Origin: Candidatus Moraniibacteriota bacterium
Lineage (GTDB): Bacteria; Patescibacteriota; Minisyncoccia; Moranbacterales; UBA1568
DNA: 64,000 nucleotides
NCBI GenBank assembly: GCA_963743885.1
Contig: CAVURJ010000002.1
Span: 177,706-241,705, forward strand
Reading direction: 5' to 3'
Shown: positions 1-64,000 of the stretch, piece by piece
Numbering within the stretch: position 1 is the stretch's first letter
Layout of the letters: each line of letters begins with the position of its first letter
Notes under the pieces: generated by a model
The model's database searches: none
Seen by the model: only the letters and a program-made list of their open reading frames with translations
What the model was told of the DNA's origin: nothing
Made by a program: the position numbers and the translations under genes

Positions 1-456
1 GATGCCGTTGCTATTCTCGTCGGATTCGGAATCGTAGAAGAGAAAATCATCCTCGTCCGGATGTTGATCAAGCATGTCGGGCATGCCGTCGTCATCGGAA
101 TCGGTGAAGTACTTCCGCTGGTCGACGATCGGATCCGGATCAATGGCATCGACGAGGCCGTCGCTATCGAGATCCTTCTGGTAGGCCTCGTCAGTCACGA
201 CATAGGTCCGGGTGACTGGCTTGTATTCGATAACTTCCTGGATGACCTTCTTCATGACGGTCTTGGTCGTCTCTTTTGCTGCGGGGGCTTCTTCTTCGTC
301 TTCATCGCGTCTGTCCTCGTTATCGTCTTCATCTTCGTGTTCGTCCTCATCTTCATCATCCTCTGCCCAGGCTGTTGGTACGGTTGGTGAGGTCATAGGG
401 AAGACGGATGCTGTCCCGTAGGCAACGATGATAGCGAGAGCGAGGAAAAGGCGCAT
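1..456 (-). CDS. secreted acidic protein with thrombospondin-type-3-like Asp-rich calcium-binding repeats (5-prime partial in window; N-terminus at 456)
   Basis: Manual translation of the minus strand from ATG at 456-454 gives a signal peptide MRLFLALAIIVAYGTASVFPMTSPTVPTAWA. This is followed by poly-Asp/Glu, then DLDSDGLVDAIDPDP and DSDDDGMPDMLDQHPDEDD repeats (DxDxDGxxD pattern). No stop in window. The listed + ORFs 61..390 and 212..421 are low-complexity antisense. Confidence 0.55.
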   Translation of the reverse strand, partial: MRLFLALAIIVAYGTASVFPMTSPTVPTAWAEDDEDEDEHEDEDDNEDRRDEDEEEAPAAKETTKTVMKKVIQEVIEYKPVTRTYVVTDEAYQKDLDSDGLVDAIDPDPIVDQRKYFTDSDDDGMPDMLDQHPDEDDFLFYDSESDENSNGI

Positions 457-485
457 TGTGAGTGTGCGGATCATAGGGGTGTGCC

Positions 486-902
486 TTAGGAAGCTTTCGT
501 GCTTGTCGAAGTCTTCGGTTTGCTGCTCGATGACGAGGATGATGATTTTGAAGTCGACGGCACTTCCACGACCTTCTTGGTGACGGTCGGTTCGAGTGTT
601 GTCTTGGTCACGGTCTTCTGGTTTGCCTTTACAAGTCCAGGCTGGTCTTTGAGGAGCTGTTCGTACTGCGCTTTCGAATCAGCCATTGATTGCCGCAAGT
701 TATTCTTGCGTTCGGCGAGATCGAGATAGTACTGGTAGCGGGCAGCCTCAGTTTCCCGCTTCATAGCGGCGTAGGCTTCCTGTTCGGATGTGAATTTCTG
801 AGCTCGTTTGGCGTTCTCAACCGTGACGATAGCGACGAAGGGACCGAAGAAGGCTCCGGCGGTGATAAGAGCGAGTGTGAGTTTGGTCTTGATACCTGGC
901 AT
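486..902 (-). CDS. membrane-anchored coiled-coil protein with Ser/Thr-rich C-terminal tail
   Basis: ORF 486..1055 trimmed to the internal Met MPGIKTKLTLALITAGAFFGPFVAIV (start 902). It has one TM helix, a coiled-coil segment and an SSSSSSSKPKTSTSTKAS tail. A minus-strand extended -10 tatggtataat lies just upstream (936-944 on + coordinates). Confidence 0.5.
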   Translation of the reverse strand: MPGIKTKLTLALITAGAFFGPFVAIVTVENAKRAQKFTSEQEAYAAMKRETEAARYQYYLDLAERKNNLRQSMADSKAQYEQLLKDQPGLVKANQKTVTKTTLEPTVTKKVVEVPSTSKSSSSSSSSKPKTSTSTKAS

Positions 903-935
903 GATGTCTGTTTTTGAAGAGTTATAACGTCTACT

Positions 936-944
936 ATTATACCA
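936..944 (-). promoter_or_regulatory. extended -10 promoter (tggtataat on the minus strand)
   Basis: The reverse complement of attatacca; about 35 nt upstream of the minus gene start at 902. Confidence 0.5.
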
Positions 945-951
945 TAATTCG

Positions 952-980
952 CGGTTTTCCGTTCGACGGGCGGAAAACGG
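952..980. promoter_or_regulatory. 10-bp-arm inverted repeat (cggttttccg-N9-cggaaaacgg) in the divergent promoter region
   Basis: Lies between the minus-strand -10 (936-944) and the + gene start at 1003: candidate operator. Confidence 0.4.
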
Positions 981-1002
981 ATTTTTCTGGTAGAGTGGAG
1001 CC

Positions 1003-1806
1003 ATGAATCGCCCGCACGCAGTATCTATGACGCTTTTGCTTGTCCTATCTTTCATAGGAGTGGCTTGGTTTGCTTTGCGGACAGTCGTTCCGCACTCGGA
1101 GAATCCTGCTTCGGAGGAGGTAGCATCCGTTCCTGAGGAGATTCCTCCTTTGGCTCATCCTGATCCGGTGCCCGAGCCAGTAGCTGTACCGGTCGAGGAG
1201 AAGGAGAAGAAAGAGGTTATTCCGGTATCGATCCCCGCTCTTTCGGTCCCGTTCACATCGCAGGCGCCGTCGGCGAAGTGGGGCGATGATACGTTCCAGA
1301 ATGGCTGTGAGGAGGCGTCACTCGCCATGGCGGCATATTGGATCTCTGGCAAGCCGCTTACGAAAGAGATTGCGGAGCGCGAGATCGTCGCGCTTTCAGC
1401 GTTCGAGAGGAAGGATATCGGCCATGCCGTTGATACGTCGGCTGCCGATACCGCGAAGCTGTTCCGCGGATATTACGGTACGGGGACGGCGGAGGTCCGG
1501 TATGATATCTCGGCTGCTGATATCCGTGCGGCGCTTGCGGAGGGAGCGGCGGTCATCGTGCCGACGAACGGCCGCAAGCTCGGCAATCCGAACTTCAAGC
1601 AGCCAGGGCCGCTCACGCATATGCTCGTCGTCATTGGCTACGATGCAGCGACAAAGGAATTTATCACCAATGATCCTGGGACGAGACTGGGCAAAGGGTA
1701 TCGCTATGGCGAAAAAGTCTTGCTCGGGGCGATTCGTGACTATCCGACCGGTCGGCATCTGCCGATCGCGGAGGAACGGACAGCGATGATCGTTGTTCGT
1801 AAGTAA
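1003..1806 (+). CDS. C39-like (papain-fold) cysteine peptidase domain protein, N-terminal membrane anchor
   Basis: The motif QNGCEEASLAMAAYW resembles the Peptidase_C39_2 catalytic Cys region. A downstream His lies in THMLVVIGYD. An N-terminal TM helix and a Pro/Glu-rich linker are present. Confidence 0.6.
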   Translation: MNRPHAVSMTLLLVLSFIGVAWFALRTVVPHSENPASEEVASVPEEIPPLAHPDPVPEPVAVPVEEKEKKEVIPVSIPALSVPFTSQAPSAKWGDDTFQNGCEEASLAMAAYWISGKPLTKEIAEREIVALSAFERKDIGHAVDTSAADTAKLFRGYYGTGTAEVRYDISAADIRAALAEGAAVIVPTNGRKLGNPNFKQPGPLTHMLVVIGYDAATKEFITNDPGTRLGKGYRYGEKVLLGAIRDYPTGRHLPIAEERTAMIVVRK

Positions 1807-1994
1807 CTGTCTCAATTCTCATGTCGAGCTGTAAATCCGAAAATTTCGAGCGAAAATCCTGAAAAGCGCGAAGGGCTACTATCGTAACCCGACAAGCTTT
1901 GAAGGGTTTGCAGCCGAAATTTTCGGATTTCAGCCGGCAAGCGATATTTTTTCTTTGTTATTCATGCGGTGAGAATTGAGACAGTTACTTGGCC
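1802..1994. repeat. F1 TIR foldback element (MITE-like), copy 1
   Basis: Terminal inverted repeats agtaactgtctcaattctca ... tgagaattgagacagttact. About 80% identical to the copy at 3059. The left end overlaps the stop codon of 1003..1806. The right end runs into gggtatact (-10). Confidence 0.75.
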
Positions 1995-2051
1995 GTAGCC
2001 GGCTCTCGGAAAACGGGGTATACTGGAGACATAATTTTGAATATTCCGCAT

Positions 2052-2426
2052 ATGGGATTGTTTTCTGCTTTTGGCGGGTCTCGGCCATCCCGGCCGTCGA
2101 CTGGCGCATCGTCTTTCGGTCATTCATCGCATCCGTCTCCTTCGGCGAAGCCTGTGGGATCGTCGCTTCATGGTAGGGTATCGGGCCTGGAAATTAAGAA
2201 TCTCCATCGCGGGCTTATCAATAGTCTGGGGCGGACCAAAGGCGAGCGTGCTTTTGCGCAGCTCGCGCCGAACATGGACCGAGAGCGCGGTATAGGGTCG
2301 TCTGGCATCAGCGCGAACGAGGCGCGGGATGCGGTTCGGAACATGGAACGGAATCCGTATGATGGTCTCGACAAGCACGATGCGGCGAAGGTGCAGGAGG
2401 CGCTGAATAAGCGTCTCGACTCGTAG
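2052..2426 (+). CDS. hypothetical protein
   Basis: ORF 1989..2426 begins with TTG inside a repeat element. The first ATG is at 2052 (MGLFSAF...), downstream of a gggtatact -10 at 2013-2024. Codon usage looks coding; no recognisable domain. Confidence 0.4.
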   Translation: MGLFSAFGGSRPSRPSTGASSFGHSSHPSPSAKPVGSSLHGRVSGLEIKNLHRGLINSLGRTKGERAFAQLAPNMDRERGIGSSGISANEARDAVRNMERNPYDGLDKHDAAKVQEALNKRLDS

Positions 2427-2435
2427 TCGGCTTTT

Positions 2436-2990
2436 GTGGCAGGAAAAGAGATTATTCTTCCGGGCGGAGTCGTGTGTCATGCACGCAAGCATCGTCGTGC
2501 GCGACAGCTCAGAATCATCGTACGAAGAGACGGGAGCGTCCGGTTGACGCTGCCGTTTTTCATTCCCTATCGGATAGGTGAGGTGTTCTTGAGGAGTAAG
2601 GAAGCCTGGATCAGGGAACGTCTGGCGGCCTTGCCGGCTGAGCCGGAAGATCTACTGCTTCGGGGAGACGAAGAGGAATACCGTACACGCTCCGAGGAAG
2701 CACGGATGCTTGTCGAGAAGCGTCTTGCGCACTTCCAGCCGCTCTATGGCGTCGCCTGGCAGCGGATCAGTATCCGCAATCAGAAGACGCGCTGGGGGAG
2801 CTGTTCGCGGAGAGGCAATCTTTCCTTCAATTACCGTCTTGTCCATCTGCCGGAGCGGCTCTGCGATTATGTCATCGTGCATGAGCTCTGCCATCTCATC
2901 GCGTTTGATCATTCGCCGAGGTTCTGGGCTCTCGTTGAACGGACGTTTCCGGACTATCGGGAGATTCGTTCCCGGCTGCGCGTTTTGTGA
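2436..2990 (+). CDS. DUF45/YgjP-like (M48/WLM-family) metal-dependent hydrolase
   Basis: GTG start. A HEXXH zincin motif lies in VIVHELCHLIAFDHSPRFW. The size and layout are typical of the YgjP family. Confidence 0.78.
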   Translation: MAGKEIILPGGVVCHARKHRRARQLRIIVRRDGSVRLTLPFFIPYRIGEVFLRSKEAWIRERLAALPAEPEDLLLRGDEEEYRTRSEEARMLVEKRLAHFQPLYGVAWQRISIRNQKTRWGSCSRRGNLSFNYRLVHLPERLCDYVIVHELCHLIAFDHSPRFWALVERTFPDYREIRSRLRVL

Positions 2991-3058
2991 CAGCCGGACC
3001 TGATATTTGACATATTTTTATTTTTCTGCCATAATTATATCCTTACTCTGAAACCGAT

Positions 3059-3251
3059 AAGTAACTATCTCAAATCTCATGTTTTGAGAAAACATTCAAA
3101 TTTCGTGATAGAAAGCGTGAAAAGCGAGAAGGGCTATTAGTAATAACCCGACGAGCTTTGAAGGGTTTCTAGCCGAAATTTTGATGTTTTATCAGACAAG
3201 CCCCGGTTTTTGTCTTAACGCGGGCGGTGAGATTTGAGCTAGTTACTAAGG
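3059..3251. repeat. F1 TIR foldback element, copy 2
   Basis: TIRs agtaactatctcaaatctca ... tgagatttgagctagttact. Conserved core gaaaagcgagaagggctattagtaataacccgacgagctttgaagggtttctagccgaaatttt. Confidence 0.75.
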
Positions 3252-3338
3252 TTTCGTTATCCTTTCTTTGAGCCGGGAGCCATGCTCCGCGATCTCTCCG
3301 AGGGGAGAGAGAAGGCTTAAATCAGTAACATTTGAAAA

Positions 3339-4544
3339 ATGTTCAGTAGAAACCCGAGAGGCGGAAAACCCTCTCACCCGAAGCGCAGCGGTGGCGGACG
3401 ATTTACCAAGCCGTCTTCGCGCAAGCAGAAACGCCAGGCGAAGGAGATGGACTTCTCACAGTTCGTGAAGAAAGCTATCGTGACGACTGAGACGGAGACG
3501 TATCATCCGGAACACCGCTTCGCGGATTTCGAGATGCATAGCAAGCTCAAGAAGAACGTCGCAGACAAGGGTTATGTCCATCCGACACCGATTCAGGACG
3601 GCGCCATCCCGCGCATCCTCGAAGGACGCGATGTGATCGGCATCGCCAATACCGGGACCGGCAAGACAGCCGCGTTCCTTCTGCCGCTCATCCATAAGAC
3701 CTTCAAGCACAAGACGGAGAAGGTTCTTATCATCGTGCCGACGCGCGAGCTGGCGCTTCAGATCGAAGAGGAGCTCCGCAATTTCTCCGCTGGTTCGGGG
3801 CTGCGCAGCGCACTCTGTATCGGTGGTGCCCACATGAATGACCAGATCAGGAGCATCGCTCGCGATCCGAGCTTCGTCATCGGTACGCCGGGACGGCTCA
3901 AGGACCTGATCGAGCGCAAGAAGCTCCATCTCACTGAGTTCAACAACATCGTGCTCGACGAAGTGGACCGCATGCTCGATATGGGGTTCATCCGTGACAT
4001 CAAATTCTTGGTAGCGCTCATGAAGGAGCCGCGCCAGTCACTTTTCTTCTCGGCGACCATGCCGCGTGAGATCGTAGAGTTGGCTAAGGGTTTCCTGCAT
4101 GATCCGATCACGATTGCCGTCAAGGCGCGCGCGACCTCCGAGAACGTCAACCAGGATGTCGTCCGTGTCGGACCAAAGGACGAGAAGATCGAAGTGCTTC
4201 ACGAGATCCTGCTCCGTCCTGAGTGTAAGAAAGTCCTCATCTTCGGACGCACCAAGCACGGTGTCGAGAAGCTGGCGAAGAGGCTTGTCGAGCGCGGGTT
4301 CTCCGCCGATTCTATCCATGGTGACAAGTCGCAGTCGCAGCGCCAGCGGGCGCTCCGTCGCTTCAGCCAGGATGAGATCGCTATCCTCGTCGCGACCGAT
4401 GTGGCCGCGCGCGGACTCGACATCCCGGATGTCACGCACGTCATCAACTACGAGCTGCCGGAGAACTACGAGGATTATATCCATCGTATCGGCCGTACGG
4501 GCCGCGGCAACAAGGCCGGCCACGCTCTGACCTTCGTCGACTAA
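3339..4544 (+). CDS. DEAD-box ATP-dependent RNA helicase with Arg/Gly/Lys-rich N-terminal tail
   Basis: Motif I GIANTGTGKTAAFLLP, motif II LDEVDRMLDMGF, SAT, the HGDKSQSQRQRAL box and HRIGRTGR are all present. The alternative start at 3447 has aaggag directly abutting the ATG (zero spacing), so 3339 is kept. Confidence 0.88.
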   Translation: MFSRNPRGGKPSHPKRSGGGRFTKPSSRKQKRQAKEMDFSQFVKKAIVTTETETYHPEHRFADFEMHSKLKKNVADKGYVHPTPIQDGAIPRILEGRDVIGIANTGTGKTAAFLLPLIHKTFKHKTEKVLIIVPTRELALQIEEELRNFSAGSGLRSALCIGGAHMNDQIRSIARDPSFVIGTPGRLKDLIERKKLHLTEFNNIVLDEVDRMLDMGFIRDIKFLVALMKEPRQSLFFSATMPREIVELAKGFLHDPITIAVKARATSENVNQDVVRVGPKDEKIEVLHEILLRPECKKVLIFGRTKHGVEKLAKRLVERGFSADSIHGDKSQSQRQRALRRFSQDEIAILVATDVAARGLDIPDVTHVINYELPENYEDYIHRIGRTGRGNKAGHALTFVD

Positions 4545-4627
4545 CTACTCAGAGTGCTATACTGGAGGCGCTGCCGGACCCCCTAACAAAGGGGACGAGG
4601 CGGCGCCTTTCTGTTTTCTGGAATTGT

Positions 4628-5308
4628 ATGCATTTTTTCAAGGCGTTGGAACATCTCATCCGCGAATATGCCCACGAGGTCCCGCTCGAGTGGTTTGTGC
4701 TGCTCGGCTCGTTCGCGGAGGAGGTCATAAGTCCGATCCCGTCCGCGCTCATCATGGGGACGGCTGGGTCGATCGCGCTCATGCAGGGGGCTGTTCCTGG
4801 TTATCTCGTTTTTCTTGTGCTCCTTGGTAATATCGGCAAGACGTTTGGATCGTGGATATACTATTTCCTTGGCGACCGACTGGAAGATCTGCTCATCGGC
4901 AGGATCACGAAATTCTTTGGCGTGAAGCATGAGGAGATCGAGAATATCGGCAAGCGTTTCACCGGGCATCACTGGAAGGACGGTGGCATCCTCTTCATCT
5001 TGCGCGCGATGCCGTTCGTGCCGACGACGCCGGTCTCTATCGCTGCCGGTATCATCAAGATGGACAAGCGGATATTTCTTTTGGCGACGTATGCGGGCAA
5101 TGTCATGAAGGACCTCGTCTATATCTATGCGGGCTATGCCGGTCTGGCGAAGCTTCAGACACTCTGGCGGGAGATTATTCCGGTCAAGGCCGGCATCGAT
5201 ATCCTCGTCGCGATCGGCATCATCGCATTCCTGGTGTTCCTCTATATTCATCGCGGTCGCGGAAAAGAGCTCCTGGCTCGCTGTGCGAATCATCTGACGA
5301 AGAAATGA
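4628..5308 (+). CDS. DedA/SNARE-associated (VTT domain) membrane protein
   Basis: Multi-TM protein with DedA-like GxxxGxxxG-type motifs (GNIGKTFGSWIYYFLG). It overlaps uvrB by 4 bp (ATGA). Confidence 0.72.
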   Translation: MHFFKALEHLIREYAHEVPLEWFVLLGSFAEEVISPIPSALIMGTAGSIALMQGAVPGYLVFLVLLGNIGKTFGSWIYYFLGDRLEDLLIGRITKFFGVKHEEIENIGKRFTGHHWKDGGILFILRAMPFVPTTPVSIAAGIIKMDKRIFLLATYAGNVMKDLVYIYAGYAGLAKLQTLWREIIPVKAGIDILVAIGIIAFLVFLYIHRGRGKELLARCANHLTKK

Positions 5309-7365
5309 GTATGCCAACATTTGATCTCAAAAGCGAATATCAGCCTTCAGGTGATCAGCCGCAAGCGATCGCTGCTTTGGTGCGCGGACTGGAAGCGGGG
5401 ATGCCCAAGCAGACACTTCTCGGCGTGACCGGGTCCGGCAAGACGTTTACGATGGCCAATGTCATCGCGCAGTCTGGCAAGCCAGCGCTCGTCATTGCGC
5501 ACAACAAGACGCTCGCGGCACAGCTAGCTCAGGAATACCAGGTATTCTTTCCGGACCACGCTGTGCATTATTTCGTCTCCTACTATGATTACTACCAGCC
5601 GGAAGCGTACATGCCGGTGACGGATACCTATATTGAGAAGGACGCACAGATCAATGAGGAGATCGATCGGTTGCGCCATGCGTCGACCCAGTCGCTTCTC
5701 ACGCGCCGCGATACGATTATCGTGGCATCGGTCTCGTGCATTTACGGTCTCGGCAGTCCTGAAGAATACGAGCGATCGAACCTGCGGCTCGAGGTCGGTA
5801 TGCCGGCATCGCGCACGGAGCTCCTCCACAAACTCGTCTCCATCTTTTTCTCACGCACCAATGCTGATATCGCGCCGGGGCAGTTCCGGAGCCTCGGCAA
5901 TCGCATCGAGATCATGCCGATTTCGGAGAAATACATCTATCTACTCGAGATCGTCGGCGGACGTATCGGTGCCATTACCAAGATCGATCCGGTCTCACAG
6001 AAGATCCTCGAGACGCCCAAAGCGATTTTCCTTTTTCCAGCCAAACACTTCATCACGGACAAGGACCGGCAGGAACAGGCGCTCCAATCTATCGCGCTCG
6101 AGCTCGAGCTTCGGCTTAAGGAGCTTGAAGCGGATGGTAAGTTGCTCGAGGCGGAACGGCTCAAGCGCCGGACGAACTATGATCTCGCCATGATGCGTGA
6201 GATGGGTTATACCAATGGCATCGAGAACTACTCCCGCCATCTCTCAGGCAAAAGCTCCGGTGAGTCGCCAGAGACGCTTCTCTCGTATTTCCCGCGCACA
6301 GCAGATGGCAAGCCAGACTTCATCACGATCATCGATGAGTCGCACGTGACTTTGCCGCAGCTCCGCGGCATGTATGCTGGCGACCAATCTCGCAAGAAGA
6401 CGCTCGTCGAATATGGTTTCCGTCTGCCGAGCGCGCTCGACAACCGTCCGCTTCGCTTCGAAGAATTCGAGGCGCGTGTTGGTCAGGTGATTTTCACGTC
6501 GGCGACGCCTTCGGACTATGAGCGCGAGGCGAGCGGCCAGATCGTTGAACAGGTCATTCGTCCGACGGGACTCTTGGATCCGGAAGTCGAAGTGAAGCCG
6601 ATCCGTGAGAAGGGAGAATATCCTGGTCAGATACAGGACTTTATCGCACAGACGGAGATCGAGGTCGAGAAGGGTGGTCGCGTCATCGCGACGACCCTGA
6701 CCAAGAAGATGGCCGAGGACTTGAGCACGTACTTGAAGGATAAGAAGATCAAAGCCGAGTACCTCCACAGCGATGTGAAGACGATTGATCGTATCAAGAT
6801 CCTGACAGCGTTCCGCAAGGGGGAGTTCGACTGTATTGTCGGCGTCAATTTGCTCCGCGAAGGTCTCGACCTGCCGGAAGTGACCTTCATTGGTATCCTC
6901 GACGCGGACAAGGAAGGTTTCCTTCGATCCGAGACGTCGCTCATCCAGATCATCGGGCGCGCGGCTCGCAATGCGGCCGGTCGCGTCATCCTGTATGCGG
7001 AGTCAATCACTGGGTCGATGCGCTATGCGCTCGACGAGACAGCTCGCCGCCGGACGCTCCAGATCGCCTACAATACGGAGCATGGCATCACGCCGCAGAC
7101 GATCAAGAAGAACATTCATGATATCACTGAGGCGCTCGAAAGCGAGCATGACCGGGCGGTCCGGGCCAACGTCGTATTGGATAGGGAAGTGTTTGCTAAG
7201 GATCCGAAGAAGCTTATCCGTCTCAAGGAGCGGGAGATGCAGGATGCTGTGAAGGTTCTCGACTTCGAGACTGCCGCGATATTGAGGGATGAAATAGCGG
7301 CATTGGAAGCGATATCTTACAAAGGTAAAGGAAAGATGACGAAGCCCCGTAGCAAAGTTTCGTAA
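5305..7365 (+). CDS. uvrB: excinuclease ABC subunit B (UvrB)
   Basis: The N-terminus FDLKSEYQPSGDQPQAI, Walker A GVTGSGKTFT, beta-hairpin region YVSYYDYYQPEAY and C-terminal UVR coiled coil all match UvrB. Confidence 0.97.
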   Translation: MSMPTFDLKSEYQPSGDQPQAIAALVRGLEAGMPKQTLLGVTGSGKTFTMANVIAQSGKPALVIAHNKTLAAQLAQEYQVFFPDHAVHYFVSYYDYYQPEAYMPVTDTYIEKDAQINEEIDRLRHASTQSLLTRRDTIIVASVSCIYGLGSPEEYERSNLRLEVGMPASRTELLHKLVSIFFSRTNADIAPGQFRSLGNRIEIMPISEKYIYLLEIVGGRIGAITKIDPVSQKILETPKAIFLFPAKHFITDKDRQEQALQSIALELELRLKELEADGKLLEAERLKRRTNYDLAMMREMGYTNGIENYSRHLSGKSSGESPETLLSYFPRTADGKPDFITIIDESHVTLPQLRGMYAGDQSRKKTLVEYGFRLPSALDNRPLRFEEFEARVGQVIFTSATPSDYEREASGQIVEQVIRPTGLLDPEVEVKPIREKGEYPGQIQDFIAQTEIEVEKGGRVIATTLTKKMAEDLSTYLKDKKIKAEYLHSDVKTIDRIKILTAFRKGEFDCIVGVNLLREGLDLPEVTFIGILDADKEGFLRSETSLIQIIGRAARNAAGRVILYAESITGSMRYALDETARRRTLQIAYNTEHGITPQTIKKNIHDITEALESEHDRAVRANVVLDREVFAKDPKKLIRLKEREMQDAVKVLDFETAAILRDEIAALEAISYKGKGKMTKPRSKVS

Positions 7366-7456
7366 TCGGAACTTTTGCTACCGGGGGATCCGCGCGCTCG
7401 AAGAGACGTTCGGTGGCAAGAAGTCACACAAACGTCGATAGTTTTGGAAAAGAAAG

Positions 7457-7491
7457 GCCGCACATGATTCGTGTGCGGCTTTACTGCTTTT
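7457..7491 (+). terminator. rho-independent terminator after uvrB
   Basis: gccgcacatgattcgtgtgcggc stem-loop, then tttactgctttt. Confidence 0.6.
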
Positions 7492-7499
7492 GACAAATG

Positions 7500-7985
7500 T
7501 CAGGGTGGCGGCAAGTGCTTATGTTTGTTATCTTTCCGTCCCATAGTATCGTATCCTAGACTTGTCCTGAGTAAGTTGCGTATCTGGATCGGGCTGAGAC
7601 AGTCCACATGCATATACATGCTGCCCGGAAGGCAATCGCCGAAAATCTCATAGATCGAAGACCGTATATATCTCATGGATTGCTGGTTCAACCGGCCTCT
7701 GCTGTTTTGGATGAGAAGCATTTCCCAGAAGATGTCGGCAATTTGTCGGCGGGCCCATCTGGTATTGTGACGGTCTTCCGGTAGGGCTGAGATCAGCCAC
7801 TGGAAGATAGGAGTATTTGACCCATGCATGCCGTCGGTTGGCGGCAGATCGATATGCATGGTGATCGTGCGTGTCTGGATGATTGTTGGAGCATCCAGAT
7901 AAATCGATCCGAGGAAAGTCAGGGAATATTCTTCCGATTGCCGTGGTTTGGGCTCCCGCGGTTTTGGGTTTGGCGGATGTCTCAT
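7500..7985 (-). CDS. hypothetical protein (weak call in a gene-poor, lower-GC 0.77-kb region)
   Basis: A 161-aa minus ORF is the only sizeable ORF between uvrB and 8140. No domain recognised. It could be a decayed pseudogene. Confidence 0.22.
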   Translation of the reverse strand: MRHPPNPKPREPKPRQSEEYSLTFLGSIYLDAPTIIQTRTITMHIDLPPTDGMHGSNTPIFQWLISALPEDRHNTRWARRQIADIFWEMLLIQNSRGRLNQQSMRYIRSSIYEIFGDCLPGSMYMHVDCLSPIQIRNLLRTSLGYDTMGRKDNKHKHLPPP

Positions 7986-8139
7986 TCGGACGCTCCTTTC
8001 GTAGGATTGGGCTTTGTGAAGTTGCTATTACCCGCATTGTGCATCTGAAAGGAAATCATGTCAATGCCGTCTTACCTGCAAGGCACGCGGCTTTCCGTGT
8101 GTGGTATACTGTAATCGTTAACCGTAAACAAAAACATCT

Positions 8140-8475
8140 ATGTCGCAGAAACAGGCCATCATGGTCGGGACAGTAGTCGTCCTGGCGGCCATCGCTTCGG
8201 TGTTCACGTACCGGCAGTATGTTGGAGACCAGTCCGGCATGCCGGCTCCTGCTACGCAGCCTGGCAAGGCTACGACAGCATCGCCGCGCACCATCGTTCC
8301 GGTGGAGCGGACTATTCCGTCGAGTGTCGATGATATCTCCTCGGTCATCATTAGTGAGACGTCGGCCGATACGGCGGCGCTTGATGCCGAAGAGAGCGGA
8401 GAGCTTTCCGAAATCGAGGCCGAGAGCGAGAGCATAAACAGCTTAAATGAATCCTATGATGACAACAGCTTCTAA
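8140..8475 (+). CDS. small membrane-anchored acidic protein
   Basis: N-terminal TM helix (IMVGTVVVLAAIASVF) followed by an acidic Ser/Glu-rich tail. Preceded by tggtatact at 8102-8110. Confidence 0.5.
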   Translation: MSQKQAIMVGTVVVLAAIASVFTYRQYVGDQSGMPAPATQPGKATTASPRTIVPVERTIPSSVDDISSVIISETSADTAALDAEESGELSEIEAESESINSLNESYDDNSF

Positions 8476-9331
8476 GCAGGGTATGAAGACGGTATTTTCG
8501 ATCCTGTCCGCCATTGCTGTGACGGTGCCGTTGTCGGCGTCCGCAGTGATGATGAGTCCGGAAGAGCGTGCTGCTCAGCGTACGGAGCGCATGGAGGATC
8601 GTCAGGAAAAGCGTGCCGAGATAGTTGCTGACCGTGAGGCGCGCAAGGAAGAGCGGCAGGATGATCGCCAGGCGGCATTCTGTGAACGTTTCGCTGGGAA
8701 CGCGGAGAAACTCGCCGACACTATCGCCGAGCGTGAGTCCAAGATCCGCGAGCGCAAGGAGAACCGTGTGAACCGCATGGAGGAGAATCGTGATGGTCGC
8801 GATGAGAACCTCGGCGAGAACCGCTCGGAGGCTGATCAGCGCCGAAGCGAGATGTACCAGAAGCTCGAAGGGCGTGCTAAGACTGATGCCGAGAAGGCCG
8901 CAGTAGCAGAGTTCAAGAAGACAGTCGAGTCGGCCGTCGAGACCCGCCGTGATGCGGTGGACGTGGCGATTGCTGCGTTCCGTACTGGTGTCGATAGTGC
9001 CGTGTCTGGACGTAAGGGATCGGTAGAGTCAGCTGTGGCTGACTTCAAGGCGGCTGTCGAGGCGGCTGTAGCCAAGGCCAAGTCCAGCTGCGAGGCTGGC
9101 ACTGACCCGGCGACGGTCCGTTCGACGTTCAAGACGAGTATTGAAGCGGCGAGGAAGGCACTCCAGTCCGATCGTCAGGATGCTGAGAAGGTCGGAGAAC
9201 AGGTGAGGGTGCTCGCTGAGACCCGTCGCACAGCGGTGAAGAAGGCAGTTGATGACTTCAAAGCGTCTGTCGAAGCGGCTCGCGCTGAGCTCAAGAAAGC
9301 CTTCGGTGAGGACGTGGCATCCGCGGACTAG
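8447..9331 (+). CDS. secreted Ala/Glu/Arg-rich alpha-helical repeat (coiled-coil) protein
   Basis: Signal peptide (MKTVFSILSAIAVTVPLSASA), then repeated AVxxAVxxFK helical heptads. Overlaps the previous gene in a different frame. Confidence 0.55.
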   Translation: MNPMMTTASKQGMKTVFSILSAIAVTVPLSASAVMMSPEERAAQRTERMEDRQEKRAEIVADREARKEERQDDRQAAFCERFAGNAEKLADTIAERESKIRERKENRVNRMEENRDGRDENLGENRSEADQRRSEMYQKLEGRAKTDAEKAAVAEFKKTVESAVETRRDAVDVAIAAFRTGVDSAVSGRKGSVESAVADFKAAVEAAVAKAKSSCEAGTDPATVRSTFKTSIEAARKALQSDRQDAEKVGEQVRVLAETRRTAVKKAVDDFKASVEAARAELKKAFGEDVASAD

Positions 9332-9417
9332 AGAGGTCTCATGCATCGTGCTATCATATCCAGGGAGGCGGCTCGCCTCCTTGGATATTTCTTTTTCGTT
9401 GAACTGCATTTTTTCCT

Positions 9418-10119
9418 ATGACCGACGAGATTAGGAAGAGATTTACCATCGTTGCTGATGATTATGGGATTCGCCAGACGGCGGAGCCTATCTTGCGTTT
9501 GGTGCGCGAGGGCAAGATCGATCGGGTCGCGGTGCTCATCCACTATGTCTCCGCCGAGCAGGCAGCAGCGCTCCTTGCGACCGGTGTGAAGATCGATCTC
9601 CATCTCGAGCTCATGGACATGATCCAAAGTGGCAAGAAGGTGCGGGAGAGTGCACTCTGGCGCATCATAAAATTTTCTCTCCGGCTCCTGGTTGGCCGGG
9701 TGACGGTCCGTAAGGCCGAGGAAGAATGGCGCTCGCAGATCGAGCGTTTCCGCGAGCGTTTCGGACGGTTGCCGGATGGGATCAATTCGCACGAGCATGT
9801 TCATTTCTTTCCGCCGTTCACCAAGCTCTTTTTCCGGATTGCGGGGGAATACGGCATCGGGCATGTCCGTTTCAGCACGGACGGCCTGATGCTTGATCGG
9901 CATGTTGCGCTCGTCGGCAAGGTGCTTTCCCTTTTGCGCAATCGTTCCCTTTCGCGCTTGGCTTCATCCGGAGTTATCACTTCCCGCTATCTCGTGAACC
10001 TCGACTGGCTGCCGGACTTTCCGGCCTTTGTCGCCAATCTCGGCGATGAGGACAATATCGAGCTGGTCGTCCATCCCGAGCGCGAGGAGGAATACCGCAC
10101 ACTGCTTGACTACTTCTAA
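9418..10119 (+). CDS. ChbG/HpnK (YdjC-like) carbohydrate deacetylase family protein
   Basis: FTIVADDYGI, NSHEHVH and the size match the YdjC family (NADDFG...DSHHHVH pattern). Confidence 0.75.
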   Translation: MTDEIRKRFTIVADDYGIRQTAEPILRLVREGKIDRVAVLIHYVSAEQAAALLATGVKIDLHLELMDMIQSGKKVRESALWRIIKFSLRLLVGRVTVRKAEEEWRSQIERFRERFGRLPDGINSHEHVHFFPPFTKLFFRIAGEYGIGHVRFSTDGLMLDRHVALVGKVLSLLRNRSLSRLASSGVITSRYLVNLDWLPDFPAFVANLGDEDNIELVVHPEREEEYRTLLDYF

Positions 10120-10335
10120 CGTAACTCTCTCAAATCTCACCGCTAGTTATAGAAGAAACGCGAGGAGTGCTTGTCCGTAAAAATCACTCCCGTTCCGGCT
10201 GCAAAACCCGAAAAGCTTGTCGGGTTATTGCTAATAGCCCTGCCTACCGGCAGGCAGGCCTTCGCACTTTTCGACTTTTTCGCTCGAAACGTGAGCGATT
10301 TTTCCTGGACATGAGATTTGAGAGAGTTACTTGGC
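10120..10335. repeat. F1 TIR foldback element, copy 3 (inverted orientation, with a 20-bp internal insertion)
   Basis: TIRs gtaactctctcaaatctca ... tgagatttgagagagttac. The internal core is the reverse complement of the copy-2 core. It starts at the stop codon of 9418..10119 and is followed by gggtatact upstream of uvrA. Confidence 0.72.
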
Positions 10336-10361
10336 CGGACTCTTGATAGTTTAGCCAAAAC

Positions 10362-10370
10362 AGGGTATAC
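10362..10370 (+). promoter_or_regulatory. -10 element gggtatact upstream of uvrA (10454)
   Basis: The same motif recurs at 2013-2024, 8102-8110, 14157-14165, 22027-22035, 24379-24387, 27989-27997, 39140-39148, 51180-51188 and 56104-56112, each 30-90 nt upstream of a + gene. Confidence 0.55.
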
Positions 10371-10386
10371 TACCTGTTCTTCTTTA

Positions 10387-10437
10387 CCCTGTGAAATTCC
10401 GCCGGTAGGCGGACCAGCGAAGCTGGATTTCACAGGG
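10387..10437 (+). ncRNA. REP-like structured hairpin element, copy A (in the uvrA 5-prime leader)
   Basis: cctgtgaaat[tccgccggtaggcgga][ccagcgaagctgg]atttcacagg: a 10-bp outer stem enclosing two small hairpins. Homologous copies lie at 24341 and 30153. Confidence 0.55.
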
Positions 10438-10453
10438 TTAATGACCAGATACT

Positions 10454-13009
10454 ATGAAAGAATCCAAGAAACACAAGGAACCATCTGCGATGATCTCTGT
10501 TCGTGGCGCCCGGACGCACAATCTCAAGAATATTTCCGTCGACATGCCGCGCAATGCCATGGTGGTCTTCACTGGGCTTTCTGGCTCGGGCAAGTCGTCG
10601 CTCGCGTTTGATACCATCTTCGCCGAGGGACAGCGCCGCTATGTCGAGTCGCTCTCCGCATATGCGCGCCAGTTCTTGAATACGATGCAGAAGCCGGATG
10701 TCGATGAGATCCTCGGCCTGTCGCCGGCCATCTCGATCGACCAGAAATCAGCAAGCCGGAATCCTCGTTCGACCGTCGCCACCATCACGGAGATCTATGA
10801 TTATCTCCGCGTGCTGTTTGCACGTCTCGGACGGCCGCACTGTCTCGAATGCGGACGCGAGATCCAGAAGCTGTCCGTCGAGGAGATGATCGAGATCGTC
10901 TCTGATAAGGTGAAGGCGACCAAGAAGAAGGAAGGCGCTCTCATCATCGCGGCACCGGTCGTGCGTGGCCGCAAGGGCGAGTATTATCAGCTGCTCTACA
11001 ATGCGCTCGGCAAGGGCTTCAGCGAGATCTTCCTCGATGGGGAGCGCAAGAGTTTGCGCGAGCGCGTCATCCTTTCTAAGAATAAGAAGCACGATATCGA
11101 TCTCATCGTCGACGAGATACCGCTTCAGGAGTTCGGGAAGTTTCCCGAGACGTCCGCTGAGCGGCTCTCGGAAGCGGTGGAGCGTTCGCTTGAGGAGAGC
11201 GAGGGTTTGGTGAATATCCGCATCGCTGGGGAGACGCTTGTACTTTCGTCCAAGTTCTCTTGCCCGTATGACGGCTTCTCCTATCCAGAGGTAGAGCCGC
11301 GGCTCTTCTCCTTCAATTCACCGTACGGTGCTTGCGAGGCGTGCAATGGTCTCGGCACCAAGCATTTCTTCGGCGATGAGCCATGTGACGTCTGCCATGG
11401 GTCGCGTCTGCGTCCGGAGGCACTCCACGTGAAGATTGGTGGGAAGAATATCGTCGAGCTGACAGCTATGACCACTGTCGAGGCCAAGGCGTTCTTTGAT
11501 GGTCTTGAGCTCTCTGAGCGCGAGCGGCAGATCGCATCCGTAGTGCTGCGCGAGGTGGGCGGCCGTCTGCAGTTCCTGCTCGATGTCGGCCTCGACTATC
11601 TCTCTCTCGGCCGCCGCGCCAATACACTCTCGGGCGGCGAAGCGCAGCGCATCCGTCTGGCATCCCAGCTTGGGTCCAAGTTGGTCGGTGCGCTCTATGT
11701 GCTCGACGAGCCGACGATCGGCCTCCACAGCCGTGACAATGACCGGCTCATCGCGACACTTCAGGCACTCCGCGATCTCGGCAATACTATCATCGTCGTC
11801 GAGCATGACGAGGATACGATCTTTGCGTCCGACTACATCGTCGATATCGGCCCTGGCGCCGGCGTGCACGGCGGCGAGGTCGTGGCCTCCGGCTATCTCG
11901 ATGATCTCCTGACAGCCAAGAAAAATACATCCGGATCACTCACGCTCGCGTACCTGCGCGGCGAAGAGCGGATCGCTATCCCGGAGAAGCGCCGTGGCAA
12001 GGAGAAAGGCGCGCTCAAGGTCCGCGGTGGCAATCTCTACAATATCAAGGGCATGGATCTCGATATCCCGCTCGGCCGCTTCGTCGCGATCACGGGCGTA
12101 TCCGGTTCGGGCAAGTCGACGCTCATGTATGAAATCGTCCACAAGAATCTCCAGGTTCGCCTCGATCGTCGCTATCGTGACAACAAGACGTTCAATTGCC
12201 AAGCATTCTCTGGATCGGAATATCTTTCCCGTGCCGTGCTCATCGATCAGAGCCCGATCGGTCGTACGCCGCGGTCCAACCCGGCGACGTATACCGGCGC
12301 GTGGACACATGTCCGCGATATGTTCGCTGCGACCGAGGAGGCCCGTGTGCGCGGCTGGAAGGCCGGCCGCTTCTCGTTCAACCGTCCCGGCGGACGCTGC
12401 GAGACGTGCGAGGGCAACGGTTTCATCGCGGTGGAGATGCACTTCTTGCCGACAGTCTATGTGGAGTGCGATGTCTGCAATGGCAAGCGCTTCACCAAAG
12501 AGACACTCGAAGTGAAGTACAAGCACAAGAGTGTCTATGACGTGCTTGAGATGACGATTGAGGAAGCGTACGCGTTCTTCTTCGATATTCCAGCGATCGC
12601 TGACCGGCTCAAGACCTTGAATGAAGTGGGCCTCGGCTACCTCAAGCTCGGCCAGAGCGCGACCACACTTTCGGGTGGCGAGGCGCAGCGCGTGAAGATC
12701 TCAAGCGAACTCTATCGCCAGCATGTCGAGCGCACTATCTACCTCCTCGACGAACCGACCATCGGGCTCCACTACGAGGATGTGAAGAAGCTTATAGAGA
12801 TCCTCGATCGCCTCGTGCAGAAGGGGAATACCGTCCTTGTCATCGAGCACAATATGGATCTCATCAAGTCTGCTGACTACGTGATCGATATCGGTCCCGA
12901 AGGCGGCGTCGGCGGCGGTCAGGTCGTCGCCTACGGCACGCCGGAAGAAGTCTCGCTCAAGAAGGCTTCGCATACGGGGATGTATCTCCGCAGAGTGCTC
13001 AAGCGCTAG
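10454..13009 (+). CDS. uvrA: excinuclease ABC subunit A paralog lacking the insertion domain (UvrA, 851 aa)
   Basis: Two ABC modules ([10 protein letters not shown] / [18 protein letters not shown] x2) and zinc-finger Cys pairs are present. Compared with the second uvrA in the window, about 100 aa are missing between [16 protein letters not shown] and CDVCHGSRL (the insertion domain). The UvrB-binding-domain-like segment is retained. Confidence 0.93.
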
Positions 13010-13013
13010 CGCG

Positions 13014-13048
13014 AGGTATCATGTATCTTGTATCAAGTAGTATGTATG
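13014..13048. promoter_or_regulatory. phased heptamer array (5 x nGTATnn), directly after the uvrA stop
   Basis: ggtatca tgtatct tgtatca agtagta tgtatgg: GTAT recurs every 7 bp. Confidence 0.6.
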
Positions 13049-13076
13049 GGGCTCACGAAACCCCTTTTTGCTTTTT
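13047..13076 (+). terminator. rho-independent terminator after uvrA
   Basis: ggggctcacgaaacccc, then tttttgcttttt. Confidence 0.65.
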
Positions 13077-13132
13077 GAATCAATTTTAAAAAAGTCTTAC
13101 GATTTACGCAATCGCGAAAATTGTCAGACTTT

Positions 13133-13167
13133 TTCATACGAGATACAAAATACTAAATACCAAATAC
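13133..13167. promoter_or_regulatory. phased heptamer array (5 x nnnATAC), inverted partner of 13014
   Basis: ttcatac gagatac aaaatac taaatac caaatac. Confidence 0.6.
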
Positions 13168-13298
13168 GGTTCGGAAGGGGCTTTACAGTGTAGAGGAATC
13201 ATGCCACAATGGGCCGTTGCGAGTCAGTCAACATACAGGCTCAAAACCGCCATCTTCCCGGGCGTCGCGCGGGAATGTACTTTGAGAAGGAGTGAATC

Positions 13299-14030
13299 AT
13301 GGCGACTGACAAGGTCGACATCGCGGAGACGAATGCTATTTCGGCTTCGCAAATGAGTGAGTTCTTCCGGCTGGCAGCCAAACACGGCAGCCATGTCAAT
13401 CGGGAAACATTTCAGATGTTTCTCGAGTGGAAGCCGCTGTTTCTTGAACCGGGTACGAACGAGTTTCTCCGTTTGGCGCGCACCATCGATGAAATACGCA
13501 TCAAGATGGGCGTGAGCGATAAACAGTTCCGTACTCTCTGGACTCCCGAAGGTCGTCCGTATCTCGAGCGTATGATCGCCGGCCTAGTTGATACGATCAT
13601 TCGTGTCGACCGTTCCATTAGACCGGTTTACCCTAATTGGGCGAAGACGATAATGCATCCGGAGCTAGAAGCGACTGGCCCGGCCGAATATGACCTTTTC
13701 GAAGTGGAGCCTTGGCTTCATGAAGGCCAGAAGAACGGTCAACACATAGCGGGCTATCAGATTTATAAGTATTTGAAGGAACAGAAGATGCTCAAGAGCT
13801 GTCTGTCCCTCCGTGACGGCGAAGAAATCCGAAAAAAAGGCCCAACCGTTTTTCAGAAGGTCTTCGGAGATAGAGAGATCCTTCTGTGGAAGTCAGTTGT
13901 ACAGCATCGCGACAACCGCATCGCTGTCCCATACATTCGCAAGGATCGCGGTGAGATGGGAGGAGACTGGCTCGGTCTCAGTGAAATCGCGTTTGGTAAA
14001 GGATCTGTGACCCCGCGTTTCACAAGGTAA
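13299..14030 (+). CDS. hypothetical protein
   Basis: 243-aa ORF with SD aaggag upstream, coding-like codon usage and no recognised domain. Flanked upstream by phased heptamer arrays. Confidence 0.5.
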   Translation: MATDKVDIAETNAISASQMSEFFRLAAKHGSHVNRETFQMFLEWKPLFLEPGTNEFLRLARTIDEIRIKMGVSDKQFRTLWTPEGRPYLERMIAGLVDTIIRVDRSIRPVYPNWAKTIMHPELEATGPAEYDLFEVEPWLHEGQKNGQHIAGYQIYKYLKEQKMLKSCLSLRDGEEIRKKGPTVFQKVFGDREILLWKSVVQHRDNRIAVPYIRKDRGEMGGDWLGLSEIAFGKGSVTPRFTR

Positions 14031-14061
14031 CACCCCAATCTCGTACTTTAGACCTCACTGG

Positions 14062-14100
14062 CCCCTGGAAACAGTAACATCGTTTCCCGGGGTCTTTTTT
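14062..14100 (+). terminator. rho-independent terminator after 13299..14030
   Basis: cccctggaaac ... gtttcccgggg 10-bp stem, then tcttttttat. Confidence 0.6.
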
Positions 14101-14132
14101 ATACATAATACGTAATACTGAATACAAGATAC
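14098..14132. promoter_or_regulatory. phased heptamer array (5 x nnAATAC)
   Basis: tttatac ataatac gtaatac tgaatac aagatac, between two terminator hairpins. Confidence 0.6.
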
Positions 14133-14135
14133 AAA

Positions 14136-14156
14136 GCGGCCTCTAGGCCGCTTTTG
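14136..14156 (+). terminator. second short terminator hairpin (gcggcctctaggccgc plus tttt)
   Basis: Perfect 6-bp GC stem with a 4-nt loop and a T-run. Confidence 0.5.
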
Positions 14157-14158
14157 GT

Positions 14159-14207
14159 GGTATACTATATACATAGTTCTTCATACGTTATACATAATAC
14201 ATAATAC
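14159..14207. promoter_or_regulatory. phased heptamer array (7 units ATAC, one degenerate) overlapping the -10 tggtatact of gene 14222
   Basis: ATAC ends at 14165, 14172, (14179 degenerate), 14186, 14193, 14200, 14207: exact 7-bp phasing. Confidence 0.6.
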
Positions 14208-14221
14208 GTAATATAACTCTT

Positions 14222-15370
14222 ATGGCTACTATTGCAGAGTACGTCTCGGAGCGCGCCAAGGCAGGCGTTCCCAAGGCAGAGATCAAGGAGGAATTGCTCT
14301 CGGTCGGCTGGACCGAAGAAGAAGCAGATGCGGCCTATCGTGATGGTGTGATCGCGCTTGGTGTCCCGGTTCCGAGCGAAGGCGACCGCCCAGCGATCGG
14401 TAAGAAGGCATCAGTCGCGGACGTTGTGCTCAATTTCTTTTCGTTCATCCTGCTCGGCATCGTCGCGACGGCGCTCGGCACGCTCTACTTCGGCATCATC
14501 AATGAAACCTTCCCGGATGCGCTTGAAGCCTATTACAGCAGCGCGGCGACCAAGAGCTCGATCCACTATGCGATCGCGGCGCTTCTCATCGGTTTCCCAC
14601 TCTACTACGCGGCGATGCGGATGTGGTTCCGCGCGTTCCGTGACAATGAGAGCCGTTCCGAGTCCAAACTCTCCAAGTGGCTGACATACCTCGTGCTCCT
14701 CGCGGCATCGGTCACAGTCGTCGGCGACCTGATCACGGTCGTCTTCACGCTCCTCGAGGGTGAGATCACGATGCGGTTTTTCTTGAAGGCCCTCACGATC
14801 CTCGTCATCGCCGGTGCTATCTTCGGCTTCTACTTCCTCGAGCGCCGGATGGTGCAGTATCGGAAGGATGTCCCGCGCTCCGTCTTTCAGCGCTTCGGCC
14901 TCTTGGTCGCCGCGCTCGTCATCCTTGGCATCGTGCTCGGCTTTTTCGCAGGCGGATCGCCGGAGACAGCCCGCAAGCGCACCCTCGATACCAAGCGCAC
15001 GAATGACCTCTCATCGCTCTCGTCTTGCATCCAGAGCTACGCGAGCGATCTCGGAGCGCTGCCAGCATCGCTCTCGGACCTCAAGCAGTCGAGTATGTAC
15101 GCCTACTGTGCACAGTACATGCGCGACCCCGAGACGCTCAATGAGTATGAGTACCGTATTGTGACCGCCTCGCGCGTCCAGGGCGCGGCCCGGGTTGGGG
15201 AGTTCGAGCTCTGCGCGGACTTCGCGCTCGCAGCATCGGATACCGATGGCACCGATGCGATGTACCGGAATGGAGGCGCGCTCTGGGATGAGCACGCTGC
15301 CGGCCGTGAATGCGATACGGCGACCGCTCAGCTCGGCACGCTCACCGTACCGTCACCACTCATCAAGTAG
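14222..15370 (+). CDS. multi-TM membrane protein (DUF5671-like)
   Basis: Soluble N-terminal domain, then about 4 TM helices, then a Cys-containing C-terminal domain. This architecture is common among CPR hypothetical membrane proteins. Confidence 0.5.
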   Translation: MATIAEYVSERAKAGVPKAEIKEELLSVGWTEEEADAAYRDGVIALGVPVPSEGDRPAIGKKASVADVVLNFFSFILLGIVATALGTLYFGIINETFPDALEAYYSSAATKSSIHYAIAALLIGFPLYYAAMRMWFRAFRDNESRSESKLSKWLTYLVLLAASVTVVGDLITVVFTLLEGEITMRFFLKALTILVIAGAIFGFYFLERRMVQYRKDVPRSVFQRFGLLVAALVILGIVLGFFAGGSPETARKRTLDTKRTNDLSSLSSCIQSYASDLGALPASLSDLKQSSMYAYCAQYMRDPETLNEYEYRIVTASRVQGAARVGEFELCADFALAASDTDGTDAMYRNGGALWDEHAAGRECDTATAQLGTLTVPSPLIK

Positions 15371-15442
15371 TGGTCGCCACGATCAGAAGAATAGGGTAGA
15401 ATGGATGGCGTAAGCTATCCATTCTTGCTTTACGAAAAAAAT

Positions 15443-16816
15443 ATGAAAAAGAAAAAGATCGTCGCTATCGGCTGCGGGGGAGCCGGCATGTTCAGCCTCG
15501 TCGTCGCCTCCGAACTTCGGAAGGGTCGTTTCGAGACGGTCGTGCTTTCTGATGAGCCGGACATCTACTGCCGCTGCACTTCCTCATATATCCTCTCGGG
15601 CGAAGCCGAGCTCGACGATGCCATCCAGCCGGAGAGCATGGTATGTGACTATGGTCTCCAGATCGTCCATGACAAGGCGGTCCGCATCGACACGGCGCAG
15701 CAGCGTGTCGAGACCGCGTCCGGCGCCAGCTACCCATATGATTCCCTCGTCATCGCGACCGGCGCCAGCCCATGGAAGCCGCCAATCCGAGGTATCGATG
15801 GTGCGAAGATTTTCACGGTCCGTACGAGCGACGATATCCGACATATCGAGGAGGTGGCCAAGGATACCAAGACAGCTGTCGTGATTGGTGCTGGCGTCAT
15901 TGGCATCGAGGTTTCGGGTGCGCTCAAGACTCGCGGCGCCGAGGTGCATCTCGTCGAGAGCACGGGTTCTGTCGCGTCGAGCATCGCGGAGAAGGAGTTC
16001 GCTGATCGGATCGTTTCACATCTCCGTGACAGCGGACTCAAGCTTTCCTTCGATACCCGGGTCGAAGAGATTCGGGATGGCGCGGACGGCAGGAAGGAAG
16101 TCATCGTCGTGAAGAAGAACGGGACGCCGCGCGCTATCGAGGCGGATATCGTCATCGTCGCGGCTGGAGTCCGGCCCAATCTCGACATCATCAAAGATAC
16201 CGGCATCGAGGCGGACGAGCAGGGTATCCTGGCCGATCGTCGGATGCGGACCAGCATCGCGGATATCTATGCTTGCGGCGATTGCTGTCATCCATTTTCC
16301 GCGGTTACTGATGAGCGGGCCACGAGCGCGCTCGCGAGCCTGGCCATCCAGCAGTCCAAGATCGTCGGCTTCCAGATCGCTGGGTTCCCGATCAAGTATG
16401 CCGGATCGACTGGTGCGGCGTGCTTCAAAATTTTCGGCAAGGAATACGCGAGCGCCGGACTGACGGAAGAAGCGGCGCGCAGGCGGTCCCGATGGGTCGT
16501 CGTGGGCCGCGCCGAGACGACAGATGTCTACAAGGACCTCAAGGCGGCGCAGCCACTCTTGGTCAAGCTCATCTTTGCTGGTCCCTTCATGCGGCTCGTC
16601 GGTTATGAAGGCTGGGGCAATGGTGTCATGCCGTCGGCGTCGGTGGCGAGCTTCGCGATTGGTCAAAAGACGAACATCATCAAGATGCTCCGTTACAATT
16701 ACTTCGCCCATCCGAGCCTGACTCCGTGGCCCTTCATGGACCCAATCATCATGGCGACCGAGGATGCGATGAACGCCATCATGAAAAACGTGAAAGCATC
16801 TTTGCATATCAAGTAG
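15443..16816 (+). CDS. FAD-dependent pyridine nucleotide-disulfide oxidoreductase (NADH oxidase/CoA-disulfide reductase family)
   Basis: FAD motif IVAIGCGGAG, NAD motif VVIGAGVIGIE, the YACGDC motif and a C-terminal dimerisation-like region. Start taken at MKKKKIV. Confidence 0.82.
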   Translation: MKKKKIVAIGCGGAGMFSLVVASELRKGRFETVVLSDEPDIYCRCTSSYILSGEAELDDAIQPESMVCDYGLQIVHDKAVRIDTAQQRVETASGASYPYDSLVIATGASPWKPPIRGIDGAKIFTVRTSDDIRHIEEVAKDTKTAVVIGAGVIGIEVSGALKTRGAEVHLVESTGSVASSIAEKEFADRIVSHLRDSGLKLSFDTRVEEIRDGADGRKEVIVVKKNGTPRAIEADIVIVAAGVRPNLDIIKDTGIEADEQGILADRRMRTSIADIYACGDCCHPFSAVTDERATSALASLAIQQSKIVGFQIAGFPIKYAGSTGAACFKIFGKEYASAGLTEEAARRRSRWVVVGRAETTDVYKDLKAAQPLLVKLIFAGPFMRLVGYEGWGNGVMPSASVASFAIGQKTNIIKMLRYNYFAHPSLTPWPFMDPIIMATEDAMNAIMKNVKASLHIK

Positions 16817-16834
16817 TTAGGTACGGATAGATCC

Positions 16835-17022
16835 CTCTTTTGTTCTAGTTTTTTCATTCCGTGGCCGCTCTCGAACGGCTCCGACTCGCTCTGTCGAACG
16901 GGGAGCTGTTCGTTCTGAGAGCCGAAACGGCTCCGAACGCCACGCTCGACCGTTACCGACTCGCTTCATCGCATCCGTGACCGATAGCTGACCAAGGGAA
17001 GAAAAAACCAGAACAAAAGAGA
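16835..17022. repeat. F2 foldback element (about 188 bp, 20-bp TIRs)
   Basis: ctcttttgttctagtttttt ... aaaaaaccagaacaaaagag inverted ends, with the arms extending about 40 bp. Internal direct repeats cgaacggctccga. Shares the cgttctgagagccgaaa core with 61293-61325. Confidence 0.6.
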
Positions 17023-17130
17023 AGAGGCGTACGTATAGTACCTGTTCATTGCAGGTTTTTTTTGTATGCGCCCGGGCGGTTCCGGCGGTCGTATATGAGA
17101 GTGTAAGCCGTAATTGATTAAGCTAAACAT

Positions 17131-17850
17131 ATGGATAAGAAGATGCTTTTCATTATTGTTGGTGCGACTGCTATCATTGGTGGCCTCGCAGGCTATGGCG
17201 TGAGTCGAGCTGAGCGTTTTGATGGCGCACAGCGTCTCGCTGGCCGCGTGTCGGACATGCGCCAGGACATGCGGGAATTCCGCACTGATGCACGTGATGA
17301 TCGTAAGGATGCGAGCCGCACCGGGAGTGGTATGGGCAATGGTTCCGGCATGGGCATGATGGATGGTTCCGGCCGTGGCATGGGTCTCAATCGTCAGAAC
17401 TGCGTGGCTGATGGCTGTCTCGCGGTCGACGGGTTGGACTATCCGGCCGGTACGCTTTCCGATGCCGCCAAACAAGCACTCGAAGCGGCTCTCGCTGATG
17501 AGTACCACGCGTACGCCTTCTACGATGCTGTCATCGCCAAGTATGGCGACAAGCGCCCGTTCATCATGATCCGCCGTTCTGAAGAGCAGCATATCTCGAC
17601 GCTCAAGGCGCTCTTTGAGAAGTATGGCATTGCCATCCCGGAGAATCAGTTGCTCGGCCAGGTCGCGGCTTCGGATACTTTCCAGGCAGCCTGCCAGGTC
17701 GGCGTGGATGCGGAGATCGCCAATGCTTCGCTTTACCACGATAAGCTGCTGCCGGCAGCCAAAGACTATGCCGACATCACGGCGGTCTTTACCAATCTCA
17801 TGAATGCCTCACAGGAGCGTCACCTGCCAGCATTTGATCGCTGCAATTGA
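17131..17850 (+). CDS. DUF2202 (ferritin-like) domain protein, N-terminal TM anchor
   Basis: LADEYHAYAFYDAVIAKYGDKRPFIMIRRSEEQHISTLKALFEKYGI matches the DUF2202 ferritin-like signature. A Gly/Met-rich linker (GSGMGNGSGMGMMDGSGRGMG) is present. The antisense ORF 16966..17739 is rejected. Confidence 0.68.
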   Translation: MDKKMLFIIVGATAIIGGLAGYGVSRAERFDGAQRLAGRVSDMRQDMREFRTDARDDRKDASRTGSGMGNGSGMGMMDGSGRGMGLNRQNCVADGCLAVDGLDYPAGTLSDAAKQALEAALADEYHAYAFYDAVIAKYGDKRPFIMIRRSEEQHISTLKALFEKYGIAIPENQLLGQVAASDTFQAACQVGVDAEIANASLYHDKLLPAAKDYADITAVFTNLMNASQERHLPAFDRCN

Positions 17851-17922
17851 GGGCTTATCTTGAAAGGCTCTCCGCGAGGAGGGCCTTTTTCGTATAATTT
17901 GGAAAGTCGGTGTGGAAGAGGT

Positions 17923-18138
17923 ATGATGGCAGCGGAAGCCGTAACGTATACATTTATGTCGGAAAACATCAATTCGTTCGAGAAAATCGTGCCGGCTGAG
18001 CAGCTGCGTGAGCAGGAAATCATTACGCCGATGCCGGAGAAGCGCCCGCATGATCCGGCCATGGTGGAAGATTTGATCAATAGGATCAATGAAGAGGAGC
18101 GGGATGAAGAAGAAAGGATCAAACCGACGCTTCAGTAG
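17923..18138 (+). CDS. small acidic hypothetical protein
   Basis: Start trimmed to MMAAEAV; Glu/Asp-rich C-terminus. Weak call. Confidence 0.3.
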   Translation: MMAAEAVTYTFMSENINSFEKIVPAEQLREQEIITPMPEKRPHDPAMVEDLINRINEEERDEEERIKPTLQ

Positions 18139-18142
18139 ATGT

Positions 18143-18403
18143 ATGTCGAAAAGCTTTTCTGAAAAAGCACTCGCTGTCGCCCGTCGCATCCCACGCGGCG
18201 AGACGATGACGTACGGAGAAGTGGCTCGTCGCGCTGGTAGTCCGCGCGCGGCCAGAGCTGTCGGGTCGCTTATGAAGAAGAATCATGATCCAGCCGTCCC
18301 GTGTCATCGGGTCATCCGAAGTGACGGGAGTCTTGGCGAGTACAACCGCGGCGGCACAGAGGCCAAGCGGCGTCTGCTCCGATCAGAGGGTATCGGATAT
18401 TGA
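18143..18403 (+). CDS. MGMT-family (methylated-DNA-protein-cysteine methyltransferase DNA-binding/active-site domain) protein
   Basis: The PCHRV active-site motif (VPCHRVIRSDGSLGEY) and a preceding HTH (TYGEVARRAGSPRAARAVG) are present. It is a stand-alone C-terminal domain of about 85 aa. Confidence 0.8.
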   Translation: MSKSFSEKALAVARRIPRGETMTYGEVARRAGSPRAARAVGSLMKKNHDPAVPCHRVIRSDGSLGEYNRGGTEAKRRLLRSEGIGY

Positions 18404-18420
18404 ATTTTAATGGGGAATAT

Positions 18421-18897
18421 ATGAAACGTATACGTATACCAGGACAAAAAGCAGCCGCCTTCACGTTGCCGGATCAGGATGGTCAGGAGCATAGCCTGAA
18501 GGAATATCTCGGAAAGTGGGTCGTGCTCTATTTCTATCCGAAGGACGATACGCCCGGCTGTACAGCTGAAGCCTGTAGCTTCCGTGATGGATATGCTGCG
18601 CTCAAGCGTCAGGGCATTGTGGTGCTCGGTGTCTCGGCTGACCCGGTGAAGAAGCACAAGAAATTTGCCGAGAAGTATTCGCTTCCATTTCTGCTCCTTG
18701 CGGATGAGGAGAAGAAAGTCGTGGAGCTCTATGGAGTCTGGAACAAGAAGCGGTTCATGGGTCGCGAGTACATGGGCATCACCCGCACGACATTCCTCAT
18801 TGATCCAGAGGGACGGATCGCCAAAATCTACGAGCAGGTGACGCCGGACAAGCATGCCGACGAGATCCTGGCTGATGTGAAGGCGCTTAAGCAATAG
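18421..18897 (+). CDS. bcp: thioredoxin-dependent peroxiredoxin Bcp
   Basis: YFYPKDDTPGCTAEACSFRD, with the peroxidatic Cys in the PGCT context and the resolving Cys 5 residues later; AhpC/TSA fold length. Confidence 0.88.
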   Translation: MKRIRIPGQKAAAFTLPDQDGQEHSLKEYLGKWVVLYFYPKDDTPGCTAEACSFRDGYAALKRQGIVVLGVSADPVKKHKKFAEKYSLPFLLLADEEKKVVELYGVWNKKRFMGREYMGITRTTFLIDPEGRIAKIYEQVTPDKHADEILADVKALKQ

Positions 18898-18945
18898 CGC
18901 TTGCGTTTCCAGAAAAAAGCGCTAGACTGGAGGCGGTTCTTTCTG

Positions 18946-19329
18946 ATGGAGGCGGGGATCATGGACGCACATCTGACGTTTAAGCTTTGTTGGTGTGGCC
19001 GTCATGGCTATTTTGCCAATTCCAAGACAGGGGAGCGTTTGGCGGGAGACGTGTTTAGCCAGAGTTCCGCTGTCGAGATTGTCCAAATAATTGTCGCTGA
19101 AGACAAATCATTACATCTGAATCTTGATCAGTTCCGTGCATCTCTACGGGAGACGGTATTGCCACCGGAAGAGCTTCCGGGGATGCCCGAGCTATTGGAA
19201 CTGGATAACAAGCTCGATGTTTCGACTGAGATTCTCCCGACGACTGAAGAGGAGATGACCGAGAGCATTCATGAGTTTTTAGACATGTTCTTTCCGGGAT
19301 ATCAGGCGACGCAGCGGGTGTTGCAGTGA
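18946..19329 (+). CDS. hypothetical protein
   Basis: ORF 18901 (TTG) trimmed to the first ATG (MEAGIM). Acidic C-terminus; no domain recognised. Confidence 0.38.
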   Translation: MEAGIMDAHLTFKLCWCGRHGYFANSKTGERLAGDVFSQSSAVEIVQIIVAEDKSLHLNLDQFRASLRETVLPPEELPGMPELLELDNKLDVSTEILPTTEEEMTESIHEFLDMFFPGYQATQRVLQ

Positions 19330-19420
19330 GATTGTTTTCCGTACTAGAGCCTTCATCTGAAGGCTCTTTTCTTTTGGTTTGAAAGGGGGGCGGAAAAAGG
19401 GTAGTATGGATGGGCACACT

Positions 19421-19924
19421 ATGAGAAAGATCATCGTCCGCGACAAGATGCAATCGGGGTATTTATATGTCCTCTCCGAGCCGATGGGAGAGCATTTCGC
19501 GCCGGATTTTCGTCCGGAGCTTAGTCCCAAGGAGATGCTCGCGCTCGGCGTCTTCGGCGGCAAATACATGACGGATTGCCAGGACGAGTTCCCGGCTGAT
19601 TGGTTCGATGGAGCGAAGCTGTCTCCGGAGAAACGGGATGTCTCCCTCAATTATTTCGGTGTCGATGCCAGCCAGCCGCTCTCGGTCTGGCAGGTGAAGG
19701 GCTGGATCCATCCGGATGATCCGCGCGGCTGGTTTCAGTGGTACTGTCGCTACTACATGGGTCGGCGGATGCCGGAAGAAGATGCGCGCCAGATCCGTCG
19801 CTGGAAAATGATTCGCCGCCACCTCGCCCAGATCACGCACAACTGCCGGCCGCGCGACCTCGCGTGCCGGCCGCGCCAGCGCCAAGCGCTTCTCCATTGG
19901 GCGTACGACAGCCGCAAGATATAG
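19421..19924 (+). CDS. Trp/Cys-rich hypothetical protein immediately upstream of the PIF1 helicase
   Basis: Distinctive motifs are present (LALGVFGGKYMTDC, GWIHPDDPRGWFQWYCRYYMGRR), but I cannot place it in a named family. Confidence 0.5.
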   Translation: MRKIIVRDKMQSGYLYVLSEPMGEHFAPDFRPELSPKEMLALGVFGGKYMTDCQDEFPADWFDGAKLSPEKRDVSLNYFGVDASQPLSVWQVKGWIHPDDPRGWFQWYCRYYMGRRMPEEDARQIRRWKMIRRHLAQITHNCRPRDLACRPRQRQALLHWAYDSRKI

Positions 19925-19940
19925 ATTTTTTTGATCACGT

Positions 19941-21545
19941 ATGACCCAGGACCAGGCGCTTTCCATACTCAAGACCGGCGCGAGCGTCTTTCTGACGGGC
20001 GAGGCTGGTTCGGGCAAGACGCATACTATCAACCGGTATACCGAATACCTGCGCGAGCACGAGATTGACTATGCGGTGACGGCATCGACCGGCATCGCAG
20101 CGACGCATATCCGCGGCATGACCATCCACTCATGGAGCGGCATCGGTATCCAGTCGGATCTGAGTGATGACGACCTCAAGCATATCGCTGAGAACCGCTA
20201 TGTCGGGAAGCGTATCAAACAGGCTAAGGTGCTCATCATCGACGAAGTCTCGATGCTCGACGGCCGGCTGCTCGCACTTGTCGAGCGGATCTGCCGCCTC
20301 GTGCGCAAGCTGCGGCTGCCGTTCGGCGGGCTGCAGGTCATATTGGTCGGCGATTTCTTCCAGCTGCCGCCAGTGACGGCCAAGGAGCGGACTATGGAGT
20401 TTGCCTTCGATGCGGAGATCTGGCAGGTGCTTCAGCCGACCGTCTGCTATCTCTCCGAGCAGCATCGCCAGGAGGACAGCCGGTTCCTCGGTATCCTTTC
20501 CGCCATCCGCCGCGGTACATTCGATGAGATGCACTTCGAGAGTCTGAGCGAGCGCATCATCACGCCGGCGGAACTGCCGGACGATATGACGCGCCTGTAT
20601 TCGCACAATGCGAACGTCGACACACTCAACGCTGCCGAGCTCAAACGCTTGCCTGGCAAGACCTGTGCCTATGCCATGGCGGTGCGTGGTCCGGCAGCGC
20701 TCACTGATGCACTCATCCGCGGCTGCCTGTCGCCGGAGCGGCTCGAGCTCAAGGAGGGGGCGGCGGTTATGTTTACCAAGAACAATCTGAGTGGCGGATT
20801 TGCCAATGGTACGCTTGGCACGGTGATCGGCTTTGATAGCACGACCAAGTATCCGCTCGTCGAGACGCGCGAAGGCCGGCGCATTCTGGTGGAACCGATG
20901 GAATGGGTGATCGCCGAAGGGGATGAGATCCTTGCCAAGGTCACGCAGCTGCCACTCCGCCTTGCCTGGGCGATGACCATCCACAAGAGCCAGGGCGTGA
21001 GCCTCGATGCGGCCGTCATGGACCTCTCGCAGGTCTTCGAGTACGGCCAGGGATACGTGGCGCTCTCGCGGGTACGCACGCTCTCGGGCGTGCATCTGCT
21101 CGGCGTCAACGCGCGCGCCTTCGAGGTGCACCCTATGGTGCTGGAGCAGGATGCGTGGTTCCGCGAGGCATCGCTCCGCGCGGAGGAGGATCTGCTCGAG
21201 CGCTCGGAATCATCACTTCGTGAGCAGGAAGAAAATTTCATCCGCATGTGCGGTGGCCGACAACGCGGACCCAAGCGGACTTCGCGCGGACCCATACAGA
21301 AAAAAGAAAAGAAAGTGAAGGCTGCCAAGAAGCCCGTGAAGCAGACCGCTGCCGAGAAGAAGGAGAGTGCTCTCGAGAAGATCCGCGCCGAGCATATGAA
21401 CGCGTACCGCTCCTGGACCGATGAGGAGGAGAAGAAGCTACGGCAGCTTTTTGCTCTCGGCAAGAAACCGAAGGATATAGCGGAGAAGCTCGGCCGGCAG
21501 CCTGGCGGTGTCCGCTCGCGCCTCAAGAAGCTCGGGCTCCTGTAA
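19941..21545 (+). CDS. PIF1/RecD-like (SF1B) DNA helicase with C-terminal basic HTH-like tail
   Basis: Walker A GEAGSGKTHT, LIIDEVSML, VGDFFQLPPV and the Pif1-type C-terminal domain (TIHKSQG, VALSRV) are present. The C-terminal 70 aa are Lys-rich with the HTH-like segment KKPKDIAEKLGRQPGGVRSRLKKLGL. Confidence 0.85.
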   Translation: MTQDQALSILKTGASVFLTGEAGSGKTHTINRYTEYLREHEIDYAVTASTGIAATHIRGMTIHSWSGIGIQSDLSDDDLKHIAENRYVGKRIKQAKVLIIDEVSMLDGRLLALVERICRLVRKLRLPFGGLQVILVGDFFQLPPVTAKERTMEFAFDAEIWQVLQPTVCYLSEQHRQEDSRFLGILSAIRRGTFDEMHFESLSERIITPAELPDDMTRLYSHNANVDTLNAAELKRLPGKTCAYAMAVRGPAALTDALIRGCLSPERLELKEGAAVMFTKNNLSGGFANGTLGTVIGFDSTTKYPLVETREGRRILVEPMEWVIAEGDEILAKVTQLPLRLAWAMTIHKSQGVSLDAAVMDLSQVFEYGQGYVALSRVRTLSGVHLLGVNARAFEVHPMVLEQDAWFREASLRAEEDLLERSESSLREQEENFIRMCGGRQRGPKRTSRGPIQKKEKKVKAAKKPVKQTAAEKKESALEKIRAEHMNAYRSWTDEEEKKLRQLFALGKKPKDIAEKLGRQPGGVRSRLKKLGLL

Positions 21546-21596
21546 GCGTATATGATAAGATAGATACGCACCGTATCCGATAAGAGGGAAACCACT

Positions 21597-22016
21597 ATGC
21601 ATTACAAGACCATCAAACCAAGCGTATCCGTGCTCGACCAGGAGTGGAAGGCGCCGGAGCACAAGAGCTCTACGTTCAAATTTCTTTCGCGCTGGTTCCC
21701 GAGCCTCATCAATATCTGCTTGCATTGGTATTGGTATCTCACCGATCGTGAGTACCGTTTCGTCATCGACCTGGACCGGCTCTTCCGCGGGCGCACCGAG
21801 CGCATCGACCTCTTGCCCGAGCCGTCCGGTGAGCGCGGTTTTGTGCTCTCGATCGATCGGACGAAGGCGCTCTATTTCGTCCAGGACGGGGATAGCTTTT
21901 TTTACGAGGGCTGGAGCCTGAGCGGGCATGACGAGCTCTACGAAGAGGGTACACCCGTTGTCTCTGACGCACTCCGCGATTTCTATGATGCCAAAGAAAC
22001 AGAGGACGGCGCGTGA
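21597..22016 (+). CDS. hypothetical protein
   Basis: 139 aa, Trp-rich (HWYWYLTDREYRF), no recognised domain. Confidence 0.45.
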   Translation: MHYKTIKPSVSVLDQEWKAPEHKSSTFKFLSRWFPSLINICLHWYWYLTDREYRFVIDLDRLFRGRTERIDLLPEPSGERGFVLSIDRTKALYFVQDGDSFFYEGWSLSGHDELYEEGTPVVSDALRDFYDAKETEDGA

Positions 22017-22185
22017 TTCTTTCTGGTGGTATAATCGGAATAGGGCAAACGAGATGGCGGAAGGATGGTGTAGCGGTAAGAATGATTGGAGGATATCGTT
22101 GTAATGGATGCTGACGTCTTTTTGTTCGGATTCACTGTTTGACGATTCTCGCGCCGCAGCTTCCTTATACGTTATAGGATCTTTT

Positions 22186-22740
22186 ATGGAAAATAGTTCA
22201 CAAGGAAATCAGGGAGATATCCAGGATCATCCATCGCTTCGTACGGCGCGTGATGATGCTATGGAACGTGAACTTCTGGATCTCGCCGATAGTTGCCATT
22301 GCACTGCTGACCACTTACGGGATGCATATGAGCGTTTATGCGGCATGTCCGAGAGTCTCTATTCTGATGTGATCGTCGAGCGAATCCGGTCCAAGATGCA
22401 GGAAATGGTGAATAAGGGTTTCCCGATGTGTCGGCTTGGCGAGCTTGCTGGGACGCGTCAGACTTTCGTGAATGCTATTTTGGGATATAGGCGCTTCATC
22501 GATGACCTGAAGATCAGCGATGAAGAGAAGGGTATGCTCTGTACGGCGGTCAGAGGAGTCCGTAATGGCATCATTGAGTGCCGTGTCGATAACAGGATGG
22601 TCGGTCGCGTCGAGGTCAGTAAGCAGGGAGGCGCTGGCACTGAAGAGCGTCTCGCGCGCGAAGTAACCGATATGATCAAATGTACCATCAAAGCTGTCGG
22701 ATCGGATGAGAAGTATGAGTTCTGGTTTCGGGAGCGGTAG
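22186..22740 (+). CDS. hypothetical protein
   Basis: ORF 22108 trimmed to MENSSQ. A tggtataat -10 lies at 22027-22035. No domain recognised. Confidence 0.42.
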   Translation: MENSSQGNQGDIQDHPSLRTARDDAMERELLDLADSCHCTADHLRDAYERLCGMSESLYSDVIVERIRSKMQEMVNKGFPMCRLGELAGTRQTFVNAILGYRRFIDDLKISDEEKGMLCTAVRGVRNGIIECRVDNRMVGRVEVSKQGGAGTEERLAREVTDMIKCTIKAVGSDEKYEFWFRER

Positions 22741-22887
22741 TAGCTGAACGGAGTGCAGGCTCGCTTCGGCAGAGTTTCAGCGAGGCGAGTAAAATCGGGT
22801 CGAATACCCCGCGGCTTGCTCGCCTCGATTCGAGTCGAAGCTGGCCCGCCTAAGACCGGAACTTACTCCGGGGCGAATGCCATTTAT

Positions 22888-23376
22888 ATGGATGTAGCTA
22901 TCATTATCTTCGTCATCGTTTGCCTAGTGATCGGCCTCATCGGCACGATTTTACCGGTTGTGCCCGGCGTCGGGCTCATCTTTCTCGGTATCTTCGCGTA
23001 TGCCTGGCATTTCGGTTTTGCGGAGTTCGGTCTCGGTACGCTTATCGCACTCGGCATCGCTGCGGTACTCTCGCTCCTCTTCGACTATCTCGGGAGCGCC
23101 TATGGCGCCAAGCGTTACGGTTCGACCGGCTGGGGTGTCGTGGGCTCTATCGTTGGCGGCATGGTCGGCATGGTCGTCTTCGTTATCCCCGGACTTATTC
23201 TTGGTATCTTTCTTGGTGCGGCGTTTGCTGAAGCGATCTTCGCCGGTAAAAGCGCCGAACACTCGTTCCGTATCGGTCTCGGCTCTGTCGCCGGATTTCT
23301 TGGCGGGACCATCCTCAAATTTCTCCTTGGCGTTATCATGATCGGCATTTTTCTCGTGAAGGTGCTGTTCTCGTAA
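22888..23376 (+). CDS. DUF456-family small membrane protein
   Basis: Start at MDVAIIIF. Four Gly-rich TM helices with the YGAKRYGSTGWG motif typical of DUF456. The antisense ORF 22951..23460 is rejected. Confidence 0.65.
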   Translation: MDVAIIIFVIVCLVIGLIGTILPVVPGVGLIFLGIFAYAWHFGFAEFGLGTLIALGIAAVLSLLFDYLGSAYGAKRYGSTGWGVVGSIVGGMVGMVVFVIPGLILGIFLGAAFAEAIFAGKSAEHSFRIGLGSVAGFLGGTILKFLLGVIMIGIFLVKVLFS

Positions 23377-23480
23377 TCGTTCCTTATGAATATTGACATC
23401 TCTCACTTTTTGCGCTACTATGAAAGTCATGTTTTGTAGTGTTTTTTTGTCCCTTACCAATCGAAGAAAGGAAGAACAGC

Positions 23481-24023
23481 ATGAACACGTTTTTCGATAT
23501 ACCGCGTGATTTCGGCCCGATTATCATGGTCGGGATTGGTTTCGTTCTTCTTGTTGGTGTGCCCATCATCGAATGGATGCTTCGGCCGATCACGCGAAGG
23601 ATCAAGGAATACCGCCGGCGCAGCAAGGTGCGGCGAGAAGTCAGCGGAATAGTTGTAGTGCTTGATTTCGAAGTCATATGTGTCGACCGGCAGGTCGTGC
23701 ATCTCTCTGGAGTGCCGCTTTCTGACCGGTTCATTGCCGAGGCCAATCGTTATCTTCACGATATAGAGAATGAGAGGCGGGCGATCAATTCCGTGAGAGC
23801 CGAGGCTCTGAGGTTCTTCTCTGATGATCCGGACCGGGCGCTGCTTGCGGTCGGCGCATACGAGGACTGTGTCGAGCGATTGCAGGACGACTGCGCTAGC
23901 TTGGGGTTCATCTATGATGCTGATGCGGACGCTTTGCTGTATCAGGATGAGCCTGCTCCGAGCGAGGAGACGGATGATCCGACGGCGGATTTTCGCCCAT
24001 CGCTCCGTCTGGTTTCGATGTAA
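23481..24023 (+). CDS. membrane-anchored hypothetical protein
   Basis: Start at MNTFFD. One TM helix, then an acidic C-terminus. A terminator-like hairpin plus T-run lies at 24070-24105. Confidence 0.42.
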   Translation: MNTFFDIPRDFGPIIMVGIGFVLLVGVPIIEWMLRPITRRIKEYRRRSKVRREVSGIVVVLDFEVICVDRQVVHLSGVPLSDRFIAEANRYLHDIENERRAINSVRAEALRFFSDDPDRALLAVGAYEDCVERLQDDCASLGFIYDADADALLYQDEPAPSEETDDPTADFRPSLRLVSM

Positions 24024-24069
24024 TCGTTGGTCGATCAACGCCCTTAGGGGTAAATACCTACCACCTCAA

Positions 24070-24105
24070 GCCCTCTTGTGCCGCGCGCAAGGGGGCGATT
24101 TTTTA
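24070..24105 (+). terminator. rho-independent terminator after 23481..24023
   Basis: gccctcttgtgccgcgcgcaagggggc, then gattttttat. Confidence 0.6.
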
Positions 24106-24340
24106 TCAACAAAAACCACCGGCTTTAGCCGGTGTGTGCGTTTAAAGCGTAGCAAGTTTTCCACTCAACCTTAAAAAAATCGCCTCTTCATTCTTTCGTT
24201 CCCTTCCGCTCAATTTCCAATACTTCACTCCCCAAGAGACCATGTTTTCAAATAAGGCTTTTTCCGCCGGCTTTGCCGGCAGGATAGAAACTACCAGCGA
24301 GAGCTGGTAGTTTTCATTTTGGTTGTATTCCGAGGGTTTA

Positions 24341-24379
24341 CCCTATGAAATTCCGCCATGTGCGGACAATTTCATAGGG
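24341..24379 (+). ncRNA. REP-like hairpin element, copy B (shorter variant)
   Basis: ccctatgaaattccgccatgtgcggacaatttcataggg: the same outer stem and first inner hairpin; the second inner hairpin is missing. It sits immediately upstream of the -10 tgtataat. Confidence 0.5.
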
Positions 24380-24419
24380 TGTATAATTTGGGTATTCGTG
24401 ATTTTTATTTTTCAGAGAA

Positions 24420-24704
24420 ATGAAAAAGAGAGACAAGCGAGAGCTAAATAGAGGATTTGGGCTGACTGTTCTTGGTGCTTTGCTTGGTTTTTTTGTAAGC
24501 CTAACCGCATCGGGAGTATTTGAAGGATTGATACATGGTTGGTCTGTTAAGGTTATTTTTGTTGTCGTTGGGTTTGGCTTTGTTTCGGTTTTCTTTGTTT
24601 CATTATTTTCACACCTTATTGATAATATCGATCGAGTAGGAAGTATGTCCGAAAAGGAATTTTTCGAAGACTATCTTCAATCTATTTTTCATTTGAAGAA
24701 ATGA
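24420..24704 (+). CDS. small two-TM membrane protein (AT-rich gene)
   Basis: 94 aa with two hydrophobic helices. Markedly lower GC than its neighbours. Overlaps the next gene by ATGA. Confidence 0.45.
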   Translation: MKKRDKRELNRGFGLTVLGALLGFFVSLTASGVFEGLIHGWSVKVIFVVVGFGFVSVFFVSLFSHLIDNIDRVGSMSEKEFFEDYLQSIFHLKK

Positions 24705-25369
24705 TTACGAACAGCATGAAAAGAGTGGCGGTGCTTATCATCTCGGGAGGGGTGTTCATAGCGGCGACGGCGTGGCTGTTTTCGCATGCGTCGGTGCAGT
24801 GGAAAGCGCTAGATCTCTGGGAAGTGGTGACTGGCCACTATATCATCGAGCACGATACGCTCAGCGGTACAGATAGGTATGTCGGCGTGAGCCGTGACCG
24901 TATGGATCGGGTAGCGTTGATCAATACGGAGACGAAGGAGAAGATGCGGGAAATTGCAGTGCAGCACAAGGCAAAAGAGGAGGCGGAGAAGGAACGGGCG
25001 GAGGCCACGGAAGCGATGCGCGTGGATAGCGCATGGACGTTGCTTAGGGGGGATCCGGGCGATAGCTGTTCCGGTCCGACATACACTGGTGAAGTCGCGG
25101 TACATGGATGGTATATGTTGGAGTATCCTTACGGCAATAAGACATGGGCGTTCAAGCTTGCCCCAGAGGATCGGAAGAAGATATTCGTTGCAGAATATGA
25201 TTATTCTTTTAGGATTGCGGATGCATCGGCCGCACTCAAGCAACGGTTGCATCAGGCATCGGAGAAACATCCGGCCGAACTGACAATTCGCGGGATGATG
25301 TATTATTGTGAAGGGATGCCGATCGTAAGCATCGACGCGCCCGGCCCGAAAGGCATCATATTCAAATGA
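24701..25369 (+). CDS. membrane-anchored hypothetical protein
   Basis: N-terminal TM helix, charged coiled segment, Cys-containing C-terminus. Co-oriented and translationally coupled with 24420..24704. Confidence 0.5.
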   Translation: MITNSMKRVAVLIISGGVFIAATAWLFSHASVQWKALDLWEVVTGHYIIEHDTLSGTDRYVGVSRDRMDRVALINTETKEKMREIAVQHKAKEEAEKERAEATEAMRVDSAWTLLRGDPGDSCSGPTYTGEVAVHGWYMLEYPYGNKTWAFKLAPEDRKKIFVAEYDYSFRIADASAALKQRLHQASEKHPAELTIRGMMYYCEGMPIVSIDAPGPKGIIFK

Positions 25370-25373
25370 TCAT

Positions 25374-25736
25374 ATGAAAGTCTGCAAGACCGTCGGGGAA
25401 TATGAGAAGAGCCTGCCTGAGGAAGCGCTCGCGGAATTCGTCGCGCTATGGGGCGTGATCCGTGAGATGGTGCCGGAGGGCGAGGAGGCGATCCGCTATG
25501 GCGTGCCGACGATCCGGATCAATGGGAGGAATCTGGTCCATCTGGCCGCCGCGAAAAACCATCTCGGATTCTATCCGGCCCCTTCGGGCGTGAAGGCGTT
25601 CGAGAAGGAAATCCGGGGGAAGTATGCATACAGCAAAGGCACGATCCAATTCCTGCTCGGCAAGAAGCCGCCGCTCGGTCTGGTCCGTCGCATCGTCCGC
25701 TTCCGCCTCGCCGAGGAGCGCGCGAGGAAGAAATGA
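25374..25736 (+). CDS. DUF1801 (YdhG-like) domain protein
   Basis: GVPTIRINGRNLVHLAAAKNHLGFYP ... GKYAYSKGTIQF matches DUF1801. Confidence 0.72.
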   Translation: MKVCKTVGEYEKSLPEEALAEFVALWGVIREMVPEGEEAIRYGVPTIRINGRNLVHLAAAKNHLGFYPAPSGVKAFEKEIRGKYAYSKGTIQFLLGKKPPLGLVRRIVRFRLAEERARKK

Positions 25737-25750
25737 TTGCATCCCAATCC

Positions 25751-25785
25751 TCTTCCTTCTTCTTCTTCTTCTTCTTCTTCTCTTT
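25751..25785. repeat. (CTT)n microsatellite, about 8-10 units
   Basis: tcttccttcttcttcttcttcttcttcttctc is intergenic, 15 bp after the DUF1801 gene stop. Confidence 0.9.
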
Positions 25786-25831
25786 CGCTCCCTCATCCCT
25801 TCACGCCTTCCTTTCCGCATTTCTTTTGATA

Positions 25832-25865
25832 GTGTCATAATTCCGCGGCCGCGGAATTATGACAC
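25832..25865. repeat. 34-bp perfect palindrome P1 (gtgtcataattccgcggccgcggaattatgacac)
   Basis: A perfect inverted repeat with the sequence gcggccgc at its centre. An identical copy lies at 26617. Confidence 0.85.
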
Positions 25866-25989
25866 GGCGCTAAGAAACGATACACGCTATTTTCTATGAT
25901 GGAATATGAGGGTAAGATAGAGGTAAGATGGAGATAAGACGGGTATAGGGAGAGGTAAGAATGTGGGTGGATAGGATAAGCAGAAGCAT

Positions 25990-26625
25990 ATGTATAAATT
26001 CGGCCCGGTACAACAGAAGATCCTTCTTTTGTTAGTCGGAGGTATCGCGCTTGGATTGGAGACGTCATCAATTCGGTACTATCGGAAGCTGGGGATGCTG
26101 ATGAAGGACCTGAAGGAGATCGATGCTCGCAATTTGCGTCGCTCGATGGGACGTTTGTGTCTGCAGAAGCTTGTGGAGGAAGTGTACCTTCCCGACGGTT
26201 CGTTCAAGCTGGTCTTGACGGAGGCGGGGAAACGGCAGGCGCGTATCCAGCTTCTTTTCGGTAAATCAATCCGTTTCCGGAATCCGAAGCGTTGGGATAA
26301 GAAGTGGCGCATCGTTATGTTCGATATCCCAGAAAAGGAGAAGAAGTTCCGCGATATCTTACGCGAACACCTGCGCGAATTGAGATTTTATAAGCTGCAG
26401 CATAGTGTCTTCGTGTCCCCGTATCCGTGCGAGAAGCCGCTGTTGGAGTTGGCGGCCCTCTATAAGGCGGGGCCGTATGTAAGGGTAGTGACGGCCGAGC
26501 GGATAGATAACGAAGAGAAGCTCAAGGACCATTTCTTCCGTTCGAAGCCTGTGAAATCGAAAAAATCTTTGAAATCCGCGAAGCTTTCAAAAAGAAAAAA
26601 CAGTTCAAAAAATTCCGTGTCATAA
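25990..26625 (+). CDS. PaaX-like transcriptional regulator (N-terminal wHTH plus Cas2-like-fold C-terminal domain)
   Basis: WRIVMFDIPEKEKKFRDILREHLRELRFYKLQHSVFVSP is the Cas2-like fold of the PaaX C-terminal domain. Its stop codon lies inside a 34-bp perfect palindrome. Lys/Ser-rich tail. Confidence 0.5.
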   Translation: MYKFGPVQQKILLLLVGGIALGLETSSIRYYRKLGMLMKDLKEIDARNLRRSMGRLCLQKLVEEVYLPDGSFKLVLTEAGKRQARIQLLFGKSIRFRNPKRWDKKWRIVMFDIPEKEKKFRDILREHLRELRFYKLQHSVFVSPYPCEKPLLELAALYKAGPYVRVVTAERIDNEEKLKDHFFRSKPVKSKKSLKSAKLSKRKNSSKNSVS

Positions 26626-26650
26626 TTCCGCGGCCGCGGAATTATGACAC
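26617..26650. repeat. 34-bp perfect palindrome P2 (identical to P1)
   Basis: It contains the stop codon of the PaaX-like gene (…aattccgtgtcaTAA…). A T-rich run follows. Confidence 0.85.
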
Positions 26651-26696
26651 GTGTTTTCTATAATGAAATATCGTTTTATCCTTAACAGGAACGGGT

Positions 26697-26972
26697 ATGA
26701 AAAAAGTATACAGACAGTGCCAGTCATGCGGGATGCCACTGAAACGGGACCAAAATGGTGGCGGGACGGAGCTGGATGGTTCGTGTAGCACTATGTATTG
26801 TAGCTCTTGCTATCGTGACGGCGCTTTCGTCCGGCCGGAGATGACTCTTGAGGAGATGCAGCAGCAGGTCGATGATGTTCTGAAGAATGAGATGGGGTGG
26901 TGGAAACCGTTTCGTTGTCTGGCTGTGCGCCAGATCCCGCGTCTCGCCCGTTGGTCACAAAACGAGCGGTGA
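26697..26972 (+). CDS. zinc-ribbon domain protein
   Basis: CQSCGMPL ... CSTMYCSSCYRDGAF: two CxxC pairs in a zinc-ribbon arrangement. Confidence 0.6.
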   Translation: MKKVYRQCQSCGMPLKRDQNGGGTELDGSCSTMYCSSCYRDGAFVRPEMTLEEMQQQVDDVLKNEMGWWKPFRCLAVRQIPRLARWSQNER

Positions 26973-26985
26973 TTGATTTCAAATT

Positions 26986-27019
26986 GTAACATAATTCCAC
27001 GGTCGTGGAATTATGTTAC
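26986..27019. terminator. palindrome P3 (variant of P1/P2) plus T-run: likely bidirectional terminator
   Basis: gtaacataattccacggtcgtggaattatgttac followed by tttttgttttg. It lies between the convergent genes 26697..26972 (+) and 27095..27901 (-). Confidence 0.6.
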
Positions 27020-27094
27020 TTTTTGTTTTGAGGATTTTTGATAAGAAAAAACCGCCGCACAGCTTGGCTGGCGACGGCGTTGTGCCCGGGGTGG

Positions 27095-27901
27095 CTAACT
27101 GAAGAACGCGGGGACCTGGTTGACTTCGACGAGCAGGCCTTCGTTCGAGTGGCGCGGGCGATGTATCTCCTTCCATCCGGAATCCCAGAAGGGTGTTTCG
27201 GCAGGGCGGATCTTGCGCACCCACTTGGCGTACGGGTGGATTTTTCCGCTGTTCGGATCCTTGCGCGTGTAGTGCATGATCTCGCAGTTGTGGATGCGGT
27301 CCGCGGGGTCGTCGGAAGAGACGAGCTCGCGGAAGCGTTGCTGCGAGGGGCGTTCGAGGCGGACCTGGAAGCCGCGCATCACTTCGCCGTGACAGACGAG
27401 GATGACATTTTCATAACCGCTGCATTCGCGGTGCAGCGTGAGGAGTACGCGGTCGATGCGCATACAGAGGCTCATGAACGATTCGCCATTGGGCGGACGC
27501 CAGAAGAACGGCTCGATACTCCGCATCTTGAGCGCGGCAGCGAAGCGCGCATTGCGCTCGTTCTCGGGAGCGATATCGATGTCGCCCCAGTCGCGCTCGG
27601 TGAGGTACGGATCGCTGAGCCAGTCGCTGAACGGCAGGCCAAGCAGGGCGGCGGTCTCTTTGGCACGGATGTATTCCGACACGTAGTAGCGGTCGAAGGC
27701 GACTGCAAGATGCTTCTGGATCCAGCGGCCGGTGTCTTCTGCTTGTTGGCGCCCGAGGGCGGTGAGCCGGAAACTGCCGGAGTGGCGGTTGCGGAATTCC
27801 TCGGAATAGGCGGAATGGTCGCCGGCCTCGGAGAGTCGTTTGGCGGCGTTGCCTTCGGATTGTCCATGGCGGACCAGGATGAGATTGACGGGCAGTGTCA
27901 T
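27095..27901 (-). CDS. histidine phosphatase superfamily (phosphoglycerate mutase-like) protein
   Basis: LILVRHGQSEGN RHG motif, a downstream catalytic His (VCHGEVMRG) and the expected length. The + ORF 27038..28000 is antisense to it and rejected. Confidence 0.82.
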   Translation of the reverse strand: MTLPVNLILVRHGQSEGNAAKRLSEAGDHSAYSEEFRNRHSGSFRLTALGRQQAEDTGRWIQKHLAVAFDRYYVSEYIRAKETAALLGLPFSDWLSDPYLTERDWGDIDIAPENERNARFAAALKMRSIEPFFWRPPNGESFMSLCMRIDRVLLTLHRECSGYENVILVCHGEVMRGFQVRLERPSQQRFRELVSSDDPADRIHNCEIMHYTRKDPNSGKIHPYAKWVRKIRPAETPFWDSGWKEIHRPRHSNEGLLVEVNQVPAFFS

Positions 27902-28037
27902 GGGAAAGGACTCCTTTTCCTTCGGTTGAAGTGTCTCTACTCAACTACGGAAAAGCAGTCTTGTCAATGGTCGGGTAGTTTCTGGATGGTGGTATACTAG
28001 TATCAGCTAGCCTAATCAGTAACCTACATCATATTCT

Positions 28038-28934
28038 ATGCCACGGATTACCCGTCCGGACGGACAGATCGATCCGGAGAAGCTCAAGGAGAGCATCGAG
28101 CAGTGGAAGGCGCCTGTCATGGTCGTCATCGCGCTCGTCTTCTTTTCCGGCCCACTCTCGGCCATCCTAAGTAGTATGTATCTCACTATGGAAACTATCA
28201 TTCTCATCGCCGCAGTCGTCGTGTTGCTTTTCTCAATCAAGCAGATCAATCAGTACGAGCGCGGGATCAAATTTACGATCGGGAAATTTACCGGCCTGAT
28301 GGCTCCCGGCTGGCGGCTTGTCATTCCGGTCTTCCAGTCGTATCAGAAGATCGATATGCGTGTGCGCGCGGTGGACGTGCCGAATCAGGAGGCTATCACC
28401 AAGGACAATATCTCGGTCACGGTGAACGCTGTCATCTACTACAAGATTTCTGAGGCAGAGAAGGCGATCCTCGAGGTGGAGGACGTGTACTACGCGGTGT
28501 CACAGCTGGCGCAGACGACGATGCGTAATGTCGTCGGAGAAGTCGATCTCGATGAGCTTTTGTCCAAGCGCGATGCTATCGCTGAGCGTATCCGGGCCAT
28601 CGTGGATCAGGCGACGGATGTCTGGGGCGTCAAAGTCAATTCTGTCGAGCTCAAGGATGTGACGCTGCCGGAGGAGATGAAGCGTGTGATCGGCAAGCAG
28701 GCTGAGGCAGAGCGTGAGAAGCGCGCGGTCATCATCAAGGCCGAGGGCGAAGTCATCGCGGCCGAGAATCTTGCCAAGGCGGCGACGATCCTGTCGAGTG
28801 CGGACGGGGCGCTCCATCTGCGTACGCTCAATACGCTCAATGATGTCTCGTCGGACCAGTCCAACACCATTGTCTTCGCGACGCCGATCGAGATCCTGCG
28901 CGCCTTCGACCGGCTCGGCAGGAAGGGGGAATAG
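28038..28934 (+). CDS. SPFH/band-7 (stomatin/HflC-like) membrane protein
   Basis: N-terminal TM helices, then the SPFH core (QYERGIKFTIGKF ... ISVTVNAVIYYKI ... coiled coil EAEREKRAVIIKAEGE). Confidence 0.88.
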   Translation: MPRITRPDGQIDPEKLKESIEQWKAPVMVVIALVFFSGPLSAILSSMYLTMETIILIAAVVVLLFSIKQINQYERGIKFTIGKFTGLMAPGWRLVIPVFQSYQKIDMRVRAVDVPNQEAITKDNISVTVNAVIYYKISEAEKAILEVEDVYYAVSQLAQTTMRNVVGEVDLDELLSKRDAIAERIRAIVDQATDVWGVKVNSVELKDVTLPEEMKRVIGKQAEAEREKRAVIIKAEGEVIAAENLAKAATILSSADGALHLRTLNTLNDVSSDQSNTIVFATPIEILRAFDRLGRKGE

Positions 28935-29062
28935 CGGACAAACGAGGAGGACGACATGTAAAAACCCAGCTCAAGGGCTAGGTTTTTGTTTTTTGGTTTG
29001 AGAGGACCTTGCTTCGCTTTGGCTTGTAGGGCGGGTAGAGGCGTCGGAAATTTGCGAAACCA

Positions 29063-29094
29063 TTGACAATGGAGGGTGGTCATGGGCGTATACT
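29063..29094 (+). promoter_or_regulatory. sigma70-type promoter TTGACA-N20-TATACT upstream of the cupin gene
   Basis: ttgacaatggagggtggtcatgggcgtatact; the spacer is slightly long. Confidence 0.45.
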
Positions 29095-29129
29095 GGGGGT
29101 GGAGATAACTTTTTAGAAACGCTACGAGT

Positions 29130-29531
29130 ATGAAAAAAGGATACAAGGCAAATATCGAGCAGCTGACGGCTGAGAACACAAATTTTCGTCAGGTACTCTA
29201 TACCGCCAAGGATTGTCAGCTCGTCCTCATGTCGCTCGTTCCGGGCGGAGAGATCGGGCTGGAGACGCATGACGAAGGGGATCAGTTCTTCCGTTTTGAG
29301 AAGGGCGAGGGCAAGGTGATCATCGACGAGACAGAATACGAGGTGTCGGATGGCGATGCAGTCATCGTCCCGATGGGTGCCAGGCACAATGTCATCAATA
29401 CCTCGGAGACCGAGGCGCTCAAGATGTATACGATCTATGCTCCGCCGCATCACAAGGATGGCATCATCCGTGCGACGCGTGCCGAGGCAGAAGCCGACGG
29501 TCCAGAGTTTGACGGTGTAACGACTGAATAG
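29130..29531 (+). CDS. cupin domain protein
   Basis: The two-His motif GLETHDEGDQFFRFEKGEGKV...GARHNVINTS is typical of the cupin double-stranded beta-helix. Preceded by TTGACA (29063) and TATACT (29089). Confidence 0.78.
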   Translation: MKKGYKANIEQLTAENTNFRQVLYTAKDCQLVLMSLVPGGEIGLETHDEGDQFFRFEKGEGKVIIDETEYEVSDGDAVIVPMGARHNVINTSETEALKMYTIYAPPHHKDGIIRATRAEAEADGPEFDGVTTE

Positions 29532-29677
29532 TAGGGGGAGAGAAAACCATCGGCAAGCGCCGATGGTTTTTGCACATTCTGATGAGCACTCGCGTAGCAG
29601 GATTTCGCAGGGTGAATATTGTGCTATTTTTTGCTTGATGTATACTATAGTATGTAAGTATAGTAAACATTAAAATT

Positions 29678-30139
29678 ATGAAAAAGAAAACGAGGGGAGA
29701 AATCGTGATCTATCAGGCGAAATCTGGTGCCATCGAACTGCGCGGAGATTTCGGCAAGGAAACCATGTGGGCAAGTCTTGATCAGATGACCGCAGTCTTC
29801 GGCCGTGATAAGTCTGTCATATCTCGGCATATAAAGAATATCTTCAAGGAGGGCGAGTTAAGGCGTGATTCAGTTGTTGCATTTTTTGCAACAACTGCGA
29901 AAGATGGGAAAACATACAATGTCGAATACTTCAATCTTGATGTAGTTTTGTCGGTTGGTTATAGGGTCAATTCAAAGACGGCGACTCAGTTCCATCAGTG
30001 GGCGACCAAGACGCTGCGCGAGCATATCACCCGCGGGTATACCATCAATCGCCGCCAGGTTGTCAAGAACTACGATACGTTCCTGAAGTCGATCGCGGAC
30101 ATCCAGGCGCTTTTGTCGGAACATGTATATAGTTTCTGA
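29678..30139 (+). CDS. RhuM-family (virulence protein RhuM / Fic-associated DNA-binding) N-terminal domain protein
   Basis: IVIYQAKSGAIELRGDFGKETMWASLDQMTAVFGRDKSVISRHIKNIFKEGEL ... YNVEYFNLDVVLSVGYRVNSKTATQFHQWATKTL closely follows the RhuM N-terminal domain. At 153 aa it is about half the length of typical RhuM proteins. AT-rich gene and upstream region. Confidence 0.85.
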   Translation: MKKKTRGEIVIYQAKSGAIELRGDFGKETMWASLDQMTAVFGRDKSVISRHIKNIFKEGELRRDSVVAFFATTAKDGKTYNVEYFNLDVVLSVGYRVNSKTATQFHQWATKTLREHITRGYTINRRQVVKNYDTFLKSIADIQALLSEHVYSF

Positions 30140-30152
30140 GATAGCTACTGTC

Positions 30153-30201
30153 CTCATGAAATCCGACTTTGTCGGTCCGCCTATTGGCGGAATTTCATAG
30201 G
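30153..30201 (-). ncRNA. REP-like hairpin element, copy C (reverse orientation)
   Basis: The reverse complement reads cctatgaaat[tccgccaataggcgga][ccgacaaagtcgg]atttcatgag. The second inner hairpin, ccagc/gctgg in A, becomes ccgac/gtcgg here, which is a compensatory change. Confidence 0.55.
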
Positions 30202-30266
30202 CAAATCTTGACACTTTGTGGCGGAGGCGTAGGATGGCGGTATGTTCTTTTCTGGAGGACTGTATC

Positions 30267-30761
30267 ATGTCCGAATTCAATCGTTTGTTCGAAGTATTTC
30301 AGAAGCGCAGTCCCAAGGAGGCTGCCGAGTGGATGCGGGATGTCAACGAGCTCGGCGTTTTTGATGAGGTGCGGTGTCTCGCCGATGTGTACCGGTGCCA
30401 GAACGAAGAGATCCATGACACGTGCACGAAGTGCAATTGTGACGTGCCGTGCAGCTACAGTCAGCGCGAGATCAATTGGATCGCGCGGGGCGGCCCGTGG
30501 AGCTTTTCGTTTGCAGAGAGCGGTATCCAGGATCCCGTGTCCTACGAGGCCTGGGATATGTTTGCCCTCCTGCTCTCCTGTACCGAGCATGCGCTCGAGA
30601 AGGAACGCGGCATGTGCGGGTGCCATCTGACGCCTGAACAGCTTTGGGATCCGGATGGTGCCGAATGGCACGACCGCCTCGCGAAGCGCTTCGCTCCTGT
30701 CCGCCAACCGACCGCCCAAGACGGTTATCGGCCGATTGAGGGATACGCAGCCTGTCAGTGA
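30267..30761 (+). CDS. Cys/Trp-rich hypothetical protein
   Basis: Start at MSEFNRLF. High GC3 coding signal. Multiple CxxC pairs (CTKCNCDVPC, CGC). The antisense ORF 30195..30848 is rejected. Confidence 0.5.
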   Translation: MSEFNRLFEVFQKRSPKEAAEWMRDVNELGVFDEVRCLADVYRCQNEEIHDTCTKCNCDVPCSYSQREINWIARGGPWSFSFAESGIQDPVSYEAWDMFALLLSCTEHALEKERGMCGCHLTPEQLWDPDGAEWHDRLAKRFAPVRQPTAQDGYRPIEGYAACQ

Positions 30762-30837
30762 CAGGCTGTTTTTCTTTGTCCCTGCCGGACTTGCCAAAGA
30801 GGAGTATAATAGAGGTGTAATCATTAAGGCAAAACGT

Positions 30838-31041
30838 ATGCGATGCAACGTAGGCGGCGCGGATCGGTGGATCCGGATTGTCCTCGGAGCGGCGCTAGCG
30901 GTCTATGGCTACACCCAGATGGTCTGGTGGCTGGCTGCGATCGGCGTGGTCGTGCTGCTGACGGGTGTCTTCCGCTTCTGCGGATTGTACACGCTCTTCG
31001 GCATTTCGACCTGTAAGCCTGAGGCGGAGAAGGGGGTGTAG
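30838..31041 (+). CDS. DUF2892 (YgaP-like) small membrane protein
   Basis: Start at MRCNVGGADRWIRIVLGAALAVYGY...FRFCGLYTLFGISTC; two-TM DUF2892 pattern. Confidence 0.62.
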   Translation: MRCNVGGADRWIRIVLGAALAVYGYTQMVWWLAAIGVVVLLTGVFRFCGLYTLFGISTCKPEAEKGV

Positions 31042-31102
31042 GCTTTTGCATGCTGTTTCTGCAGCATGGTATCTAGCTTTAGTTCATCACGAGAAAAATA
31101 GT

Positions 31103-31261
31103 ATGGAAAAGGTGAAAATCGAGAATCATATGTTTTCGGGCGGACTCTGGTGCGCAGCGTGGCTCTTCACGATCGGCTTTCTGCACCTGACCTTCTGGCA
31201 GGGCGTGCTGGCGATCGCCATCTGGCCGTATTATCTTGGTGTCGCCCTTAGTCTGTTGTAG
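31103..31261 (+). CDS. small membrane protein
   Basis: 52 aa, MEKVKIENHMFSGGLWCAAWLFTIGFLHLTFWQGVLAIAIWPYYLGVALSLL. Weak call. Confidence 0.3.
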   Translation: MEKVKIENHMFSGGLWCAAWLFTIGFLHLTFWQGVLAIAIWPYYLGVALSLL

Positions 31262-31264
31262 GTT

Positions 31265-31816
31265 ATGCCGATTGCCAAGAAAGGTATCTATGTCGCTCTG
31301 ATCCGCGGGATCAATATGGGCGGCAAGAATACGGTGAAGATGGAGGCGCTCCGCACGGCGTGCGAGGCGGCCGGCCTCACATCCGTCGTGACGTTTATCC
31401 AGAGCGGCAACGTCGTTTTTGAGTCGGGCAAGAGTGCCCAGGTGCTCGAGAAGCTTTTCGTGGGAATCCTCGAGAAGGAGTTTGCTGTGAAGACAGTGGT
31501 CGTCGTCATTGGGGCGGCGGAGTATCGCGCCATCGTCCGGCATTTTCCGAAGGCGTTTTCGGTGCATCCGGACTGGAGGCATGATGTCTTCTTCCTCGGG
31601 TCGGCCGAAGAGGCTCGGGCGATCGCGAAGGAGTTCGCTGGTCAGGCGGACGGACTGATCGTCTCATCCTACGGCCAGGCAGTCTACTGGTCGCGCGATC
31701 GCGAAGATGGCGCACCAGATAAGTCCGTCAGGAAGCTCCTCGCACACCCGGCCTACAAGCGTATGACCATCCGTAACAACCGCACGACAGAGAAGATTAC
31801 CAGCCTTTTTTCTTGA
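31265..31816 (+). CDS. DUF1697 domain protein
   Basis: The N-terminus YVALIRGINMGGKNTVKMEALR is the DUF1697 signature. Confidence 0.82.
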   Translation: MPIAKKGIYVALIRGINMGGKNTVKMEALRTACEAAGLTSVVTFIQSGNVVFESGKSAQVLEKLFVGILEKEFAVKTVVVVIGAAEYRAIVRHFPKAFSVHPDWRHDVFFLGSAEEARAIAKEFAGQADGLIVSSYGQAVYWSRDREDGAPDKSVRKLLAHPAYKRMTIRNNRTTEKITSLFS

Positions 31817-31820
31817 AAAT

Positions 31821-32102
31821 ATGATTGATCAGGTTTCTTTTATCCTCGCGCTCTTCGCTGCTATCAATCTTGTGGCTTTTTTCGCGATGCTGCTCGACAA
31901 GCAGCGTTCGAAGCGATCCGGGGCGGAGCGGATCTCTGAAGGGATGCTCTTCTTCATGGCGGCGATGTTCGGGAGCGTCGGGGTGTATCTCGGCATGTTT
32001 GTATTTCGGCATAAGACGCGCCAGTGGCATTTCATCATCGGTATTCCCGCACTCATCGCCGAGCAGCTCGCGCTCCTGTATCTGGTATACTGGTATCTAT
32101 AA
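31821..32102 (+). CDS. DUF1294 membrane protein
   Basis: LDKQRSKRSGAERISEGMLFFMAAMFGSVGVYLGMFVFRHKTRQW matches DUF1294. Confidence 0.78.
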   Translation: MIDQVSFILALFAAINLVAFFAMLLDKQRSKRSGAERISEGMLFFMAAMFGSVGVYLGMFVFRHKTRQWHFIIGIPALIAEQLALLYLVYWYL

Positions 32103-32105
32103 TTC

Positions 32106-32873
32106 TTGCGGAAAATAATGATGGACCGAAATGATCTCATATTCCTCGATACCGAGACGACCGGCACAGGGCCGGAAGACCGGCTGTGCCAGGTAGCGTA
32201 TGCCTACGGTGGGCGCGAGGCTGAAGGACTCTTCAAGCCGCCGCTGCCGATCTCGATTGATGCGATGGCGGTGACGCATATCACCAACAGGATGGTGGCG
32301 GATAAGGAGGCGTTCGCTGAGTCGCAGATGAAGCGTGACCTGGAAGCGGTCTTCGCTTCGGGTGGGATCCTGGTGGCGCACAATGCGAAGTTTGATGCGG
32401 AGATGCTCCGGCACGAGGGGTTCAACGTCAAGGAGATGATCGATACCTTCAAGCTCGCGCACTTCCTGGATACGGCGGGCGAGATACCACGGCACAACCT
32501 GCAGTATCTCCGGTACTACCACGATCTCCAGGTGGAGGATGTGGTAGCGCATGATGCGTTGGGGGACGTGCGTGTGCTCAAGCGACTTTTCGATTTCTAT
32601 TTCGAGAGGATACTTGCGACCTTGGGCGATGAGGAGTCGGCGCTCCGCGAGATGCTTGCGATCTCCGCCCGCCCGATCCTCATCAAGAAGTTCAACTTCG
32701 GCAAATATAGCGGCATGGAGGTGAAGCAGGTGATGGAGCAGGATGCCGACTACTTGAGGTGGCTCTTCAACCAGAAGGTGATGGCGCGTGAGCAGGGCGG
32801 AGAAGATGACGAGAATTGGATCTATACGCTCGATTATTACTTGAACCCGAAAAAAGAAGGGACATTGTTCTGA
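32106..32873 (+). CDS. DnaQ-like 3-prime-5-prime exonuclease fused to a DUF3820-like C-terminal domain
   Basis: Exo I FLDTETTG, HNAKFDAEML, Exo III HDALGDVRVL. The C-terminal FNFGKYSGMEVKQVMEQDADYLRWL resembles DUF3820. Confidence 0.8.
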   Translation: MRKIMMDRNDLIFLDTETTGTGPEDRLCQVAYAYGGREAEGLFKPPLPISIDAMAVTHITNRMVADKEAFAESQMKRDLEAVFASGGILVAHNAKFDAEMLRHEGFNVKEMIDTFKLAHFLDTAGEIPRHNLQYLRYYHDLQVEDVVAHDALGDVRVLKRLFDFYFERILATLGDEESALREMLAISARPILIKKFNFGKYSGMEVKQVMEQDADYLRWLFNQKVMAREQGGEDDENWIYTLDYYLNPKKEGTLF

Positions 32874-32877
32874 TGCT

Positions 32878-33213
32878 ATGGCGACGAAAGTCTCGACGAT
32901 CGAATATATCGAGGATCAGCTGGCAGAGGTGCCGGAGGTGCGGTCGCGCAAGATGTTTGGCGAGTACGCGCTTTATGTCGGGGACAAGGTGGTGGCACTC
33001 GTTTGCGACGATACGCTCTATGTGAAGATCACAGAGCCGGGCCGGGCATATGTCGGGGATCGGTATGAGGAGGGGACAGCGTATCCGGGAGCCAAGCCGT
33101 CGATGCTCGTCGATGCCGATCTGATCGAGGACCGTGAGTGGCTCACCGACCTCATCCGTATCACGGCGGAAGCGCTACCGATGCTCAAGTCCAAGAAGCG
33201 GAAAGAATCGTAG
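32878..33213 (+). CDS. TfoX/Sxy N-terminal domain protein
   Basis: RKMFGEYALYVGDKVVALVCDDTLYVK is the TfoX_N pattern. Confidence 0.68.
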   Translation: MATKVSTIEYIEDQLAEVPEVRSRKMFGEYALYVGDKVVALVCDDTLYVKITEPGRAYVGDRYEEGTAYPGAKPSMLVDADLIEDREWLTDLIRITAEALPMLKSKKRKES

Positions 33214-33426
33214 GGGCGGCGTAGTCTGGGCCGAGCCTTGACGTGCTAGTAGGATTGCTGTACACTTCTCTTTTGTCGGCCTGAGTGCCGATTTTGCTTT
33301 CTAGATCCATCCTGGATCTGGAGCGATGTTCCTCGAAAAAGGAGAGTACCCATGCAAAAGCAGACCCGCCAGCGCGGCCATCAGCAGTAGACGTTCAATG
33401 TTGCCATCGGCGGCCACAACATCCCC

Positions 33427-33648
33427 ATGACTCGCGACCAAGTCCTCGCCAACGGCCAGGGCTGGAAGCGCTGCCACGGCGAACACGCTGGCACCCAGGT
33501 CAACTCGCTCAGCATCAAGCGCATCGGCAACAAGGTCTTCCTCAAGGACAAGAGCAAGCTGTCCGGCTACGACGTCCACGAACTGGCTGTCGCCATGCCC
33601 GAGATCCAGACCCTGATCGACGCCGCCGACATGCCTGGCAACTCCTGA
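33427..33648 (+). CDS. small hypothetical ORF with foreign (very high GC3) codon usage
   Basis: 73 aa. Nearly every codon ends in G or C, unlike the rest of the window. Sits in a 0.55-kb gap. Confidence 0.3.
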   Translation: MTRDQVLANGQGWKRCHGEHAGTQVNSLSIKRIGNKVFLKDKSKLSGYDVHELAVAMPEIQTLIDAADMPGNS

Positions 33649-33756
33649 CCCACGCCCCGGCCGGCGCTTCCTGACAGAGGCTCCTGCCAAACCGCTCCCC
33701 ATGCGTCCATCGCGATGCATCGGGGAGTTTTGTTTTTTTAGTATCTCTCGTCGGGG

Positions 33757-33765
33757 GTGTATAAT
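33757..33765 (+). promoter_or_regulatory. extended -10 (gtgtataat) positioned for a leaderless transcript of the CrtI-like gene
   Basis: TATAAT ends 7 nt before the ATG at 33772. Confidence 0.5.
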
Positions 33766-33771
33766 AAAAAT

Positions 33772-35268
33772 ATGAAACAGAAACCGAAGATCGCTATCAT
33801 CGGAGCGGGGCCGGGCGGACTGACCGCTGGGATGCTGCTTGCGCATCGCGGGTTCGACGTGACTATATTTGAGAAGCGTGATGGCTGCGGCGGGCGCAAT
33901 GCCTCGTTCACACTGCCGGGCGGCTTCGTCTTTGATCTCGGGCCGACCTTCCTCATGATGAAGTACGTGCTCGATGAGGTCTTCGCTGAGACAGGGCGGA
34001 AGAGCAGCGACTATCTCTCGTTCACCAGGCTTGCGCCGATGTACCGGCTGTCTTTCGTGGACAAGTATATTGACATGCATGACAACCAGGAGCGGATGCG
34101 CGCCGAATGGGAGCGCGTCTTCCCGGATGAGGTTGGCGGCTTGGAGCGGTTTGAGCGGCGTGAGAGCAAGCGCCTGGCGCGGCTCCTCCCGTGCCTCCTC
34201 AAGGACTACGGCAGCTTTACGCGGCTGTATGACAAGGCCTTCCTTCGGGCGATCCCACATTTCTCCGTCGGTCGGTCGCTCTTCGATGTACTCGGGGATT
34301 ATTTCAAGAGTTCCGATGCACGCATTTGCTTTACCTTTCAGTCCAAGTATCTCGGCATGTCGCCGTGGGAATGTCCCGGAGCCTTCGGTATGATCCCGTA
34401 CGTCGAGCATCGCCATGGCATCTATCACGTGGAGGGTGGCCTTTCGAAGATCTCGGAAGCGATGGCCAAGGTTGTGGAAGAGGAGGGTGGTAGGATCCGC
34501 TACGGCACGGCAGTGGAGCAGATCGTCTTCGACGGGCGGCGCGCGACCGGTGTCCGGCTCGCGGACGGTACGGAAGAATCCTTCGATCGCGTCATTATCA
34601 ATGCTGATTTCGGCCATGCGCTCACGCATCTTGTGCCGGAGGGTGCAGTGTCGAAGTATCCGCGCGAGAAAGTGGAGAGCAAGAAATACTCATGCTCGAC
34701 CTTCATGCTGTACCTGGGGCTGTCCAAGCGCTATGACCTCCGCCATCACACAATCGTCTTTGCTGAGGATTATCGGAAGAATGTCGATGAGATTTTTGGT
34801 GGGCAGCTTTCCTATCCTGATTTTTCGTTCTACGTACGTGATGCTTCGGTGACGGATGCGACGATCGCTCCGGAAGGCAAGACCGCGCTCTATGTGCTCG
34901 TACCCGCGCCCAACCGGCAGCTCGGCAAGGATATCGACTGGGCGGCCGAGACGCCGCGTATCCGCGCCCGGGTGCTCGAGCTCTTGGCATCACGTCTCGG
35001 CATGACGGATGTGGCGGAGCATATCGAAGCGGAGCGCATCGTGACGCCAGCGGATTGGGAGGAGAAGCACGATGTCATGTTTGGCGCGACGTTCAACCTG
35101 GCGCACAATCTCGGTCAGATGCTCTGGTTCCGGCCGCACAATCGTCTCGAGTCCGTGGAACATGTCTATCTCGTCGGTGGCGGGACGCACCCGGGGAGTG
35201 GCTTGCCGACTATCTATGAGTCTGGTCGCATCTCGGCTGATCTTATCCGTCGGGAATTCGGGAAATAA
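33772..35268 (+). CDS. phytoene desaturase (CrtI)-family FAD-dependent oxidoreductase, leaderless
   Basis: KIAIIGAGPGGLTAGMLLA dinucleotide fold and a CrtI-like C-terminus (GGGTHPGSGLP). TATAAT at 33760-33765 ends 7 nt before the ATG at 33772, which fits a leaderless mRNA. Confidence 0.82.
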   Translation: MKQKPKIAIIGAGPGGLTAGMLLAHRGFDVTIFEKRDGCGGRNASFTLPGGFVFDLGPTFLMMKYVLDEVFAETGRKSSDYLSFTRLAPMYRLSFVDKYIDMHDNQERMRAEWERVFPDEVGGLERFERRESKRLARLLPCLLKDYGSFTRLYDKAFLRAIPHFSVGRSLFDVLGDYFKSSDARICFTFQSKYLGMSPWECPGAFGMIPYVEHRHGIYHVEGGLSKISEAMAKVVEEEGGRIRYGTAVEQIVFDGRRATGVRLADGTEESFDRVIINADFGHALTHLVPEGAVSKYPREKVESKKYSCSTFMLYLGLSKRYDLRHHTIVFAEDYRKNVDEIFGGQLSYPDFSFYVRDASVTDATIAPEGKTALYVLVPAPNRQLGKDIDWAAETPRIRARVLELLASRLGMTDVAEHIEAERIVTPADWEEKHDVMFGATFNLAHNLGQMLWFRPHNRLESVEHVYLVGGGTHPGSGLPTIYESGRISADLIRREFGK

Positions 35269-35291
35269 TCAATATCTGAGTTGCGAGGAGT

Positions 35292-35645
35292 ATGCATGAA
35301 ATGCCGAAATTCGATATTGAGAAGAATCATAAGCTGACTAGACAGCATCTCAAGGATATCGGAAGGATAGCTACGGAAGCAGGGATTGATGAGACTCGCG
35401 CTGTCGGGTCGGATATGCCGGTACCTGAAAGCTTGGCGGAAGAGCAGCGGTCGATGATGGAAAATGTCCAGCTCTCTCTTCATCGTATGGTGATTGGTGA
35501 GGAGGGGTGTACGGAAGAGGCTTTGGAGAAGCTGTCATCCGAAGTCGACTTGATCCGATCTATGGGAAACAACACTAAGTCAATGCAGATGTACGATATC
35601 ATCGCCGCGCTTCGGAGAGAGTTATCAGCGAAGCGGGGTGGCTGA
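35292..35645 (+). CDS. hypothetical protein
   Basis: 117 aa, acidic, lower GC; no domain recognised. Confidence 0.4.
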   Translation: MHEMPKFDIEKNHKLTRQHLKDIGRIATEAGIDETRAVGSDMPVPESLAEEQRSMMENVQLSLHRMVIGEEGCTEEALEKLSSEVDLIRSMGNNTKSMQMYDIIAALRRELSAKRGG

Positions 35646-35750
35646 TTGTCTGGCCCTCCTTTACGCTTCGTTGACATTTTTTGAGAAAAATGGCATAAGG
35701 AATACACCGACGATTTGGTTCGGTTTGTTCTTGTTATAAGGAGAGAGATC

Positions 35751-36161
35751 GTGAAGAGAATATTGCTTTTGTTGCTTTGTCTGGCTTGCGTGGCGTTTTC
35801 TTTGGGGGGTTGCCTGGCTACTGCCGGTCATGTAGCCAATTATGCCAGCGACAAGCTGGGAAACTTCAGCAAGAAGCATGACCCGGGACTTGTAAAGGAT
35901 GCAACCGGCTTCGCAAGCGATGTGTACGGAGATGCTGGTAACATGGCTCTCAAGAGTGCCGGCGGCGGTCCGTCTATTTCACAGCAGCTTGCGGATCGGG
36001 ATCGCAATAAGGCCGCTTCTTCCGTCACCAAGGCGGTTCCTGGCGCGGGCAAGCCGGTCTCTAAGAGCAAAGCGCCCAATAAGGAAGTTTCCGCTGGTGG
36101 TAATCCAGTCATCAAGAAGGTTTCCCTAGAGGCGCCGACTGCGCCAGCGGGTGGCAAGTGA
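35751..36161 (+). CDS. lipoprotein
   Basis: GTG start giving MKRILLLLLCLACVAFSLGGC (lipobox LGGC), then a Gly/Ala/Lys-rich low-complexity mature region. Confidence 0.5.
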   Translation: MKRILLLLLCLACVAFSLGGCLATAGHVANYASDKLGNFSKKHDPGLVKDATGFASDVYGDAGNMALKSAGGGPSISQQLADRDRNKAASSVTKAVPGAGKPVSKSKAPNKEVSAGGNPVIKKVSLEAPTAPAGGK

Positions 36162-36398
36162 CAAGATTGAATCCGGGCCACGTCCCGAACAGGGAGGATG
36201 ACATGTGCATCCTCCTTTTTTCTTGGATGCACAGACCGTTCCTGGTAGCGGCCTTGTCCTGTATCGTCATGAGATCAGATGCGGGAGATGAAGCGAGTGC
36301 ACCAATCTATTTTCTGTCTGTACTCCCGCAATGGTGTTCTGTCGGGGGCAGGTGTATACTGCGGATATGATCATTGGTACATGATGTATATGCCGTTC

Positions 36399-36659
36399 AT
36401 GGAGAAGACGTTGTTCGATAAAGTACTCTGGCTGCTTTTCGCGCTTGCAGCGGTCGTTTTCGTGGGGAGCTATGCTTTCGGGCAGTACGTACGGTACAGG
36501 CAGAGCAATATCGAGGATCTGAATACCTGGATGGAGTGCGTGCGGACCGAGCAGTTCACTGATGAGGCGTACAAGTTTTGTCAGGCGAAGTGTAGCGAAA
36601 ACTACATGTTTAAGAAGCATTTCGATTGGGGCGATGGTCGTCCTGATACGGATGACTGA
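36399..36659 (+). CDS. small membrane-anchored protein
   Basis: MEKTLFDKVLWLLFALAAVVFVGSYAF, then a Cys-containing soluble tail. Alternative ATGs lie at 36381/36384. Confidence 0.38.
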   Translation: MEKTLFDKVLWLLFALAAVVFVGSYAFGQYVRYRQSNIEDLNTWMECVRTEQFTDEAYKFCQAKCSENYMFKKHFDWGDGRPDTDD

Positions 36660-36675
36660 TGTTTGATACCTGCTT

Positions 36676-37071
36676 ATGGATCAGATGACATGGTATGCGA
36701 GTCTCGTGAAACCGGAGTGGGCGCCGCCAGCGTGGCTCTTCGGCCCGGTCTGGACCGTGCTCTATATCCTCATCGCCGCTTCCTTTGGGTATGTCGCGTA
36801 CCAGTATCTCGCGGGCCGGCTGCCGCGGCGTATCTTCTTGCCGTTTCTCTTCAATATTATCTTCAATCTCGCGTTCTCGCCGATCCAGTTTGGGCTCGAG
36901 AACAATCTCCTAGCGGCAGCCGACATACTACTTATTCTCGCGACGCTTATCTGGGCGCTCATCGTCGTCTATCCTGTAGTGGCCTGGGTCGCGCTCATCA
37001 ATATTCCGTATCTCCTCTGGGTATCCTTCGCGACTGTGATCCAGCTCACCATCACCTGGCTCAATCGCTAA
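36676..37071 (+). CDS. TspO/MBR (tryptophan-rich sensory protein) family, short form
   Basis: WYASLVKPEWAPPAWLFGPVWTVLYILIA is the TspO N-terminal signature. 131 aa (shorter than usual). Confidence 0.82.
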   Translation: MDQMTWYASLVKPEWAPPAWLFGPVWTVLYILIAASFGYVAYQYLAGRLPRRIFLPFLFNIIFNLAFSPIQFGLENNLLAAADILLILATLIWALIVVYPVVAWVALINIPYLLWVSFATVIQLTITWLNR

Positions 37072-37082
37072 TCTGAAGAAAT

Positions 37083-37634
37083 ATGCTCAAGATCATCATC
37101 GGCGCCTTGGCGGTCATCGGTGCGATCACTGTGATCGTAGCGATCGCCGGATTCTATCGGTTCAATTTCACCGATGGTGGGGATATCGTGACGCCGCGCG
37201 GGCATGACCAGGTCGGCTGCACGATGGAAGCGAAGATCTGTCCGGACGGGTCGGCCGTGGGCCGCTCCGGGCCGAAATGCGAATTTGCATTGTGTCCGAC
37301 TGTTTCTGCGACACATGAGGATATCCGCGTGATGTCACCGAAACCGGATGAGACGGTGACGGTCCCGATTACAGTGAAAGGGGAGGCGCGCGGGACATGG
37401 TTTTTTGAAGGGAGTTTCCCGGTGTCATTCATGACCAGTGATGGACGGACTATCGCTGGCGCGACGGCGGAGGCTCAAGGCGAGTGGATGACCGAGGACT
37501 TCGTCCCGTTTGAAGCGGTGCTCGTGTTTCCGATACCGGCTGGTGCTACTGGAGGATCGCTCATTCTTTCCCGTGACAATCCATCCGGCCTGCCGGAGAA
37601 CGATGCGAAGATTGTGATTCCGGTGAAGTTTTGA
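37083..37634 (+). CDS. membrane-anchored Gmad2-like immunoglobulin-fold domain protein
   Basis: N-terminal TM helix; the C-terminal domain (VTVPITVKGEARGTWFFEGSFPVSFMTSDG) resembles Gmad2/Ig-like germination-associated domains. Confidence 0.5.
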   Translation: MLKIIIGALAVIGAITVIVAIAGFYRFNFTDGGDIVTPRGHDQVGCTMEAKICPDGSAVGRSGPKCEFALCPTVSATHEDIRVMSPKPDETVTVPITVKGEARGTWFFEGSFPVSFMTSDGRTIAGATAEAQGEWMTEDFVPFEAVLVFPIPAGATGGSLILSRDNPSGLPENDAKIVIPVKF

Positions 37635-37649
37635 TGTGCACTGACGCAT

Positions 37650-37680
37650 ACCCGATCCTTCAGTTGGGTCGGGTTTTTTG
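37650..37680 (+). terminator. terminator for the + gene 37083..37634
   Basis: acccgatccttcagttgggtcgggt, then tttttt. Confidence 0.6.
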
Positions 37681-37683
37681 TAT

Positions 37684-37723
37684 AAAAAAAGCCGCCCGGA
37701 AGTATGATGGCTTCGGGCGGGGC
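37684..37723 (-). terminator. terminator for the minus-strand Gam gene
   Basis: On the minus strand: gccccgcccgaagccatcatacttccgggcggc, then ttttttt. Confidence 0.6.
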
Positions 37724-37732
37724 GGTGGAGTG

Positions 37733-38239
37733 TCAGGCCGGTTTGGCTGTGACGACCGGATCCGGACAGACCCGGCAGCGTTCCGGCTGGCGGTACGTGA
37801 TCCAGGGAATGTACGGACGCTCTTCGAGGAGCAGTTCCCGGTTGATCGTCTTTTCGACACGGACATAGCGTTCGAGTCCTTGCTTTTCGAGTCGGGCAAT
37901 CGCCCGCTTGTCGCCGATCTTCTTGACGACGACGCTCGGTGAGACGTAGCGGAACTCGATCACGCCGTGTGTGAAGCGCACGGACTTGCCGTATCGCGTG
38001 ACGATCGTGCGACGGTTCTGCTTGCCATACGTGCCGAGGCGCTTGCGGATATCGACCCGCTCCTTCTTGAGTGGGGCGGACTTGGCCTTGGCACGTTCGC
38101 GGAGCCGAGCGATGTCGGCGGCGAGCTTGGCTTCAATCTTGGCAATCGTCTGTTCGAGAGTATGGAGCCGACTCATGTCGGTATCAGCCTCTTCGTGTGT
38201 GGCAGGGATGGCAGTGATGTCGGTGTGCTTGATGACCAT
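37733..38239 (-). CDS. host-nuclease inhibitor Gam-family (phage Mu Gam / Ku-like) protein
   Basis: N-terminal coiled coil, then VTRYGKSVRFTHGVIEFRYVSPSVVVKKIGDKRAIARLEKQGLERYVRVEKTINRELLLEE. This aligns with Mu Gam (...VSWRVRPPSVSIRGMDAVMETLERLGLQRFIRTKQEINKEAILLEPKAV). It is flanked by convergent terminators. Confidence 0.78.
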   Translation of the reverse strand: MVIKHTDITAIPATHEEADTDMSRLHTLEQTIAKIEAKLAADIARLRERAKAKSAPLKKERVDIRKRLGTYGKQNRRTIVTRYGKSVRFTHGVIEFRYVSPSVVVKKIGDKRAIARLEKQGLERYVRVEKTINRELLLEERPYIPWITYRQPERCRVCPDPVVTAKPA

Positions 38240-38339
38240 GATGGTCTCCTTTCGTGTGCTGGATTGTGAATGAACGGTTGTATCATGAGTTTGCCAGAAT
38301 CTGAATAATCTGTCATACTGTCGACGAACTTCGACAAAT

Positions 38340-39122
38340 ATGGATATTCTGAAAAAAGCATTGGGGACGCTCGGATTCGCCGGGCCAGTGGCGGATGTCT
38401 ATGCCGACCTGGTCGAGAACGGTCGATCGCCGGCGCGCGTGATCGCAGCACGTCTCGGTATGACGCGGCCGTCGGTCTATGATCAGCTCAAGATCTTGAT
38501 TAAGAACGGCTTGGTCGCTGAGTATGACGCGGACGGCAAGGCGCAGTTTGCTGTGCATGATATCGCTGATCTCGGTCGGCGCATGCAGCGTGAAGAAGAG
38601 CGTATCGCCCTTGAGCGCGCGGCGCTCGTGCGTGAAGAAGGCCGTCTTGCGGCGCGTACGGCGACTGCCGAGCCGAAGATCAGATTTTTCGCGGGGCGCG
38701 AAGCGATCCTCGGTAGCATGCACGATATGCTCTGGGATGATCAGCTGATGCTTCGGGTCGTGTGGCCGTATGAGGAGATGCTTCGGACGCTCGGCCGTGA
38801 CGGGCTTGAAGCATTTGATCGCAAGCGGATCAGGAATGATATCCGGCTCGAGACCATATGGGCGGGACGATCGGACGGGAAAAGAGAACAGCTCTGGGGA
38901 GAAGACGAGTCGGGAGTGGAGCGTCGTTTCGCTCCGGGTGGTTTCGCTCCGACGATGGGCTATACCATCTACGGCGACAAGGTGCTCTTCGTCAGCTCGG
39001 CGCAGGAAGCGTTCGGGTTCACGGTTTCGAGCGCCGATTTCGCTTCGCTCATGCGGGAGCAGTTCTCGGTGCTGTGGCAGCTGTCCGCTCCTATGAAGAA
39101 GGTAAGGAAGGGGAAGCGATGA
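38340..39122 (+). CDS. TrmB-family transcriptional regulator
   Basis: N-terminal wHTH (VADVYADLVENGRSPARVIAARLGMTRPSVYDQLKILIKNGLV) typical of TrmB; C-terminal effector-like domain. Confidence 0.62.
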   Translation: MDILKKALGTLGFAGPVADVYADLVENGRSPARVIAARLGMTRPSVYDQLKILIKNGLVAEYDADGKAQFAVHDIADLGRRMQREEERIALERAALVREEGRLAARTATAEPKIRFFAGREAILGSMHDMLWDDQLMLRVVWPYEEMLRTLGRDGLEAFDRKRIRNDIRLETIWAGRSDGKREQLWGEDESGVERRFAPGGFAPTMGYTIYGDKVLFVSSAQEAFGFTVSSADFASLMREQFSVLWQLSAPMKKVRKGKR

Positions 39123-39191
39123 GATGAGAGCGGCAGCTGGTGATATAATGAAAGAAAGAGGAGGTTTCAAATTGTATAATAGAAAGAGAGT

Positions 39192-39611
39192 ATGGATACG
39201 AACACGTGGGTGATACTCGTGTCAGCTGTCTTGGCGATGGCCTTCGGCGCTTTGTGGTATGGTCCGCTGTGGGGCAAGCTCTGGCTCGAGGTGAGCGGGG
39301 CGACCGAGGCGGATATGGCTCGGCGCGAGGAAATGATGAAAGAGACGAATGTCTTGTATATAATCCAGTTTGGCATGACGGTCATCCAACTGTATGTATT
39401 GTCGCATTTCATTGATTTTGCCTGGGATGATATGGCTGGTATTGGGACGGTGTTGCTTGCTTGGCTTGGTTTCGTCGTGCCGACGATTGCTGGTCTCGCA
39501 ATGTGGAATGCCCGGCCGCGGAAGGCCCGTATCGTCATGTTTTTGCTCTCGGCTGGGTACCAGTTCGTCTGTTTCTTGGCGTTCGGTATTATTCTTAGCT
39601 TGTGGCAGTAG
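39192..39611 (+). CDS. DUF1761-family membrane protein
   Basis: Four-TM small protein with the WYGPLWGKLW motif. Two tandem -10 elements (39140, 39172) and SD agaggagg lie upstream. Confidence 0.65.
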   Translation: MDTNTWVILVSAVLAMAFGALWYGPLWGKLWLEVSGATEADMARREEMMKETNVLYIIQFGMTVIQLYVLSHFIDFAWDDMAGIGTVLLAWLGFVVPTIAGLAMWNARPRKARIVMFLLSAGYQFVCFLAFGIILSLWQ

Positions 39612-39620
39612 CGTTGGTAT

Positions 39621-40001
39621 ATGCGGAATCCCCTGATCAATTTGAAGAAGCTCATCGATCCGTGGTCGGTGCCGCATTTCATGTTTGGTGTCGTCGTGGC
39701 GCTCGCAGCGGCTGTGTTCGCCTGGTCGGCGATGTGGACGTTCGCCGGCATCATCGTTCTGGCTCTTCTCTGGGAGTTTTTGGAGATGCGTTTCCGACTT
39801 TCCGAGGCGCCAGGCAATGCCTGGATGGACGTACTCTTGCCGCTTATCGCTTTTACCGTCACGTACCCGCTCATTTCCGGTCCGTCGATCGACAACGAAC
39901 GTCGCATGCCGCTCCTCATTATCGCGGTGATTCTCTATATTATGACGAACTATCTGTCATGGCGCGCCCGCTTCGAGCGTGATCGCGATTTCCAGGGCTG
40001 A
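39621..40001 (+). CDS. membrane protein, hypothetical
   Basis: 126 aa, about 4 TM helices. The antisense ORF 39167..39919 is rejected. Confidence 0.48.
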   Translation: MRNPLINLKKLIDPWSVPHFMFGVVVALAAAVFAWSAMWTFAGIIVLALLWEFLEMRFRLSEAPGNAWMDVLLPLIAFTVTYPLISGPSIDNERRMPLLIIAVILYIMTNYLSWRARFERDRDFQG

Positions 40002-40003
40002 GT

Positions 40004-40720
40004 ATGGCATCAGTAGCGGCGATCAGGCGCGAGCTCCGCGCCAAGGCGAAGCAGGGCAAGGCGGCGATTCTCGCGCGCTTCTTCAAGACGGGCAAGGGGG
40101 AGTATGCCGAGGGCGACCGGTTCCTCGGCGTCACGGTGCCGGAGACCCGCGCGGTGGCGAAGCGGTATCAGGACCTGTCGCTCGCAGAGGTTCTGGAGCT
40201 TCTCTCTTCGCCGATCCATGAGGAGCGGGCGTGCGCGCTCTTTATCATGGTCGGGCAGTACGGGCGTGGGAGTACGAAGACGCGAGCGGCGATCTATCGC
40301 GCGTATCTCGCGCATACTCGATATATCAATAATTGGGATCTGGTTGATCTTTCGGCGTACCATATCGTCGGACCGCATCTTGAAGGGAGAGAGCAGGGTG
40401 TCCTCGGCCGTCTAGCAGTGTCTCGCAGTCTGTGGGAACGGCGCATCGCTATGGTCGCGACTTTTCATACTATCCGCCAGGGCGATCCGGCGCCGGCTCT
40501 TCACATCGCTGAGCGGCTCGTGTATGATGACCACGACCTGATCCAGAAGGCGGTGGGCTGGATGCTCCGCGAAGTCGGTAAGCGTTGTTCGCTGGATGCG
40601 GAATGCGCTTTCCTCGACCGCTATGCGGCGACGATGCCGCGGACCGCGCTCCGCTACGCTATTGAACGGATGAGTCCGGCGGAGAAGCGCCGCTATATGA
40701 TGATGAAAGATCATGCGTGA
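40004..40720 (+). CDS. DNA alkylation repair protein (AlkC/AlkD-like HEAT-repeat glycosylase family)
   Basis: FFKTGKGEYAEGDRFLGVTVPETRAVAKRY ... NNWDLVD ... GWMLREVGKR is the HEAT-like repeat signature of PF08713. Confidence 0.86.
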   Translation: MASVAAIRRELRAKAKQGKAAILARFFKTGKGEYAEGDRFLGVTVPETRAVAKRYQDLSLAEVLELLSSPIHEERACALFIMVGQYGRGSTKTRAAIYRAYLAHTRYINNWDLVDLSAYHIVGPHLEGREQGVLGRLAVSRSLWERRIAMVATFHTIRQGDPAPALHIAERLVYDDHDLIQKAVGWMLREVGKRCSLDAECAFLDRYAATMPRTALRYAIERMSPAEKRRYMMMKDHA

Positions 40721-41261
40721 GAAGTTTTTGCTCCATACCTGCTGCGCCCCGTGTGGGATCGCAGTCATCGATGAGCTCCGCCAGACGTTCGATCTGACGG
40801 TGCTCTTCTTCAATCCGAATATCCATCCGGAAGAGGAGTATCTCCGCCGGAAGCAGGAGGTCATCCGCGTCTGCGAAGAGTGGGGCGTGCCGATGATTGA
40901 TATGGACTATGTGCCGGAAGAATGGCTCACGCTGACTCGCGGGCTTGAGGATGAGCCGGAGCAGGGCAAGCGCTGCTCTACCTGCATCGGTATGCGGCTC
41001 ATGCGCTCGGCGAGGGAAGCCAAGGAGCGCGGCTTCGGTATCTTCGGGACGACGCTCACGATGGGGAGCCGGAAGAGCGCCAAGGTGATCTTTCCGATCG
41101 GGGAGGCAGCTGCTACGCGTTTCGGACTCGCTTTTTATGCTGAAGACTGGAAGAAGAAGGGGCGGGAGGGCATCGCGCGGGCGATGGTCCGGGAGCGTGG
41201 CATCTATCGGCAGAAGTACTGTGGATGTAAATATTCTCTTCGTATGCCGGAAGGTGGATAA
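40713..41261 (+). CDS. queH: epoxyqueuosine reductase QueH
   Basis: LLHTCCAPCG N-terminal Cys cluster plus a C-terminal CGC, DUF208 length. Overlaps upstream by 8 bp. Confidence 0.9.
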   Translation: MREKFLLHTCCAPCGIAVIDELRQTFDLTVLFFNPNIHPEEEYLRRKQEVIRVCEEWGVPMIDMDYVPEEWLTLTRGLEDEPEQGKRCSTCIGMRLMRSAREAKERGFGIFGTTLTMGSRKSAKVIFPIGEAAATRFGLAFYAEDWKKKGREGIARAMVRERGIYRQKYCGCKYSLRMPEGG

Positions 41262-41311
41262 TTTGCACACAGAGTATATACTGTAGGATGTGAAGCATAA
41301 TACAAAATAAT

Positions 41312-41698
41312 ATGGAAAATGAGATAGGAGTAAAAAAGAAGATATGTATCATTGATGACGATGACGATATTCGTGAGATCTACATCATGAAATTCGGACT
41401 CGAGGGGTTCGATGTGGTCGGCGCGAAGAACGGCGAGGACGGACTGAAGCTGATCCGAAAGGAGCATCCGGATATCATCCTGCTTGACCTCCAGATGCCG
41501 GTCAAGAACGGTGTCGAGGTCCTTGAGGAGCTTCGGAATGATGGAGAGCTTTCGAAGATACCAGTGGTAGTACTGAGCAATATCGATAGCGAGGACATGT
41601 TCCAGGAAGTAGGGAGGTTTGAAACGCGCTTCTATCTCATCAAGTCGCTTACGACGCCGCAGAAGGCGGTGGACTATGTGCGCGAGGCACTGCGCTAG
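41312..41698 (+). CDS. stand-alone response regulator receiver domain (CheY-like)
   Basis: Phospho-acceptor Asp in the DLQMP context, an acidic pocket DDDDD, and a T/K pair (VVVLSN ... K). Confidence 0.88.
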   Translation: MENEIGVKKKICIIDDDDDIREIYIMKFGLEGFDVVGAKNGEDGLKLIRKEHPDIILLDLQMPVKNGVEVLEELRNDGELSKIPVVVLSNIDSEDMFQEVGRFETRFYLIKSLTTPQKAVDYVREALR

Positions 41699-41770
41699 AG
41701 GAAAAAGAGCTCGAGGCTTGCTTTTTTGGCTGAAATAGGGTAAGACAGGTGCAGGGAGGGACCGCATAGA

Positions 41771-43300
41771 ATGGGTCCTTTTACAATTGTAGTTCAACGT
41801 AGTCAGACGAAGGAGAGCATCGTGGTAAGAAAAATTACCCGTCATACCAGGACTTCTGTACAAGGAAAGAAGAGCTCGAAGCTCTTTGTCTTGGATACCA
41901 ATGTGCTCATGCACGATCCGCTGAGCCTCTACCGCTTCCAGGAGCACGACATCTTCATGCCGATGATGACGCTCGAAGAACTGGACTCGAACAAGAAGGG
42001 CATGTCAGAAGTTGCGCGCAATGCCCGCCAGGCCAGTCGGTTGCTCGATGAAATCATTTCGGGCTGTGAGCATGAGATCAAGCGTGGCATCGAACTGGTT
42101 GTCGCCTCGCATGGCTTAGCCTCTGGTCGGTTGTTCCTGCAGACCGAGACGATGAATGGTAGTTTACCTTCTTCGTTGCCGAGTTCACGTGGCGATAACA
42201 ACATCCTGTCGGTGATGAAACATCTGTGCGATAACGACTCCATCCGGCATGTCATTCTGGTGTCGAAGGATATCAATATGCGCATCAAGGCTCGTGCGCT
42301 GGGCCTCGAGGCGCAGGACTACTTCAACGACAAAGTTCTCGAAGACGCCGACTTGCTTTACTCGGGCACATTGGAACTGCCGGCGAACTTTTGGAATAAC
42401 CACAGCAAGGATATGAGGTCGTGGAAGCAGGATGCTCGTACGCTGTATCAGGTATCCGGGCCACTGTGTCCTGATCTGTTGGTCAATGAGTTTGTTTATG
42501 TCGATTCTGATAGCAAGGAAAGGCCTTTCCAAGCTATCGTTCGCGAGCGTTCGGGCAAGAGTGCGACGCTGTCTACGCTCATCGACTATGACCATCAGAA
42601 GAATGCAGTGTGGGGTATCGTCGCGCGCAATCGTGAGCAGAGCTTCGCGCTCAATCTCCTCATGGACCCGGAAATCGACTTTGTGACGATTCTTGGCCAG
42701 GCAGGGACGGGCAAGACACTTCTCACGCTCGCCGCGGCGCTTACGCAGACTCTCGAGACCAAGCGGTATACGGACATCATCATCACGCGGGTGACAGTGC
42801 CGGTCGGCGAAGACATTGGCTTCCTTCCGGGAACGGAAGAGGAGAAGATGACGCCATGGATGGGCGCAGTCGAAGACAATCTCGATGTGCTCAACAAGCC
42901 GGCCGAAGTTGGCCATAAGGATGACGGTCAGCGCGCAGGCGGAGCGTATGGTGGCGATTGGGGACGGGCGGCGACGATGGACCTGATCCGCAGCCGAATC
43001 AAGATCAAGTCGCTCAACTTCATGCGCGGGCGGACGTTCATCAATAAGTTCCTCATCATCGATGAGGCACAGAACCTGACGTCCAAGCAGATGAAGACGC
43101 TCGTCACGCGCGCCGGTCCCGGTACCAAAGTGGTGTGTCTCGGCAATATCGCGCAGATCGATACGCCGTACCTCACCGAGGGCAGTTCCGGTATCACGTA
43201 CGTAGTCGACCGCTTCAAGGGTTGGGCGCATTCGGGGCATATCACGCTCCAGCGCGGTGAACGCTCGCGGCTTGCCGATTACGCGGCTGAAGTGCTCTGA
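41771..43300 (+). CDS. PhoH2 (N-terminal PIN domain fused to PhoH-like ATPase; YlaK family)
   Basis: PIN: LFVLDTNVLMHDP ... D residues. PhoH: ILGQAGTGKTLLTLAAAL Walker A, FLIIDEAQNL Walker B. Confidence 0.9.
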   Translation: MGPFTIVVQRSQTKESIVVRKITRHTRTSVQGKKSSKLFVLDTNVLMHDPLSLYRFQEHDIFMPMMTLEELDSNKKGMSEVARNARQASRLLDEIISGCEHEIKRGIELVVASHGLASGRLFLQTETMNGSLPSSLPSSRGDNNILSVMKHLCDNDSIRHVILVSKDINMRIKARALGLEAQDYFNDKVLEDADLLYSGTLELPANFWNNHSKDMRSWKQDARTLYQVSGPLCPDLLVNEFVYVDSDSKERPFQAIVRERSGKSATLSTLIDYDHQKNAVWGIVARNREQSFALNLLMDPEIDFVTILGQAGTGKTLLTLAAALTQTLETKRYTDIIITRVTVPVGEDIGFLPGTEEEKMTPWMGAVEDNLDVLNKPAEVGHKDDGQRAGGAYGGDWGRAATMDLIRSRIKIKSLNFMRGRTFINKFLIIDEAQNLTSKQMKTLVTRAGPGTKVVCLGNIAQIDTPYLTEGSSGITYVVDRFKGWAHSGHITLQRGERSRLADYAAEVL

Positions 43301-43452
43301 CAACAAGTAGTTTTCTCGAAGGCCTCATGGGATTCCCAAGAGGCCTTTTTCCTTTTCCTGATTGACGGAGCTTGGCTTTCCTGGTACGCTATTTCGCAGT
43401 TGTTTGGTATGTCTCTTTCGAAACCTTTTCGGAACGGAAGGAGGATCTCTCC

Positions 43453-43860
43453 ATGGAAGCGTTCATCGGTCAAATAGCGGAAAGCGGGCTACCGGTTGCC
43501 AAGGTGGATTTTGTCTATTATATCCATCCGGTCGGTCCGTCGTGCAAGAAGAAGGTGGCTGAATATCTGGCAGCTATCGGATTGGATCCCGGCCGGAGCC
43601 AGGTATCGGTGCACTATAGCGGTACAACCTGGCCAGCCTGGAGAGTGGATCCCGATTTTCTCGGGAAGCTCCTCGCACTCCGTCTTGAGAATGATTATCA
43701 GGGCTTCGGCTTCGTTTCGTTTCGACAGCGCGCCGATGATCCGAGCAGTTTTATCGAATATTCTCCGGTCGCGCACGCGCCCATCGATGAGGCGCTTGCA
43801 TGGGGAGATGTTTCCAGCCTCGGCCGGGTAATCAGGCTTTATCCGCGGGGGCGGCGCTGA
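43453..43860 (+). CDS. hypothetical protein
   Basis: Start trimmed to MEAFIGQ; no domain recognised. Confidence 0.42.
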   Translation: MEAFIGQIAESGLPVAKVDFVYYIHPVGPSCKKKVAEYLAAIGLDPGRSQVSVHYSGTTWPAWRVDPDFLGKLLALRLENDYQGFGFVSFRQRADDPSSFIEYSPVAHAPIDEALAWGDVSSLGRVIRLYPRGRR

Positions 43861-43861
43861 T

Positions 43862-44170
43862 GCGGCGCCGGCAGAAACAGGGAGAAGGGCTCATAGAGCT
43901 CTCCTCCCTTTCTTTTTTGCATAACGGGTATTCAACCCTATGTTCCCGTCACTCGCTCGGTAACGAAAGCTTACTTTCGTTACGCTCGCTCCGTTAGGGA
44001 ATAACGGGTATTTACCCCAGGGCAAGCCCTGGACCCAAGAAACGAACTGATGTTCGTTTCTTTCCGCGGCAAGCCGCGGGGTATTGAACCCGATTTTACC
44101 TGCACTGCGCTCGGAAATGAGAGCTAGCTCTCATTTCGCTCGCTTCGTTTGGTAATAAAAAAGACGCTAG
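43862..44170. repeat. mosaic cluster of palindromic hairpins (BIME-like), copy 1
   Basis: Five successive hairpins: gctcggtaacgaaagcttactttcgttacgctcgc; ccagggcaagccctgg; aagaaacgaactgatgttcgtttctt; ccgcggcaagccgcgg; gcgctcggaaatgagagctagctctcatttcgctcgc. They are interspersed with gggtatt(c/t)a(a)ccc direct motifs. Confidence 0.65.
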
Positions 44171-44183
44171 CACACACGTGGTG
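44146..44183 (-). terminator. minus-strand terminator after 44309..44650
   Basis: On the minus strand: gacgctagcacaccacgtgtgtgctagcgtc, then tttttt. Confidence 0.65.
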
Positions 44184-44308
44184 TGCTAGCGTCAAGTGGA
44201 CCGGCCTCGTTGAGGGGAAGGGAGGTGCCCCGCTCACCGCCCGTTTTGGAAACGGATGGAGAGCCGAGGCCGGATCCCGCGTGATCGCTGGATGTAAGCG
44301 GCCAGCTG

Positions 44309-44650
44309 CTAATCATAGTCATTGGCCGCAAGACGTTTGAAGTCGGTTGCCGGCAATGGCGGACGATGAGCAGTGTCGGTTGGCGGCAGGGTCGTCGTCG
44401 GATCGTAGCCGAGCTGCTTCTTCACTTTCTGCAGTGCTGCTCCGTAGAAGAAGCCGAAGTTCCCACTCCGGGATTTTTCCGAAGTCTCCGGCTGCAATGG
44501 TGTGCACTGGTGGATCGCTGCCGCAAGGATTGTCTTGAACGACTTCCGTGCGGAATCGGGACGTCCGAGTTCTGTTTCCCAGAGCTCGAGCGCCTTATTG
44601 ACGATACAGCGGACGGTGTCGTTTCCGTTGCCGCGAGCTGCCCGAGCCAT
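44309..44650 (-). CDS. small protein, possible ribbon-helix-helix-like N-terminus; paralog of the next gene
   Basis: SD aaggagg plus a minus-strand TTGACT-N17-TATAAT promoter upstream, and a hairpin plus T-run terminator downstream. The N-terminus TVRCIVNKALELWETELGRPDSARKSFKTILAAAI fits a beta-strand/helix/G-loop/helix RHH pattern (inference). Confidence 0.5.
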   Translation of the reverse strand: MARAARGNGNDTVRCIVNKALELWETELGRPDSARKSFKTILAAAIHQCTPLQPETSEKSRSGNFGFFYGAALQKVKKQLGYDPTTTLPPTDTAHRPPLPATDFKRLAANDYD

Positions 44651-44684
44651 ACCTGCCTCCTTTTTTGAAGTAACTGTGTTGACA

Positions 44685-44713
44685 TTATATACCTTTTTAT
44701 AAAAAAAGTCAAG
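44685..44713 (-). promoter_or_regulatory. textbook sigma70 promoter TTGACT-N17-TATAAT (minus strand) for 44309..44650
   Basis: On + coordinates agtcaa lies at 44708-13 and attata at 44685-90. SD aaggagg precedes the ATG. Confidence 0.7.
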
Positions 44714-44729
44714 TATCGGATTTTCGTGT

Positions 44730-44763
44730 AAAAAAAGGACGCCAACGAAGAGGTGTTGGCGTC
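44730..44763 (-). terminator. minus-strand terminator after 44845..45141
   Basis: On the minus strand: gacgccaacacctcttcgttggcgtc, then ttttttt. The stem ends (gacgc ... gcgtcaagt) are homologous to the neighbouring terminator. Confidence 0.65.
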
Positions 44764-44844
44764 AAGTTCCGATACTCGTGAGATGGAGTGGGTCCGCGTT
44801 GCGGCTATTCTCCTCGCTTGGGGCGAACGGGTCCGGAAGAAAGA

Positions 44845-45141
44845 TCAGCATAGGCTAGCCAAGATGAATCTTTCAGGGATTGGCTGACGGAACCTGAAGT
44901 AATCCGGCAGGCGCGATTTCTTTTCATCCTTTCTTGCGTGCTCCGTGAGCAGCGCTTTGGACAGTCGCTTTACACGATGGAAGAACTCTCTAGTTTGGAA
45001 AGTGCCGAGACGGCATTGAGCGATCGCTACATCATAGGCGTGTTTGAAGTCGGTCTCGAATGTCGAGAGGTCGTTTTCTTTGAGGACTTCAAAGACGCGT
45101 CTGGCGAGCTGTTTTGCATCGGCGTTCTTGCTAGTATACAT
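44845..45141 (-). CDS. small protein, paralog of 44309..44650
   Basis: Start at MYTSKNADAKQ, supported by SD ggagga 7 nt upstream. Shares the LELxE...AAI-QC motif with its neighbour. Has its own ggtgtatact -10 and hairpin plus T-run terminator. Confidence 0.5.
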   Translation of the reverse strand: MYTSKNADAKQLARRVFEVLKENDLSTFETDFKHAYDVAIAQCRLGTFQTREFFHRVKRLSKALLTEHARKDEKKSRLPDYFRFRQPIPERFILASLC

Positions 45142-45171
45142 CAGGTGATCCTCCGGGTTGTGAAATGACTC

Positions 45172-45180
45172 TCTGACAGT
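45172..45180 (-). promoter_or_regulatory. extended -10 ggtgtatact (minus strand) for 44845..45141
   Basis: Reverse complement of agtatacacc, about 30 nt upstream of the SD ggagga. Confidence 0.55.
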
Positions 45181-45369
45181 ATACACCTTTTTTACATTTC
45201 CGGGAGAGTCATGTATTATTGAGTGTCAATCCGAGATATACGCGTTATGTCCGGTAGTGAAATTTCGACTGGACACTTAGAGTCACTACAAGAGGATAAA
45301 TATTTCTGATAAGCAAGAATTAATCTGACTTCTTCGACTTTAAAAAGAATTGTCGAAGTTCTACTGGGT

Positions 45370-46839
45370 ATGCCGAAGCTCTGGGAAAAATCAGTAACGC
45401 TCGAAGCGTTTAAGAAAAAAAACAGGCTACCGGAAGTGCCGGGAGTGTATTTTTTCTTGGGAAAGAAGAAGGAGGTCCTCTATATCGGCAAGGCGACGAT
45501 TCTTCGTGACCGGGTGAAGAGCTATTTCTCGCAGGACATCATGGAGACGCGCGGGCCGAAGATTGCTCTTATGCTCGGGAAGATCCGGTCCATCGCGTAT
45601 CGGAAGACTGATTCGGTGCTTGAGGCGCTCATCCTCGAGACCAATCTCATCAAGGAGCATCAGCCGTCGTACAATACCGACCAGAAGGATGATAAGAGCT
45701 ACAATCATGTCGTCATCACGGATGAACTGTTCCCGCGCGTCTTGGTCATAAGAGGAAGAGATTTAGAAAAATATCCTCCTGTCATTCCCGCGAAGGCGGG
45801 AATCCAGAAAAAGAAATCCTGGATCCCGGGTCAAGCCCGGGATGACATAAGAATAAAATATTCATTCGGGCCGTTCCCATCGGGTGGCGGATTGCGTGAA
45901 GCGATGAAGATCGTGCGGAGGCTTTTCCCATATCGGGATACGTGCGTGCCAACGGACAGTCAACAGTCAACAGCTAACAGTCAACAGCGAACAGAGAACA
46001 ATCAGCAGTCAACAGCGAACAGAGAACAATCAGCAGTCAACAGTCAGCAGCTAATAGTTAGCAATGAACAAAAAGCAGTCATCAGTCAACGAAGAAAAAA
46101 GGCCGTCCCTCAAGCGTGTTTTAATAGGCAGATTGGTCTGTGTCCGGGAGTATGTACTGGTGAGATATCCGCTAAGGAATATGCACGGATAATCAATCAT
46201 ATCCGGCTGTTCTTCGAAGGACGGAAAAGTATGCTGGTGAAGCGGCTCGAGCGCGAGATGAAGGCGGCTGCCAAGGCGCTCGAGTTTGAGCGGGCTGGCG
46301 AGATCAAGAAGACGCTTTTCGGTCTGCAGCATATCCAGGATATGGCGCTTGTGAAGAATGACGAACGACTCACGACTCACGACTCACGACAGGGAGTGCG
46401 GATTGAAGCGTATGATGTGGCGCATCTCATGGGAGAGGCGTCGGTCGGTGTGATGACGGTCGTTTCCGGAAGTTATGCGGATACCGATGAGTATCGGCAG
46501 TTCAGGTTGCGAGGGGATCATAAGGGCAATGATCTCGCAGCGCTCGAGGAAATATTGTTCCGCCGCCTGAAGCATCCTGAGTGGGGACGGCCTGATGTCA
46601 TTGCGGTTGATGGATCATTCCTCCAGCTCGGCGTCGCTGAGCGCCTTTTTGACGGACTTCCTGAGAAGCCGCTTCTGGTTGGCGTTGTGAAGGACGCGCG
46701 ACACAAGGCGAAGGAGATCATCGGGTTGCCGGCGGGCTTCGCTCGGCTTGAGACTGATATATTGCTCGCGAATAACGAGGCACACCGCTTCGCTATCGCT
46801 TTTCATCGCAAGCGTCGCGGGAAGGAATTCTTGAAGTAA
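45370..46839 (+). CDS. uvrC: excinuclease ABC subunit C (UvrC), short form with two in-frame repeat insertions
   Basis: GIY-YIG domain (GVYFFLGKKKEVLYIGKA), Cys motif FPYRDTC ... CFNRQIGLCPGVC, UVR domain (EMKAAAKALEFERAGEIKK) and the RNase H-like endonuclease domain (RIEAYDVAHLMGEA). The C-terminal HhH2 domain is absent or short. Confidence 0.92.
   Translation: MPKLWEKSVTLEAFKKKNRLPEVPGVYFFLGKKKEVLYIGKATILRDRVKSYFSQDIMETRGPKIALMLGKIRSIAYRKTDSVLEALILETNLIKEHQPSYNTDQKDDKSYNHVVITDELFPRVLVIRGRDLEKYPPVIPAKAGIQKKKSWIPGQARDDIRIKYSFGPFPSGGGLREAMKIVRRLFPYRDTCVPTDSQQSTANSQQRTENNQQSTANREQSAVNSQQLIVSNEQKAVISQRRKKAVPQACFNRQIGLCPGVCTGEISAKEYARIINHIRLFFEGRKSMLVKRLEREMKAAAKALEFERAGEIKKTLFGLQHIQDMALVKNDERLTTHDSRQGVRIEAYDVAHLMGEASVGVMTVVSGSYADTDEYRQFRLRGDHKGNDLAALEEILFRRLKHPEWGRPDVIAVDGSFLQLGVAERLFDGLPEKPLLVGVVKDARHKAKEIIGLPAGFARLETDILLANNEAHRFAIAFHRKRRGKEFLK
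45781..45846 (+). repeat. 66-bp palindromic element inserted in-frame in uvrC (translates as VIPAKAGIQKKKSWIPGQARDD)
   Basis: gtcattcccgcgaaggcgggaatccag ... ctggatcccgggtcaagcccgggatgac: two inverted similar halves, each itself a hairpin. It replaces the roughly 8-aa loop that E. coli UvrC has between the GIY-YIG domain and FGPFP. Confidence 0.65.
45957..46095 (+). repeat. tandem repeat block inside uvrC (28-bp unit x2 perfect, plus degenerate cagtcaacag sub-repeats)
   Basis: cagtcaacagcgaacagagaacaatcag occurs twice in tandem at about 45978-46033. The block is read as QQSTANSQQRTENNQQSTANREQSAVNSQQ and expands the loop inside the UvrC Cys motif from about 11 to about 57 aa. Confidence 0.8.
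46366..46388 (+). repeat. heptamer tandem repeat (cgactca)x3 inside uvrC
   Basis: cgactcacgactcacgactcacgac encodes TTHDSR. Confidence 0.8.
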
Positions 46840-46852
46840 TATATTGTTTGGT

Positions 46853-47037
46853 GGAAGTGAAACCCGCCCAGCGTAAGCAAGCAATTTTTCCGTTAGGCCG
46901 CCGAACTCTCGAGCCTTTCTGTAAGCGGAGGATTTCCCTCCCTCTTCACGACCTAAGGAAATCTTCCGATCAGAAAGGCTCGCTCAGACAGCGGCGGCTC
47001 AAACGGAGAAAATTCTTACACGGGGCGGGTTTCTTCC
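46853..47037. repeat. F3 foldback element (17-bp TIRs ggaagtgaaacccgccc / ggggcgggtttcttcc) in the uvrC-uvrA spacer
   Basis: Outer 16/17-bp inverted repeat, plus a perfect internal 11-bp pair gagcctttctg/cagaaaggctc, plus the hairpin ggaggatttccctcc. No convincing ORF. Confidence 0.55.
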
Positions 47038-47305
47038 TTTGTATTTTGTAGAGACTTCATTCTGAAGCCTTTCCCGAGGCCAGAATCTTCCGGAGAAACT
47101 CTGGAGTCCGAGCGGGCACGGTTCCGAAGGAGAGCAAGGACGGAAGGTAATGGGACCGCCACGCCGGGGCGGGACCATGATTCTCCGGAAGGTTGCTGGT
47201 CCGAGTGGGAAGGCGAGTCGCGGCAGGAGTCTTTACAGCATCTTAAAAAGAGAGTACACTGGAAAGCAATTCTGCGTTTTTCCATCCTTCCAAGAACAAC
47301 GCCCT

Positions 47306-50104
47306 ATGTCAGGCAAGAAATCGGTGATTGAGGTACGCGGCGCGCGGGTCAACAATCTGAAGAATATAGACGTCGACATACCGCGCGATGCGCTGGTTGT
47401 CATCACTGGGCTTTCCGGTTCCGGCAAGTCATCCCTGGCTTTTGATACTCTCTTTGCGGAAGCGAATCGGCGATATGTCGAGTCGCTTTCTTCGTATGCG
47501 CGCAATTTCCTCGATGGTTTTGAGAAGCCGGACGTCGATGCGATTCGCAATCTCTCGCCGGCCATCTCGATTGATCAGAAGAGCGTGTCGCGTTCTCCGC
47601 GTTCGACGGTCGGTACCATGACCGAAGTCTATGACTATCTGCGCGTGCTCTTTGCCAAGTTGGGCGTGCCGCATTGCCCGAAGTGCGGCAATCTGCTCGC
47701 GCGCAAGAGTGTCCGCGAGATCCTCGAGGAGATCCTCCTCTTTCCTGACAAGACACCGCTCGTCTTCCTCGCTGAGAGTCCGCTTTTCGTCGGTAAGACG
47801 GAAAAGGAAGCGCTCCAGCTCGTGAACGGCTGGGGATACGTCAAGGCATGTGTACGCGGCGAGATCATGCCGATCGCCGAGGCTATGGCAGCTGCATCAT
47901 CCGAGTCGGCTGACGGTGTCATGGCAGTGATCGACCGGCTCGTGCTCGATCGTGAGCGCCCAGACAAGGAGCGCATCCTCGATTCGCTCCAGACAGCGTT
48001 TCAGGTGGGCCAGGGGACGCTCCTCTTGCGCGTGAATGGCGATGAGGAGATACGGAGCTACAACGAGGAATACCGCTGCGAGGCGTGCGGCATCCATTTG
48101 CCTGAGTTCACTCCGAGTCATTTTTCATTCAACAATCCAGAAGGCGCGTGCGCGAAGTGCGCGGGCTTGGGCGTGACGCTCGAGTTTGATCCGGAGCTCG
48201 TCATCCCGAACAAGAATCTATCGCTATCTGAAGGAGCGATCCGTCCGTGGAGCAAGATGAATGGCGACCGTCCTGGGGGCAACGGGCATATGGCTCAGCT
48301 GCGCGACCTCGCGAAGCGTATGAAGTTCTCGCTCGATGATCCGATCAAGAAGCTTTCGACGAAGCAGTATGCCGCCGTGCTCCATGGCGAGACAAATGGA
48401 AAGGAAGATGCCTTCCCGGGTGTCATCGCGCTCCTCGAGCGCAAGTATCGCGAGACGCGCTCCGATCATCTGCGTGCCGAGATTGAAGAGTATATGCTGA
48501 CCAAGGTCTGTCCGGAATGCAGGGGGAGGCGCCTCTCGAAGGCGTCGCTCGCCGTGCGTCTTGGTGGGTATTCCATCGATGATCTCGTGCAGCTTTCTGC
48601 TGAGAATTTCCTCTCAGTGTTGCCGGCGTTCCGCACAGCGCTTTTGCCACAGGGGGAGAAGCGCCTCATCGAGCCGCTCTTCCGTGAGATGGATGTGCGT
48701 ATGAAGGCAGTGGAGAAGGTGGGTCTCGGTTACCTTGAGCTCTGTCGGAGTGCCGATACACTCTCGGGTGGCGAGGCACAGCGCATCCGACTGTCGGTCC
48801 AGATGAAGTCTGGTCTTTCTGGCATCATCTATGTTCTTGATGAACCGTCGGTCGGGCTCCACAGCCGCGATACGGAGCGGCTCATCAATGCACTTGAAGA
48901 CTTGCGCGGTGCGAACAACTCGCTCGTCGTCGTCGAGCACGATGTCGCGATCATGCGCCGGGCCGACTATATCATCGACATGGGGCCAGGCGCTGGTAGC
49001 GAGGGTGGCGAGGTCATCTTTGCCGGTACGCCGGACAAGCTCCTCCGCTCGAAGCTTCTGACTGGCCAGTATCTTTCCGGCAAGCGCCAGGTTTCTGATA
49101 AGAAGAAGACGCGCAAGGGGAGCGGTGATTTCATCTCCGTCATCGGGGCGTCCGAGCACAATCTGAAGGATGTCGACGTGAAGCTGCCGCTCGGCATGAT
49201 GGTTGCGGTGTCGGGTGTGTCTGGTTCCGGCAAGTCATCGCTCGTGCACGATATTCTCGCCCGGGCGCTCTCCAAGCATTTCTATCATGCCAAGACTGAG
49301 CCGGGAGCCCACAAGAAGATCGAGGGTCTGGGCAATATTGATAAAGTGATCTCCGTCAATCAGGATCCGATCGGCCGCACGCCTCGCTCCAATGCGGCGA
49401 CGTATACGGGCGTCTTCAGCCTGATTCGTGATCTGTATGCAGCGACCTCAGAAGCGGAGCGCGAGAAGTATTCCGCGAGCCATTTCTCCTTCAATATGCG
49501 CGGCGGACGTTGCGAGGCGTGTCAGGGCGGCGGGCTCAAGAAGATCGAGATGTATCTCCTGCCGGATGTCTATGTGCCGTGCGAGGTCTGCCAGGGGACG
49601 CGCTACAACGCGAAGACGCTCTCTATCGAGTATCGCGGTATGAATATCGCTCAGGTGCTCCGTATGACCGTGTCCGAGGCGCGGCGGTTCTTCCTCGACC
49701 AACCGATGATCGAGGAGAAGCTCCGAGTGCTCGAGGAAGTCGGTCTCGGATACCTCGTTCTCGGCCAGAGTGCGACCAATCTTTCCGGCGGTGAGGCGCA
49801 GCGTATCAAGCTTGCGACCGAGCTTGCCCGCAAGTCGACCGGCAAGACACTCTATATATTGGATGAGCCGACGATCGGTCTGCACTTCGAGGATGTACGC
49901 CGGCTCTTGGAGGTGCTTGAGGCACTCGTCGACAAGGGCAATACTGTGCTCGTGGTTGAACACAACATTGACGTCATCAGCGCTGCGGACTGGGTGATCG
50001 AGCTCGGTCCTGATGGTGGTGAGAAGGGTGGCGAGCTAGTCTTCTCTGGACCGCCGGAAAGACTGAAGGCTTGCAAGAAGAGCTTTACCTCAAAATACTT
50101 GTAA
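47306..50104 (+). CDS. uvrA: excinuclease ABC subunit A (UvrA, full-length 932 aa)
   Basis: Start at [20 protein letters not shown] (ORF 47150 trimmed). Both ABC modules, the UvrB-binding domain and the insertion domain (about 110 aa between GLG and [10 protein letters not shown]) are present. Confidence 0.95.
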
Positions 50105-50217
50105 GAATTTTTAATTTTATAATTTTAAATTTTTAAAGAATCTCTGAATTTTCAATATTTAAACATTCAGTAATTCTGGAATTATTTTAAAATTAGAAAT
50201 TTAAAATTTAAAATTTC
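50105..50217. promoter_or_regulatory. AT-rich 7-bp periodic tracts (aatttt / aaattta units) between uvrA and 50223
   Basis: aaattta aaattta aaatttc perfect at about 50197-50217; aatttt starts at 50106, 50113, 50121, 50128. Confidence 0.45.
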
Positions 50218-50222
50218 CGGTA

Positions 50223-51143
50223 ATGTCTTATCATCTTGGGAAAAATATCCTCGCGACGATCACCTATTATGATGCGATGGATTTTCCGCTCTCTGCTTTC
50301 GAGATCTGGAAGCATTTGATTGCTCATGATCGCGACGCCAAGGAAGATCAGTCCTGCCGTCTTGGCGAGGTGGTCGCAGCACTCCAGACCGACCGTCGGC
50401 CGGAACGTATCGTCGAGCAGCTCGGCTTCTATTGTCTTGCTGGCCGCGAGGGGCTCATCGCTGAGCGTATCCGCACAGAAAAGGTCTCGGCTGGCAAGCT
50501 CCGCCGATTGAAGGGACTTTCGCGGCTCATCGCCTGTGTGCCGTTCGTGCATATGTTCGGCGCGGCTGGGAGTCTTTCGATGAAGCATGCTGGTCGCGGC
50601 AGCGACTGGGATGTCTTCGTCGTGCTGCGGTCAGGGCGTATCTGGATCGGTCGGACGCTTCTCACAGGGCTCCTTCATCTCATTGGCAAGCGCCGGCACG
50701 GGGACAAGGTGAATGACCGGGTTTGTCTCAATTATTTCGTCACCGATGACAATCTGAAGATTGGCATGAAGGATCTTTTTTCGGCCCATGAATACCGTTT
50801 CCTTGTGCCACTCTACAATTTCCGCCTTTTCCAGGTGTTTGAGCTCAAGAACGCATGGATCAAGGATTACAAGCCGAATTTCCGGCTGACGGTTTTGCCG
50901 AGTCTCTGGACATCCGATATCAGCCCGAGGTTACTCCGGTTCAAGTCATCCCTTGAGCGCCTGCTTGTGCTGCCGTCACTCGAGAAATGGCTGGCTTCTT
51001 GGCAGAAAGGGAAGATTGCTCGCAACCCGAAGACACACCTTGAGGGCAGTATGATCGAAGCGCATGACCGGGCGCTCATCTTCTTGCCGAAGCCGCGCGG
51101 CCCGCAGGTCTTCGAGCGTTTCAAGAAGCGACTCGGAGCATAG
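50223..51143 (+). CDS. hypothetical protein with possible nucleotidyltransferase (Pol-beta-like) fold
   Basis: FGAAGSLSMKHAGRGSDWDVFVV resembles the GS...D.D minimal NTase motif. Weak. Confidence 0.45.
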   Translation: MSYHLGKNILATITYYDAMDFPLSAFEIWKHLIAHDRDAKEDQSCRLGEVVAALQTDRRPERIVEQLGFYCLAGREGLIAERIRTEKVSAGKLRRLKGLSRLIACVPFVHMFGAAGSLSMKHAGRGSDWDVFVVLRSGRIWIGRTLLTGLLHLIGKRRHGDKVNDRVCLNYFVTDDNLKIGMKDLFSAHEYRFLVPLYNFRLFQVFELKNAWIKDYKPNFRLTVLPSLWTSDISPRLLRFKSSLERLLVLPSLEKWLASWQKGKIARNPKTHLEGSMIEAHDRALIFLPKPRGPQVFERFKKRLGA

Positions 51144-51223
51144 CGTGACGGTTCAGCGGCTGCTTCGGCCGCTTTTTTGTGGTATACTATCACAAGGAGG
51201 AAATATCAAAATACAAACGGTGT

Positions 51224-52444
51224 ATGCCGAAATTTTTATATACTGCGAAGAATATCGCGACTGGCGAGACGTCGGGTGGCGAGATGGAGGCGAAGGACGA
51301 GAAGTCGCTTGCCCAGGATCTGCGCTCGCAGGGGCTCTTGCTCACATCCCACGATGAGATCAAGGAGGTTGCTGGTATCAGTGTCAAGTTTTTTGATCGC
51401 TTCAAAACCGTTCCGCTCAAGGAGAAGATGACGTTCACACGCAATCTTTCCGTCATGGTCTCATCCGGACTGACGGTGTCGCGCGCTATCCATAACCTGA
51501 GCGCACAGACGCAGAACAAGACATTCCGTACTATTCTGGACAATGTCTATGATGACCTGCAGTCTGGCAAGACGCTTTCCGAAGGCTTGGCGAAGTACCC
51601 GGCTGTTTTCAGTGAGCTGTACGTCAATATGATCTATGTCGGAGAGGTGTCTGGCAATCTCGAGGAAGTACTCGATATCTTGGCGCTCCAGCTCGAGAAA
51701 GAGAATGATCTCCTTTCCAAGGTGCGCGGCGCGCTCATCTATCCAGCCGTCATCGTCTTCGCGATGGTCGGCATCGGTATCTTCATGCTTACCTATATCC
51801 TGCCGAAGATCACGAGCACGTTCAAGGATATGAATGTCGAGCTGCCGGCGTCGACCCGCGCTATCATGGGAGCGAGCGATTTTATCCGTGGGCATGCTAT
51901 TCTTACACTGCTTCTCTTCGTCGGTATCACTATCGGGGTAAGGGTTTTCGCCGGCACGGCTCCTGGCAAGCGTTTCTTCCATTTTCTCTATACCCGCATG
52001 CCGATCGTCGGGGATATTGTCATCAAGGTGAATGTTGCCCGTTTCGCCCGTATCTACAGCTCGCTTCTCAAATCCGGTGTTTCGGTCGTCAATTCGCTCA
52101 CTATCGTCTCGAAGACGCTCGACAATGTCTATTACAAAGATGCGATCGGGGAGGCGATCGGCGAGATCCAGAAGGGTGTCGACCTTTCCAAGGTCATTGG
52201 GAGGTACCCAAAGATTTTCCCAATTATCGTCCCACAGATTATTGAGGTAGGCGAGGAGACCGGTAAGACGGAAATAGTGCTTCAGCGTCTGGCGGAATTC
52301 TATGAGGAGGAAGTCTCGCAGATCACTAAGAACATGTCCTCAATCGTTGAGCCGATCCTCATGCTGCTCATCGGCGGCGGTGTTGGATTCTTCGCGGTGG
52401 CGATGCTACAGCCGATGTATAGCGTGATGGAAAATATCAAATAA
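51224..52444 (+). CDS. pilC: type IV pilus assembly platform protein PilC (GspF family)
   Basis: The N-terminus MPKFLYTAKNIATGETSGGEMEAKDEKSLAQDLRSQGLLL, two T2SSF repeats and three TM helices match PilC. Confidence 0.9.
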   Translation: MPKFLYTAKNIATGETSGGEMEAKDEKSLAQDLRSQGLLLTSHDEIKEVAGISVKFFDRFKTVPLKEKMTFTRNLSVMVSSGLTVSRAIHNLSAQTQNKTFRTILDNVYDDLQSGKTLSEGLAKYPAVFSELYVNMIYVGEVSGNLEEVLDILALQLEKENDLLSKVRGALIYPAVIVFAMVGIGIFMLTYILPKITSTFKDMNVELPASTRAIMGASDFIRGHAILTLLLFVGITIGVRVFAGTAPGKRFFHFLYTRMPIVGDIVIKVNVARFARIYSSLLKSGVSVVNSLTIVSKTLDNVYYKDAIGEAIGEIQKGVDLSKVIGRYPKIFPIIVPQIIEVGEETGKTEIVLQRLAEFYEEEVSQITKNMSSIVEPILMLLIGGGVGFFAVAMLQPMYSVMENIK

Positions 52445-52449
52445 AAAAA

Positions 52450-52484
52450 GTATAGCGTATATCGTATCAAGTATCTCGTATGGA
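52450..52484. promoter_or_regulatory. phased heptamer array (5 x GTATnnn) directly after the pilC stop
   Basis: gtatagc gtatatc gtatcaa gtatctc gtatgga. Confidence 0.65.
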
Positions 52485-52505
52485 TGCGAAATACGGGAGT
52501 CCCTT

Positions 52506-53900
52506 ATGTCTTTTCTTATACAAAATACAAAATACAAAATACAGGATACGGGACTGAAGGGTTTCACGCTCATCGAGACGCTCGTGTTTCTCTTTGTCTT
52601 TTCATTGGTTTCAATCGTCTTTTATCAGGCGTATGCAACTGGAATACGGACGATTATCGAGACGAAGAACCGTCTCGGCGCGACAGCGCTTGCCAATCAG
52701 AAGATGGAGATAATCCGGAGTATCGCGTATGACGATATCGGTACGACAAGCGGCATTCCGAGCGGGACGCTCGCTCAAGATGAGACAATCAGTGTCAATA
52801 CGACCCGGTATCAGGTCCATACTTATGTCGGCCATGTCGATGACTTGTTTGATGGAGCGCTCGCTACCGGTACTGATAGCGTGCCGAATGATTACAAGCG
52901 CGTACGTCTAGAGGTCTCATGGGGTTCGGGCGGAACTGATCAGCAAGTCGTGATTTTCGGCAGATTCTCTCCGAATGGTATCGAGACGCCGGCTGGTGGC
53001 GGTATACTTTCTATCAACGTGCTTGATGCTTCAGGATCAGGAGTATCTGGTGCATCGGTACGTATCAGAAATCCATCTGAGTCGGTGGATTTGACTGCGA
53101 TTTCTGACCTGACCGGAAACGTCACTTCGGTCGGTGCCCCGGCTGGATCGCAGAATTATGAGCTGACTGTCTCCAAATCAGGCTATTATGGCGCGCAGAC
53201 CTATGCACCGACAGCATCGTTTACGCCAGTGGACATCCACGCCTCGGTTGTTGATGCTGCACTCAACCAGGCGACAATCGTGATGGATCGGTACGCTGAT
53301 ATCAGTCTTCATTCCGTGGATTCTTTTGGTACCGATGTTCCAGGGGTTGATATGGATATCGAAGGCGGTCGTCATTTTGGTACGAATGTCACGGGTGCAC
53401 CTCCCGTAGTATCAGAGACGTATAGCTTTTCGGACAGTATCACGACGGGTAGTTCCGGCGAGGAGGATATTCAGGATCAGAGCTACGGCACGTATACGGT
53501 GAGCAGTGTGTCTAAATCAGGTTATACCTTTTATAAGCTCTCTCCAGACGGGCCGGCCTATAATCAGCTTTCTGCCTTGGCTGGCGTGAACAATACTGTC
53601 TCGCTCGTTATGCTCGATAATGCCGTGAGTTCGCTCTGGGTAAAGGTGAATGATAAGAGCGTTCCGCCAGATCCTGTTTCGGGAGCATCCGTGCATCTTT
53701 CGGAGAGCATTTCAGGATATGATGCGACCGTCACGACGGATGCGTTCGGCTATGCATTTTTCCCGACGGCGCTGCCGGCGCTTGTCGCGGGAACGTATGA
53801 TCTTGAAGTAAGTGCGACTGGATTTGATACGGATACCGGAACGGTTTCGATCGGTGGAGCAGCGCTTGTCACGGAAACCGTATCGCTTCAAGCCGAATAG
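52506..53900 (+). CDS. large type IV pilin-like protein (prepilin N-terminal methylation motif)
   Basis: G/FTLIETLVFLFVFSLVS is a class III signal/N-methylation site. 464 aa, Thr/Ser/Gly/Val-rich beta-like body. The annotated 5-prime end is built from ATAC heptamer repeats, so the start is uncertain. Confidence 0.62.
   Translation: MSFLIQNTKYKIQDTGLKGFTLIETLVFLFVFSLVSIVFYQAYATGIRTIIETKNRLGATALANQKMEIIRSIAYDDIGTTSGIPSGTLAQDETISVNTTRYQVHTYVGHVDDLFDGALATGTDSVPNDYKRVRLEVSWGSGGTDQQVVIFGRFSPNGIETPAGGGILSINVLDASGSGVSGASVRIRNPSESVDLTAISDLTGNVTSVGAPAGSQNYELTVSKSGYYGAQTYAPTASFTPVDIHASVVDAALNQATIVMDRYADISLHSVDSFGTDVPGVDMDIEGGRHFGTNVTGAPPVVSETYSFSDSITTGSSGEEDIQDQSYGTYTVSSVSKSGYTFYKLSPDGPAYNQLSALAGVNNTVSLVMLDNAVSSLWVKVNDKSVPPDPVSGASVHLSESISGYDATVTTDAFGYAFFPTALPALVAGTYDLEVSATGFDTDTGTVSIGGAALVTETVSLQAE
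52514..52548. promoter_or_regulatory. phased heptamer array (5 x nnnATAC), inverted partner, inside the annotated 5-prime end of the pilin gene
   Basis: cttatac aaaatac aaaatac aaaatac aggatac. In frame 52506 it translates as IQNTKYKIQDT. Confidence 0.65.
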
Positions 53901-53903
53901 GAG

Positions 53904-54542
53904 ATGTTTATGATCAGATGGAACCGGACAACAAAGGGAATGACGCTTGTCGAGCTTCTGATAGCGATTGCTATCATGCTCATAGTGACAGAAGGATTTT
54001 CGCTGCTTATCGTGAAGGTATGGGATAGCAATAAGTTCATCCTCGAAGAGGCGATGGCATCAGCAGCGGCATCGCGTGCGACGAATCAGATCATCATCCA
54101 GCTGCGTGGCATCCAACAGGCGGAAAATGGCGATTATCCCATCGAGTCGGCAGATGATTTTGATCTGACTATCTATACCGATGTTGATGATGATGGTGCG
54201 GTGGAGCGTGTGCACTATTTTCTCGACCAGCCGAATGACCAGTTGAAGCGCGGCGTGACAGAGCCGACTGCCGCTGTGCCGCCGACGTATCCGGCTGGCG
54301 ACCAGACGGTCATAGTGATGGCGAATTACGTGGTGAATGAGAGCGACAACCCCATATTCTATTATTATAATGGCAACTATCCGGATGATATTGTGAACAA
54401 TCCGCTCGCGACGCCGACTGGCGCCGGACTCATCCGGCTTATCCGGGTGCACCTTTACGTCAACATCAATCCGATCCATGCGCCGGACAATATCAATATA
54501 GAATCATTCGTTACGCTTCGTAATCTCCATGTCTATGAATAA
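53904..54542 (+). CDS. type IV pilin / pseudopilin-like protein
   Basis: Leader MFMIRWNRTTKG, then MTLVELLIAIAIMLIV (prepilin cleavage/methylation motif). Confidence 0.7.
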   Translation: MFMIRWNRTTKGMTLVELLIAIAIMLIVTEGFSLLIVKVWDSNKFILEEAMASAAASRATNQIIIQLRGIQQAENGDYPIESADDFDLTIYTDVDDDGAVERVHYFLDQPNDQLKRGVTEPTAAVPPTYPAGDQTVIVMANYVVNESDNPIFYYYNGNYPDDIVNNPLATPTGAGLIRLIRVHLYVNINPIHAPDNINIESFVTLRNLHVYE

Positions 54543-55974
54543 TCGTCGTACAACCAAGGGATCGGTGCTGGTATATGGGCTCGTTATCATGACGGTCGTC
54601 TCTATCGTGTTTACGGGCATCATTACGGTCATCTATGGCCAGGTGAAGTATGCGCTTCAGGTGCACGCGCGTGAGCAGGCGTTCCAGATTGCTGAGAGCG
54701 GCATCCATTTCTACCGTTGGTACTTGGCGCATCAGGTGGAGGGCCGTACGGCGCAGCAGGTGGAGGATTTCTGGACGGGCGGTACGGCATATGGCGTCAA
54801 TGCGGATTATGAGGCGGCATATGTCGATGAGAGCGGATCGATCGGCGGGTATAGGTTGCATGTCGATCCTCCGGAAGATGGTTCGACGAGTGTGACAGTG
54901 ACATCGACCGGATGGACGACCCGCTATCCCGAGATAACCCGTACGATCGTGGTTCGTTTCCGTAAGCCGGTGTGGAGTGAGGATATCGTGCTTGCCAATG
55001 ATAATATACGCTTCGGCGAAGGGACTGAAGTCTATGGTAAGATCCATTCGAATTTCGGTATTCGTTTCGATGGCGTGGCGCATAATACGGTGACGAGCGC
55101 GCTCTCATCGTATGATGATCCGGATCACAACGACCATACGGCTGAATTCGGCGTGCATACGCATGTCAATGTGCCGCCAGTGACTGGTGTGAGCGGCACG
55201 TTGCGTACTGCTGAGGCGCCGCCGAATATCGTGCCGGACCGATCCGATGTTTTTGAGGCTGGCCGATCATTCCCGGTGCCGACGGCGGATTTTAACGGTG
55301 TGCTTGGCGATCTCGCCTATATGAAGAGTATTGCGCAGGCCGGAACCGGCGGGAGCCGCTATTTCGATAACGCCAACCAGGGACGACATATCATCTTGAA
55401 GACGAATGATACGTATGATATCCGGACAGTGCGTAGTTTCAACTCATCGACCAATGAAATTGGCAGTTATCAGGGCGGTTGGTCGACCTATACCATCCCT
55501 GATGACGGGGTCATCTTTGTCGAAAACAATGTTTGGCTTGAGGGAGCGATAAACGGCAAGCGTGTGACGGTCGTGGCAGCCAATCTCTTGTCATCCTCAT
55601 TGAAGAGTATGCATATCGGCAAGGATATCCGTTATACGAATTATGATTGCACTGATATCCTTGGTATCATTGGCCAGAACGACGTAGAAATTTATCGTGG
55701 TAGCGAGACTGATCTCCGTATTGACGGGGCACTTCTTGCTCAGACTGGACGGGTTGGCCGGGATAATTATGGCACATCAGACCATAAGAACGTCATTACG
55801 GTTTATGGGGCGATAGCAACGAATCAGCGGTATGGCTTTGCTTGGACGGATGGAACGATCAGTTGGGGTTATACGGATCGCAATCTTTATTATGACAACA
55901 ACCTCCTCTATTGTCCGCCGCCGTATTTCCCGTCGGGGACGCAGTATGAGATGGATCTGTGGGAAGAACGTTAG
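54529..55974 (+). CDS. pilus-associated hypothetical protein (PilX-like N-terminal hydrophobic segment)
   Basis: RRTTKGSVLVYGLVIMTVVSIVFTGI N-terminal segment, then a 450-aa Gly/Thr/Asn-rich body. Overlaps the previous pilin gene by 14 bp. Confidence 0.48.
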   Translation: MSMNNRRTTKGSVLVYGLVIMTVVSIVFTGIITVIYGQVKYALQVHAREQAFQIAESGIHFYRWYLAHQVEGRTAQQVEDFWTGGTAYGVNADYEAAYVDESGSIGGYRLHVDPPEDGSTSVTVTSTGWTTRYPEITRTIVVRFRKPVWSEDIVLANDNIRFGEGTEVYGKIHSNFGIRFDGVAHNTVTSALSSYDDPDHNDHTAEFGVHTHVNVPPVTGVSGTLRTAEAPPNIVPDRSDVFEAGRSFPVPTADFNGVLGDLAYMKSIAQAGTGGSRYFDNANQGRHIILKTNDTYDIRTVRSFNSSTNEIGSYQGGWSTYTIPDDGVIFVENNVWLEGAINGKRVTVVAANLLSSSLKSMHIGKDIRYTNYDCTDILGIIGQNDVEIYRGSETDLRIDGALLAQTGRVGRDNYGTSDHKNVITVYGAIATNQRYGFAWTDGTISWGYTDRNLYYDNNLLYCPPPYFPSGTQYEMDLWEER

Positions 55975-55979
55975 AGCAG

Positions 55980-56007
55980 GGTATAGGGGTTAGGAGATAG
56001 GCTATAG
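55980..56007. promoter_or_regulatory. phased heptamer array (4 x ggTATAG-like) after the stop of 54529..55974
   Basis: ggtatag gggttag gagatag gctatag. Confidence 0.55.
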
Positions 56008-56043
56008 AAAAACAAGAAAGTTTTTAGTTTGAAAGTCTGCCAT

Positions 56044-56085
56044 CTATACCCTATACCCCATAACCTATCACCTTCGCGCTATAGG
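56044..56085. promoter_or_regulatory. phased heptamer array (CTATAcc-like, 6 units with one degenerate), inverted partner, upstream of the pilM promoter
   Basis: ctatacc ctatacc ccataac ctatcac (cttcgcg) ctatagg, then tggtatgat (-10) at 56104. Confidence 0.55.
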
Positions 56086-56144
56086 TTCATACGCGGATTA
56101 TTGTGGTATGATATAGAAAATTAGAGACAAACAAAAAAGCGAAA

Positions 56145-57239
56145 ATGAGTATACTGCAGAAGAAAATTTTCGATCTCTTTCCGAGTTCGTTCGGGCTTGA
56201 TTTGTCCGACCTTTCGATTAAGGCGCTCTGGCTTGATCGTTCGGGCGATGGCGATATGGTTGCGAGCTATGGTTCGGTGCCGCTGCCGATCGGGAGTGTT
56301 GTCGATGGAGAGATCATGAATGCGGATGTGGTGCAGTCGGCTGTGCAGAATCTGCTCGCGAAGGCCGGTCCCAAGCGTCTCAAATCTCGAAAGGTGATCT
56401 GCTCGCTGCCTGAGACAAAGGCGTTCTTGCGTGTCATCTCGCTGCCGAAGATGGATGAGAGCGAGCTCTGCGAAGCGATCAAATGGGAGATCGAAGCCAA
56501 TATCCCACTTACGCTCGAGCAAGTGTATTATGATTGGGAGATCATGGATCTCGATCTTTCCCAAGAGAAGGGGAAGATGAGCGTGCTCGTCGTAGCGGTC
56601 GCGCGTGGTGTCGTCGATCAGTTCCAGGCGGTGCTTGAAGGTGCCGGCCTTGAGGTGGTCGGACTCGAGACGGAGTCTATTGCCCAGGCGCGGAGTCTCC
56701 TGCCGGAGAAGAATGAGAAGAGTACGACGCTCATCGTCGATATCGGTGATCGGCGGACCAGTTTCCTCGTATCGATCGGCAATACTCCGTGCTTCACGTC
56801 GAGCGTGCCGCTCTCATCGCAGATGATCACGGATGCCATCTCGAAATCGATGCACCTTTCGTTCGAGGAGGCCGAATCAGTCAAGATCAAGCACGGTTTG
56901 GGATCGCTTGCGCTCAAGAGCCCGGTGCTCAAGGCAGCACAGCCGGTCTTGGAGAATATGGCGGTCGAGATCGAGAAGTCTATCGATTTCTATTTGAATA
57001 ATTTGAAGTATTCCGCTTCGGTTGATTCCATCGTGCTCTGCGGCGGCGGTTCCAATATGCATGGGCTCCTGCCATGGATGTCGCGGCGGTTGGGCCGTCC
57101 GGTGGAGTCGGGAAATCCATGGGTCAATGTGCGTCTCGGCAAGAGGATTCCGCCCATCGATCGGGGGCATTCGGTGCAGTATTCGACAGCAATCGGTCTC
57201 GCTCTAAGAGGTTTGGACGAATATGAAGACTTTGCTTAA
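56145..57239 (+). CDS. pilM: type IV pilus assembly protein PilM
   Basis: Actin-like ATPase fold motifs (FGLDLSDLSIKALWL, LIVDIGDRRTSFLV, IVLCGGGSNMHGL). Confidence 0.88.
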   Translation: MSILQKKIFDLFPSSFGLDLSDLSIKALWLDRSGDGDMVASYGSVPLPIGSVVDGEIMNADVVQSAVQNLLAKAGPKRLKSRKVICSLPETKAFLRVISLPKMDESELCEAIKWEIEANIPLTLEQVYYDWEIMDLDLSQEKGKMSVLVVAVARGVVDQFQAVLEGAGLEVVGLETESIAQARSLLPEKNEKSTTLIVDIGDRRTSFLVSIGNTPCFTSSVPLSSQMITDAISKSMHLSFEEAESVKIKHGLGSLALKSPVLKAAQPVLENMAVEIEKSIDFYLNNLKYSASVDSIVLCGGGSNMHGLLPWMSRRLGRPVESGNPWVNVRLGKRIPPIDRGHSVQYSTAIGLALRGLDEYEDFA

Positions 57240-57786
57240 TTTGCTTCCGGAAGAGAAGAAAGAGATGATCCAGCGGAAGCTTCGGTTCCGCTTTTTCCTC
57301 TGGCAACTCTTCCTGATATTTGTGCTTGAGTGTTCTTATCTGGCCATTTTGGGTGGAATCTTTTTCATACTCGATTATCAGCTCAAGAGCTACCAGTCGA
57401 TAGATGATGGCATCGTATCGTCATCCTATCAGGAGAAGCAGCTCGCTGAGTATGAGCGGAAATTTCGTGAAGCGAATGAGCAGGCCGATACGGTCGGAAA
57501 GATCAGCGCGGCGCATATCTACTTCACGGGAGCATTCACGCTGCTTGATCGCATCCTTCCTGAAGGCATCGTTATCGAACGCATAGCCACCAAGGACTAT
57601 ACAGTGGTGCTTTCTGGCAAAGCCGTGAAGCGTGATGATCTGCTTGCGCTGGATGCGAGTCTCAAGAACGAAGGGGAGTGCGTCGAGAACGTGAATGTGC
57701 CGATATCGAACCTCTTTTCTCAGGAAGATATCGAGTTCCAGGTTGATTTTGCCATCAAGGAATCCTGTCTCCGCAATAGCCGCTGA
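57223..57786 (+). CDS. pilN: PilN-like pilus assembly protein
   Basis: NLLPEEKKE start, one TM helix and a periplasmic domain. Overlaps pilM by 17 bp, as in pilMNO operons. Confidence 0.68.
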   Translation: MKTLLNLLPEEKKEMIQRKLRFRFFLWQLFLIFVLECSYLAILGGIFFILDYQLKSYQSIDDGIVSSSYQEKQLAEYERKFREANEQADTVGKISAAHIYFTGAFTLLDRILPEGIVIERIATKDYTVVLSGKAVKRDDLLALDASLKNEGECVENVNVPISNLFSQEDIEFQVDFAIKESCLRNSR

Positions 57787-57791
57787 AGATT

Positions 57792-58544
57792 ATGAATCAG
57801 ATCATACCGAAGAAATATGTCTCGCATGCCGCTATGGCGGGTCTCATCGTGCTTATGGCGCTGATCGTTTGGCTCGGTGTGCTCCCGATGCGGCAGGCGA
57901 TATCGGGAAAGATGGATGATCTGCAGAAATTCTATGCGATCCGTGAGAACCGTGAGCGCCAAGTCGCGCGTTTGCCGGAGCTCGAAGCGCAATTCCAGGA
58001 GATAGTTGTGGGGGAAGACACGATACGTATCCTTCTCGATGAAGAGCATATCGTCGATTTCGTGAAGACGCTTGAAGGATTGGCTAGCGAGACGGGCGTG
58101 GAGATCGTCATCGAGGCCAAGGAAAGCAGCGCGATTATCGAGAAGAAGCCGGTAGTGAAGGCGTCGGCTGCCGAAAGTGAAGCTGCTGCTAGTAGTAAGA
58201 AGACGAAGTCGTCGGGCATTATAGATATGCTTCCGTATGATCGTTATCTCCATATCAATGTCGCCCTTAAGGGGGAGTATGCTGATATTGTTGATTTCCT
58301 TCATAAGATGGAGACATTACCGTTCGCTCTCGATGTAGTCGGTATTGATGTTCGTCTCAATGCCGATACAGGGGAGCGGAATACCACTGTTCCTGAGCCG
58401 GGGCGGAATCCGTTTATGATCGTTCCTTCTGGAGATTCTGTAGCAACGAGCAGCCAATCGGGAAGCAAGGAGCAATCATCCCAGAGTAGTGAGCAGCCGC
58501 CGCTTGAGGCTGATTTCGATACAGTCGTTTATATAAAGAAATAG
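57792..58544 (+). CDS. pilO: PilO-like pilus assembly protein
   Basis: One TM helix, a coiled coil and a C-terminal domain, in the position expected for PilO. Confidence 0.6.
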   Translation: MNQIIPKKYVSHAAMAGLIVLMALIVWLGVLPMRQAISGKMDDLQKFYAIRENRERQVARLPELEAQFQEIVVGEDTIRILLDEEHIVDFVKTLEGLASETGVEIVIEAKESSAIIEKKPVVKASAAESEAAASSKKTKSSGIIDMLPYDRYLHINVALKGEYADIVDFLHKMETLPFALDVVGIDVRLNADTGERNTTVPEPGRNPFMIVPSGDSVATSSQSGSKEQSSQSSEQPPLEADFDTVVYIKK

Positions 58545-58547
58545 GCT

Positions 58548-58892
58548 ATGGCACGGGAATTCTCTTTCGATCTGAAGCGCATGAAGAAGAGTCTCTCTTC
58601 CTGGCAGCCGCTCTTCGTATGGTATCGGCATTATAAGCTGCTGTTCTTCTTCTCGTTTCTGGTTGTGATTGGTTTCGGCGGATATGCCTGGTTTCAGGAT
58701 CTTTATGGGTATAGCTGGAATGATACGGAGAAGCGCGCGTTCCTCGATACGTATTCCAAAGAGACTACTTTCAAGGAGGTGAAGTATCGTGATGCTGTTG
58801 AGCGTCTGGAACAGCGTGCAGAGCAGCACAAGACCGATCCTTCCCTTTCCAAGGACATCTTTACTGGCAAGGAATTGTCTCAAGGCCGTTGA
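58548..58892 (+). CDS. membrane-anchored hypothetical protein (pilus operon tail)
   Basis: 114 aa with one TM helix (LLFFFSFLVVIGFGGYAWF). Confidence 0.42.
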   Translation: MAREFSFDLKRMKKSLSSWQPLFVWYRHYKLLFFFSFLVVIGFGGYAWFQDLYGYSWNDTEKRAFLDTYSKETTFKEVKYRDAVERLEQRAEQHKTDPSLSKDIFTGKELSQGR

Positions 58893-58927
58893 CGAGAGCG
58901 TGGCGGAATGATAGTGTTCTTTCTGTT

Positions 58928-60034
58928 ATGGCTGAAATCCGCTCACGTATAGACCGATTTCGGGAATTGTTTCCCGATGCCCCTACCTTCCGTCTCAAGC
59001 AGATGGAGGAAGCTTTGTTTTCTGATCGGTTCGGGGGATTTTCTGATATATCGAATATACCGCTTCCCATGCGCGAGACGGCAGGGAAGGAGTTGTCGTG
59101 GATGACGGTTTCCGCGGTCCGCGTGCTCGAGAGCGTGAACGGCGATACGTATAAAGCGGTCGTTGAGACGGCTGACCAGAAGCGCATCGAGACAGTGCTC
59201 ATGAAGAACGCTCGCGGACATTTCACGGTCTGTGTTTCATCGCAGGTCGGTTGTGCGATGGCGTGCACATTTTGTGCGACTGGGACGATGGGGCTGACTC
59301 GCAATCTGATCGCTGACGAGATCATCGATCAGTATCGATTTTGGAAGTATTTTCTGAAGGAGCGTCCTGAGCTGCCGCACCTGCCCGCATCGGCTACGCC
59401 GAAAGTGTTGCAGGCGGGGTACATCAGCAATATCGTCTTCATGGGCATGGGCGAGCCGCTCGCGAATTATGCGAATGTGAAAGAATCGATTCGCGCCATT
59501 CTCAAGTATACGGATATCGGACCGACGCGCATCACGGTATCGACGGTAGGGCTGCTTCCTATGCTCAGGCATCTGCTTTCCGATCCTGAGTGGCCGCCGG
59601 TGCGTCTGGCGGTATCACTCCATAGCGCCGATAGCGATACGCGCAAGCGCATGATGCCGAGCTCATTCGATGGTTTTCTTGATGACCTTGCAGCGTGGGC
59701 GGAGGAATATTTCAAACAGTTTGAGAGCAAGCGCCGCCATCTAACGTTCGAGTACGTGATGCTTGCTGGCGTCAATGATACAGCGATGCATGCCGAGGCG
59801 CTCATCCGCTTCGCCCGTCGGATCGGCAAGGTGCGCATCAATCTCATCCCGTACAACTTCACCCCTTCGACAAGCTCAGGACAGGCGGGAGTATATCGCG
59901 GTAGCCTGCCGGGAGACTTCGCTGGTTTTGAGAATAAGCTCCGCGATGCGGGCATCGATGCGACGCGCCGTCGCTCAATGGGCGATGATATCGCTGCTGC
60001 CTGCGGCCAGCTGGTGACAGAAAAGAATAAGTAA
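58928..60034 (+). CDS. rlmN: 23S rRNA (adenine2503-C2)-methyltransferase RlmN (radical SAM)
   Basis: CVSSQVGCAMACTFCATG CxxxCxxC motif, GMGEPLANY, and a C-terminal Cys. The ORF begins with TTG at 58889; the first ATG is 58928. Confidence 0.9.
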   Translation: MAEIRSRIDRFRELFPDAPTFRLKQMEEALFSDRFGGFSDISNIPLPMRETAGKELSWMTVSAVRVLESVNGDTYKAVVETADQKRIETVLMKNARGHFTVCVSSQVGCAMACTFCATGTMGLTRNLIADEIIDQYRFWKYFLKERPELPHLPASATPKVLQAGYISNIVFMGMGEPLANYANVKESIRAILKYTDIGPTRITVSTVGLLPMLRHLLSDPEWPPVRLAVSLHSADSDTRKRMMPSSFDGFLDDLAAWAEEYFKQFESKRRHLTFEYVMLAGVNDTAMHAEALIRFARRIGKVRINLIPYNFTPSTSSGQAGVYRGSLPGDFAGFENKLRDAGIDATRRRSMGDDIAAACGQLVTEKNK

Positions 60035-60070
60035 AGGTTTTCATCTCGAAATCCAAACATTTTCTCGAGA

Positions 60071-60096
60071 CATGAGATTTTGAACAGTTACTAAGG
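60071..60096. repeat. F1 solo terminal repeat (tgagattttgaacagttactaagg)
   Basis: Matches only the right TIR of copy 2 (tgagatttgagctagttactaagg). It directly abuts the ATG of the CapA gene. Confidence 0.55.
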
Positions 60097-60097
60097 C

Positions 60098-61087
60098 ATG
60101 ATATCTTGGAAGACCGCATCCGTACTTCTTTTTTCTGGGGCGATTGCTGCCGTTGCCGCAGGATTTGTATTTTCTGGTAGCAGCAAGCATGCATCTTTTA
60201 CTGCATCGAATATCCCGATTTCTTTTGCTCGACCAGAAGAAGTACCCGCAAAGGAAGAGCCGGCACCGCCCGTCAGCATCATCTTCGGCGGGGATATGAT
60301 GTTTGATCGGTACATCCGGACGACGATGCGACGTCATGGCGACGGGTTTCCACTCGCGCCACTCCAAGAGATATTTCAGGGCGCCGACCTTGTCGTTGCC
60401 AATCTCGAGGGACCAATCACGGAATCGGCATCGGTGAGCGAGACGAGTACTTTCGGGGCGCGTGAGAACTATGTCTTCACGTTTCCGCCCGTGACGGCGA
60501 AGCTCTTGAAAGACCATCATATCGATGCTGTGAGCCTCGGCAATAATCACATTCTTAATTTCAAGGAATCGGGAGTCGAGAGCACGAAGCAGTATCTCGC
60601 CGAGGCGGGAGTTGAGCAGTTCGGTTCGCCGCTTTCTGGGGATGGCCGTGTGCTAGTGCGGGATCTTGGTGGCCTGAAGGTAGCACTCGTGAATTATAAT
60701 CAGTTCGTCTTTCAGGGGAAGGAGAAGGTGTTTGAGGATATCGCGGAGGTACGCCAGGAGGTGGATATCGTCATTCTGTATGCTCACTGGGGGAAAGAAT
60801 ACGAGCCGGAAGAGCCCGCTACTGTCGATCTCGCACACCGGTTCATCGATGCCGGAGCAGACGCTATCATCGGAGCGCACCCACATATCGTAGAAGGGAA
60901 GGAGATGTATAAGGGGAGAGCGATCTACTATTCGCTCGGCAATCTCATCTTCGACCAGTATTTCGAGGAAGATACGATGCGCGGACTTCTTGTCAGGATG
61001 ACGATTGATCCAGAGACGAAAGCGCTCTTGTATGAGGATGTCTCAGTTGTCTTGAAGCGGACCGGGGAGACGGTGCTTTCAAGATAG
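60098..61087 (+). CDS. CapA-family (PGA_cap) metallophosphatase-fold protein
   Basis: IIFGGDMMFDR ... SLGNNHILNF ... ILYAHWGKEY ... GAHPHIVEG are CapA motifs. N-terminal TM helix. The start codon abuts a solo TIR of the F1 repeat family. Confidence 0.82.
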   Translation: MISWKTASVLLFSGAIAAVAAGFVFSGSSKHASFTASNIPISFARPEEVPAKEEPAPPVSIIFGGDMMFDRYIRTTMRRHGDGFPLAPLQEIFQGADLVVANLEGPITESASVSETSTFGARENYVFTFPPVTAKLLKDHHIDAVSLGNNHILNFKESGVESTKQYLAEAGVEQFGSPLSGDGRVLVRDLGGLKVALVNYNQFVFQGKEKVFEDIAEVRQEVDIVILYAHWGKEYEPEEPATVDLAHRFIDAGADAIIGAHPHIVEGKEMYKGRAIYYSLGNLIFDQYFEEDTMRGLLVRMTIDPETKALLYEDVSVVLKRTGETVLSR

Positions 61088-61127
61088 CTTTTTATGAATC
61101 TCCCGCGGGTATATGTTCGGGGATTTG

Positions 61128-61380
61128 TATACGTTGTTAAATTGCTTTTTCTCTCAGAATCCATTTTTCCATTCCGCGACATCCAGCGAACCTGCCTACC
61201 GGTAGGCGGGCATCCCTGACTCTCCGCCAGCTGGCGGACCGTCGAAACTGAGGAGCCACGCCCGACACGCTTGACGTGAGTCATGCGGGCAGGTGTCCGT
61301 TCTGAGAGCCGAAAACAGCGGCTGAACGGCTGGGCGGGAGGATATATTTTTGGAAACGAATGGAAAGAGGATTGGAGGGA
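61128..61380. repeat. diverged F2-like foldback copy
   Basis: ttttccattccgcg (like ttttcattccgtgg of F2), the shared core ccgttctgagagccgaaaac, and right-arm ggaatggaaagagg complementary-like to the left arm. Boundaries are approximate. Confidence 0.4.
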
Positions 61381-61427
61381 AGTAGTAAAGGAACGAAAGT
61401 TGCTTTCGGGGGATAATTCCGGTACCC

Positions 61428-62633
61428 TTGGAAAATATGCAGACCTATTATATCCATACTTTCGGCTGCCAGCAGAACACGGCCGATTCTGAGCGGATCG
61501 CGAGCCTCTATGAGTCCCGTGGTTTTGTGCGTGCGGAAGAGGCGGATGCAGCTGATGTACTCATCCTCAATACGTGCGTTATTCGTGACCGGGCGGAGGA
61601 AAAGGTATACGGCTTGGTACGGAGCATGGAACAGCGCTTCGCAGAGATAGGTAAATCTCTACCGCATATCGTCGTGACTGGCTGTCTGGTCGGTGCGGCG
61701 GCGCGCGTACCTGATGGCAAGATGATGAAGCGTCTCACGTCGCGTCTGCCGATGTCTGAGTTTTTGCCGATGGAAGAAGTCGGTTTCGAGTATCTTCCGA
61801 AACGCAGCGAATCTACCGGTCGACGGATGGCCTCGATCGTCATTTCGAACGGTTGCAATAATTACTGTGCCTACTGCATCGTGCCGTTCTCGCGCGGCAA
61901 GGAGATCTCGCGTCCGTTCGAGGATATCATCGAGGAGGCAAAGTGCGCGGCGGAGGAGGGGTATGATGAAGTGGTGCTTCTCGGTCAGAACGTCAATTCG
62001 TACGGAGCGGATTTTTTGCTGGAAAAAATCAAAGCTGATGAGAGGTATCGGTTGCCGGACGGGACGGAAGTAGATCTCATCATGGTGAAGCATCTCAATC
62101 GTCATCGCATCCCGACGCTTTTTCCGTATCTTCTTGAACGGGTCGCGAATATTTCTGGACTGAAGAAGATTTCTTTTCTCTCGGCGAATCCGTGGGATTT
62201 TTCGGATGAGCTGATCGAGGTGATAGCGCGGTATGAAAATATTGACCGGACGATCCATCTGCCAATCCAGGCGGGATCGGATGAGGTCCTGAAGCACATG
62301 AATCGCTGGTATACCGTAGATGAATACCTGGCGCTCATCGAGAGGATCAGATTGTGTGTACCGGACGCCGTATTTACGACCGATATCATCGTTGGATTCC
62401 CTGGCGAGACGCGCGAGCAGTTTGAGGAGACTGTCGCGCTCGTACAGCGTGTCGGTTTCGCCAAGACCTATATCGCCTGGTATTCGCCGCGGCCCGGTAC
62501 GGCAGCGACCAAAGGCTTGGTGGACGATGTGCCTATTGAGGAAAAGCAGCGCCGCTTCCGAGAATTAGATGAAGTGGCATTCAAGCCGAAAATGAGACAG
62601 AATAGTACCATTGACTCGGATGGTGTTTTGTAG
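61428..62633 (+). CDS. MiaB/RimO-family radical-SAM methylthiotransferase
   Basis: MTTase N-domain Cys residues (HTFGCQQN, LNTCVIRD, VVTGCLV), the radical SAM motif ISNGCNNYCAYC, and a TRAM-like C-terminus. Confidence 0.85.
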   Translation: MENMQTYYIHTFGCQQNTADSERIASLYESRGFVRAEEADAADVLILNTCVIRDRAEEKVYGLVRSMEQRFAEIGKSLPHIVVTGCLVGAAARVPDGKMMKRLTSRLPMSEFLPMEEVGFEYLPKRSESTGRRMASIVISNGCNNYCAYCIVPFSRGKEISRPFEDIIEEAKCAAEEGYDEVVLLGQNVNSYGADFLLEKIKADERYRLPDGTEVDLIMVKHLNRHRIPTLFPYLLERVANISGLKKISFLSANPWDFSDELIEVIARYENIDRTIHLPIQAGSDEVLKHMNRWYTVDEYLALIERIRLCVPDAVFTTDIIVGFPGETREQFEETVALVQRVGFAKTYIAWYSPRPGTAATKGLVDDVPIEEKQRRFRELDEVAFKPKMRQNSTIDSDGVL

Positions 62634-62639
62634 TATAAT

Positions 62640-62815
62640 AGATTCAGTTGTTTGAAAGCATTTTTTATTACCAAACGAAGCGAGTGAAACGAAAGTACAC
62701 TTTCGTTTTCGAGCGAGTGCAGGTAAAATCGGGTTAAATACTCTCCGCCTCTGGCGGAGAGGGATTAGGTCTAGGGCTTGCCCTGGGGTGAATACCCGTT
62801 GTCGAAGTTTTTCTC
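62640..62815. repeat. mosaic palindromic cluster, copy 2 (inverted relative to copy 1)
   Basis: ttttttattaccaaacgaagcgag-[hairpin]-gtgcaggtaaaatcgggtt ... ccagggcttgccctggggt(g/a)aatacccgtt is shared with the reverse complement of 43919-44165. The central hairpins differ (tccgcctctggcgga here). Confidence 0.6.
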
Positions 62816-62833
62816 TGAAATCGGAAAGGGGGA

Positions 62834-63130
62834 ATGGTCATGATGCAAAGAATGCTTGATGTACCGGAATCCAACGTTTCGGAATCGGAAGATCTCGATA
62901 GTGGTTTTAGCGGGCAAGATCATTTGATCATTGCGCTTGTCCTGTTGCTGGTAGCGGCTTTCTGGGTGGCGCTGGTCCTTGCTCCGAAGTATGTTCTTAT
63001 GATGTTGGTCGCCGGTTTTTCTTGTCTCATTTTTGTCCTGCTGGTGGGGGACAATATCGAGACCTGGAAGGTTACGCGATTCGATCCGCTGCTTCGCCTC
63101 AATGTCTGGGGCTGCCAGAGGAAGGAGTAA
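62834..63130 (+). CDS. small membrane protein
   Basis: 98 aa, two TM helices, SD aagggggaatggtcATG. Confidence 0.42.
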   Translation: MVMMQRMLDVPESNVSESEDLDSGFSGQDHLIIALVLLLVAAFWVALVLAPKYVLMMLVAGFSCLIFVLLVGDNIETWKVTRFDPLLRLNVWGCQRKE

Positions 63131-63233
63131 GAGTGGCCGCTTGCGAAGAATGTTTCGCAGGCGGCCCTTTCTGTTTTTTTGGAGAAAATGCTAGTATGGA
63201 GGCGGTTTCACATCTCAATATCTATGTCGGTTG

Positions 63234-64000
63234 AATTTCTCTCAATCATTTCTTGGAACGTGAACGGTATCCGTGCGGTGCACCGGAAGGGCCTGTTCGT
63301 GCCGTTTGTCGAGCAGTACCAGCCGGACATCCTCTGTCTCCAAGAGACCAAGGCATATGAACACCAGTCCGAAGTCGATCTGCCGGAGTATGAGGAATAT
63401 TGGCATTCGGCGGAGAAGAAAGGGTACTCGGGGACGGCAATCTTTACGAAGGAGAAACCGCTCTCGGTCGTGAACGGTTTTCCAGCATCTATCGTCAAGC
63501 AGTTCGGTCTCGGCCCGGACGGCTATGGTGATCCGACGAGCGAGGGTCGCGTGATCGCGGCGGAATATGATGACTTCTTCATCGTGACGGTCTATACACC
63601 CAATGCCAAGGATGACCTTTCACGTCTCGGTCTCCGGCACAAGCATTGGGATCCGGCGTTTCTCGCGTATTGCCAGGAGCTTGAGCAGAAGAAGCCGGTC
63701 ATCTTTTGCGGCGATCTCAATGTCGCGTACACTGAGGATGACCTCGCGAATCCAAAAGAGAACGTCGGGAAGCACGGCTTCACGGATGAGGAGCGCGCAG
63801 GATTCCAGCGGTTCGTCGATGCCGGTTTCGTTGATACGTTTCGTGTGTCCCACAAGGGGAATGGACACTACAGCTGGTGGTCGCACTGGGCCAATGCCCG
63901 GGCGCGCAATATCGGCTGGCGCATCGACTATGTCCTCGTGAGCGCCGCGCTCAAGGATCGGGTGAAGGAAGCATTCATTCTTCCTGAAGTATTAGGGTCG
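63234..64000 (+). CDS. xth: exodeoxyribonuclease III (Xth), 3-prime partial
   Basis: Manual translation from ATG 63234 gives MSVEFLSIISWNVNGIRAV ... PDILCLQETK ... GDLNVA ... SWWS ... IDYVLVS. No stop before the window end, hence absent from the ORF track. Confidence 0.88.

Follow-up and report, generated by a model that had tools for sequence, protein, structure and literature searches.

A probable CTNAG-inserting MITE family dispersed among Moranbacteria and related Patescibacteria

The dispersed repeat described here is very probably a non-coding MITE of about 186 bp that inserts at CTNAG in the small genomes of Moranbacteria and related Patescibacteria, with mobilization apparently of the IS5/IS1031 type. 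Its copies were first noticed in a 64-kb stretch of DNA from a Candidatus Moraniibacteriota bacterium (64,000 nucleotides, termed the window), and all four repeat features named in the original prediction, three full copies and a solo end, are present there. Among the readings offered at the time, that of a non-autonomous MITE is strongly supported by sharp boundaries, unrelated flanks, a TNA duplication, empty sites, solo ends, and deletion derivatives. The element is short and non-coding, carries terminal inverted repeats, is flanked by a target-site duplication, and occurs as dispersed copies with presence/absence variation. As an ordinary MITE, it belongs to a familiar class of elements, of which it forms a new family.

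The 20-nt terminal repeat, AGTAACTNTCTCAAWTCTCA, has seven matches in the 64-kb window at three or fewer mismatches, compared with 0.06 expected, and these resolve into three inverted pairs and one solo end. In profile searches, the full copies extend from 1802 to 1989 (+ strand), from 3060 to 3247 (+ strand), and from 10120 to 10331 (− strand). Setting the duplicated target apart shortens the element proper by one base at either end (GTAAC...GTTAC). The repeat features of the window are the following.

1803–1988, + strand: copy 1, GTAACTG...CAGTTAC, profile positions 1–186 (162.8 bits), at the 3ʹ end of a Peptidase_C39-like gene; flanked by TAA (1800–1802) and a decayed TTG (1989–1991)
3061–3246, + strand: copy 2, profile match, in the 5ʹ leader of a DEAD-box helicase gene, within the interval from promoter to start codon; flanked by a perfect TAA/TAA target-site duplication (3058–3060 and 3247–3249)
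10121–10330, − strand: copy 3, profile match, in the interval from the ydjC stop codon to the uvrA promoter; flanking triplets decayed (AAC / TTG on the + strand)
10239–10258, no strand: nested GC-rich palindrome of 20 nt, CCTGCCTGCCGGTAGGCAGG, at the apex of copy 3
60032–60091, − strand: solo 5ʹ arm, profile positions 1–58 (34.3 bits; match to 60092), in the radical-SAM / PGA_cap interval

The three full copies and the solo feature had thus been located correctly, with ends that move slightly once profile matches and flank-refined boundaries are applied. What was taken for a bare terminal repeat is a whole 5ʹ arm (60032–60092), with a TAA at 60092–60094 after its terminal GTTAC. An ATG is indeed near this arm; rather than adjoining it directly, as had been proposed, it sits at 60098, 5 nt past the solo end. 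The three full copies share only 68–72% mutual identity, and the extra length of copy 3 is accounted for by the nested GC hairpin. This palindrome is a separate small repeat, with a second copy at 61191–61210 and a similar sequence in locus L037. Copies 1 and 2, which have the same orientation, bracket a 1.07-kb segment of two genes.

Further copies, sought beyond the window, were found in other assemblies. Approximately 85 full-length profile matches occur in other Moranbacteria and related Patescibacteria, with flanks that are non-homologous throughout, and one Moraniibacteriota assembly (isolate MFD12002) has eight contigs with a profile or terminal-repeat match. A typical copy is 184–190 bp long, too short to encode a transposase, and ends in inverted repeats of 19–23 bp (GTAACTNTCTCAAATCTCATGTC) whose arms are 91–100% complementary. 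Across 52 copies the termini hardly vary; the element proper reads GTAACT...AGTTAC, and a sister subfamily begins with GTATCT. Solo ends and deletion derivatives of 62–104 bp also exist. Copies occupy 74 distinct flank contexts and almost always land between genes or at extreme gene ends, and their orientation relative to neighboring genes is unbiased (23 opposite/opposite versus 19 same/same). Single matches outside Patescibacteria in the genome scan are mostly due to chance (78 observed, whereas a pattern-length estimate predicts about 140), the terminal repeat has no match in viral contigs, and a sensitive blastn search of plasmid and phage collections returned no match. A scan for tRNA and tmRNA genes found none.

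The preference for a particular target is evident from the flanks of the 74 distinct copies, which read C-T-N / element / N-A-G. On the left, C occupies position −3 in 41 of 74 copies and T position −2 in 66; on the right, A occupies position +2 in 66 and G position +3 in 47. In 57 of the 74 copies the two bases adjoining the element, one at each end, agree, where about 24 agreements would be expected by our calculation from base composition; in 59 copies N is T or A. The target is therefore palindromic, C/TNA/G, and its central TNA is duplicated, so that the duplication looked for at these sites proves to be a 3-bp TNA within CTNAG. A 5-bp duplication of the whole CTNAG was rejected, as the outer C/G is found in only 55–64% of copies (the inner G/C is present in all end-to-end copies listed), and a 2-bp TA duplication was rejected on the flank statistics of the 74 copies. 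Counting against the MITE reading, an intact duplication is missing in two of the three window copies (TAA/TTG and AAC/TTG). The target also explains why copies had been seen to begin at or on stop codons. These contacts are real, with 1804–1806 lying inside the terminal GTAAC of copy 1 and 10117–10119 lying just ahead of copy 3, and they arise because TNA is itself a stop codon when N is A or G, a TAG lies within CTTAG, and a TAA lies within the terminal GTAAC.

Empty sites were found for the three full window copies and for three other copies. The window sites all lack the element, by profile search, in the syntenic loci L199, L201, and L203, which keep the gene order C39, small ORF, YgjP, DEAD, VTT, UvrB ... 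YdjC, UvrA. The corresponding intergenic gaps measure 148, 157, and 56 nt in L199, compared with 245, 348, and 334 nt in the window. At the site of copy 2, GAAGCCTTGATTCTGGCTTC in L199 corresponds to GAAACCGATAA, the element, and TAAGGTTTC in the window; at the site of copy 3 in L201, the ydjC stop codon lies within CTGAG, which matches the target consensus. Elsewhere, L194 is occupied (TAA...TAA) where L184 has a single TAG, and L045 is occupied at one site that is empty in L007, whereas L007 is occupied at another that is empty in L045. The full copies of the window are thus insertions specific to this lineage, made into pre-existing intergenic regions that already held promoters.

These promoters bear on the proposal that the element carries or delivers them. 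Three promoter features lie near the copies.

2010–2024, + strand: −10 region with the motif AAAACGGGGTATACT, preceding the small ORF / ygjP operon; outside copy 1, ancestral
3007–3035, + strand: sigma-70-like helicase promoter, TTGACA-17-CATAAT, upstream of copy 2 and outside the element
10343–10371, + strand: uvrA promoter-like site, TTGATA-17-TATACT, containing GGGTATACT; outside copy 3, ancestral

As had been reported, the −10 motif GGGTATACT follows copies 1 and 3, and these are its only two occurrences in the window; its distance from the element, given earlier as 20–30 bp, is 27–32 nt. However, the −10 boxes and the promoter upstream of copy 2 are external to the element, and L199, L201, and L203 have them even where the sites are empty. 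The helicase promoter (TTGACA...TATAAT) is found in all three of these element-free loci and is therefore ancestral, the uvrA promoter reads CCCTTGAACAGCTGGCCGAAATAGGGTATACT at the empty site of L201, and at the empty site of copy 1, L203 has GATGCTATACTGGA and L201 has GGTGTATAAT. Because relatives without the insertions already have those promoters, the element does not deliver them. A cassette that carries or creates promoters for downstream genes is accordingly a highly improbable description of the family, even though GGGTATACT is confined in the window to the two positions past copies 1 and 3 and a TTGAGA that matches five of the six bases of a −35 box points outward within each terminal repeat. 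Flanks past the duplication are not conserved among the 74 copies, and −10-like hexamers lie 16, 17, and 18 nt from TTGAGA in only 2, 3, and 5 of 138 ends, which is background. A hybrid promoter combining the outward TTGAGA with a flanking −10 was rejected, as no enrichment is seen across the 138 ends.

Segmental duplication of intergenic or promoter regions and recombination sites of the integron attC or REP/RAYT type are almost certainly not the source of the copies. The same-orientation placement of copies 1 and 2 around the two-gene segment could suggest either, and imperfect palindromes located after ORF ends resemble attC sites. However, the flanks are unrelated, copy 3 is inverted and lies among housekeeping repair genes, and relatives retain both genes of the segment without the elements. 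In integrons, attC sites have the cores RYYYAAC and GTTRRRY and form one-orientation arrays that bound cassettes, with an integrase nearby. The termini here, AAGTAAC and GTTACTT, do not fit these cores, and a 3-bp duplication with a variable N is a feature of neither attC nor REP sequences; the attC and REP readings were both rejected on flank statistics. Duplication of promoter regions, which had been raised as an alternative, is excluded by flanks that are unrelated save for a 15-nt promoter-like motif. Between copies 1 and 3, flank homology is limited to TTGGCCG and AAAACRGGGTATACT (local score of 26 versus 17.3 ± 3.1 for shuffles), and this shared motif is ancestral promoter sequence, since relatives show the same. 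Palindromic elements derived from IS200/IS605 (PATEs) have neither terminal inverted repeats nor a duplication and insert 3ʹ of a fixed tetra- or pentanucleotide. This candidate was also rejected, both on flank statistics and because the element has long terminal inverted repeats together with a variable-N duplication.

The whole element folds as an imperfect hairpin of about 85 bp with a side arm. Fold z-scores range from −8 to −12 in the copies tested (copy 1, −94.5 kcal/mol, z −11.7; copy 2, −75.7 kcal/mol, z −8.6). When covariation was examined across 52 copies, as had been proposed, 31 of 60 pairs were found changed on both sides and 98.2% of cells were paired; none of 500 shuffles reached the observed value, and slid controls were 24–49% paired. 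On one strand, G-U pairs number 114 compared with 18 A-C mismatches, and in 52 of 53 copies this is also the strand with the better fold. Unpaired or bulged blocks such as CGAAAA, TGAAAAG, and GACAAGC are conserved, and comparison of one occupied orthologous site gives 94.6% identity for the element and 86–88% for its flanks. The interior is unusually conserved for a MITE, which counts against the MITE reading. That the stem is kept by compensatory change points to selection on the single-stranded foldback itself. The G-U and strand asymmetry is not expected of a simple cut-and-paste DNA element, although a few master lineages together with bias of the structure predictor could be an alternative source of it. 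The foldback might help to bring the ends together for transposition; alternatively, host transcription reading through it might produce an RNA hairpin that is tolerated or useful, as has been suggested for ERIC and Correia elements.

Three RNA-centered readings draw on this structure. That the copies are dispersed small-RNA genes, each independently transcribed into an RNA of about 190 nt that would function through its long stem and conserved internal loops, with dispersal secondary, is improbable. Strong covariation with 98% pairing, conserved unpaired blocks, the G-U excess on the stabler strand, and conservation above that of the flanks at the orthologous site would all be expected of such genes. 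However, reading and scanning of the consensus and the window copies revealed no convincing promoter or intrinsic terminator belonging to the element, and Rfam has no match at gathering score in the whole window and only chance-level matches at E values up to 10 for positions 1750–3300. Close relatives lack the element at each of the three window sites, so none of the copies is a conserved gene. Moreover, the target-site duplication and the solo ends are traits of transposons, the window copies have diverged widely from one another, and orientation relative to host genes is random. Co-option of the MITE at the RNA level, as an RNase III site, mRNA stabilizer, insulator, or terminator, is compatible with the MITE reading and is possible, if doubtful. 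The hairpin is maintained through compensatory change, insertions located at the ends of genes or, in the case of copy 2, within a 5ʹ leader must be transcribed, and the conservation at the orthologous occupied site again exceeds that of the flanks. Against such a role, both orientations are equally frequent relative to neighboring genes though the strands fold unequally, the closing stem has no T-run directly after it, and sites are not conserved between related species. Finally, the stem, the conserved internal loops, and the one-strand G-U preference raise the rather unlikely prospect of a mobile structured-RNA module in Patescibacteria, of which a specific single-stranded form, most likely the forward-strand RNA, would be under selection. 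If so, copies might provide RNase III or insulator sites that reshape the expression of neighboring genes, for example in the leader of the DEAD-box helicase, or the RNA might take part in its own mobilization.

As a MITE, the element would be moved by a DDE transposase that acts in trans and belongs to the IS1031 group of the IS5 family. Transposases of this group are DDE enzymes encoded by two overlapping ORFs with a frameshift. The group is reported to prefer TNA and to generate exclusively 3-bp repeats (PMC12016507). In a single, terminus-anchored comparison, 11 of the first 17 bases are identical to the end of ISLrh, an IS1031-group element (GAACCTGTCTAGTATCT in ISLrh versus GTAACTGTCTCAATTCT here; PMC12016507). 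No autonomous element with these termini was found in the window or in approximately 0.8 Mb of element-bearing loci, and a search for terminal repeats outside the known copies revealed no parent. Across the same 0.8 Mb, inverted repeats of at least 14 nt that bound 0.6–3 kb are only neighboring copies or unrelated palindromes, and multi-copy ORFs are only UvrA, UvrB, and other housekeeping genes, none of them transposase-like. Because no autonomous element was found, the assignment to a transposase group is drawn solely from the duplication and the 11/17 end similarity. As these indirect screens found no partner transposase either, the family may no longer be active, or a rare partner may supply the enzyme; many accepted MITE families likewise have no known partner.

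Among bacteria, Porphyromonas and Neisseria provide well-known examples of MITEs derived from the IS5 family (PMC4596501). Like MITEs derived from IS5/IS1031, the element is small and non-coding, with terminal inverted repeats and a 3-bp TNA duplication. Unlike them, it has no parent insertion sequence with these ends among the loci searched, its hosts are Patescibacteria, and it is a near full-length foldback with a conserved interior rather than two joined IS ends. No MITE family in Patescibacteria is described in the literature searched. Correia elements of Neisseria and ERIC/IRU elements of enterobacteria are dispersed intergenic sequences of 100–190 bp with terminal inverted repeats, both orientations, and presence/absence polymorphism. 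They form long hairpins when co-transcribed, with compensatory substitutions reported for ERIC, and they duplicate TA; promoter and RNase III roles have been shown for Correia. The element resembles both as a dispersed intergenic hairpin with terminal inverted repeats that occurs in both orientations and is polymorphic for presence, but it duplicates TNA at CTNAG, shares no sequence similarity with either, and, unlike Correia, finds no support for a promoter role. Tourist-type MITEs of the PIF-Harbinger superfamily, which is related to bacterial IS5, also make a 3-bp duplication, mostly TTA or TAA, recalling the predominance of T or A at N here. However, they are eukaryotic and without sequence relationship to the element, so the analogy is one of mechanism only.

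Patescibacteria have very small, gene-dense genomes, yet these carry active or recently active non-autonomous transposons. The family spreads across species and lands at gene ends and in mRNA leaders. Its profile and the CTNAG/TNA rule allow annotators to mask the repeats, which should prevent false small-RNA and promoter calls, and the family may help to explain assembly breaks in these metagenome-assembled genomes. Furthermore, its strong covariation makes it a convenient test case for whether MITE hairpins are selected for transposition or for an effect at the RNA level.

The foldback repeat family of the original prediction, with three full copies and a solo end, is borne out by both terminal-repeat and profile matches. 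In the window, the terminal 20-mer AGTAACTNTCTCAAWTCTCA has seven matches with at most three mismatches (0.06 expected), which form inverted pairs at 1802/1970, 3060/3228 and 10120/10312 and a single end at 60073. A profile made from the copies sets their boundaries as follows:

1802-1989, + strand: copy 1, profile match, at the end of the C39-peptidase gene
3060-3247, + strand: copy 2, profile match, in the DEAD-box helicase leader
10120-10331, - strand: copy 3, profile match, between ydjC and uvrA
60032-60092, - strand: solo piece, the entire 5ʹ arm (profile positions 1-58)

Pairwise identity among the three full copies is just 68-72%. Copy 3 owes its extra length to a 20-nt GC-rich palindrome, CCTGCCTGCCGGYAGGCAGG, nested at its apex (10239-10258). 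This palindrome is found again at 61191-61210, has similar counterparts in other Patescibacteria loci, among them the fetched loci L037 and L199 (about 2101), and may represent a very small repeat of REP-like type.

The family is very probably a MITE, the non-autonomous option of the original prediction, as evident by its target duplication, sharp edges and empty sites. Among 74 distinct copies, the element edges are sharp and the flanks unrelated between copies. The left flank reads C (41/74), T (66/74) and then N, and the right flank N, A (66/74) and G (47/74). The two Ns are identical in 57 of the 74 copies, compared with about 24 expected from composition by our own calculation, and 59 copies have T or A as N. 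The outermost A and T are invariant, giving the full reading C-TNA-[GTAAC...GTTAC]-TNA-G. These aligned flanks indicate that the element duplicates a 3-bp TNA at a CTNAG target. A duplication of 5 bp was rejected, as the outer C/G is present in only 55-64% of copies, whereas every listed copy with an end-to-end alignment has the inner G/C. Within the window, copy 2 retains a perfect TAA/TAA duplication and TAA directly follows the solo end, while the flanking triplets of copies 1 and 3 have decayed.

Empty sites were found for all three window copies. Three relatives, L199, L201 and L203, share the gene order of the window (C39-peptidase, small ORF, YgjP, DEAD helicase, VTT, UvrB ... YdjC, UvrA), and L199 is close to it (helicase protein 97% identical; aligned DNA blocks 82-86% identical). 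In all three, the intergenic gaps are short and the element is absent from each window site, which makes all three window copies insertions specific to this lineage. The ydjC stop codon of L201 falls within CTGAG, matching the target consensus. Additionally, L194 is occupied between TAA flanks, whereas L184, 76% identical around the site, has a single TAG without the element, and L045 and L007 are each occupied at a site that is empty in the other.

Segmental duplication does not account for the copies, given their unrelated flanks. Likewise, attC, REP and IS200/IS605-type elements do not fit the termini or the variable-N duplication, nor the fact that empty sites still have the same genes. 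The suggestion that the element is a small RNA is unproven; no Rfam family matches it, and no tRNA-like feature was found.

The proposal that the copies carry or deliver promoters was not upheld, as the promoter-like sites lie outside the elements and already exist in empty relatives. The promoter TTGACA-17-CATAAT upstream of copy 2 is also present in empty relatives, the site TTGATA-17-TATACT after copy 3 corresponds to ...CTTGAACAGCTGGCCGAAATAGGGTATACT in empty L201, and the TATACT box after copy 1 to GCTATACTGGA in empty L203. The terminal repeat itself holds an outward-facing TTGAGA; across 138 ends, -10-like hexamers 16-18 nt from it are no commoner than at other spacings. Thus, the element brings no promoter with it and creates none that could be detected. 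Its contacts with stop codons arise because TAA and TGA are themselves TNA, CTTAG includes TAG and the terminal GTAAC includes TAA. At copy 1, the C39-like ORF now terminates within GTAAC (…VVRK*), compared with …VVKMP* in L199. Copy 2 sits in the transcribed helicase leader, at a point that in L199 forms a small hairpin's loop (GAAGCC...GGCTTC). Just downstream, the leader at 3250-3338 is conserved across species with L199 and L201 (TTCGTTATCCTTTCTTTGAG...CTCTCCGAGGGGAGAGAGAAGG...) and may be a regulatory 5ʹ UTR.

Two further features of these flanking genes were observed. The motif AAAACRGGGTATACT occurs at 2010-2024 and 10357-10371, only before the small-ORF/YgjP operon and before uvrA; its -10 part is conserved in relatives, and the uvrA copy sits in the inverted repeat AACAGG-GTATACTA-CCTGTT. 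The motif might be an operator common to DNA-repair genes. The window also holds two UvrA-like genes (10454-13009 and 47150-50104) with DNA blocks 60-75% identical.

Duplications made by the IS1031 group (IS5 family) are reported to be 3 bp long and restricted to TNA (PMC12016507). A published insertion-sequence end, GAACCTGTCTAGTATCT (PMC12016507), matches the copy 1 end, GTAACTGTCTCAATTCT, at 11 of 17 positions when anchored at the terminus. Together, the TNA-only duplication and this end match point to an IS1031-like DDE transposase as the leading candidate for the mobilising enzyme. A search of about 0.8 Mb of element-bearing DNA recovered neither a full-length element ending in this way nor a 0.6-3-kb unit bounded by inverted repeats, and revealed no transposase-like ORF in multiple copies.

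The top database matches of the window helicase (97-80% identity) are Candidatus Moranbacteria or Moraniibacteriota assemblies. A terminal-repeat scan of one genome per species returned 78 loci; most single matches among them are chance, since we estimate that the pattern yields about 140 chance matches. A profile search of these loci recovered 26 copies or fragments, all in Patescibacteria assemblies (Moraniibacteriota, Peribacteria, 'Patescibacteria group' and several labelled Bdellovibrionales). Paired-end pattern matches in metagenome contigs bring the total to at least about 85 full-length copies. In the Moraniibacteriota isolate MFD12002, eight contigs of one assembly have a profile or terminal-repeat match. 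Solo ends and shortened derivatives (62-104 bp) were also found, and phage, plasmid and viral collections gave zero matches. The 'uncultured Bdellovibrionales' assemblies with the element (L007, L008, L036-L038, L055, L060, L065, L072 and others) are probably mislabelled; flanks of L007 are 75-89% identical to Moraniibacteriota contig L045, and those of L008 86-88% identical to the unlabelled metagenome contig L079.

Other repeats occur nearby. A second small repeat at 10388-10432 and 30157-30201 has 45-nt arms, 82% complementary and each hairpin-like (CCTGTGAAATTCCGCCGGTAGGCGGACC...). Its first member lies between the uvrA promoter and start codon, in a stretch of about 60 nt missing from L199, L201 and L203, and so looks like another inserted palindromic element. 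A dispersed family at 44003-44162, 62661-62800 and 22789-22819 has 31-55-nt arms, 82-94% complementary, in inverted orientation. The 35-nt perfect palindrome GTGTCATAATTCCGCGGCCGCGGAATTATGACACG (25832-25866, 26617-26651 and 26986-27020; two identical, one 77%) brackets a 211-aa ORF (25990-26625), and a tandem array of period 7/14 nt (CAGTCAA / CAGCGAA ...) lies at 45957-46101 inside a long ORF (45370-46839). In L123, L180, L139, L097, L184, L178 and L193, mostly from sample Ga0194037, the flanks of several element copies hold other 40-125-nt sequences that recur many times, both inside single contigs and across them. Their genomes seem to contain a number of additional repeat families, as well as 205-278-bp MITE variants with nested inserts.

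Each copy is predicted to form a single long, imperfect hairpin whose 3ʹ half bears a short side arm (-76 to -97 kcal/mol; z-scores -8 to -12). A covariation check on 52 copies found standard pairs in 98.2% of pair cells and changes on both sides at 31 of 60 pairs. None of 500 shuffles attained these values, and sliding the partners by 1-3 columns left pairing at only 24-49%. The termini are near-invariant, as are several internal blocks, and variation is greatest in the T-rich part of the side arm. At the orthologous occupied site of L008 and L079, the element is 94.6% identical, compared with 86-88% for the 200-nt flanks. G-U pairs outnumber A-C mismatches (114 versus 18 cells), although the contrast is weaker by pair position (any G-U at 26, any A-C at 14), and in 52 of 53 copies the better fold is that of the forward strand. 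This strand asymmetry is only suggestive because a few master lineages supply most G-U cells, structure prediction used the forward strand, and the T-rich arm offers that strand extra ways to pair. The copies show no orientation bias relative to neighbouring ORFs (opposite/opposite 23, same/same 19), which makes a function requiring co-transcription in one sense unlikely.

Correia and ERIC elements form hairpins and occupy intergenic regions, habits that the window family shares, and its TWA-biased 3-bp duplication parallels the comparable duplication of Tourist/PIF-Harbinger elements. In mechanism and anatomy, the family resembles IS5-derived MITEs, a known bacterial kind (PMC4596501). Full-text searches returned nothing relevant on MITEs in the candidate phyla radiation or Patescibacteria, so although the kind of element is known, this MITE family appears not to have been described previously. 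The degree of structural covariation is the sole feature that goes beyond an ordinary MITE, and it leaves a modest chance that the foldback has an RNA-level or transposition-level role.

Follow-up and report, generated by a model that had tools for sequence, protein, structure and literature searches.

Does the family of short hairpins found in a genome of Candidatus Moranbacteria (Patescibacteria/CPR) act as structured RNA, is it a DNA site kept by its host or does it represent a mobile element, and is its secondary structure maintained at all? These questions are raised by a 64-kb stretch of DNA with a GC content of about 54% that is termed the window in the following. An earlier note on this DNA had claimed a family of three hairpin copies, and all three are indeed present and intact. 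The family is larger than that, as searching the window for just the arm sequence brought up a fourth copy with a truncated 5' part (remnant D):

10385-10440, + strand: copy A, full 56-nt unit with the layout TACCCTGTGAAAT / TCCGCC-ggta-GGCGGA / CCAGC-gaa-GCTGG / ATTTCACAGGGTTA; unit bounds set by the empty-site alignment in L172/L173 (see below)
24339-24382, + strand: copy B, short 44-nt form consisting of the outer stem and one hairpin, TCCGC-catgt-GCGGA
29580-29615, + strand: remnant D, 5'-truncated, E1 subtype (tga-TGAGCA-ctcgc-gta-gcagg-ATTTCGCAGGGTGA)
30149-30204, - strand: copy C, full unit, second hairpin CCGAC-aaa-GTCGG

The unit comprises about 56 nt (44 nt in its short forms) and is built from two inverted arms of 12-15 nt, (T)ACCCTGTGAAAT...ATTTCACWGGGT(G/T)A, which have up to two short GC-rich hairpins between them, so that the single strand forms a hairpin or a perfect three-way junction. 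Full copies combine a 12-bp outer stem with a 6-bp and a 5-bp hairpin and have no unpaired bases at the junction. The unit ends read TT|TACCC... and ...GGGT(G/T)A|AT. Copies A, B and C have the outer stem ACCCTRTGAAAT/ATTTCAYAGGGT in common. The version described before, cctRtgaaat/atttcaYagg, is present in all three, but the true length is 12 bp and the right arm of copy C carries a bulged G (atttcatGagg). The cores are located at 10388-10438 (copy A, +: cctgtgaaat-tccgcc-ggta-ggcgga-ccagc-gaa-gctgg-atttcacagg), 24342-24381 (copy B, +, without the second hairpin) and 30153-30203 (copy C, -: cctatgaaat-tccgcc-aata-ggcgga-ccgac-aaa-gtcgg-atttcatgagg). The first inner hairpin had been given as tccgcc-N4-ggcgga, which applies to A and C, whereas B contains tccgc-N5-gcgga with 5 bp. 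The second one, ccagc/gctgg in A vs. ccgac/gtcgg in C and absent from B, had been described correctly. The arms are the best-conserved part of the family; depending on the copy, they have just 7 nt, one or two hairpins or as much as 93 nt between them.

A chance origin of the three window copies is excluded. The loose pattern TGAAAT-N18-48-ATTTCA has three matches in the window, which are copies A, B and C, where 0.11 are expected, and none of 100 shuffles yielded the same. In a search with a covariance model built from the copies, A scores 88 bits, C 79 bits and B 57 bits; once opposite-strand readings of these three are set aside, the next-best score in the window is 21.7 bits. As RNA, the window copies fold as predicted with z-scores of -5.7 to -7.6, or of -4.9 to -7.6 when both strands are considered, including -34.5 kcal/mol and a z-score of -7.6 for copy A and a z-score of -6.8 for copy B. 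As DNA, they fold equally well on both strands with z-scores of about -9 (-9.5 for copy A).

A covariance-model search of related contigs retrieved about ten more members with conserved pairing in four other contigs. They occur in two settings, a syntenic Moranbacteria relative (L169) and an unrelated CPR lineage with a GC content of 34% (L172 to L175):

L169 12595-12655 (E1), 12652-12722 and 12863-12902: members found with the covariance model
L172 9925-9984, 12829-12887, 13838-13897 and 15039-15098: copies found with the covariance model
L172 8975-9093: long variant with arms TCACCCTGTTAAAT / ATTTAACAGGGCAA and a 93-nt interior
L173 8377-8435: decayed copy, one in L173/L174
L175 5079-5137 and 8155-8210: copies found with the covariance model

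All copies found are intergenic and they occur in either orientation; many of them are decayed or truncated. In L169, a nest of members resides just upstream of a full-length rhuM-Fic gene and thus occupies the place that remnant D, upstream of a truncated rhuM, has in the window. Member E1 from this nest forms the same three-way junction (-33.9 kcal/mol, z -7.8) with a different inner part of the outer stem (TTACAT/ATGTAA), TGCTCA/TGAGCA as hairpin 1 and CCCAC/GTGGG as hairpin 2. The nest also holds a decayed copy, E2, with two G-U pairs in hairpin 1, an orphan arm and an outer-stem-only form. In the JGI metagenomes, a strict pattern retrieved a single contig, L123, with a GC content of 34%. 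The sole stretch it has in common with the window is 60 nt long with 90% identity. L172 to L175 stem from the organism of L123 and its close relatives; like L169, they were reached via neighboring proteins, and they are assigned to the Patescibacteria by APRT homologues. With four copies and the long variant in 20 kb, repeats are dense in L172. In the full-length copies of the low-GC lineage, the fifth outer-stem pair is a conserved T-T mismatch. Contigs of both kinds, from the lineages with 54% and 34% GC, occur in metagenome sample 3300037810.

How specific are these matches? The loose pattern TGAAATTCCGCC-N8-38-ATTTCA hit at least 120 loci in genome contigs, nearly all of them chance matches, which later served as a negative control: in 734 kb of unrelated loci containing TGAAATTCCGCC...ATTTCA, model R2 found one match above 22 bits. 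Pattern scans of viral contigs gave no genuine family match, and a 66-nt query had no match in plasmids or phages. The one match in the control set (L099 6097-6148, - strand, 34 bits) is a B-like single hairpin, GACCCATGAAAT-TCCGC-cagtt-aGCGGA-...-ATTTCATTGGGT, in an intergenic region of a 37%-GC MAG labelled Cloacimonadia. It is followed by a T-run and may be a distant family member or an unrelated terminator.

The paired segments have been exchanged for other complementary sequences several times. Hairpin 1 occurs as TCCGCC/GGCGGA, TCCGTC/GACGGA, TCCGC/GCGGA and TGCTCA/TGAGCA, hairpin 2 as CCAGC/GCTGG, CCGAC/GTCGG, CCCAC/GTGGG, CCTGC/GCAGG and CCACGC/GCGTGG, and the inner part of the outer stem has been swapped as well. 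In an alignment of seven sequences, 91% of the cells are paired and nine of the 23 pairs feature double changes; none of 500 shuffles reaches the observed values. The 11 model-aligned sequences, which have been fitted to the covariance model and among which element F3 enters on both strands, show 93.9% paired cells and double changes at 11 of 23 pairs (24 cells), and again none of 500 shuffles reached this. Sliding the 3' partners of the 11-sequence set by 1-3 columns reduced pairing to 31-45%. Since pairing is kept through double changes while shuffles and slid controls fail, the structure is real and maintained. The earlier note had already proposed selection on pairing and had named the loss of pairing in additional copies as the finding that would speak against it; the approximately ten further copies do keep their pairing.

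The next question is what the structure is kept for. Copy A has the following immediate surroundings:

10343-10371, + strand: sigma-70-like promoter TTGATA-17-TATACT of the UvrA-paralogue gene, conserved in L121
10454-13009, + strand: UvrA paralogue, 851 aa, with ABC ATPase and UvrA_inter domains and without UvrA_DNA-bind

Copy A is part of the leader of this UvrA-paralogue gene, with 13 nt between it and the ATG at 10454, and as it is located downstream of the conserved promoter, it would be transcribed. The N-terminus of the protein aligns with that from L121 from this ATG on, and the public collection has a shorter version starting at 10490. The copy had been placed in the leader of uvrA, between promoter and start. 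This holds for the position, but the gene encodes a UvrA paralogue lacking the DNA-binding domain. It neighbors uvrB (5305-7365), and canonical uvrA (984 aa, 47150-50104) adjoins uvrC (45370-46839). Homologues of the ABC ATPase next to copy A bear the names Candidatus Moranbacteria or Patescibacteria, which assigns the window to a CPR bacterium. The positions stated for the other two copies proved accurate. Copy B follows a terminator-like hairpin (24287-24314) and adjoins a TATAAT box on its other side. Copy C begins 14 nt downstream of the stop of a truncated rhuM, of which only positions 1-89 of the 252 in the RhuM profile are left, and lies directly upstream of the -35 region of the next promoter (30208-30235). 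Promoter geometry thus differs among the three: A is found downstream of a -10 box, B abuts one and C is situated upstream of a -35 box.

Strong RNA folds (z -5.6 to -7.8 for window copies and L169), the position of copy A within a leader so close to a start codon and a few G-U pairs like the two in hairpin 1 of E2 would fit a structured cis-regulatory RNA or small RNA motif that serves as a stabilizer, translation modulator or terminator and is kept by selection on RNA. Effects on mRNA stability and translation are also on record for classical REPs (PMC3733652). Several observations render this explanation very unlikely nevertheless. Orientation relative to transcription, a check proposed in the earlier note, is mixed: about eight copies are oriented in sense and three in antisense to the flanking genes, and convergent or divergent genes surround another three. 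Copies B and C are located beside or upstream of promoter elements and their transcription is not assured, no U-tract follows the stem and the DNA folds equally well on both strands. The window has no Rfam match at gathering thresholds; around copy A, only sub-threshold matches to microRNA-like hairpins were obtained. Furthermore, the presence of the element varies between close relatives at the same genes, which is unlike a conserved regulator.

A further feature of the UvrA-paralogue promoter may be mentioned here. The palindrome AACAGGGTATACTACCTGTT at 10359-10378 overlaps its -10 box and is partly conserved in L121 (about 9970-9990) as AATAGGGTATACTGGCTGTT; it could be a putative operator, e.g. 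for a damage-response repressor.

If not RNA, the structure might be kept as DNA by the host, i.e. as a cruciform or protein-binding site with a role in architecture, recombination or defence that has spread by recombination. Such an explanation could draw on copy C residing exactly at the rhuM truncation, on the clustering of copies in a variable island downstream of a DUF456 gene in both the window and L169 and on the outer arms containing TGTGA...TCACA, which resembles CRP-type half-sites. We consider it most unlikely: the spacing of the arms varies from 7 to 93 nt, which excludes a fixed dimeric binding site and also an operator of the CRP or LexA type (TGTGA...TCACA), decay or truncation has affected many copies and presence varies between close relatives. 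In addition, the core is common to genomes with 54% and 34% GC that have no other similarity, and this fits a travelling element better.

Two further candidates were discarded in this context. An integron attC site is ruled out as there are no RYYYAAC/GTTRRRY ends, and an intrinsic terminator is ruled out as there is no T-run after the stem. The idea that copies B (+) and C (-) delimit a 5.8-kb composite element as its inverted ends is not supported: in relatives, this place is occupied by a variable island and not by a clean insertion. This island extends from 24300 to 30300 in the window and from 10600 to 20486 in L169, in each case downstream of the DUF456 gene. In the window, copies B, D and C are found at or near its edges and it encodes PaaX/Cas2-like, zinc-ribbon, SPFH/Band 7 and cupin proteins in addition to the truncated rhuM. 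Its counterpart in L169 contains full-length rhuM-Fic, NADAR, MazE, RadC, Fic and a type I restriction-modification system.

Comparison of orthologous sites provides direct information on mobility. Among the relatives found, L121/L170 is the closest; it is syntenic with the window (UvrA 92% identical, ~82% nucleotide identity) and lacks copy A between the corresponding promoter and ATG. In the L121 leader, TTGAAC-17-TATACT is followed by the ATG 12 nt later without any element, and none is present in L122 either. The lack of copy A in the L121 leader points to insertion into the leader or to loss in the relative. One site, and one only, is resolved to the base: here, the filled L172 (13838-13897) differs from the empty orthologous site in L173 by exactly 56 nt (TACCCTGTG...CACTGGGTTA), and gain and precise excision look alike. 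The indel lies between GGTT and ATAAAG in near-identical flanks without target duplication; no target-site duplication is visible at any of the window copies either. In L172, L173 and L175, whose APRT proteins are 94-95% identical, the intergenic sites occupied by copies differ. Upstream of APRT, the copy has opposite orientations in L172 and L175, and the flanking motif is turned along with it. All seven low-GC copies reside in GTT|ATAA(A/T)G with the orientation of the element fixed to the motif, TT precedes all window and L169 copies, and removal of copy B restores GGTT|ATAAT, a -10-like box. We conclude that the hairpin family is, with high probability, a mobile element.

The flanking motif is part of short tandem arrays of GTTATAAAG with a -10-like TATAAA core, which are intergenic and occur in either orientation in the low-GC CPR lineage (L172 9905-9993, 12796-12828, 13908-13948 and 15020-15106; L173 12860-12910 and 13840-13970). 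As these arrays are also found without the element, they seem to represent the target of insertion rather than a piece of the element itself. In L172, eight of eight exact GTTATAAAG copies adjoin hairpin elements; L173 contains nine exact copies and one element.

Bacterial MITEs of the DDE type (Correia/NEMIS, RUP, ERIC, BOX) create target-site duplications, usually measure 100-200 nt or more and can land in promoters or leaders and change expression there. Our family resembles them in being small, intergenic and foldable and in having terminal inverted repeats. It might accordingly be a conventional TIR MITE, mobilized by a DDE transposase for which the 12-15-bp arms serve as double-stranded binding sites, with the inner hairpins as mere passengers. 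The arms being the best-conserved part, with anything from 7 to 93 nt between them, would agree with this, as would a second TIR-bounded repeat family in the window, since it shows that MITE-like elements do live in this genome. Yet the elements are only 44-56 nt long, neither the L172/L173 empty site nor the window copies exhibit a target-site duplication, and the constant flanking motif of the low-GC copies is a pre-existing target array and no duplication. The lack of duplication argues against a DDE-type MITE. Moreover, the inner hairpins are conserved and covary, and we detected no gene for a DDE transposase in the vicinity of the copies. We therefore hold this alternative to be quite unlikely.

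The second repeat family just mentioned is unrelated to the hairpins. Its members comprise 182-210 nt (1805-1986, 3063-3244 and 10121-10330) and are bounded by a 17-19-nt inverted repeat, GTAACTCTCTCAAATCTCA, that is perfect in the third copy; its arms have six matches where 0.27 are expected. The third copy closely precedes the promoter of the UvrA paralogue and is lacking in L121. This second family looks like a MITE.

Which enzyme might then mobilize the hairpin elements? In the low-GC lineage, one candidate gene is encoded close to the repeat:

L123 1521-2201 = L172 8146-8826: Y1 transposase gene, 226 aa, Pfam Y1_Tnp 30.6 bits (cut-off 23)

The encoded protein contains the HUH motif HYHFIL and the tyrosine motif YLSAYVNKN. 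NCBIfam yields REP_Tyr_transpos as its sole match, with E = 6e-8 and a score of 32.7 bits that falls short of the 80-bit cut-off; in the PDB, no sequence match was obtained. The long repeat variant is located 150 nt upstream of the gene and a full copy 1.1 kb away; none is found on its 3' side. The gene is absent at that place in the close relatives L173 to L175, and we found no Y1 transposase in the 64-kb window or the other Moranbacteria loci. An autonomous element is not apparent, as no gene resides between paired arms in any locus examined. Proximity to the repeat is weak evidence because copies are dense in this region (4-5 per 20 kb), and with one gene on one contig, flanked on one side only, a tie between the repeat and the Y1 transposase gene is suggestive.

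We favor, with moderate confidence, a REP/REPIN-like miniature element whose structure is kept by the need of a transposase and which is moved by a Y1 HUH transposase via single-stranded DNA. The REP-like character suspected in the earlier note agrees well with the additional members, their conserved pairing, the precise presence/absence pattern and the Y1/RAYT-like gene beside a repeat variant in one host. According to this model, a Y1 transposase supplied in trans would recognize the folded single strand, including the conserved T-T mismatch in the outer stem, would cut at GTT|TA and (G/T)A|AT and would move the unit by the single-strand 'peel and paste' route. This route is known to proceed without duplication and to be strand- and target-specific. 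Precise gain or loss without duplication combined with strict specificity for target and orientation are hallmarks of Y1 HUH transposases of the IS200/IS605 type, as known from IS608 and ISDra2. The structure would then be kept because the transposase needs the folded unit, not because the host needs the RNA, and any consequences for neighboring genes would be side effects. These might include the presence of a structure of -34.5 kcal/mol 13 nt before the start of the UvrA paralogue, of a copy abutting a -10 box and of a copy at the break point of rhuM. As copy A has placed a structure before a start codon that in L121 follows the promoter almost directly, a regulatory effect on the UvrA paralogue is possible as such a side effect. 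The regulatory role tentatively raised in the earlier note is not required by the favored explanation.

Comparison with established systems reveals likeness and deviation in each case. IS608 inserts 3' of TTAC and ISDra2 3' of TTGAT, and the ends of IS200/IS605 elements are not inverted repeats of each other. The hairpin family resembles them by insertion 3' of GTT in GTT|ATAAAG with fixed orientation, by precise loss or gain without target-site duplication (at one site), by hairpins near both ends and by an associated gene with the Y1 HUH catalytic set. It differs from them in that an outer stem of 12-15 bp joins both ends and in that no autonomous copy with arms flanking tnpA or tnpB is present among the loci examined. 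With REPs and REPINs, the family has in common that short extragenic imperfect palindromes occur in several to many copies, that they form clusters in L169 like BIMEs, that subfamilies with compensatory stem changes and a conserved stem mismatch exist, that a Y1 HUH transposase gene adjoins a copy and that old copies persist at orthologous sites (remnant D in the window, E1 in L169). As in REPINs, two inverted arms surround a spacer (7-93 nt here), but the arms are not palindromes themselves and, instead of a plain spacer, the interior consists of two conserved hairpins that give rise to a three-way junction. One end of classical REPs bears an unpaired tag, GTAG or CGTC, that is conserved (PMC3733652), whereas neither GTAG nor CGTC is common to the copies of our family. 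Tagged REPs have been reported in eight phyla other than CPR/Patescibacteria (PMC3733652), the group to which the host described here belongs. In contrast to RAYT genes, the Y1 gene has repeats on one side only, and its score does not reach the cut-off set for RAYTs in NCBIfam. REPIN-RAYT systems have been described as mostly vertically inherited (10.1101/2022.05.22.493013), while here the same core is common to two distant lineages. Finally, TIRtrons or TIRYTs consist of a Y1 gene between long inverted repeats, and these repeats make up families of their own as well (Di Nocera et al., 2013, PMC3733652). They resemble the situation described here with regard to the combination of a Y1 transposase with an inverted-repeat family, the lack of a GTAG tag and a moderate copy number, but their repeats reside on both sides of the gene, while both arms of the nearest copy are located upstream of the Y1 gene in L123/L172.

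More tentatively, we suggest that a REPIN/RAYT-like system may exist in CPR bacteria, in which three-way-junction units insert without duplication into -10-like (G)TT|ATAA(A/T) and are passed between CPR lineages that occur together and differ strongly in base composition. The genomes of CPR bacteria are very small and densely packed with genes, and few mobile elements are assumed to be present in them. As the target resembles the -10 box of promoters, new copies would land in promoters or leaders, as A and B have done. The target preference would thus provide a route to altered promoters and leaders, exemplified by the leader of the UvrA paralogue, and new copies could rewire expression in minimal CPR genomes. 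REP/RAYT-type biology would be extended to a large uncultured group, and the setting of sharing would be that of distant CPR lineages in the same groundwater-type metagenomes. In the literature searched, we found no description of the arm sequence or of MITEs or REP/RAYT systems in CPR bacteria. What is new here is a three-way-junction unit without a tag in a CPR host that is common to co-occurring lineages with 54% and 34% GC. The repeat family would also serve as a marker of strain-level variation.

Two further structures are present in the window. A perfect 34-nt palindrome, gtgtcataattccgcggccgcggaattatgacac, at 26617-26650 overlaps the 3' end of the PaaX/Cas2-like gene (25990-26625). It has the AATTCCGC core of the hairpin family, but not its arms, and scores 17 bits with the model. 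Directly after the UvrA paralogue, the window contains a 1.2-kb insertion relative to L121 (13010-14213) with AT-rich flanking repeats of the ATACATAATAC type. Its ORF 13299-14030 (243 aa) has no Pfam or NCBIfam match; it had been considered as a Y1 transposase because of a weak tblastn match, and was rejected as BLASTP, Pfam and NCBIfam show no relation.

The repeat also flags a source of annotation errors because gene callers run ORFs across its copies. Public gene calls extend over hairpins in L172 (12875-13873 and 15047-16417) and in L169 (12596-12934, - strand). In L172, an epimerase is called with 332 aa instead of the 312 aa found in relatives and UDP-glucose dehydrogenase with 456 instead of 435 aa. 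In L169, an ORF of 112 aa is called over the whole nest of copies. All three gene calls are likely annotation artefacts caused by the repeat.

Follow-up and report, generated by a model that had tools for sequence, protein, structure and literature searches.

A conserved family of five-unit GTAT heptad arrays at gene boundaries of Patescibacteria and its possible role as a directional transcription signal

Facing arrays of five 7-nt units each, one with GTAT and one with ATAC as the repeated core, occupy the boundary between a uvrA-like gene and a gene for a 243-aa protein, and this observation is real. Judged by comparison of genomes, the arrays are a conserved gene-boundary repeat family of ultra-small Patescibacteria (CPR), mostly uncultured bacteria in which the marking and control of transcription units are almost unstudied. 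They constitute a short sequence signal that is under clear purifying selection, obeys strict rules of orientation relative to gene ends, is common to many classes of the phylum and is even written into conserved proteins. Our preferred reading, to which we give a rough probability of only 0.3, is that they may be an orientation-dependent transcription boundary signal that is read via its repeated core. Literature searches found no description of heptamer or tandem repeats in Patescibacteria or CPR.

The uvrA-like ORF ends with a TAG stop codon at 13007-13009 of the window (the whole 64-kb stretch of DNA analysed here), and the first base of the GTAT-sense array lies 6 nt past it (Table 1). 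Direct reading finds five phase-7 slots, of which four have the exact core (GTAT at 13016, 13023, 13030 and 13044) and one, at 13037, reads GTAG. An additional GTAT at 13040 is out of phase with this row. The five ATAC cores of the facing array (13136, 13143, 13150, 13157 and 13164) are all exact and equally in phase 7, and the frames of the original prediction, 13014-13048 and 13133-13167, were right to within 1-2 nt. Folded alone, the GTAT row is unstructured (-3.1 kcal/mol) and the ATAC row gives 0 kcal/mol. Between the two arrays, tightly enclosed, lie a decayed terminator and a second, strong hairpin: the last GTAT unit directly abuts the first hairpin, while the ATAC row begins 1 nt past the T-tract and stops 14 bp 5' of the -35 hexamer of the next gene. 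It had been placed before the next start, but lies about 130 nt 5' of that codon, just upstream of the -35.

Table 1. Arrays, hairpins and promoter discussed in the text (window coordinates; a dot marks an undefined strand)
Feature	Position	Strand	Basis
GTAT-sense heptad array, (GTATnnn)x5	13016-13047	+	sequence reading, pattern scan, TRF
Decayed intrinsic terminator: GGGG/CCCC stem, then TTTTTGCTTTTTG	13048-13076	+	folding, L121 comparison
Strong 19-bp hairpin, A6/T5 flanks	13089-13134	.	folding
ATAC-sense heptad array, (nnnATAC)x5 (GTAT on - strand)	13136-13167	-	sequence reading, pattern scan, TRF
Promoter of 243-aa gene: TTTACA, 17-nt spacer, TGcCACAAT (extended -10)	13182-13210	+	consensus scan
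ATAC-sense array, 5 units, directly after T-tract of terminator T1 (14060-14100)	14101-14132	-	pattern scan
ATAC-sense array, 8 slots, 6 exact	14162-14214	-	pattern scan
Inverted heptamer arrays, other core (AATTTTT... / ...AAAATTT)	50106-50221	.	TRF, self-similarity scan
GTAT-sense array, 5 units, starts 5 nt after pilC (T2SSF) stop	52450-52481	+	pattern scan
ATAC-sense array, 5 units, inside prepilin leader ORF	52518-52549	-	pattern scan

Both the intrinsic terminator (13047-13076) and the second hairpin that had been seen between the arrays are there, but the one named as terminator is the weaker of the two. Its hairpin (13048-13064) is a weak 4-bp GC stem with a T-tract that folds no better than shuffles (-5.8 kcal/mol, z -0.1), against -19 kcal/mol and z -6.0 for 13089-13134, which with its A6/T5 flanks looks like a bidirectional terminator. 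In L121, a syntenic relative, the orthologue of the first hairpin is strong (-16.7 kcal/mol, with a 6-bp GC stem and a GCGA loop), and the second hairpin falls within a 62-nt stretch (about 13067-13128) that is a gap in the alignment; this stretch is evidently an insertion that, with the second terminator, landed inside the array bracket. GC-rich stem-loops followed by a U-tract were found at 13089-13134, at 14060-14100 and at 2096-2118 of L121, but folding reveals none in the heptad arrays themselves. The 243-aa gene has a good Shine-Dalgarno sequence (GAAGGAG) and a promoter of which both hexamers, but not the intervening spacer, are kept in L121. Rfam searches of the whole window at gathering thresholds and of 12950-14300 at E<=10 returned chance-level matches only, and a tRNA/tmRNA scan of the sequence found none.

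Lag 7 is the sole enriched periodicity in the window: an unbiased self-similarity scan detected 9 lag-7 regions, whereas the remaining lags between 4 and 14 gave 0-2 each and shuffled sequences about 0. The pattern GTATN3GTATN3GTAT (<=1 mismatch) has 20 matches against 0.10 expected, a number that 0/100 shuffles reach, and TRF called both uvrA-locus arrays with period 7. Altogether the window holds six GTAT/ATAC arrays (about 1 per 10 kb) in three intergenic regions, with GTATYWN as the unit consensus and GTAT as its core. In both species, the ATAC arrays of the uvrA-locus spacer (IG1) and behind T1 in the next array-bearing spacer (IG2) begin 1 nt past the terminator T-tract. The second array of IG2 starts at a -10 box and covers +1 to +50, its first unit being the TATACT box of the extended -10 sequence TGGTATACT (14158-14166), and it ends 7 nt before the ATG at 14222, which is not preceded by a Shine-Dalgarno sequence.

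Array, terminator and inverted array had been proposed as a punctuation shared between these loci, and this scheme stands at the uvrA locus, where L121 keeps it, but fails at the pilin locus, where no terminator separates the arrays. The punctuation there is not identical: what lies in the 31-36-nt gap is the Shine-Dalgarno sequence with the ATG, and the prepilin leader ORF itself contains the ATAC array, which encodes the IQNTKYKIQDT of MSFLIQNTKYKIQDTGLKG followed by FTLIE. A third locus (14101-14214) does not follow the scheme either, given that its two arrays share one orientation, which is also kept in L121. A remnant of the former start region (GGATGCGAAA) sits between the pilin-locus arrays, so that these did not arrive as one block, and no good -10 box was found 3' of their GTAT row in this window. 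An architecture related to the GTAT arrays is present in the spacer behind uvrA2 (50106-50221), with arms close to the stop codon and the next ATG; its cores differ, yet the two arms co-vary in L130 and L129 across the three genomes compared. Further lag-7 repeats with non-GTAT cores in the same genomes are AACAGnn x13 in the uvrC ORF, with a perfect 28-nt higher-order repeat, and ACGACTC x3.7.

All four arrays at the uvrA/243-aa/DUF5671 junctions are kept in L121, including 13136-13167 as judged by alignment, and the GTAT array of the uvrA locus is conserved unit for unit down to the GTAG in slot 4. Across IG1, 38/40 core positions but only 14/24 spacer positions are identical between the two species (Fisher p 5e-4), with 4-fold synonymous sites at 0.51-0.61 identity. 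Both pilin-locus arrays are likewise kept in two relatives (L129 and L130), and in these three genomes 40/40 core nucleotides are invariant (20/20 in 52450-52481) compared to 5/12 spacer positions of the GTAT array (Fisher p 2.4e-4) and 4-fold sites that are 0.33-0.59 identical. Spacers therefore diverge at about the synonymous rate while the cores are near-invariant, which shows purifying selection on the 4-nt cores only rather than AT drift. Recurring arrays of conserved phase at gene boundaries had been claimed at the outset, with AT-rich low-complexity drift as the alternative, and the claim is borne out: drift is rejected because both phase and cores survive realignment.

Whether the distance between arrays is conserved in multiples of the helical turn had been raised as a test, and this was not the case. 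It differs between the two species at the uvrA locus (88 vs 25 nt), measures 36/32/31 nt in the three genomes with the pilin locus and ranges unphased from -2 to 117 nt elsewhere, and helical phasing was rejected on the grounds of these gaps and of the differences between orthologues. Copy number changes by whole units, with 14162-14214 comprising 8 slots in the window against 5 in L121, i.e., the same array minus exactly three units (21 nt), while other arrays stay at 5 units; the L121 counterpart of 14101-14132 occupies the same place with four units. Overall, the arrays hold position, orientation and unit number in species with 59-80% identical proteins. The unit of the pilin leader changes in concert (AAAATAC, AAAATTC, AAAAATC), and one relative (L131) has no arrays at all. 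The arrays are not part of the 243-aa gene family because its distant homologues (L122, L125-L128) lack them; a metagenome scan with the 243-aa protein found only two short loci, both array-free.

Arrays with variable spacers prevail in CPR genomes, at 25 vs 14, where they nearly always consist of five units, and are outnumbered elsewhere (15 vs 83). Unit number is near five in 36 of the 40 variable-spacer arrays, a sharp size that suggests a reader of defined size. Variable-spacer CPR arrays have their edges within a few bases of gene ends, and the GTAT-sense ones start 0-8 nt past stop codons. Facing pairs show GTAT before ATAC in 20 cases and the opposite order in 0, and unpaired arrays are GTAT-sense next to stops and ATAC-sense next to starts. 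Arrays that lie between a promoter and its start codon are all ATAC-sense; most start-adjacent cases read ATAC-N6-8-ATG without Shine-Dalgarno (modal spacing N7), and the last unit is often (T/A/G)ATACT, spaced as would be expected if the transcript were leaderless. Single arrays within ORFs are ATAC-sense in 8/9 cases. In-ORF arrays include three in TsaD and others in MurB, MiaA, SerRS and the pilin leader; most of these 32-35-nt arrays take the place of a loop (+2 to +6 aa), and the periodic core is all that they have in common. Array flanks are commonly A-rich 5' and U-rich 3', units show lineage "dialects", and the arrays are dispersed over unrelated genes. Copies share their cores only, and inner segments of -2 to 117 nt are unrelated. 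An origin as MITE or from phages was rejected on the grounds of 0 matches of the GTAT/ATAC pair pattern in IMG/VR and of the lack of inner sequence common to the copies.

For the cell, this pattern might translate into a mechanism in which the effect on transcription, a protein as the reader and recognition of RNA rather than DNA are what we infer. The element would be a row of about five 4-nt GTAT boxes at 7-nt pitch with free spacers, placed such that anything leaving a gene meets a GTAT-sense row first. An oligomeric factor would then read the repeated core, one step per heptad; in the simplest version, it would read nascent ribosome-free RNA as (GUAUnnn)5, and the GUAU array would serve for loading or stopping and so reinforce the bracketed terminators in a way reminiscent of rut and Rho. 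We count in favor of this boundary-signal model the position 0-8 nt past the stop codon, where RNA first becomes ribosome-free, and the unstructured nature of single arrays. The ATAC sense would be permissive and act only on antisense or incoming transcripts, which would explain its sole use between promoter and start codon and its near-exclusive use in ORFs, and the 20:0 ratio would follow if a GTAT-sense row by a start codon silenced its gene. At the uvrA locus, the transcript would run from GUAUx5 into the hairpin(s) and a U-tract, and the ATAC row would shield the downstream promoter region from leftward transcription. We regard as unlikely a more far-reaching version, a directional "gene-boundary code" of five-box GTAT rows at which an oligomeric factor would stop or destabilize transcripts in one orientation, with genes fenced on both sides and essential ORFs seeded with ATAC rows (IQNTKYK-like loops) acting on antisense RNA only.

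Several observations speak against such a boundary signal. A search for an RHH, HTH or cold-shock reader among 20 small ORFs of the window found none. The GTAT row of the pilin locus lies between pilC and the ATG with no good -10 box after it, so that a strong stop would silence the pilin unless leaky. The bias within ORFs could also be explained by coding, with (ATACAAA)n giving the hydrophilic IQNTKYK and GTAT-sense units often carrying stop codons, and the intergenic polarity would also follow from a GTAT...ATAC palindrome that fills a short spacer. The modal ATAC-N7-ATG without Shine-Dalgarno points to a role in initiation instead of termination, and the co-varying non-GTAT arms of the uvrA2 spacer favor pairing or copying over a GTAT-specific reader. 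As to rut sites, the array is unstructured and lies directly behind the stop codon, but contains <=1 C per 7 nt plus one G, and it is unlike a known Rho site because it is not C-rich.

On double-stranded DNA, the rows could be operator arrays for a protein with one subunit per 7-bp heptad, i.e., a global regulator or nucleoid protein bound near promoters and terminators and without directional effect on RNA polymerase, which we find rather improbable. Selection on a 4-bp core with free 3-bp spacers, a unit number fixed at about five and the use of both orientations, which are the same site to a dsDNA reader, would all fit such a protein, as would arrays that adjoin or cover promoters (13136-13167 by the -35; 14162-14214 from the -10 on), and the 20:0 orientation recalls the preference of omega for converging over diverging heptads. 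It fits less well that the gap between rows is unphased and variable (-2 to 117 bp), that arrays lie at unrelated genes and in essential ORFs (TsaD, MurB, MiaA) where tight binding would obstruct transcription, and that no RHH/HTH candidate is among 20 small ORFs of the window; nor does this model predict how unpaired arrays are oriented to gene ends. Equally open to doubt is pairing of the facing rows as arms of an RNA hairpin or DNA cruciform that would extend or replace the intrinsic terminator and serve as fail-safe bidirectional terminator, 3'-end stabilizer or RNase III site in REP/BIME-like fashion. Here, 15/18 pairs form much more stable folds than shuffled sequences (z -4 to -9.7; -45.8 vs -21.9 kcal/mol for the uvrA-locus pair), the register is identical in the window and L121 (G1-A3, G2-A2, G3-A1), the common A-rich 5' and U-rich 3' flanks agree, and the arms of the uvrA2 spacer stay complementary while their core changes completely across three genomes. 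However, spacers are no more complementary in register than out of register, so that pairing follows from the shared unit consensus, and the pilin pair, with z -0.7, does not fold although its cores are invariant in three genomes; hairpin covariation was rejected on these two counts. Unpaired, same-sense (14101, 14162) and in-ORF arrays have no partner, terminator-stopped transcripts at the uvrA locus would never include the ATAC arm, and the 20:0 orientation is left unexplained, as both orders give the same helix.

That the arrays are functionless, slippage-born heptanucleotide repeats, spread or kept by concerted evolution and tolerated where harmless (in spacers, leader peptides and surface loops, similar to Rickettsia palindromic elements), seems distinctly unlikely. 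The other-core lag-7 repeats of the same genomes (uvrC AACAGnn x13, ACGACTC x3.7), the concerted change of the pilin-leader unit, the difference of exactly three units in the IG2 array and a relative without any arrays (L131) are in its favor, and, according to Mrazek 2007 as cited in PMC4679880, no class of long simple-sequence repeats is more frequent in prokaryotes than heptamers. Against it, cores alone are conserved in non-coding arrays at near-saturated synonymous divergence, the heterogeneous spacers bear no sign of recent slippage, the five-unit size is sharp compared to the long tail of perfect microsatellites, and neither the 20:0 orientation nor the retention of position, orientation and unit number at 59-80% protein identity is expected. 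Very unlikely in our view is an initiation element, with the ATAC array as an SD-less leader and/or a stack of -10-like boxes recruiting ribosomes or RNA polymerase and the GTAT rows as its inverted partner. Most start-adjacent cases do show ATAC-N6-8-ATG without Shine-Dalgarno, often with (T/A/G)ATACT as the last unit at leaderless-transcript distance, the genome's extended -10 consensus (TGGTATACT) forms array unit 1 at 14158, and a closely similar layout has been described (PMC4679880). Yet 13136-13167 lies upstream of the -35, about 130 nt from the ATG of a gene with a good GAAGGAG, partnerless post-stop GTAT rows and in-ORF arrays are unexplained, and ATAC is rarely followed by T in the window, leaving units without the -7 T of a -10 box, which led us to reject -10 box copies as a general explanation. 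Least plausible by far is a DNA-uptake signal for the type IV pilus/Com machinery, comparable to Neisseria DUS or Haemophilus USS and spread by uptake bias and recombination. Arrays in both spacers and ORFs, inverted pairs by terminators, unit "dialects" that differ between lineages, the presence of pilus genes and a TfoX_N protein in the window and the natural competence of Saccharibacteria (PMC10633639) are compatible with it. But six arrays in 64 kb (about 1 per 10 kb) is a low density compared to known uptake signals, which are single motifs of 9-12 nt present roughly once per kb in both orientations; moreover, the arrays are periodic, gene-relative polarity and fixed five units are unexplained, and the Saccharibacteria transformation paper mentions no uptake sequence (PMC10633639).

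Should the arrays indeed be a directional stop or insulator, or the operator of a global protein, they would point to a new factor. Such a factor should be findable by phylogenetic profiling, given that array-rich and array-free sister genomes exist (GCA_964384235.1 / GCA_016182385.1), and it could be tested in Saccharibacteria, which are now genetically tractable. If the arrays were tolerated slippage repeats, a new reason would have to be sought for why only their cores are conserved. In practical terms, they explain unusual "IQNTKYK" stretches inserted in annotated proteins, and start-codon assignments by gene callers can go wrong because of them.

Among known systems, REP/BIME elements and Neisseria Correia or DUS pairs are high-copy intergenic inverted repeats by gene ends and terminators that are transcribed into hairpins, with proposed roles in termination, mRNA stability and supercoiling. 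The arrays resemble REP/BIME elements as intergenic inverted repeats at gene ends and terminators, but REPs are single GC-rich palindromes of 20-40 bp with a GTAG/CGTC tag and a RAYT transposase, whereas the arms described here are periodic, AT-rich, conserved in their cores only and also found singly. Single arrays fold with 0 to -3 kcal/mol, and palindromy arises only between two arrays. Rickettsia palindromic elements (RPE) are 100-150-bp copies of one sequence family that add a peptide segment in genes. They share with our arrays the short in-frame repeats in conserved genes, at surface loops or linkers, that are kept by descendants; the 32-35-nt GTAT/ATAC arrays, however, in most cases replace a loop (+2 to +6 aa) and have only the periodic core in common.

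Direct repeats of the heptamer TAACTGA are known from marine Beggiatoaceae, some Cyanobacteria and Bacteroidetes, where intergenic rows of 2-6 copies lie, mostly in "forward" orientation, a few nt 5' of SD-less start codons (MacGregor 2015, PMC4679880). Some occur in ORFs, the genes have no common function, and inverted sets are nearly absent, with 169 direct sets and one indirect (PMC4679880). The likeness thus consists in short intergenic heptamer rows near SD-less starts, some of them in ORFs, but TAACTGA repeats the whole 7-mer exactly while the GTAT arrays fix only 4/7 positions. Facing pairs as a rule (20:0), GTAT rows behind stop codons and a different host phylum further set the latter apart. 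As in heptanucleotide simple-sequence repeats, their 7-nt units are arranged head to tail, but the whole 7-mer is not identical, as spacers vary within arrays.

The RHH protein omega of plasmid pSM19035 binds 7-bp heptads and ParG binds tetramer boxes in 8-bp units at parH of TP228, with one dimer per unit; these sites combine a short core and degenerate remainder with direct and inverted rows, one preferred orientation and promoter overlap. Omega sites and GTAT arrays both consist of adjoining 7-bp heptads that occur in direct as well as inverted orientation. The heptad consensus of omega is WATCACW, with an ATCAC core instead of GTAT, and the GTAT arrays differ in being chromosomal and dispersed over unrelated genes and ORFs, with variable gaps, a polarity tied to gene ends and no cognate RHH gene among 20 small ORFs of the window. 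On RNA, HutP of Bacillus recognizes NAG-N4, repeated every 7 nt in two separate sets that flank a terminator, and HutP and TRAP are ring oligomers that bind one core per subunit and control termination. A conserved core with free spacers is common to these sites and the GTAT arrays, as is the 7-nt period in the case of HutP. Their sets lie in the same sense on one RNA, an arrangement found here at 14101/14162, while the arrays of the uvrA and pilin loci are inverted, and they control one regulated operon compared to the many array loci of Patescibacteria.

The spacer between a uvrA-like gene and the next gene, which encodes a 243-aa protein, carries two arrays of boxes on a 7-nt pitch that face each other: one GTAT-sense, i.e., (GTATnnn)n on the forward strand, and one in the reverse-complementary ATAC-sense. 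This pair was the core of the original prediction, and the sequence confirms it. Four of the five GTAT cores are exact with GTAG in slot 4, and an additional out-of-phase GTAT is found at 13040. The segment between the arrays holds two hairpins, of which the second has the appearance of a bidirectional terminator judging from its flanks, while single arrays folded alone are unstructured (0 to -3 kcal/mol). The 243-aa gene has its promoter past the ATAC row and then a well-conserved leader with GAAGGAG ahead of the ATG at 13299, so that this row lies directly upstream of the -35 element rather than adjoining the start codon.

Arrays and neighboring features in the window
Feature	Position	Strand or sense	Description
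uvrA-like ORF	10454-13009	+	ABC_tran and UvrA_inter domains; stop TAG 13007-13009
Array GTATcatGTATcttGTATcaaGTAGtatGTAT	13016-13047	+, GTAT-sense	Five slots, 7-nt pitch; starts six bases past the uvrA-like stop
First hairpin GGGGctcacgaaaCCCC and T-tract	13048-13076		Weak: -5.8 kcal/mol, shuffles equally good
Second hairpin	13089-13134		Strong: 19 bp, -19 kcal/mol, z -6; A6 and T5 flanks
Array ATACgagATACaaaATACtaaATACcaaATAC	13136-13167	ATAC-sense, read on +	Five of five cores exact
Promoter of 243-aa gene	13182-13187 (TTTACA), 13202-13210 (TGcCACAAT)		17-nt spacer
Arrays	14101, 14162	Both ATAC-sense	Between 243-aa gene and DUF5671 gene
Array	52450	GTAT-sense	pilC/pilin junction
Array	52518	ATAC-sense	pilC/pilin junction

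The window contains six arrays with GTAT/ATAC cores. A search for three units that allows one mismatch gives 20 matches, where 0.10 would be expected. In a sequence-blind self-similarity scan, lag 7 had nine regions, every other lag between 4 and 14 had 0-2, and shuffles had about none. Homologues of the flanking proteins belong to Moranbacteria and other Patescibacteria, and the DUF5671 and pilus genes are consistent with that assignment.

What is conserved in these arrays is the cores. A relative from a separate sample (L121), whose 243-aa protein is ca. 60% identical, has the same order of uvrA, 243-aa, DUF5671, and Pyr_redox genes and retains all four arrays at equal positions and orientation, including the slot-4 GTAG. 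In the uvrA spacer, the two genomes agree at 38 of 40 nucleotides in the cores but at 14 of 24 between them (Fisher p 5e-4). Identity at four-fold synonymous sites of the neighboring genes is 0.51-0.61, and the spacers thus drift at approximately the neutral rate, whereas the cores do not. The 62 nt holding the window's strong second hairpin are absent from this relative, and in both genomes the final GTAT adjoins the first hairpin and the ATAC row starts one base past a terminator T-tract. The same one-base distance separates the terminator at 14060-14100 from the first array ahead of the DUF5671 gene in both genomes, and the second array there differs between them by exactly three units. At the pilin locus, both five-unit rows are retained in L130 (pilin 78% identical) and L129 (60%), with all 40 core nucleotides invariant across three genomes even though identity at four-fold sites is just 0.33-0.59. 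Of the 12 spacer positions in the GTAT row, which is non-coding, 5 do not vary (Fisher p 2.4e-4).

A scan for five exact ATAC heptads with one genome per species returned at least 120 loci. Among the matches listed, at least 25 come from Patescibacteria of many classes (Saccharibacteria, Moraniibacteriota, Yanofsky-, Wildermuth-, Nealson-, Roizman-, Woese-, Gottesman-, Berkel-, and Peribacteria), and those outside are mostly perfect microsatellites. Among these listed matches, the ratio of variable-spacer to homogeneous arrays is 25:14 in CPR as opposed to 15:83 outside it (p 5e-8), and 36 of the 40 variable-spacer arrays have exactly five units, while perfect repeats show a long tail of lengths. 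Typical facing five-unit pairs also occur in MAGs labelled "uncultured Gammaproteobacteria" (L016 1864-1949 and L028 3728-3806); either the element extends beyond Patescibacteria or these bins are mislabelled.

Placement follows strict rules, with positions relative to gene ends judged by simple ORF calls. Across all loci collected, neighboring arrays run GTAT then ATAC in 20 cases and the reverse in none. Spacers of tandem, convergent, and divergent genes all contain pairs. GTAT-sense rows start 0-8 nt past a stop codon or precede the start of an opposite-strand gene; ATAC-sense rows end 2-16 nt ahead of a gene boundary, most commonly 6-8 nt ahead of the ATG with no intervening Shine-Dalgarno. 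On the gene's own strand, this gives (ATACnnn)5 - ca. 7 nt - ATG ... stop - ca. 5 nt - (GTATnnn)5. The idea that the arrays punctuate genes holds in spirit and at the uvrA spacer, though not in the detail proposed for the pilin locus, and helical phasing of the inter-array distance proved wrong.

Arrays are also written into genes. A Wildermuthbacteria TsaD has three, encoding FQNTQYQIRNTKYF, YKIQNTKYKIRL, and YQIQNTTYKIQF, which replace surface loops and add 2-6 aa relative to PDB 6nak. Others lie in MurB, MiaA, a DegT aminotransferase, glycosyltransferases, and DUF2298, and one of the two "Gammaproteobacteria" pairs sits in full inside the SerRS coiled-coil arm. Of nine single arrays within ORFs, eight have the ATAC sense; the window's prepilin leader, MSFLIQNTKYKIQDTGLKG followed by FTLIE, is such an ATAC-sense array.

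The syntenic relative L131 (GCA_016182385.1) lacks arrays and has 4 nt between the pilC stop and an ATG, with AGGAGGATGCGAAAAACACTGAAAGG as the likely start region. Since GGATGCGAAA persists between the window's two pilin arrays, the rows arose flanking an old start and not as one block. Its whole 21 kb (GC 0.44) is practically free of lag-7 rows, whatever their type, and has much shorter intergenic spacers. For phylogenetic profiling, L131 is a natural control without arrays. More distant pilins (57% identical) have a leader row of a different heptamer, AAAATTC or AAAAATC, and no upstream partner. The spacer of a second uvrA gene carries inverted heptamer rows in three genomes (50106-50221; L130 7525-7695; L129 7632-7726) with cores unrelated between genomes and arms complementary within each (AATTTTT/AAAATTT, TAATTTC/GAAATTA, nTAGGCA/TGCCTnn). 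Within uvrC, an in-frame row of 13 AACAGnn units (45950-46051) with a perfect 28-nt higher-order repeat adds ca. 45 aa (SQQSTANSQQRTENNQQ...) between conserved Cys motifs and is joined by a second in-frame row, ACGACTC x3.7 (46348-46396); uvrC of L129 has a different internal row (AATCAAG). This lineage thus makes heptamer rows readily, in agreement with a report (Mrazek 2007, as cited in PMC4679880) that among the long simple repeats of prokaryotes, heptamers are the most frequent. Judged by its sequence conservation, the GTAT type is held by selection above this background. The GTAT/ATAC element is a real, selected, and phylum-wide repeat.

Several features of the surrounding genes are worth recording. 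Ahead of the 243-aa gene, the promoter together with the 5' leader (13168-13298) is >90% identical to L121, varying only in the -35/-10 spacer, compared to 67% nucleotide identity in the coding sequence. This leader may be an RNA with structure or a regulatory role; no Rfam family matches it, and shuffles fold equally well (z -0.5). The 243-aa protein (13299-14030) is without a Pfam domain. At another locus (L125 290-2781), a homologue adjoins a bAvd gene and a reverse transcriptase (RVT_1) in the layout of a diversity-generating retroelement (DGR), and several homologues have conserved sequence downstream of the stop codon; the family may be DGR target proteins. Of two UvrA paralogues, a UvrA DNA-binding domain matches the 984-aa one (47150-50104) and not the 851-aa one (10454-13009), which may be a class II UvrA-like protein.

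The extended -10 element TGGTATACT, probably this genome's principal type of promoter, is found in five forward-strand copies closely upstream of genes (8102, 14158, 27990, 32083, 51180; also at 4555 and 22027), usually without a recognizable -35, and TGCTATACT in one. It includes the palindrome GTATAC, i.e., both array cores overlapping, and at 14158 forms the first unit of an ATAC array that reaches 7 nt before the ATG at 14222, with no Shine-Dalgarno. Short irregular GTATC/GTATA repeats of period 7-10 nt, e.g., GTATCtgGTATACtgGTATC, surround two promoters (32070-32100 and 29640-29665) and may be arrays in the making or in decay. In the stretch 51179-51215, the longest pilC ORF begins with GTG 51179, within a TGGTATACT promoter that itself follows a terminator hairpin; a later AAGGAGG suggests that the true start lies downstream. 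Besides pilC, pilin-like genes, and a probable pilM (annotated in the syntenic loci L129-L131 only), the window encodes a small protein (32878-33213) whose TfoX_N domain is shared with the competence regulator TfoX/Sxy.

As to what the arrays do, we tentatively rank an orientation-dependent boundary first, at a probability of about 0.3. GTAT-sense rows would be the first met by anything leaving a gene and would serve as stop or loading signals backing up the terminators that they bracket; ATAC-sense rows would be permissive and hence the sole orientation allowed between a promoter and its gene. Selection confined to the cores, together with a unit number fixed at five, argues for a reader stepping once per heptad, and the strict polarity of pairs, unpaired arrays, and in-ORF arrays argues for an effect that depends on the direction of transcription. 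However, four things weaken the boundary model: a GTAT-sense row sits between pilC and the start of the pilin, the in-ORF orientation bias has a coding explanation, ATAC-N7-ATG spacing is exact, and rows with other cores have co-varying arms. Among the rivals, we regard tolerated slippage repeats as an improbable account, and that the arrays act as a leader or -10 initiation element seems quite improbable to us.

A DNA-bound omega-like protein is a rather unlikely reader. It is similarly doubtful that the arrays serve as hairpin arms: pairs do fold as long imperfect hairpins (z -4 to -9.7), but placing the arms in register does not improve the complementarity of their spacers, the pilin pair stays unfolded despite its invariant cores, unpaired and same-sense arrays occur, and the ATAC arm is never within terminated transcripts at the uvrA spacer. 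Pairing is thus a partial explanation at most. A role as DNA uptake signal appears very improbable.

We found no description of these arrays in Patescibacteria in the literature. Among described systems, the TAACTGA heptamer repeat of Beggiatoaceae comes closest. It shares the 7-nt period and the place ahead of Shine-Dalgarno-less start codons, but there the entire unit is repeated and inverted sets are nearly absent. With omega/ParG heptad operators and HutP/TRAP RNA arrays, the GTAT arrays further share a core-plus-spacer layout, with REP/BIME the occurrence as inverted repeats adjoining terminators, and with Rickettsia palindromic elements the presence within genes, yet they differ from each of these systems in at least one of its defining features.
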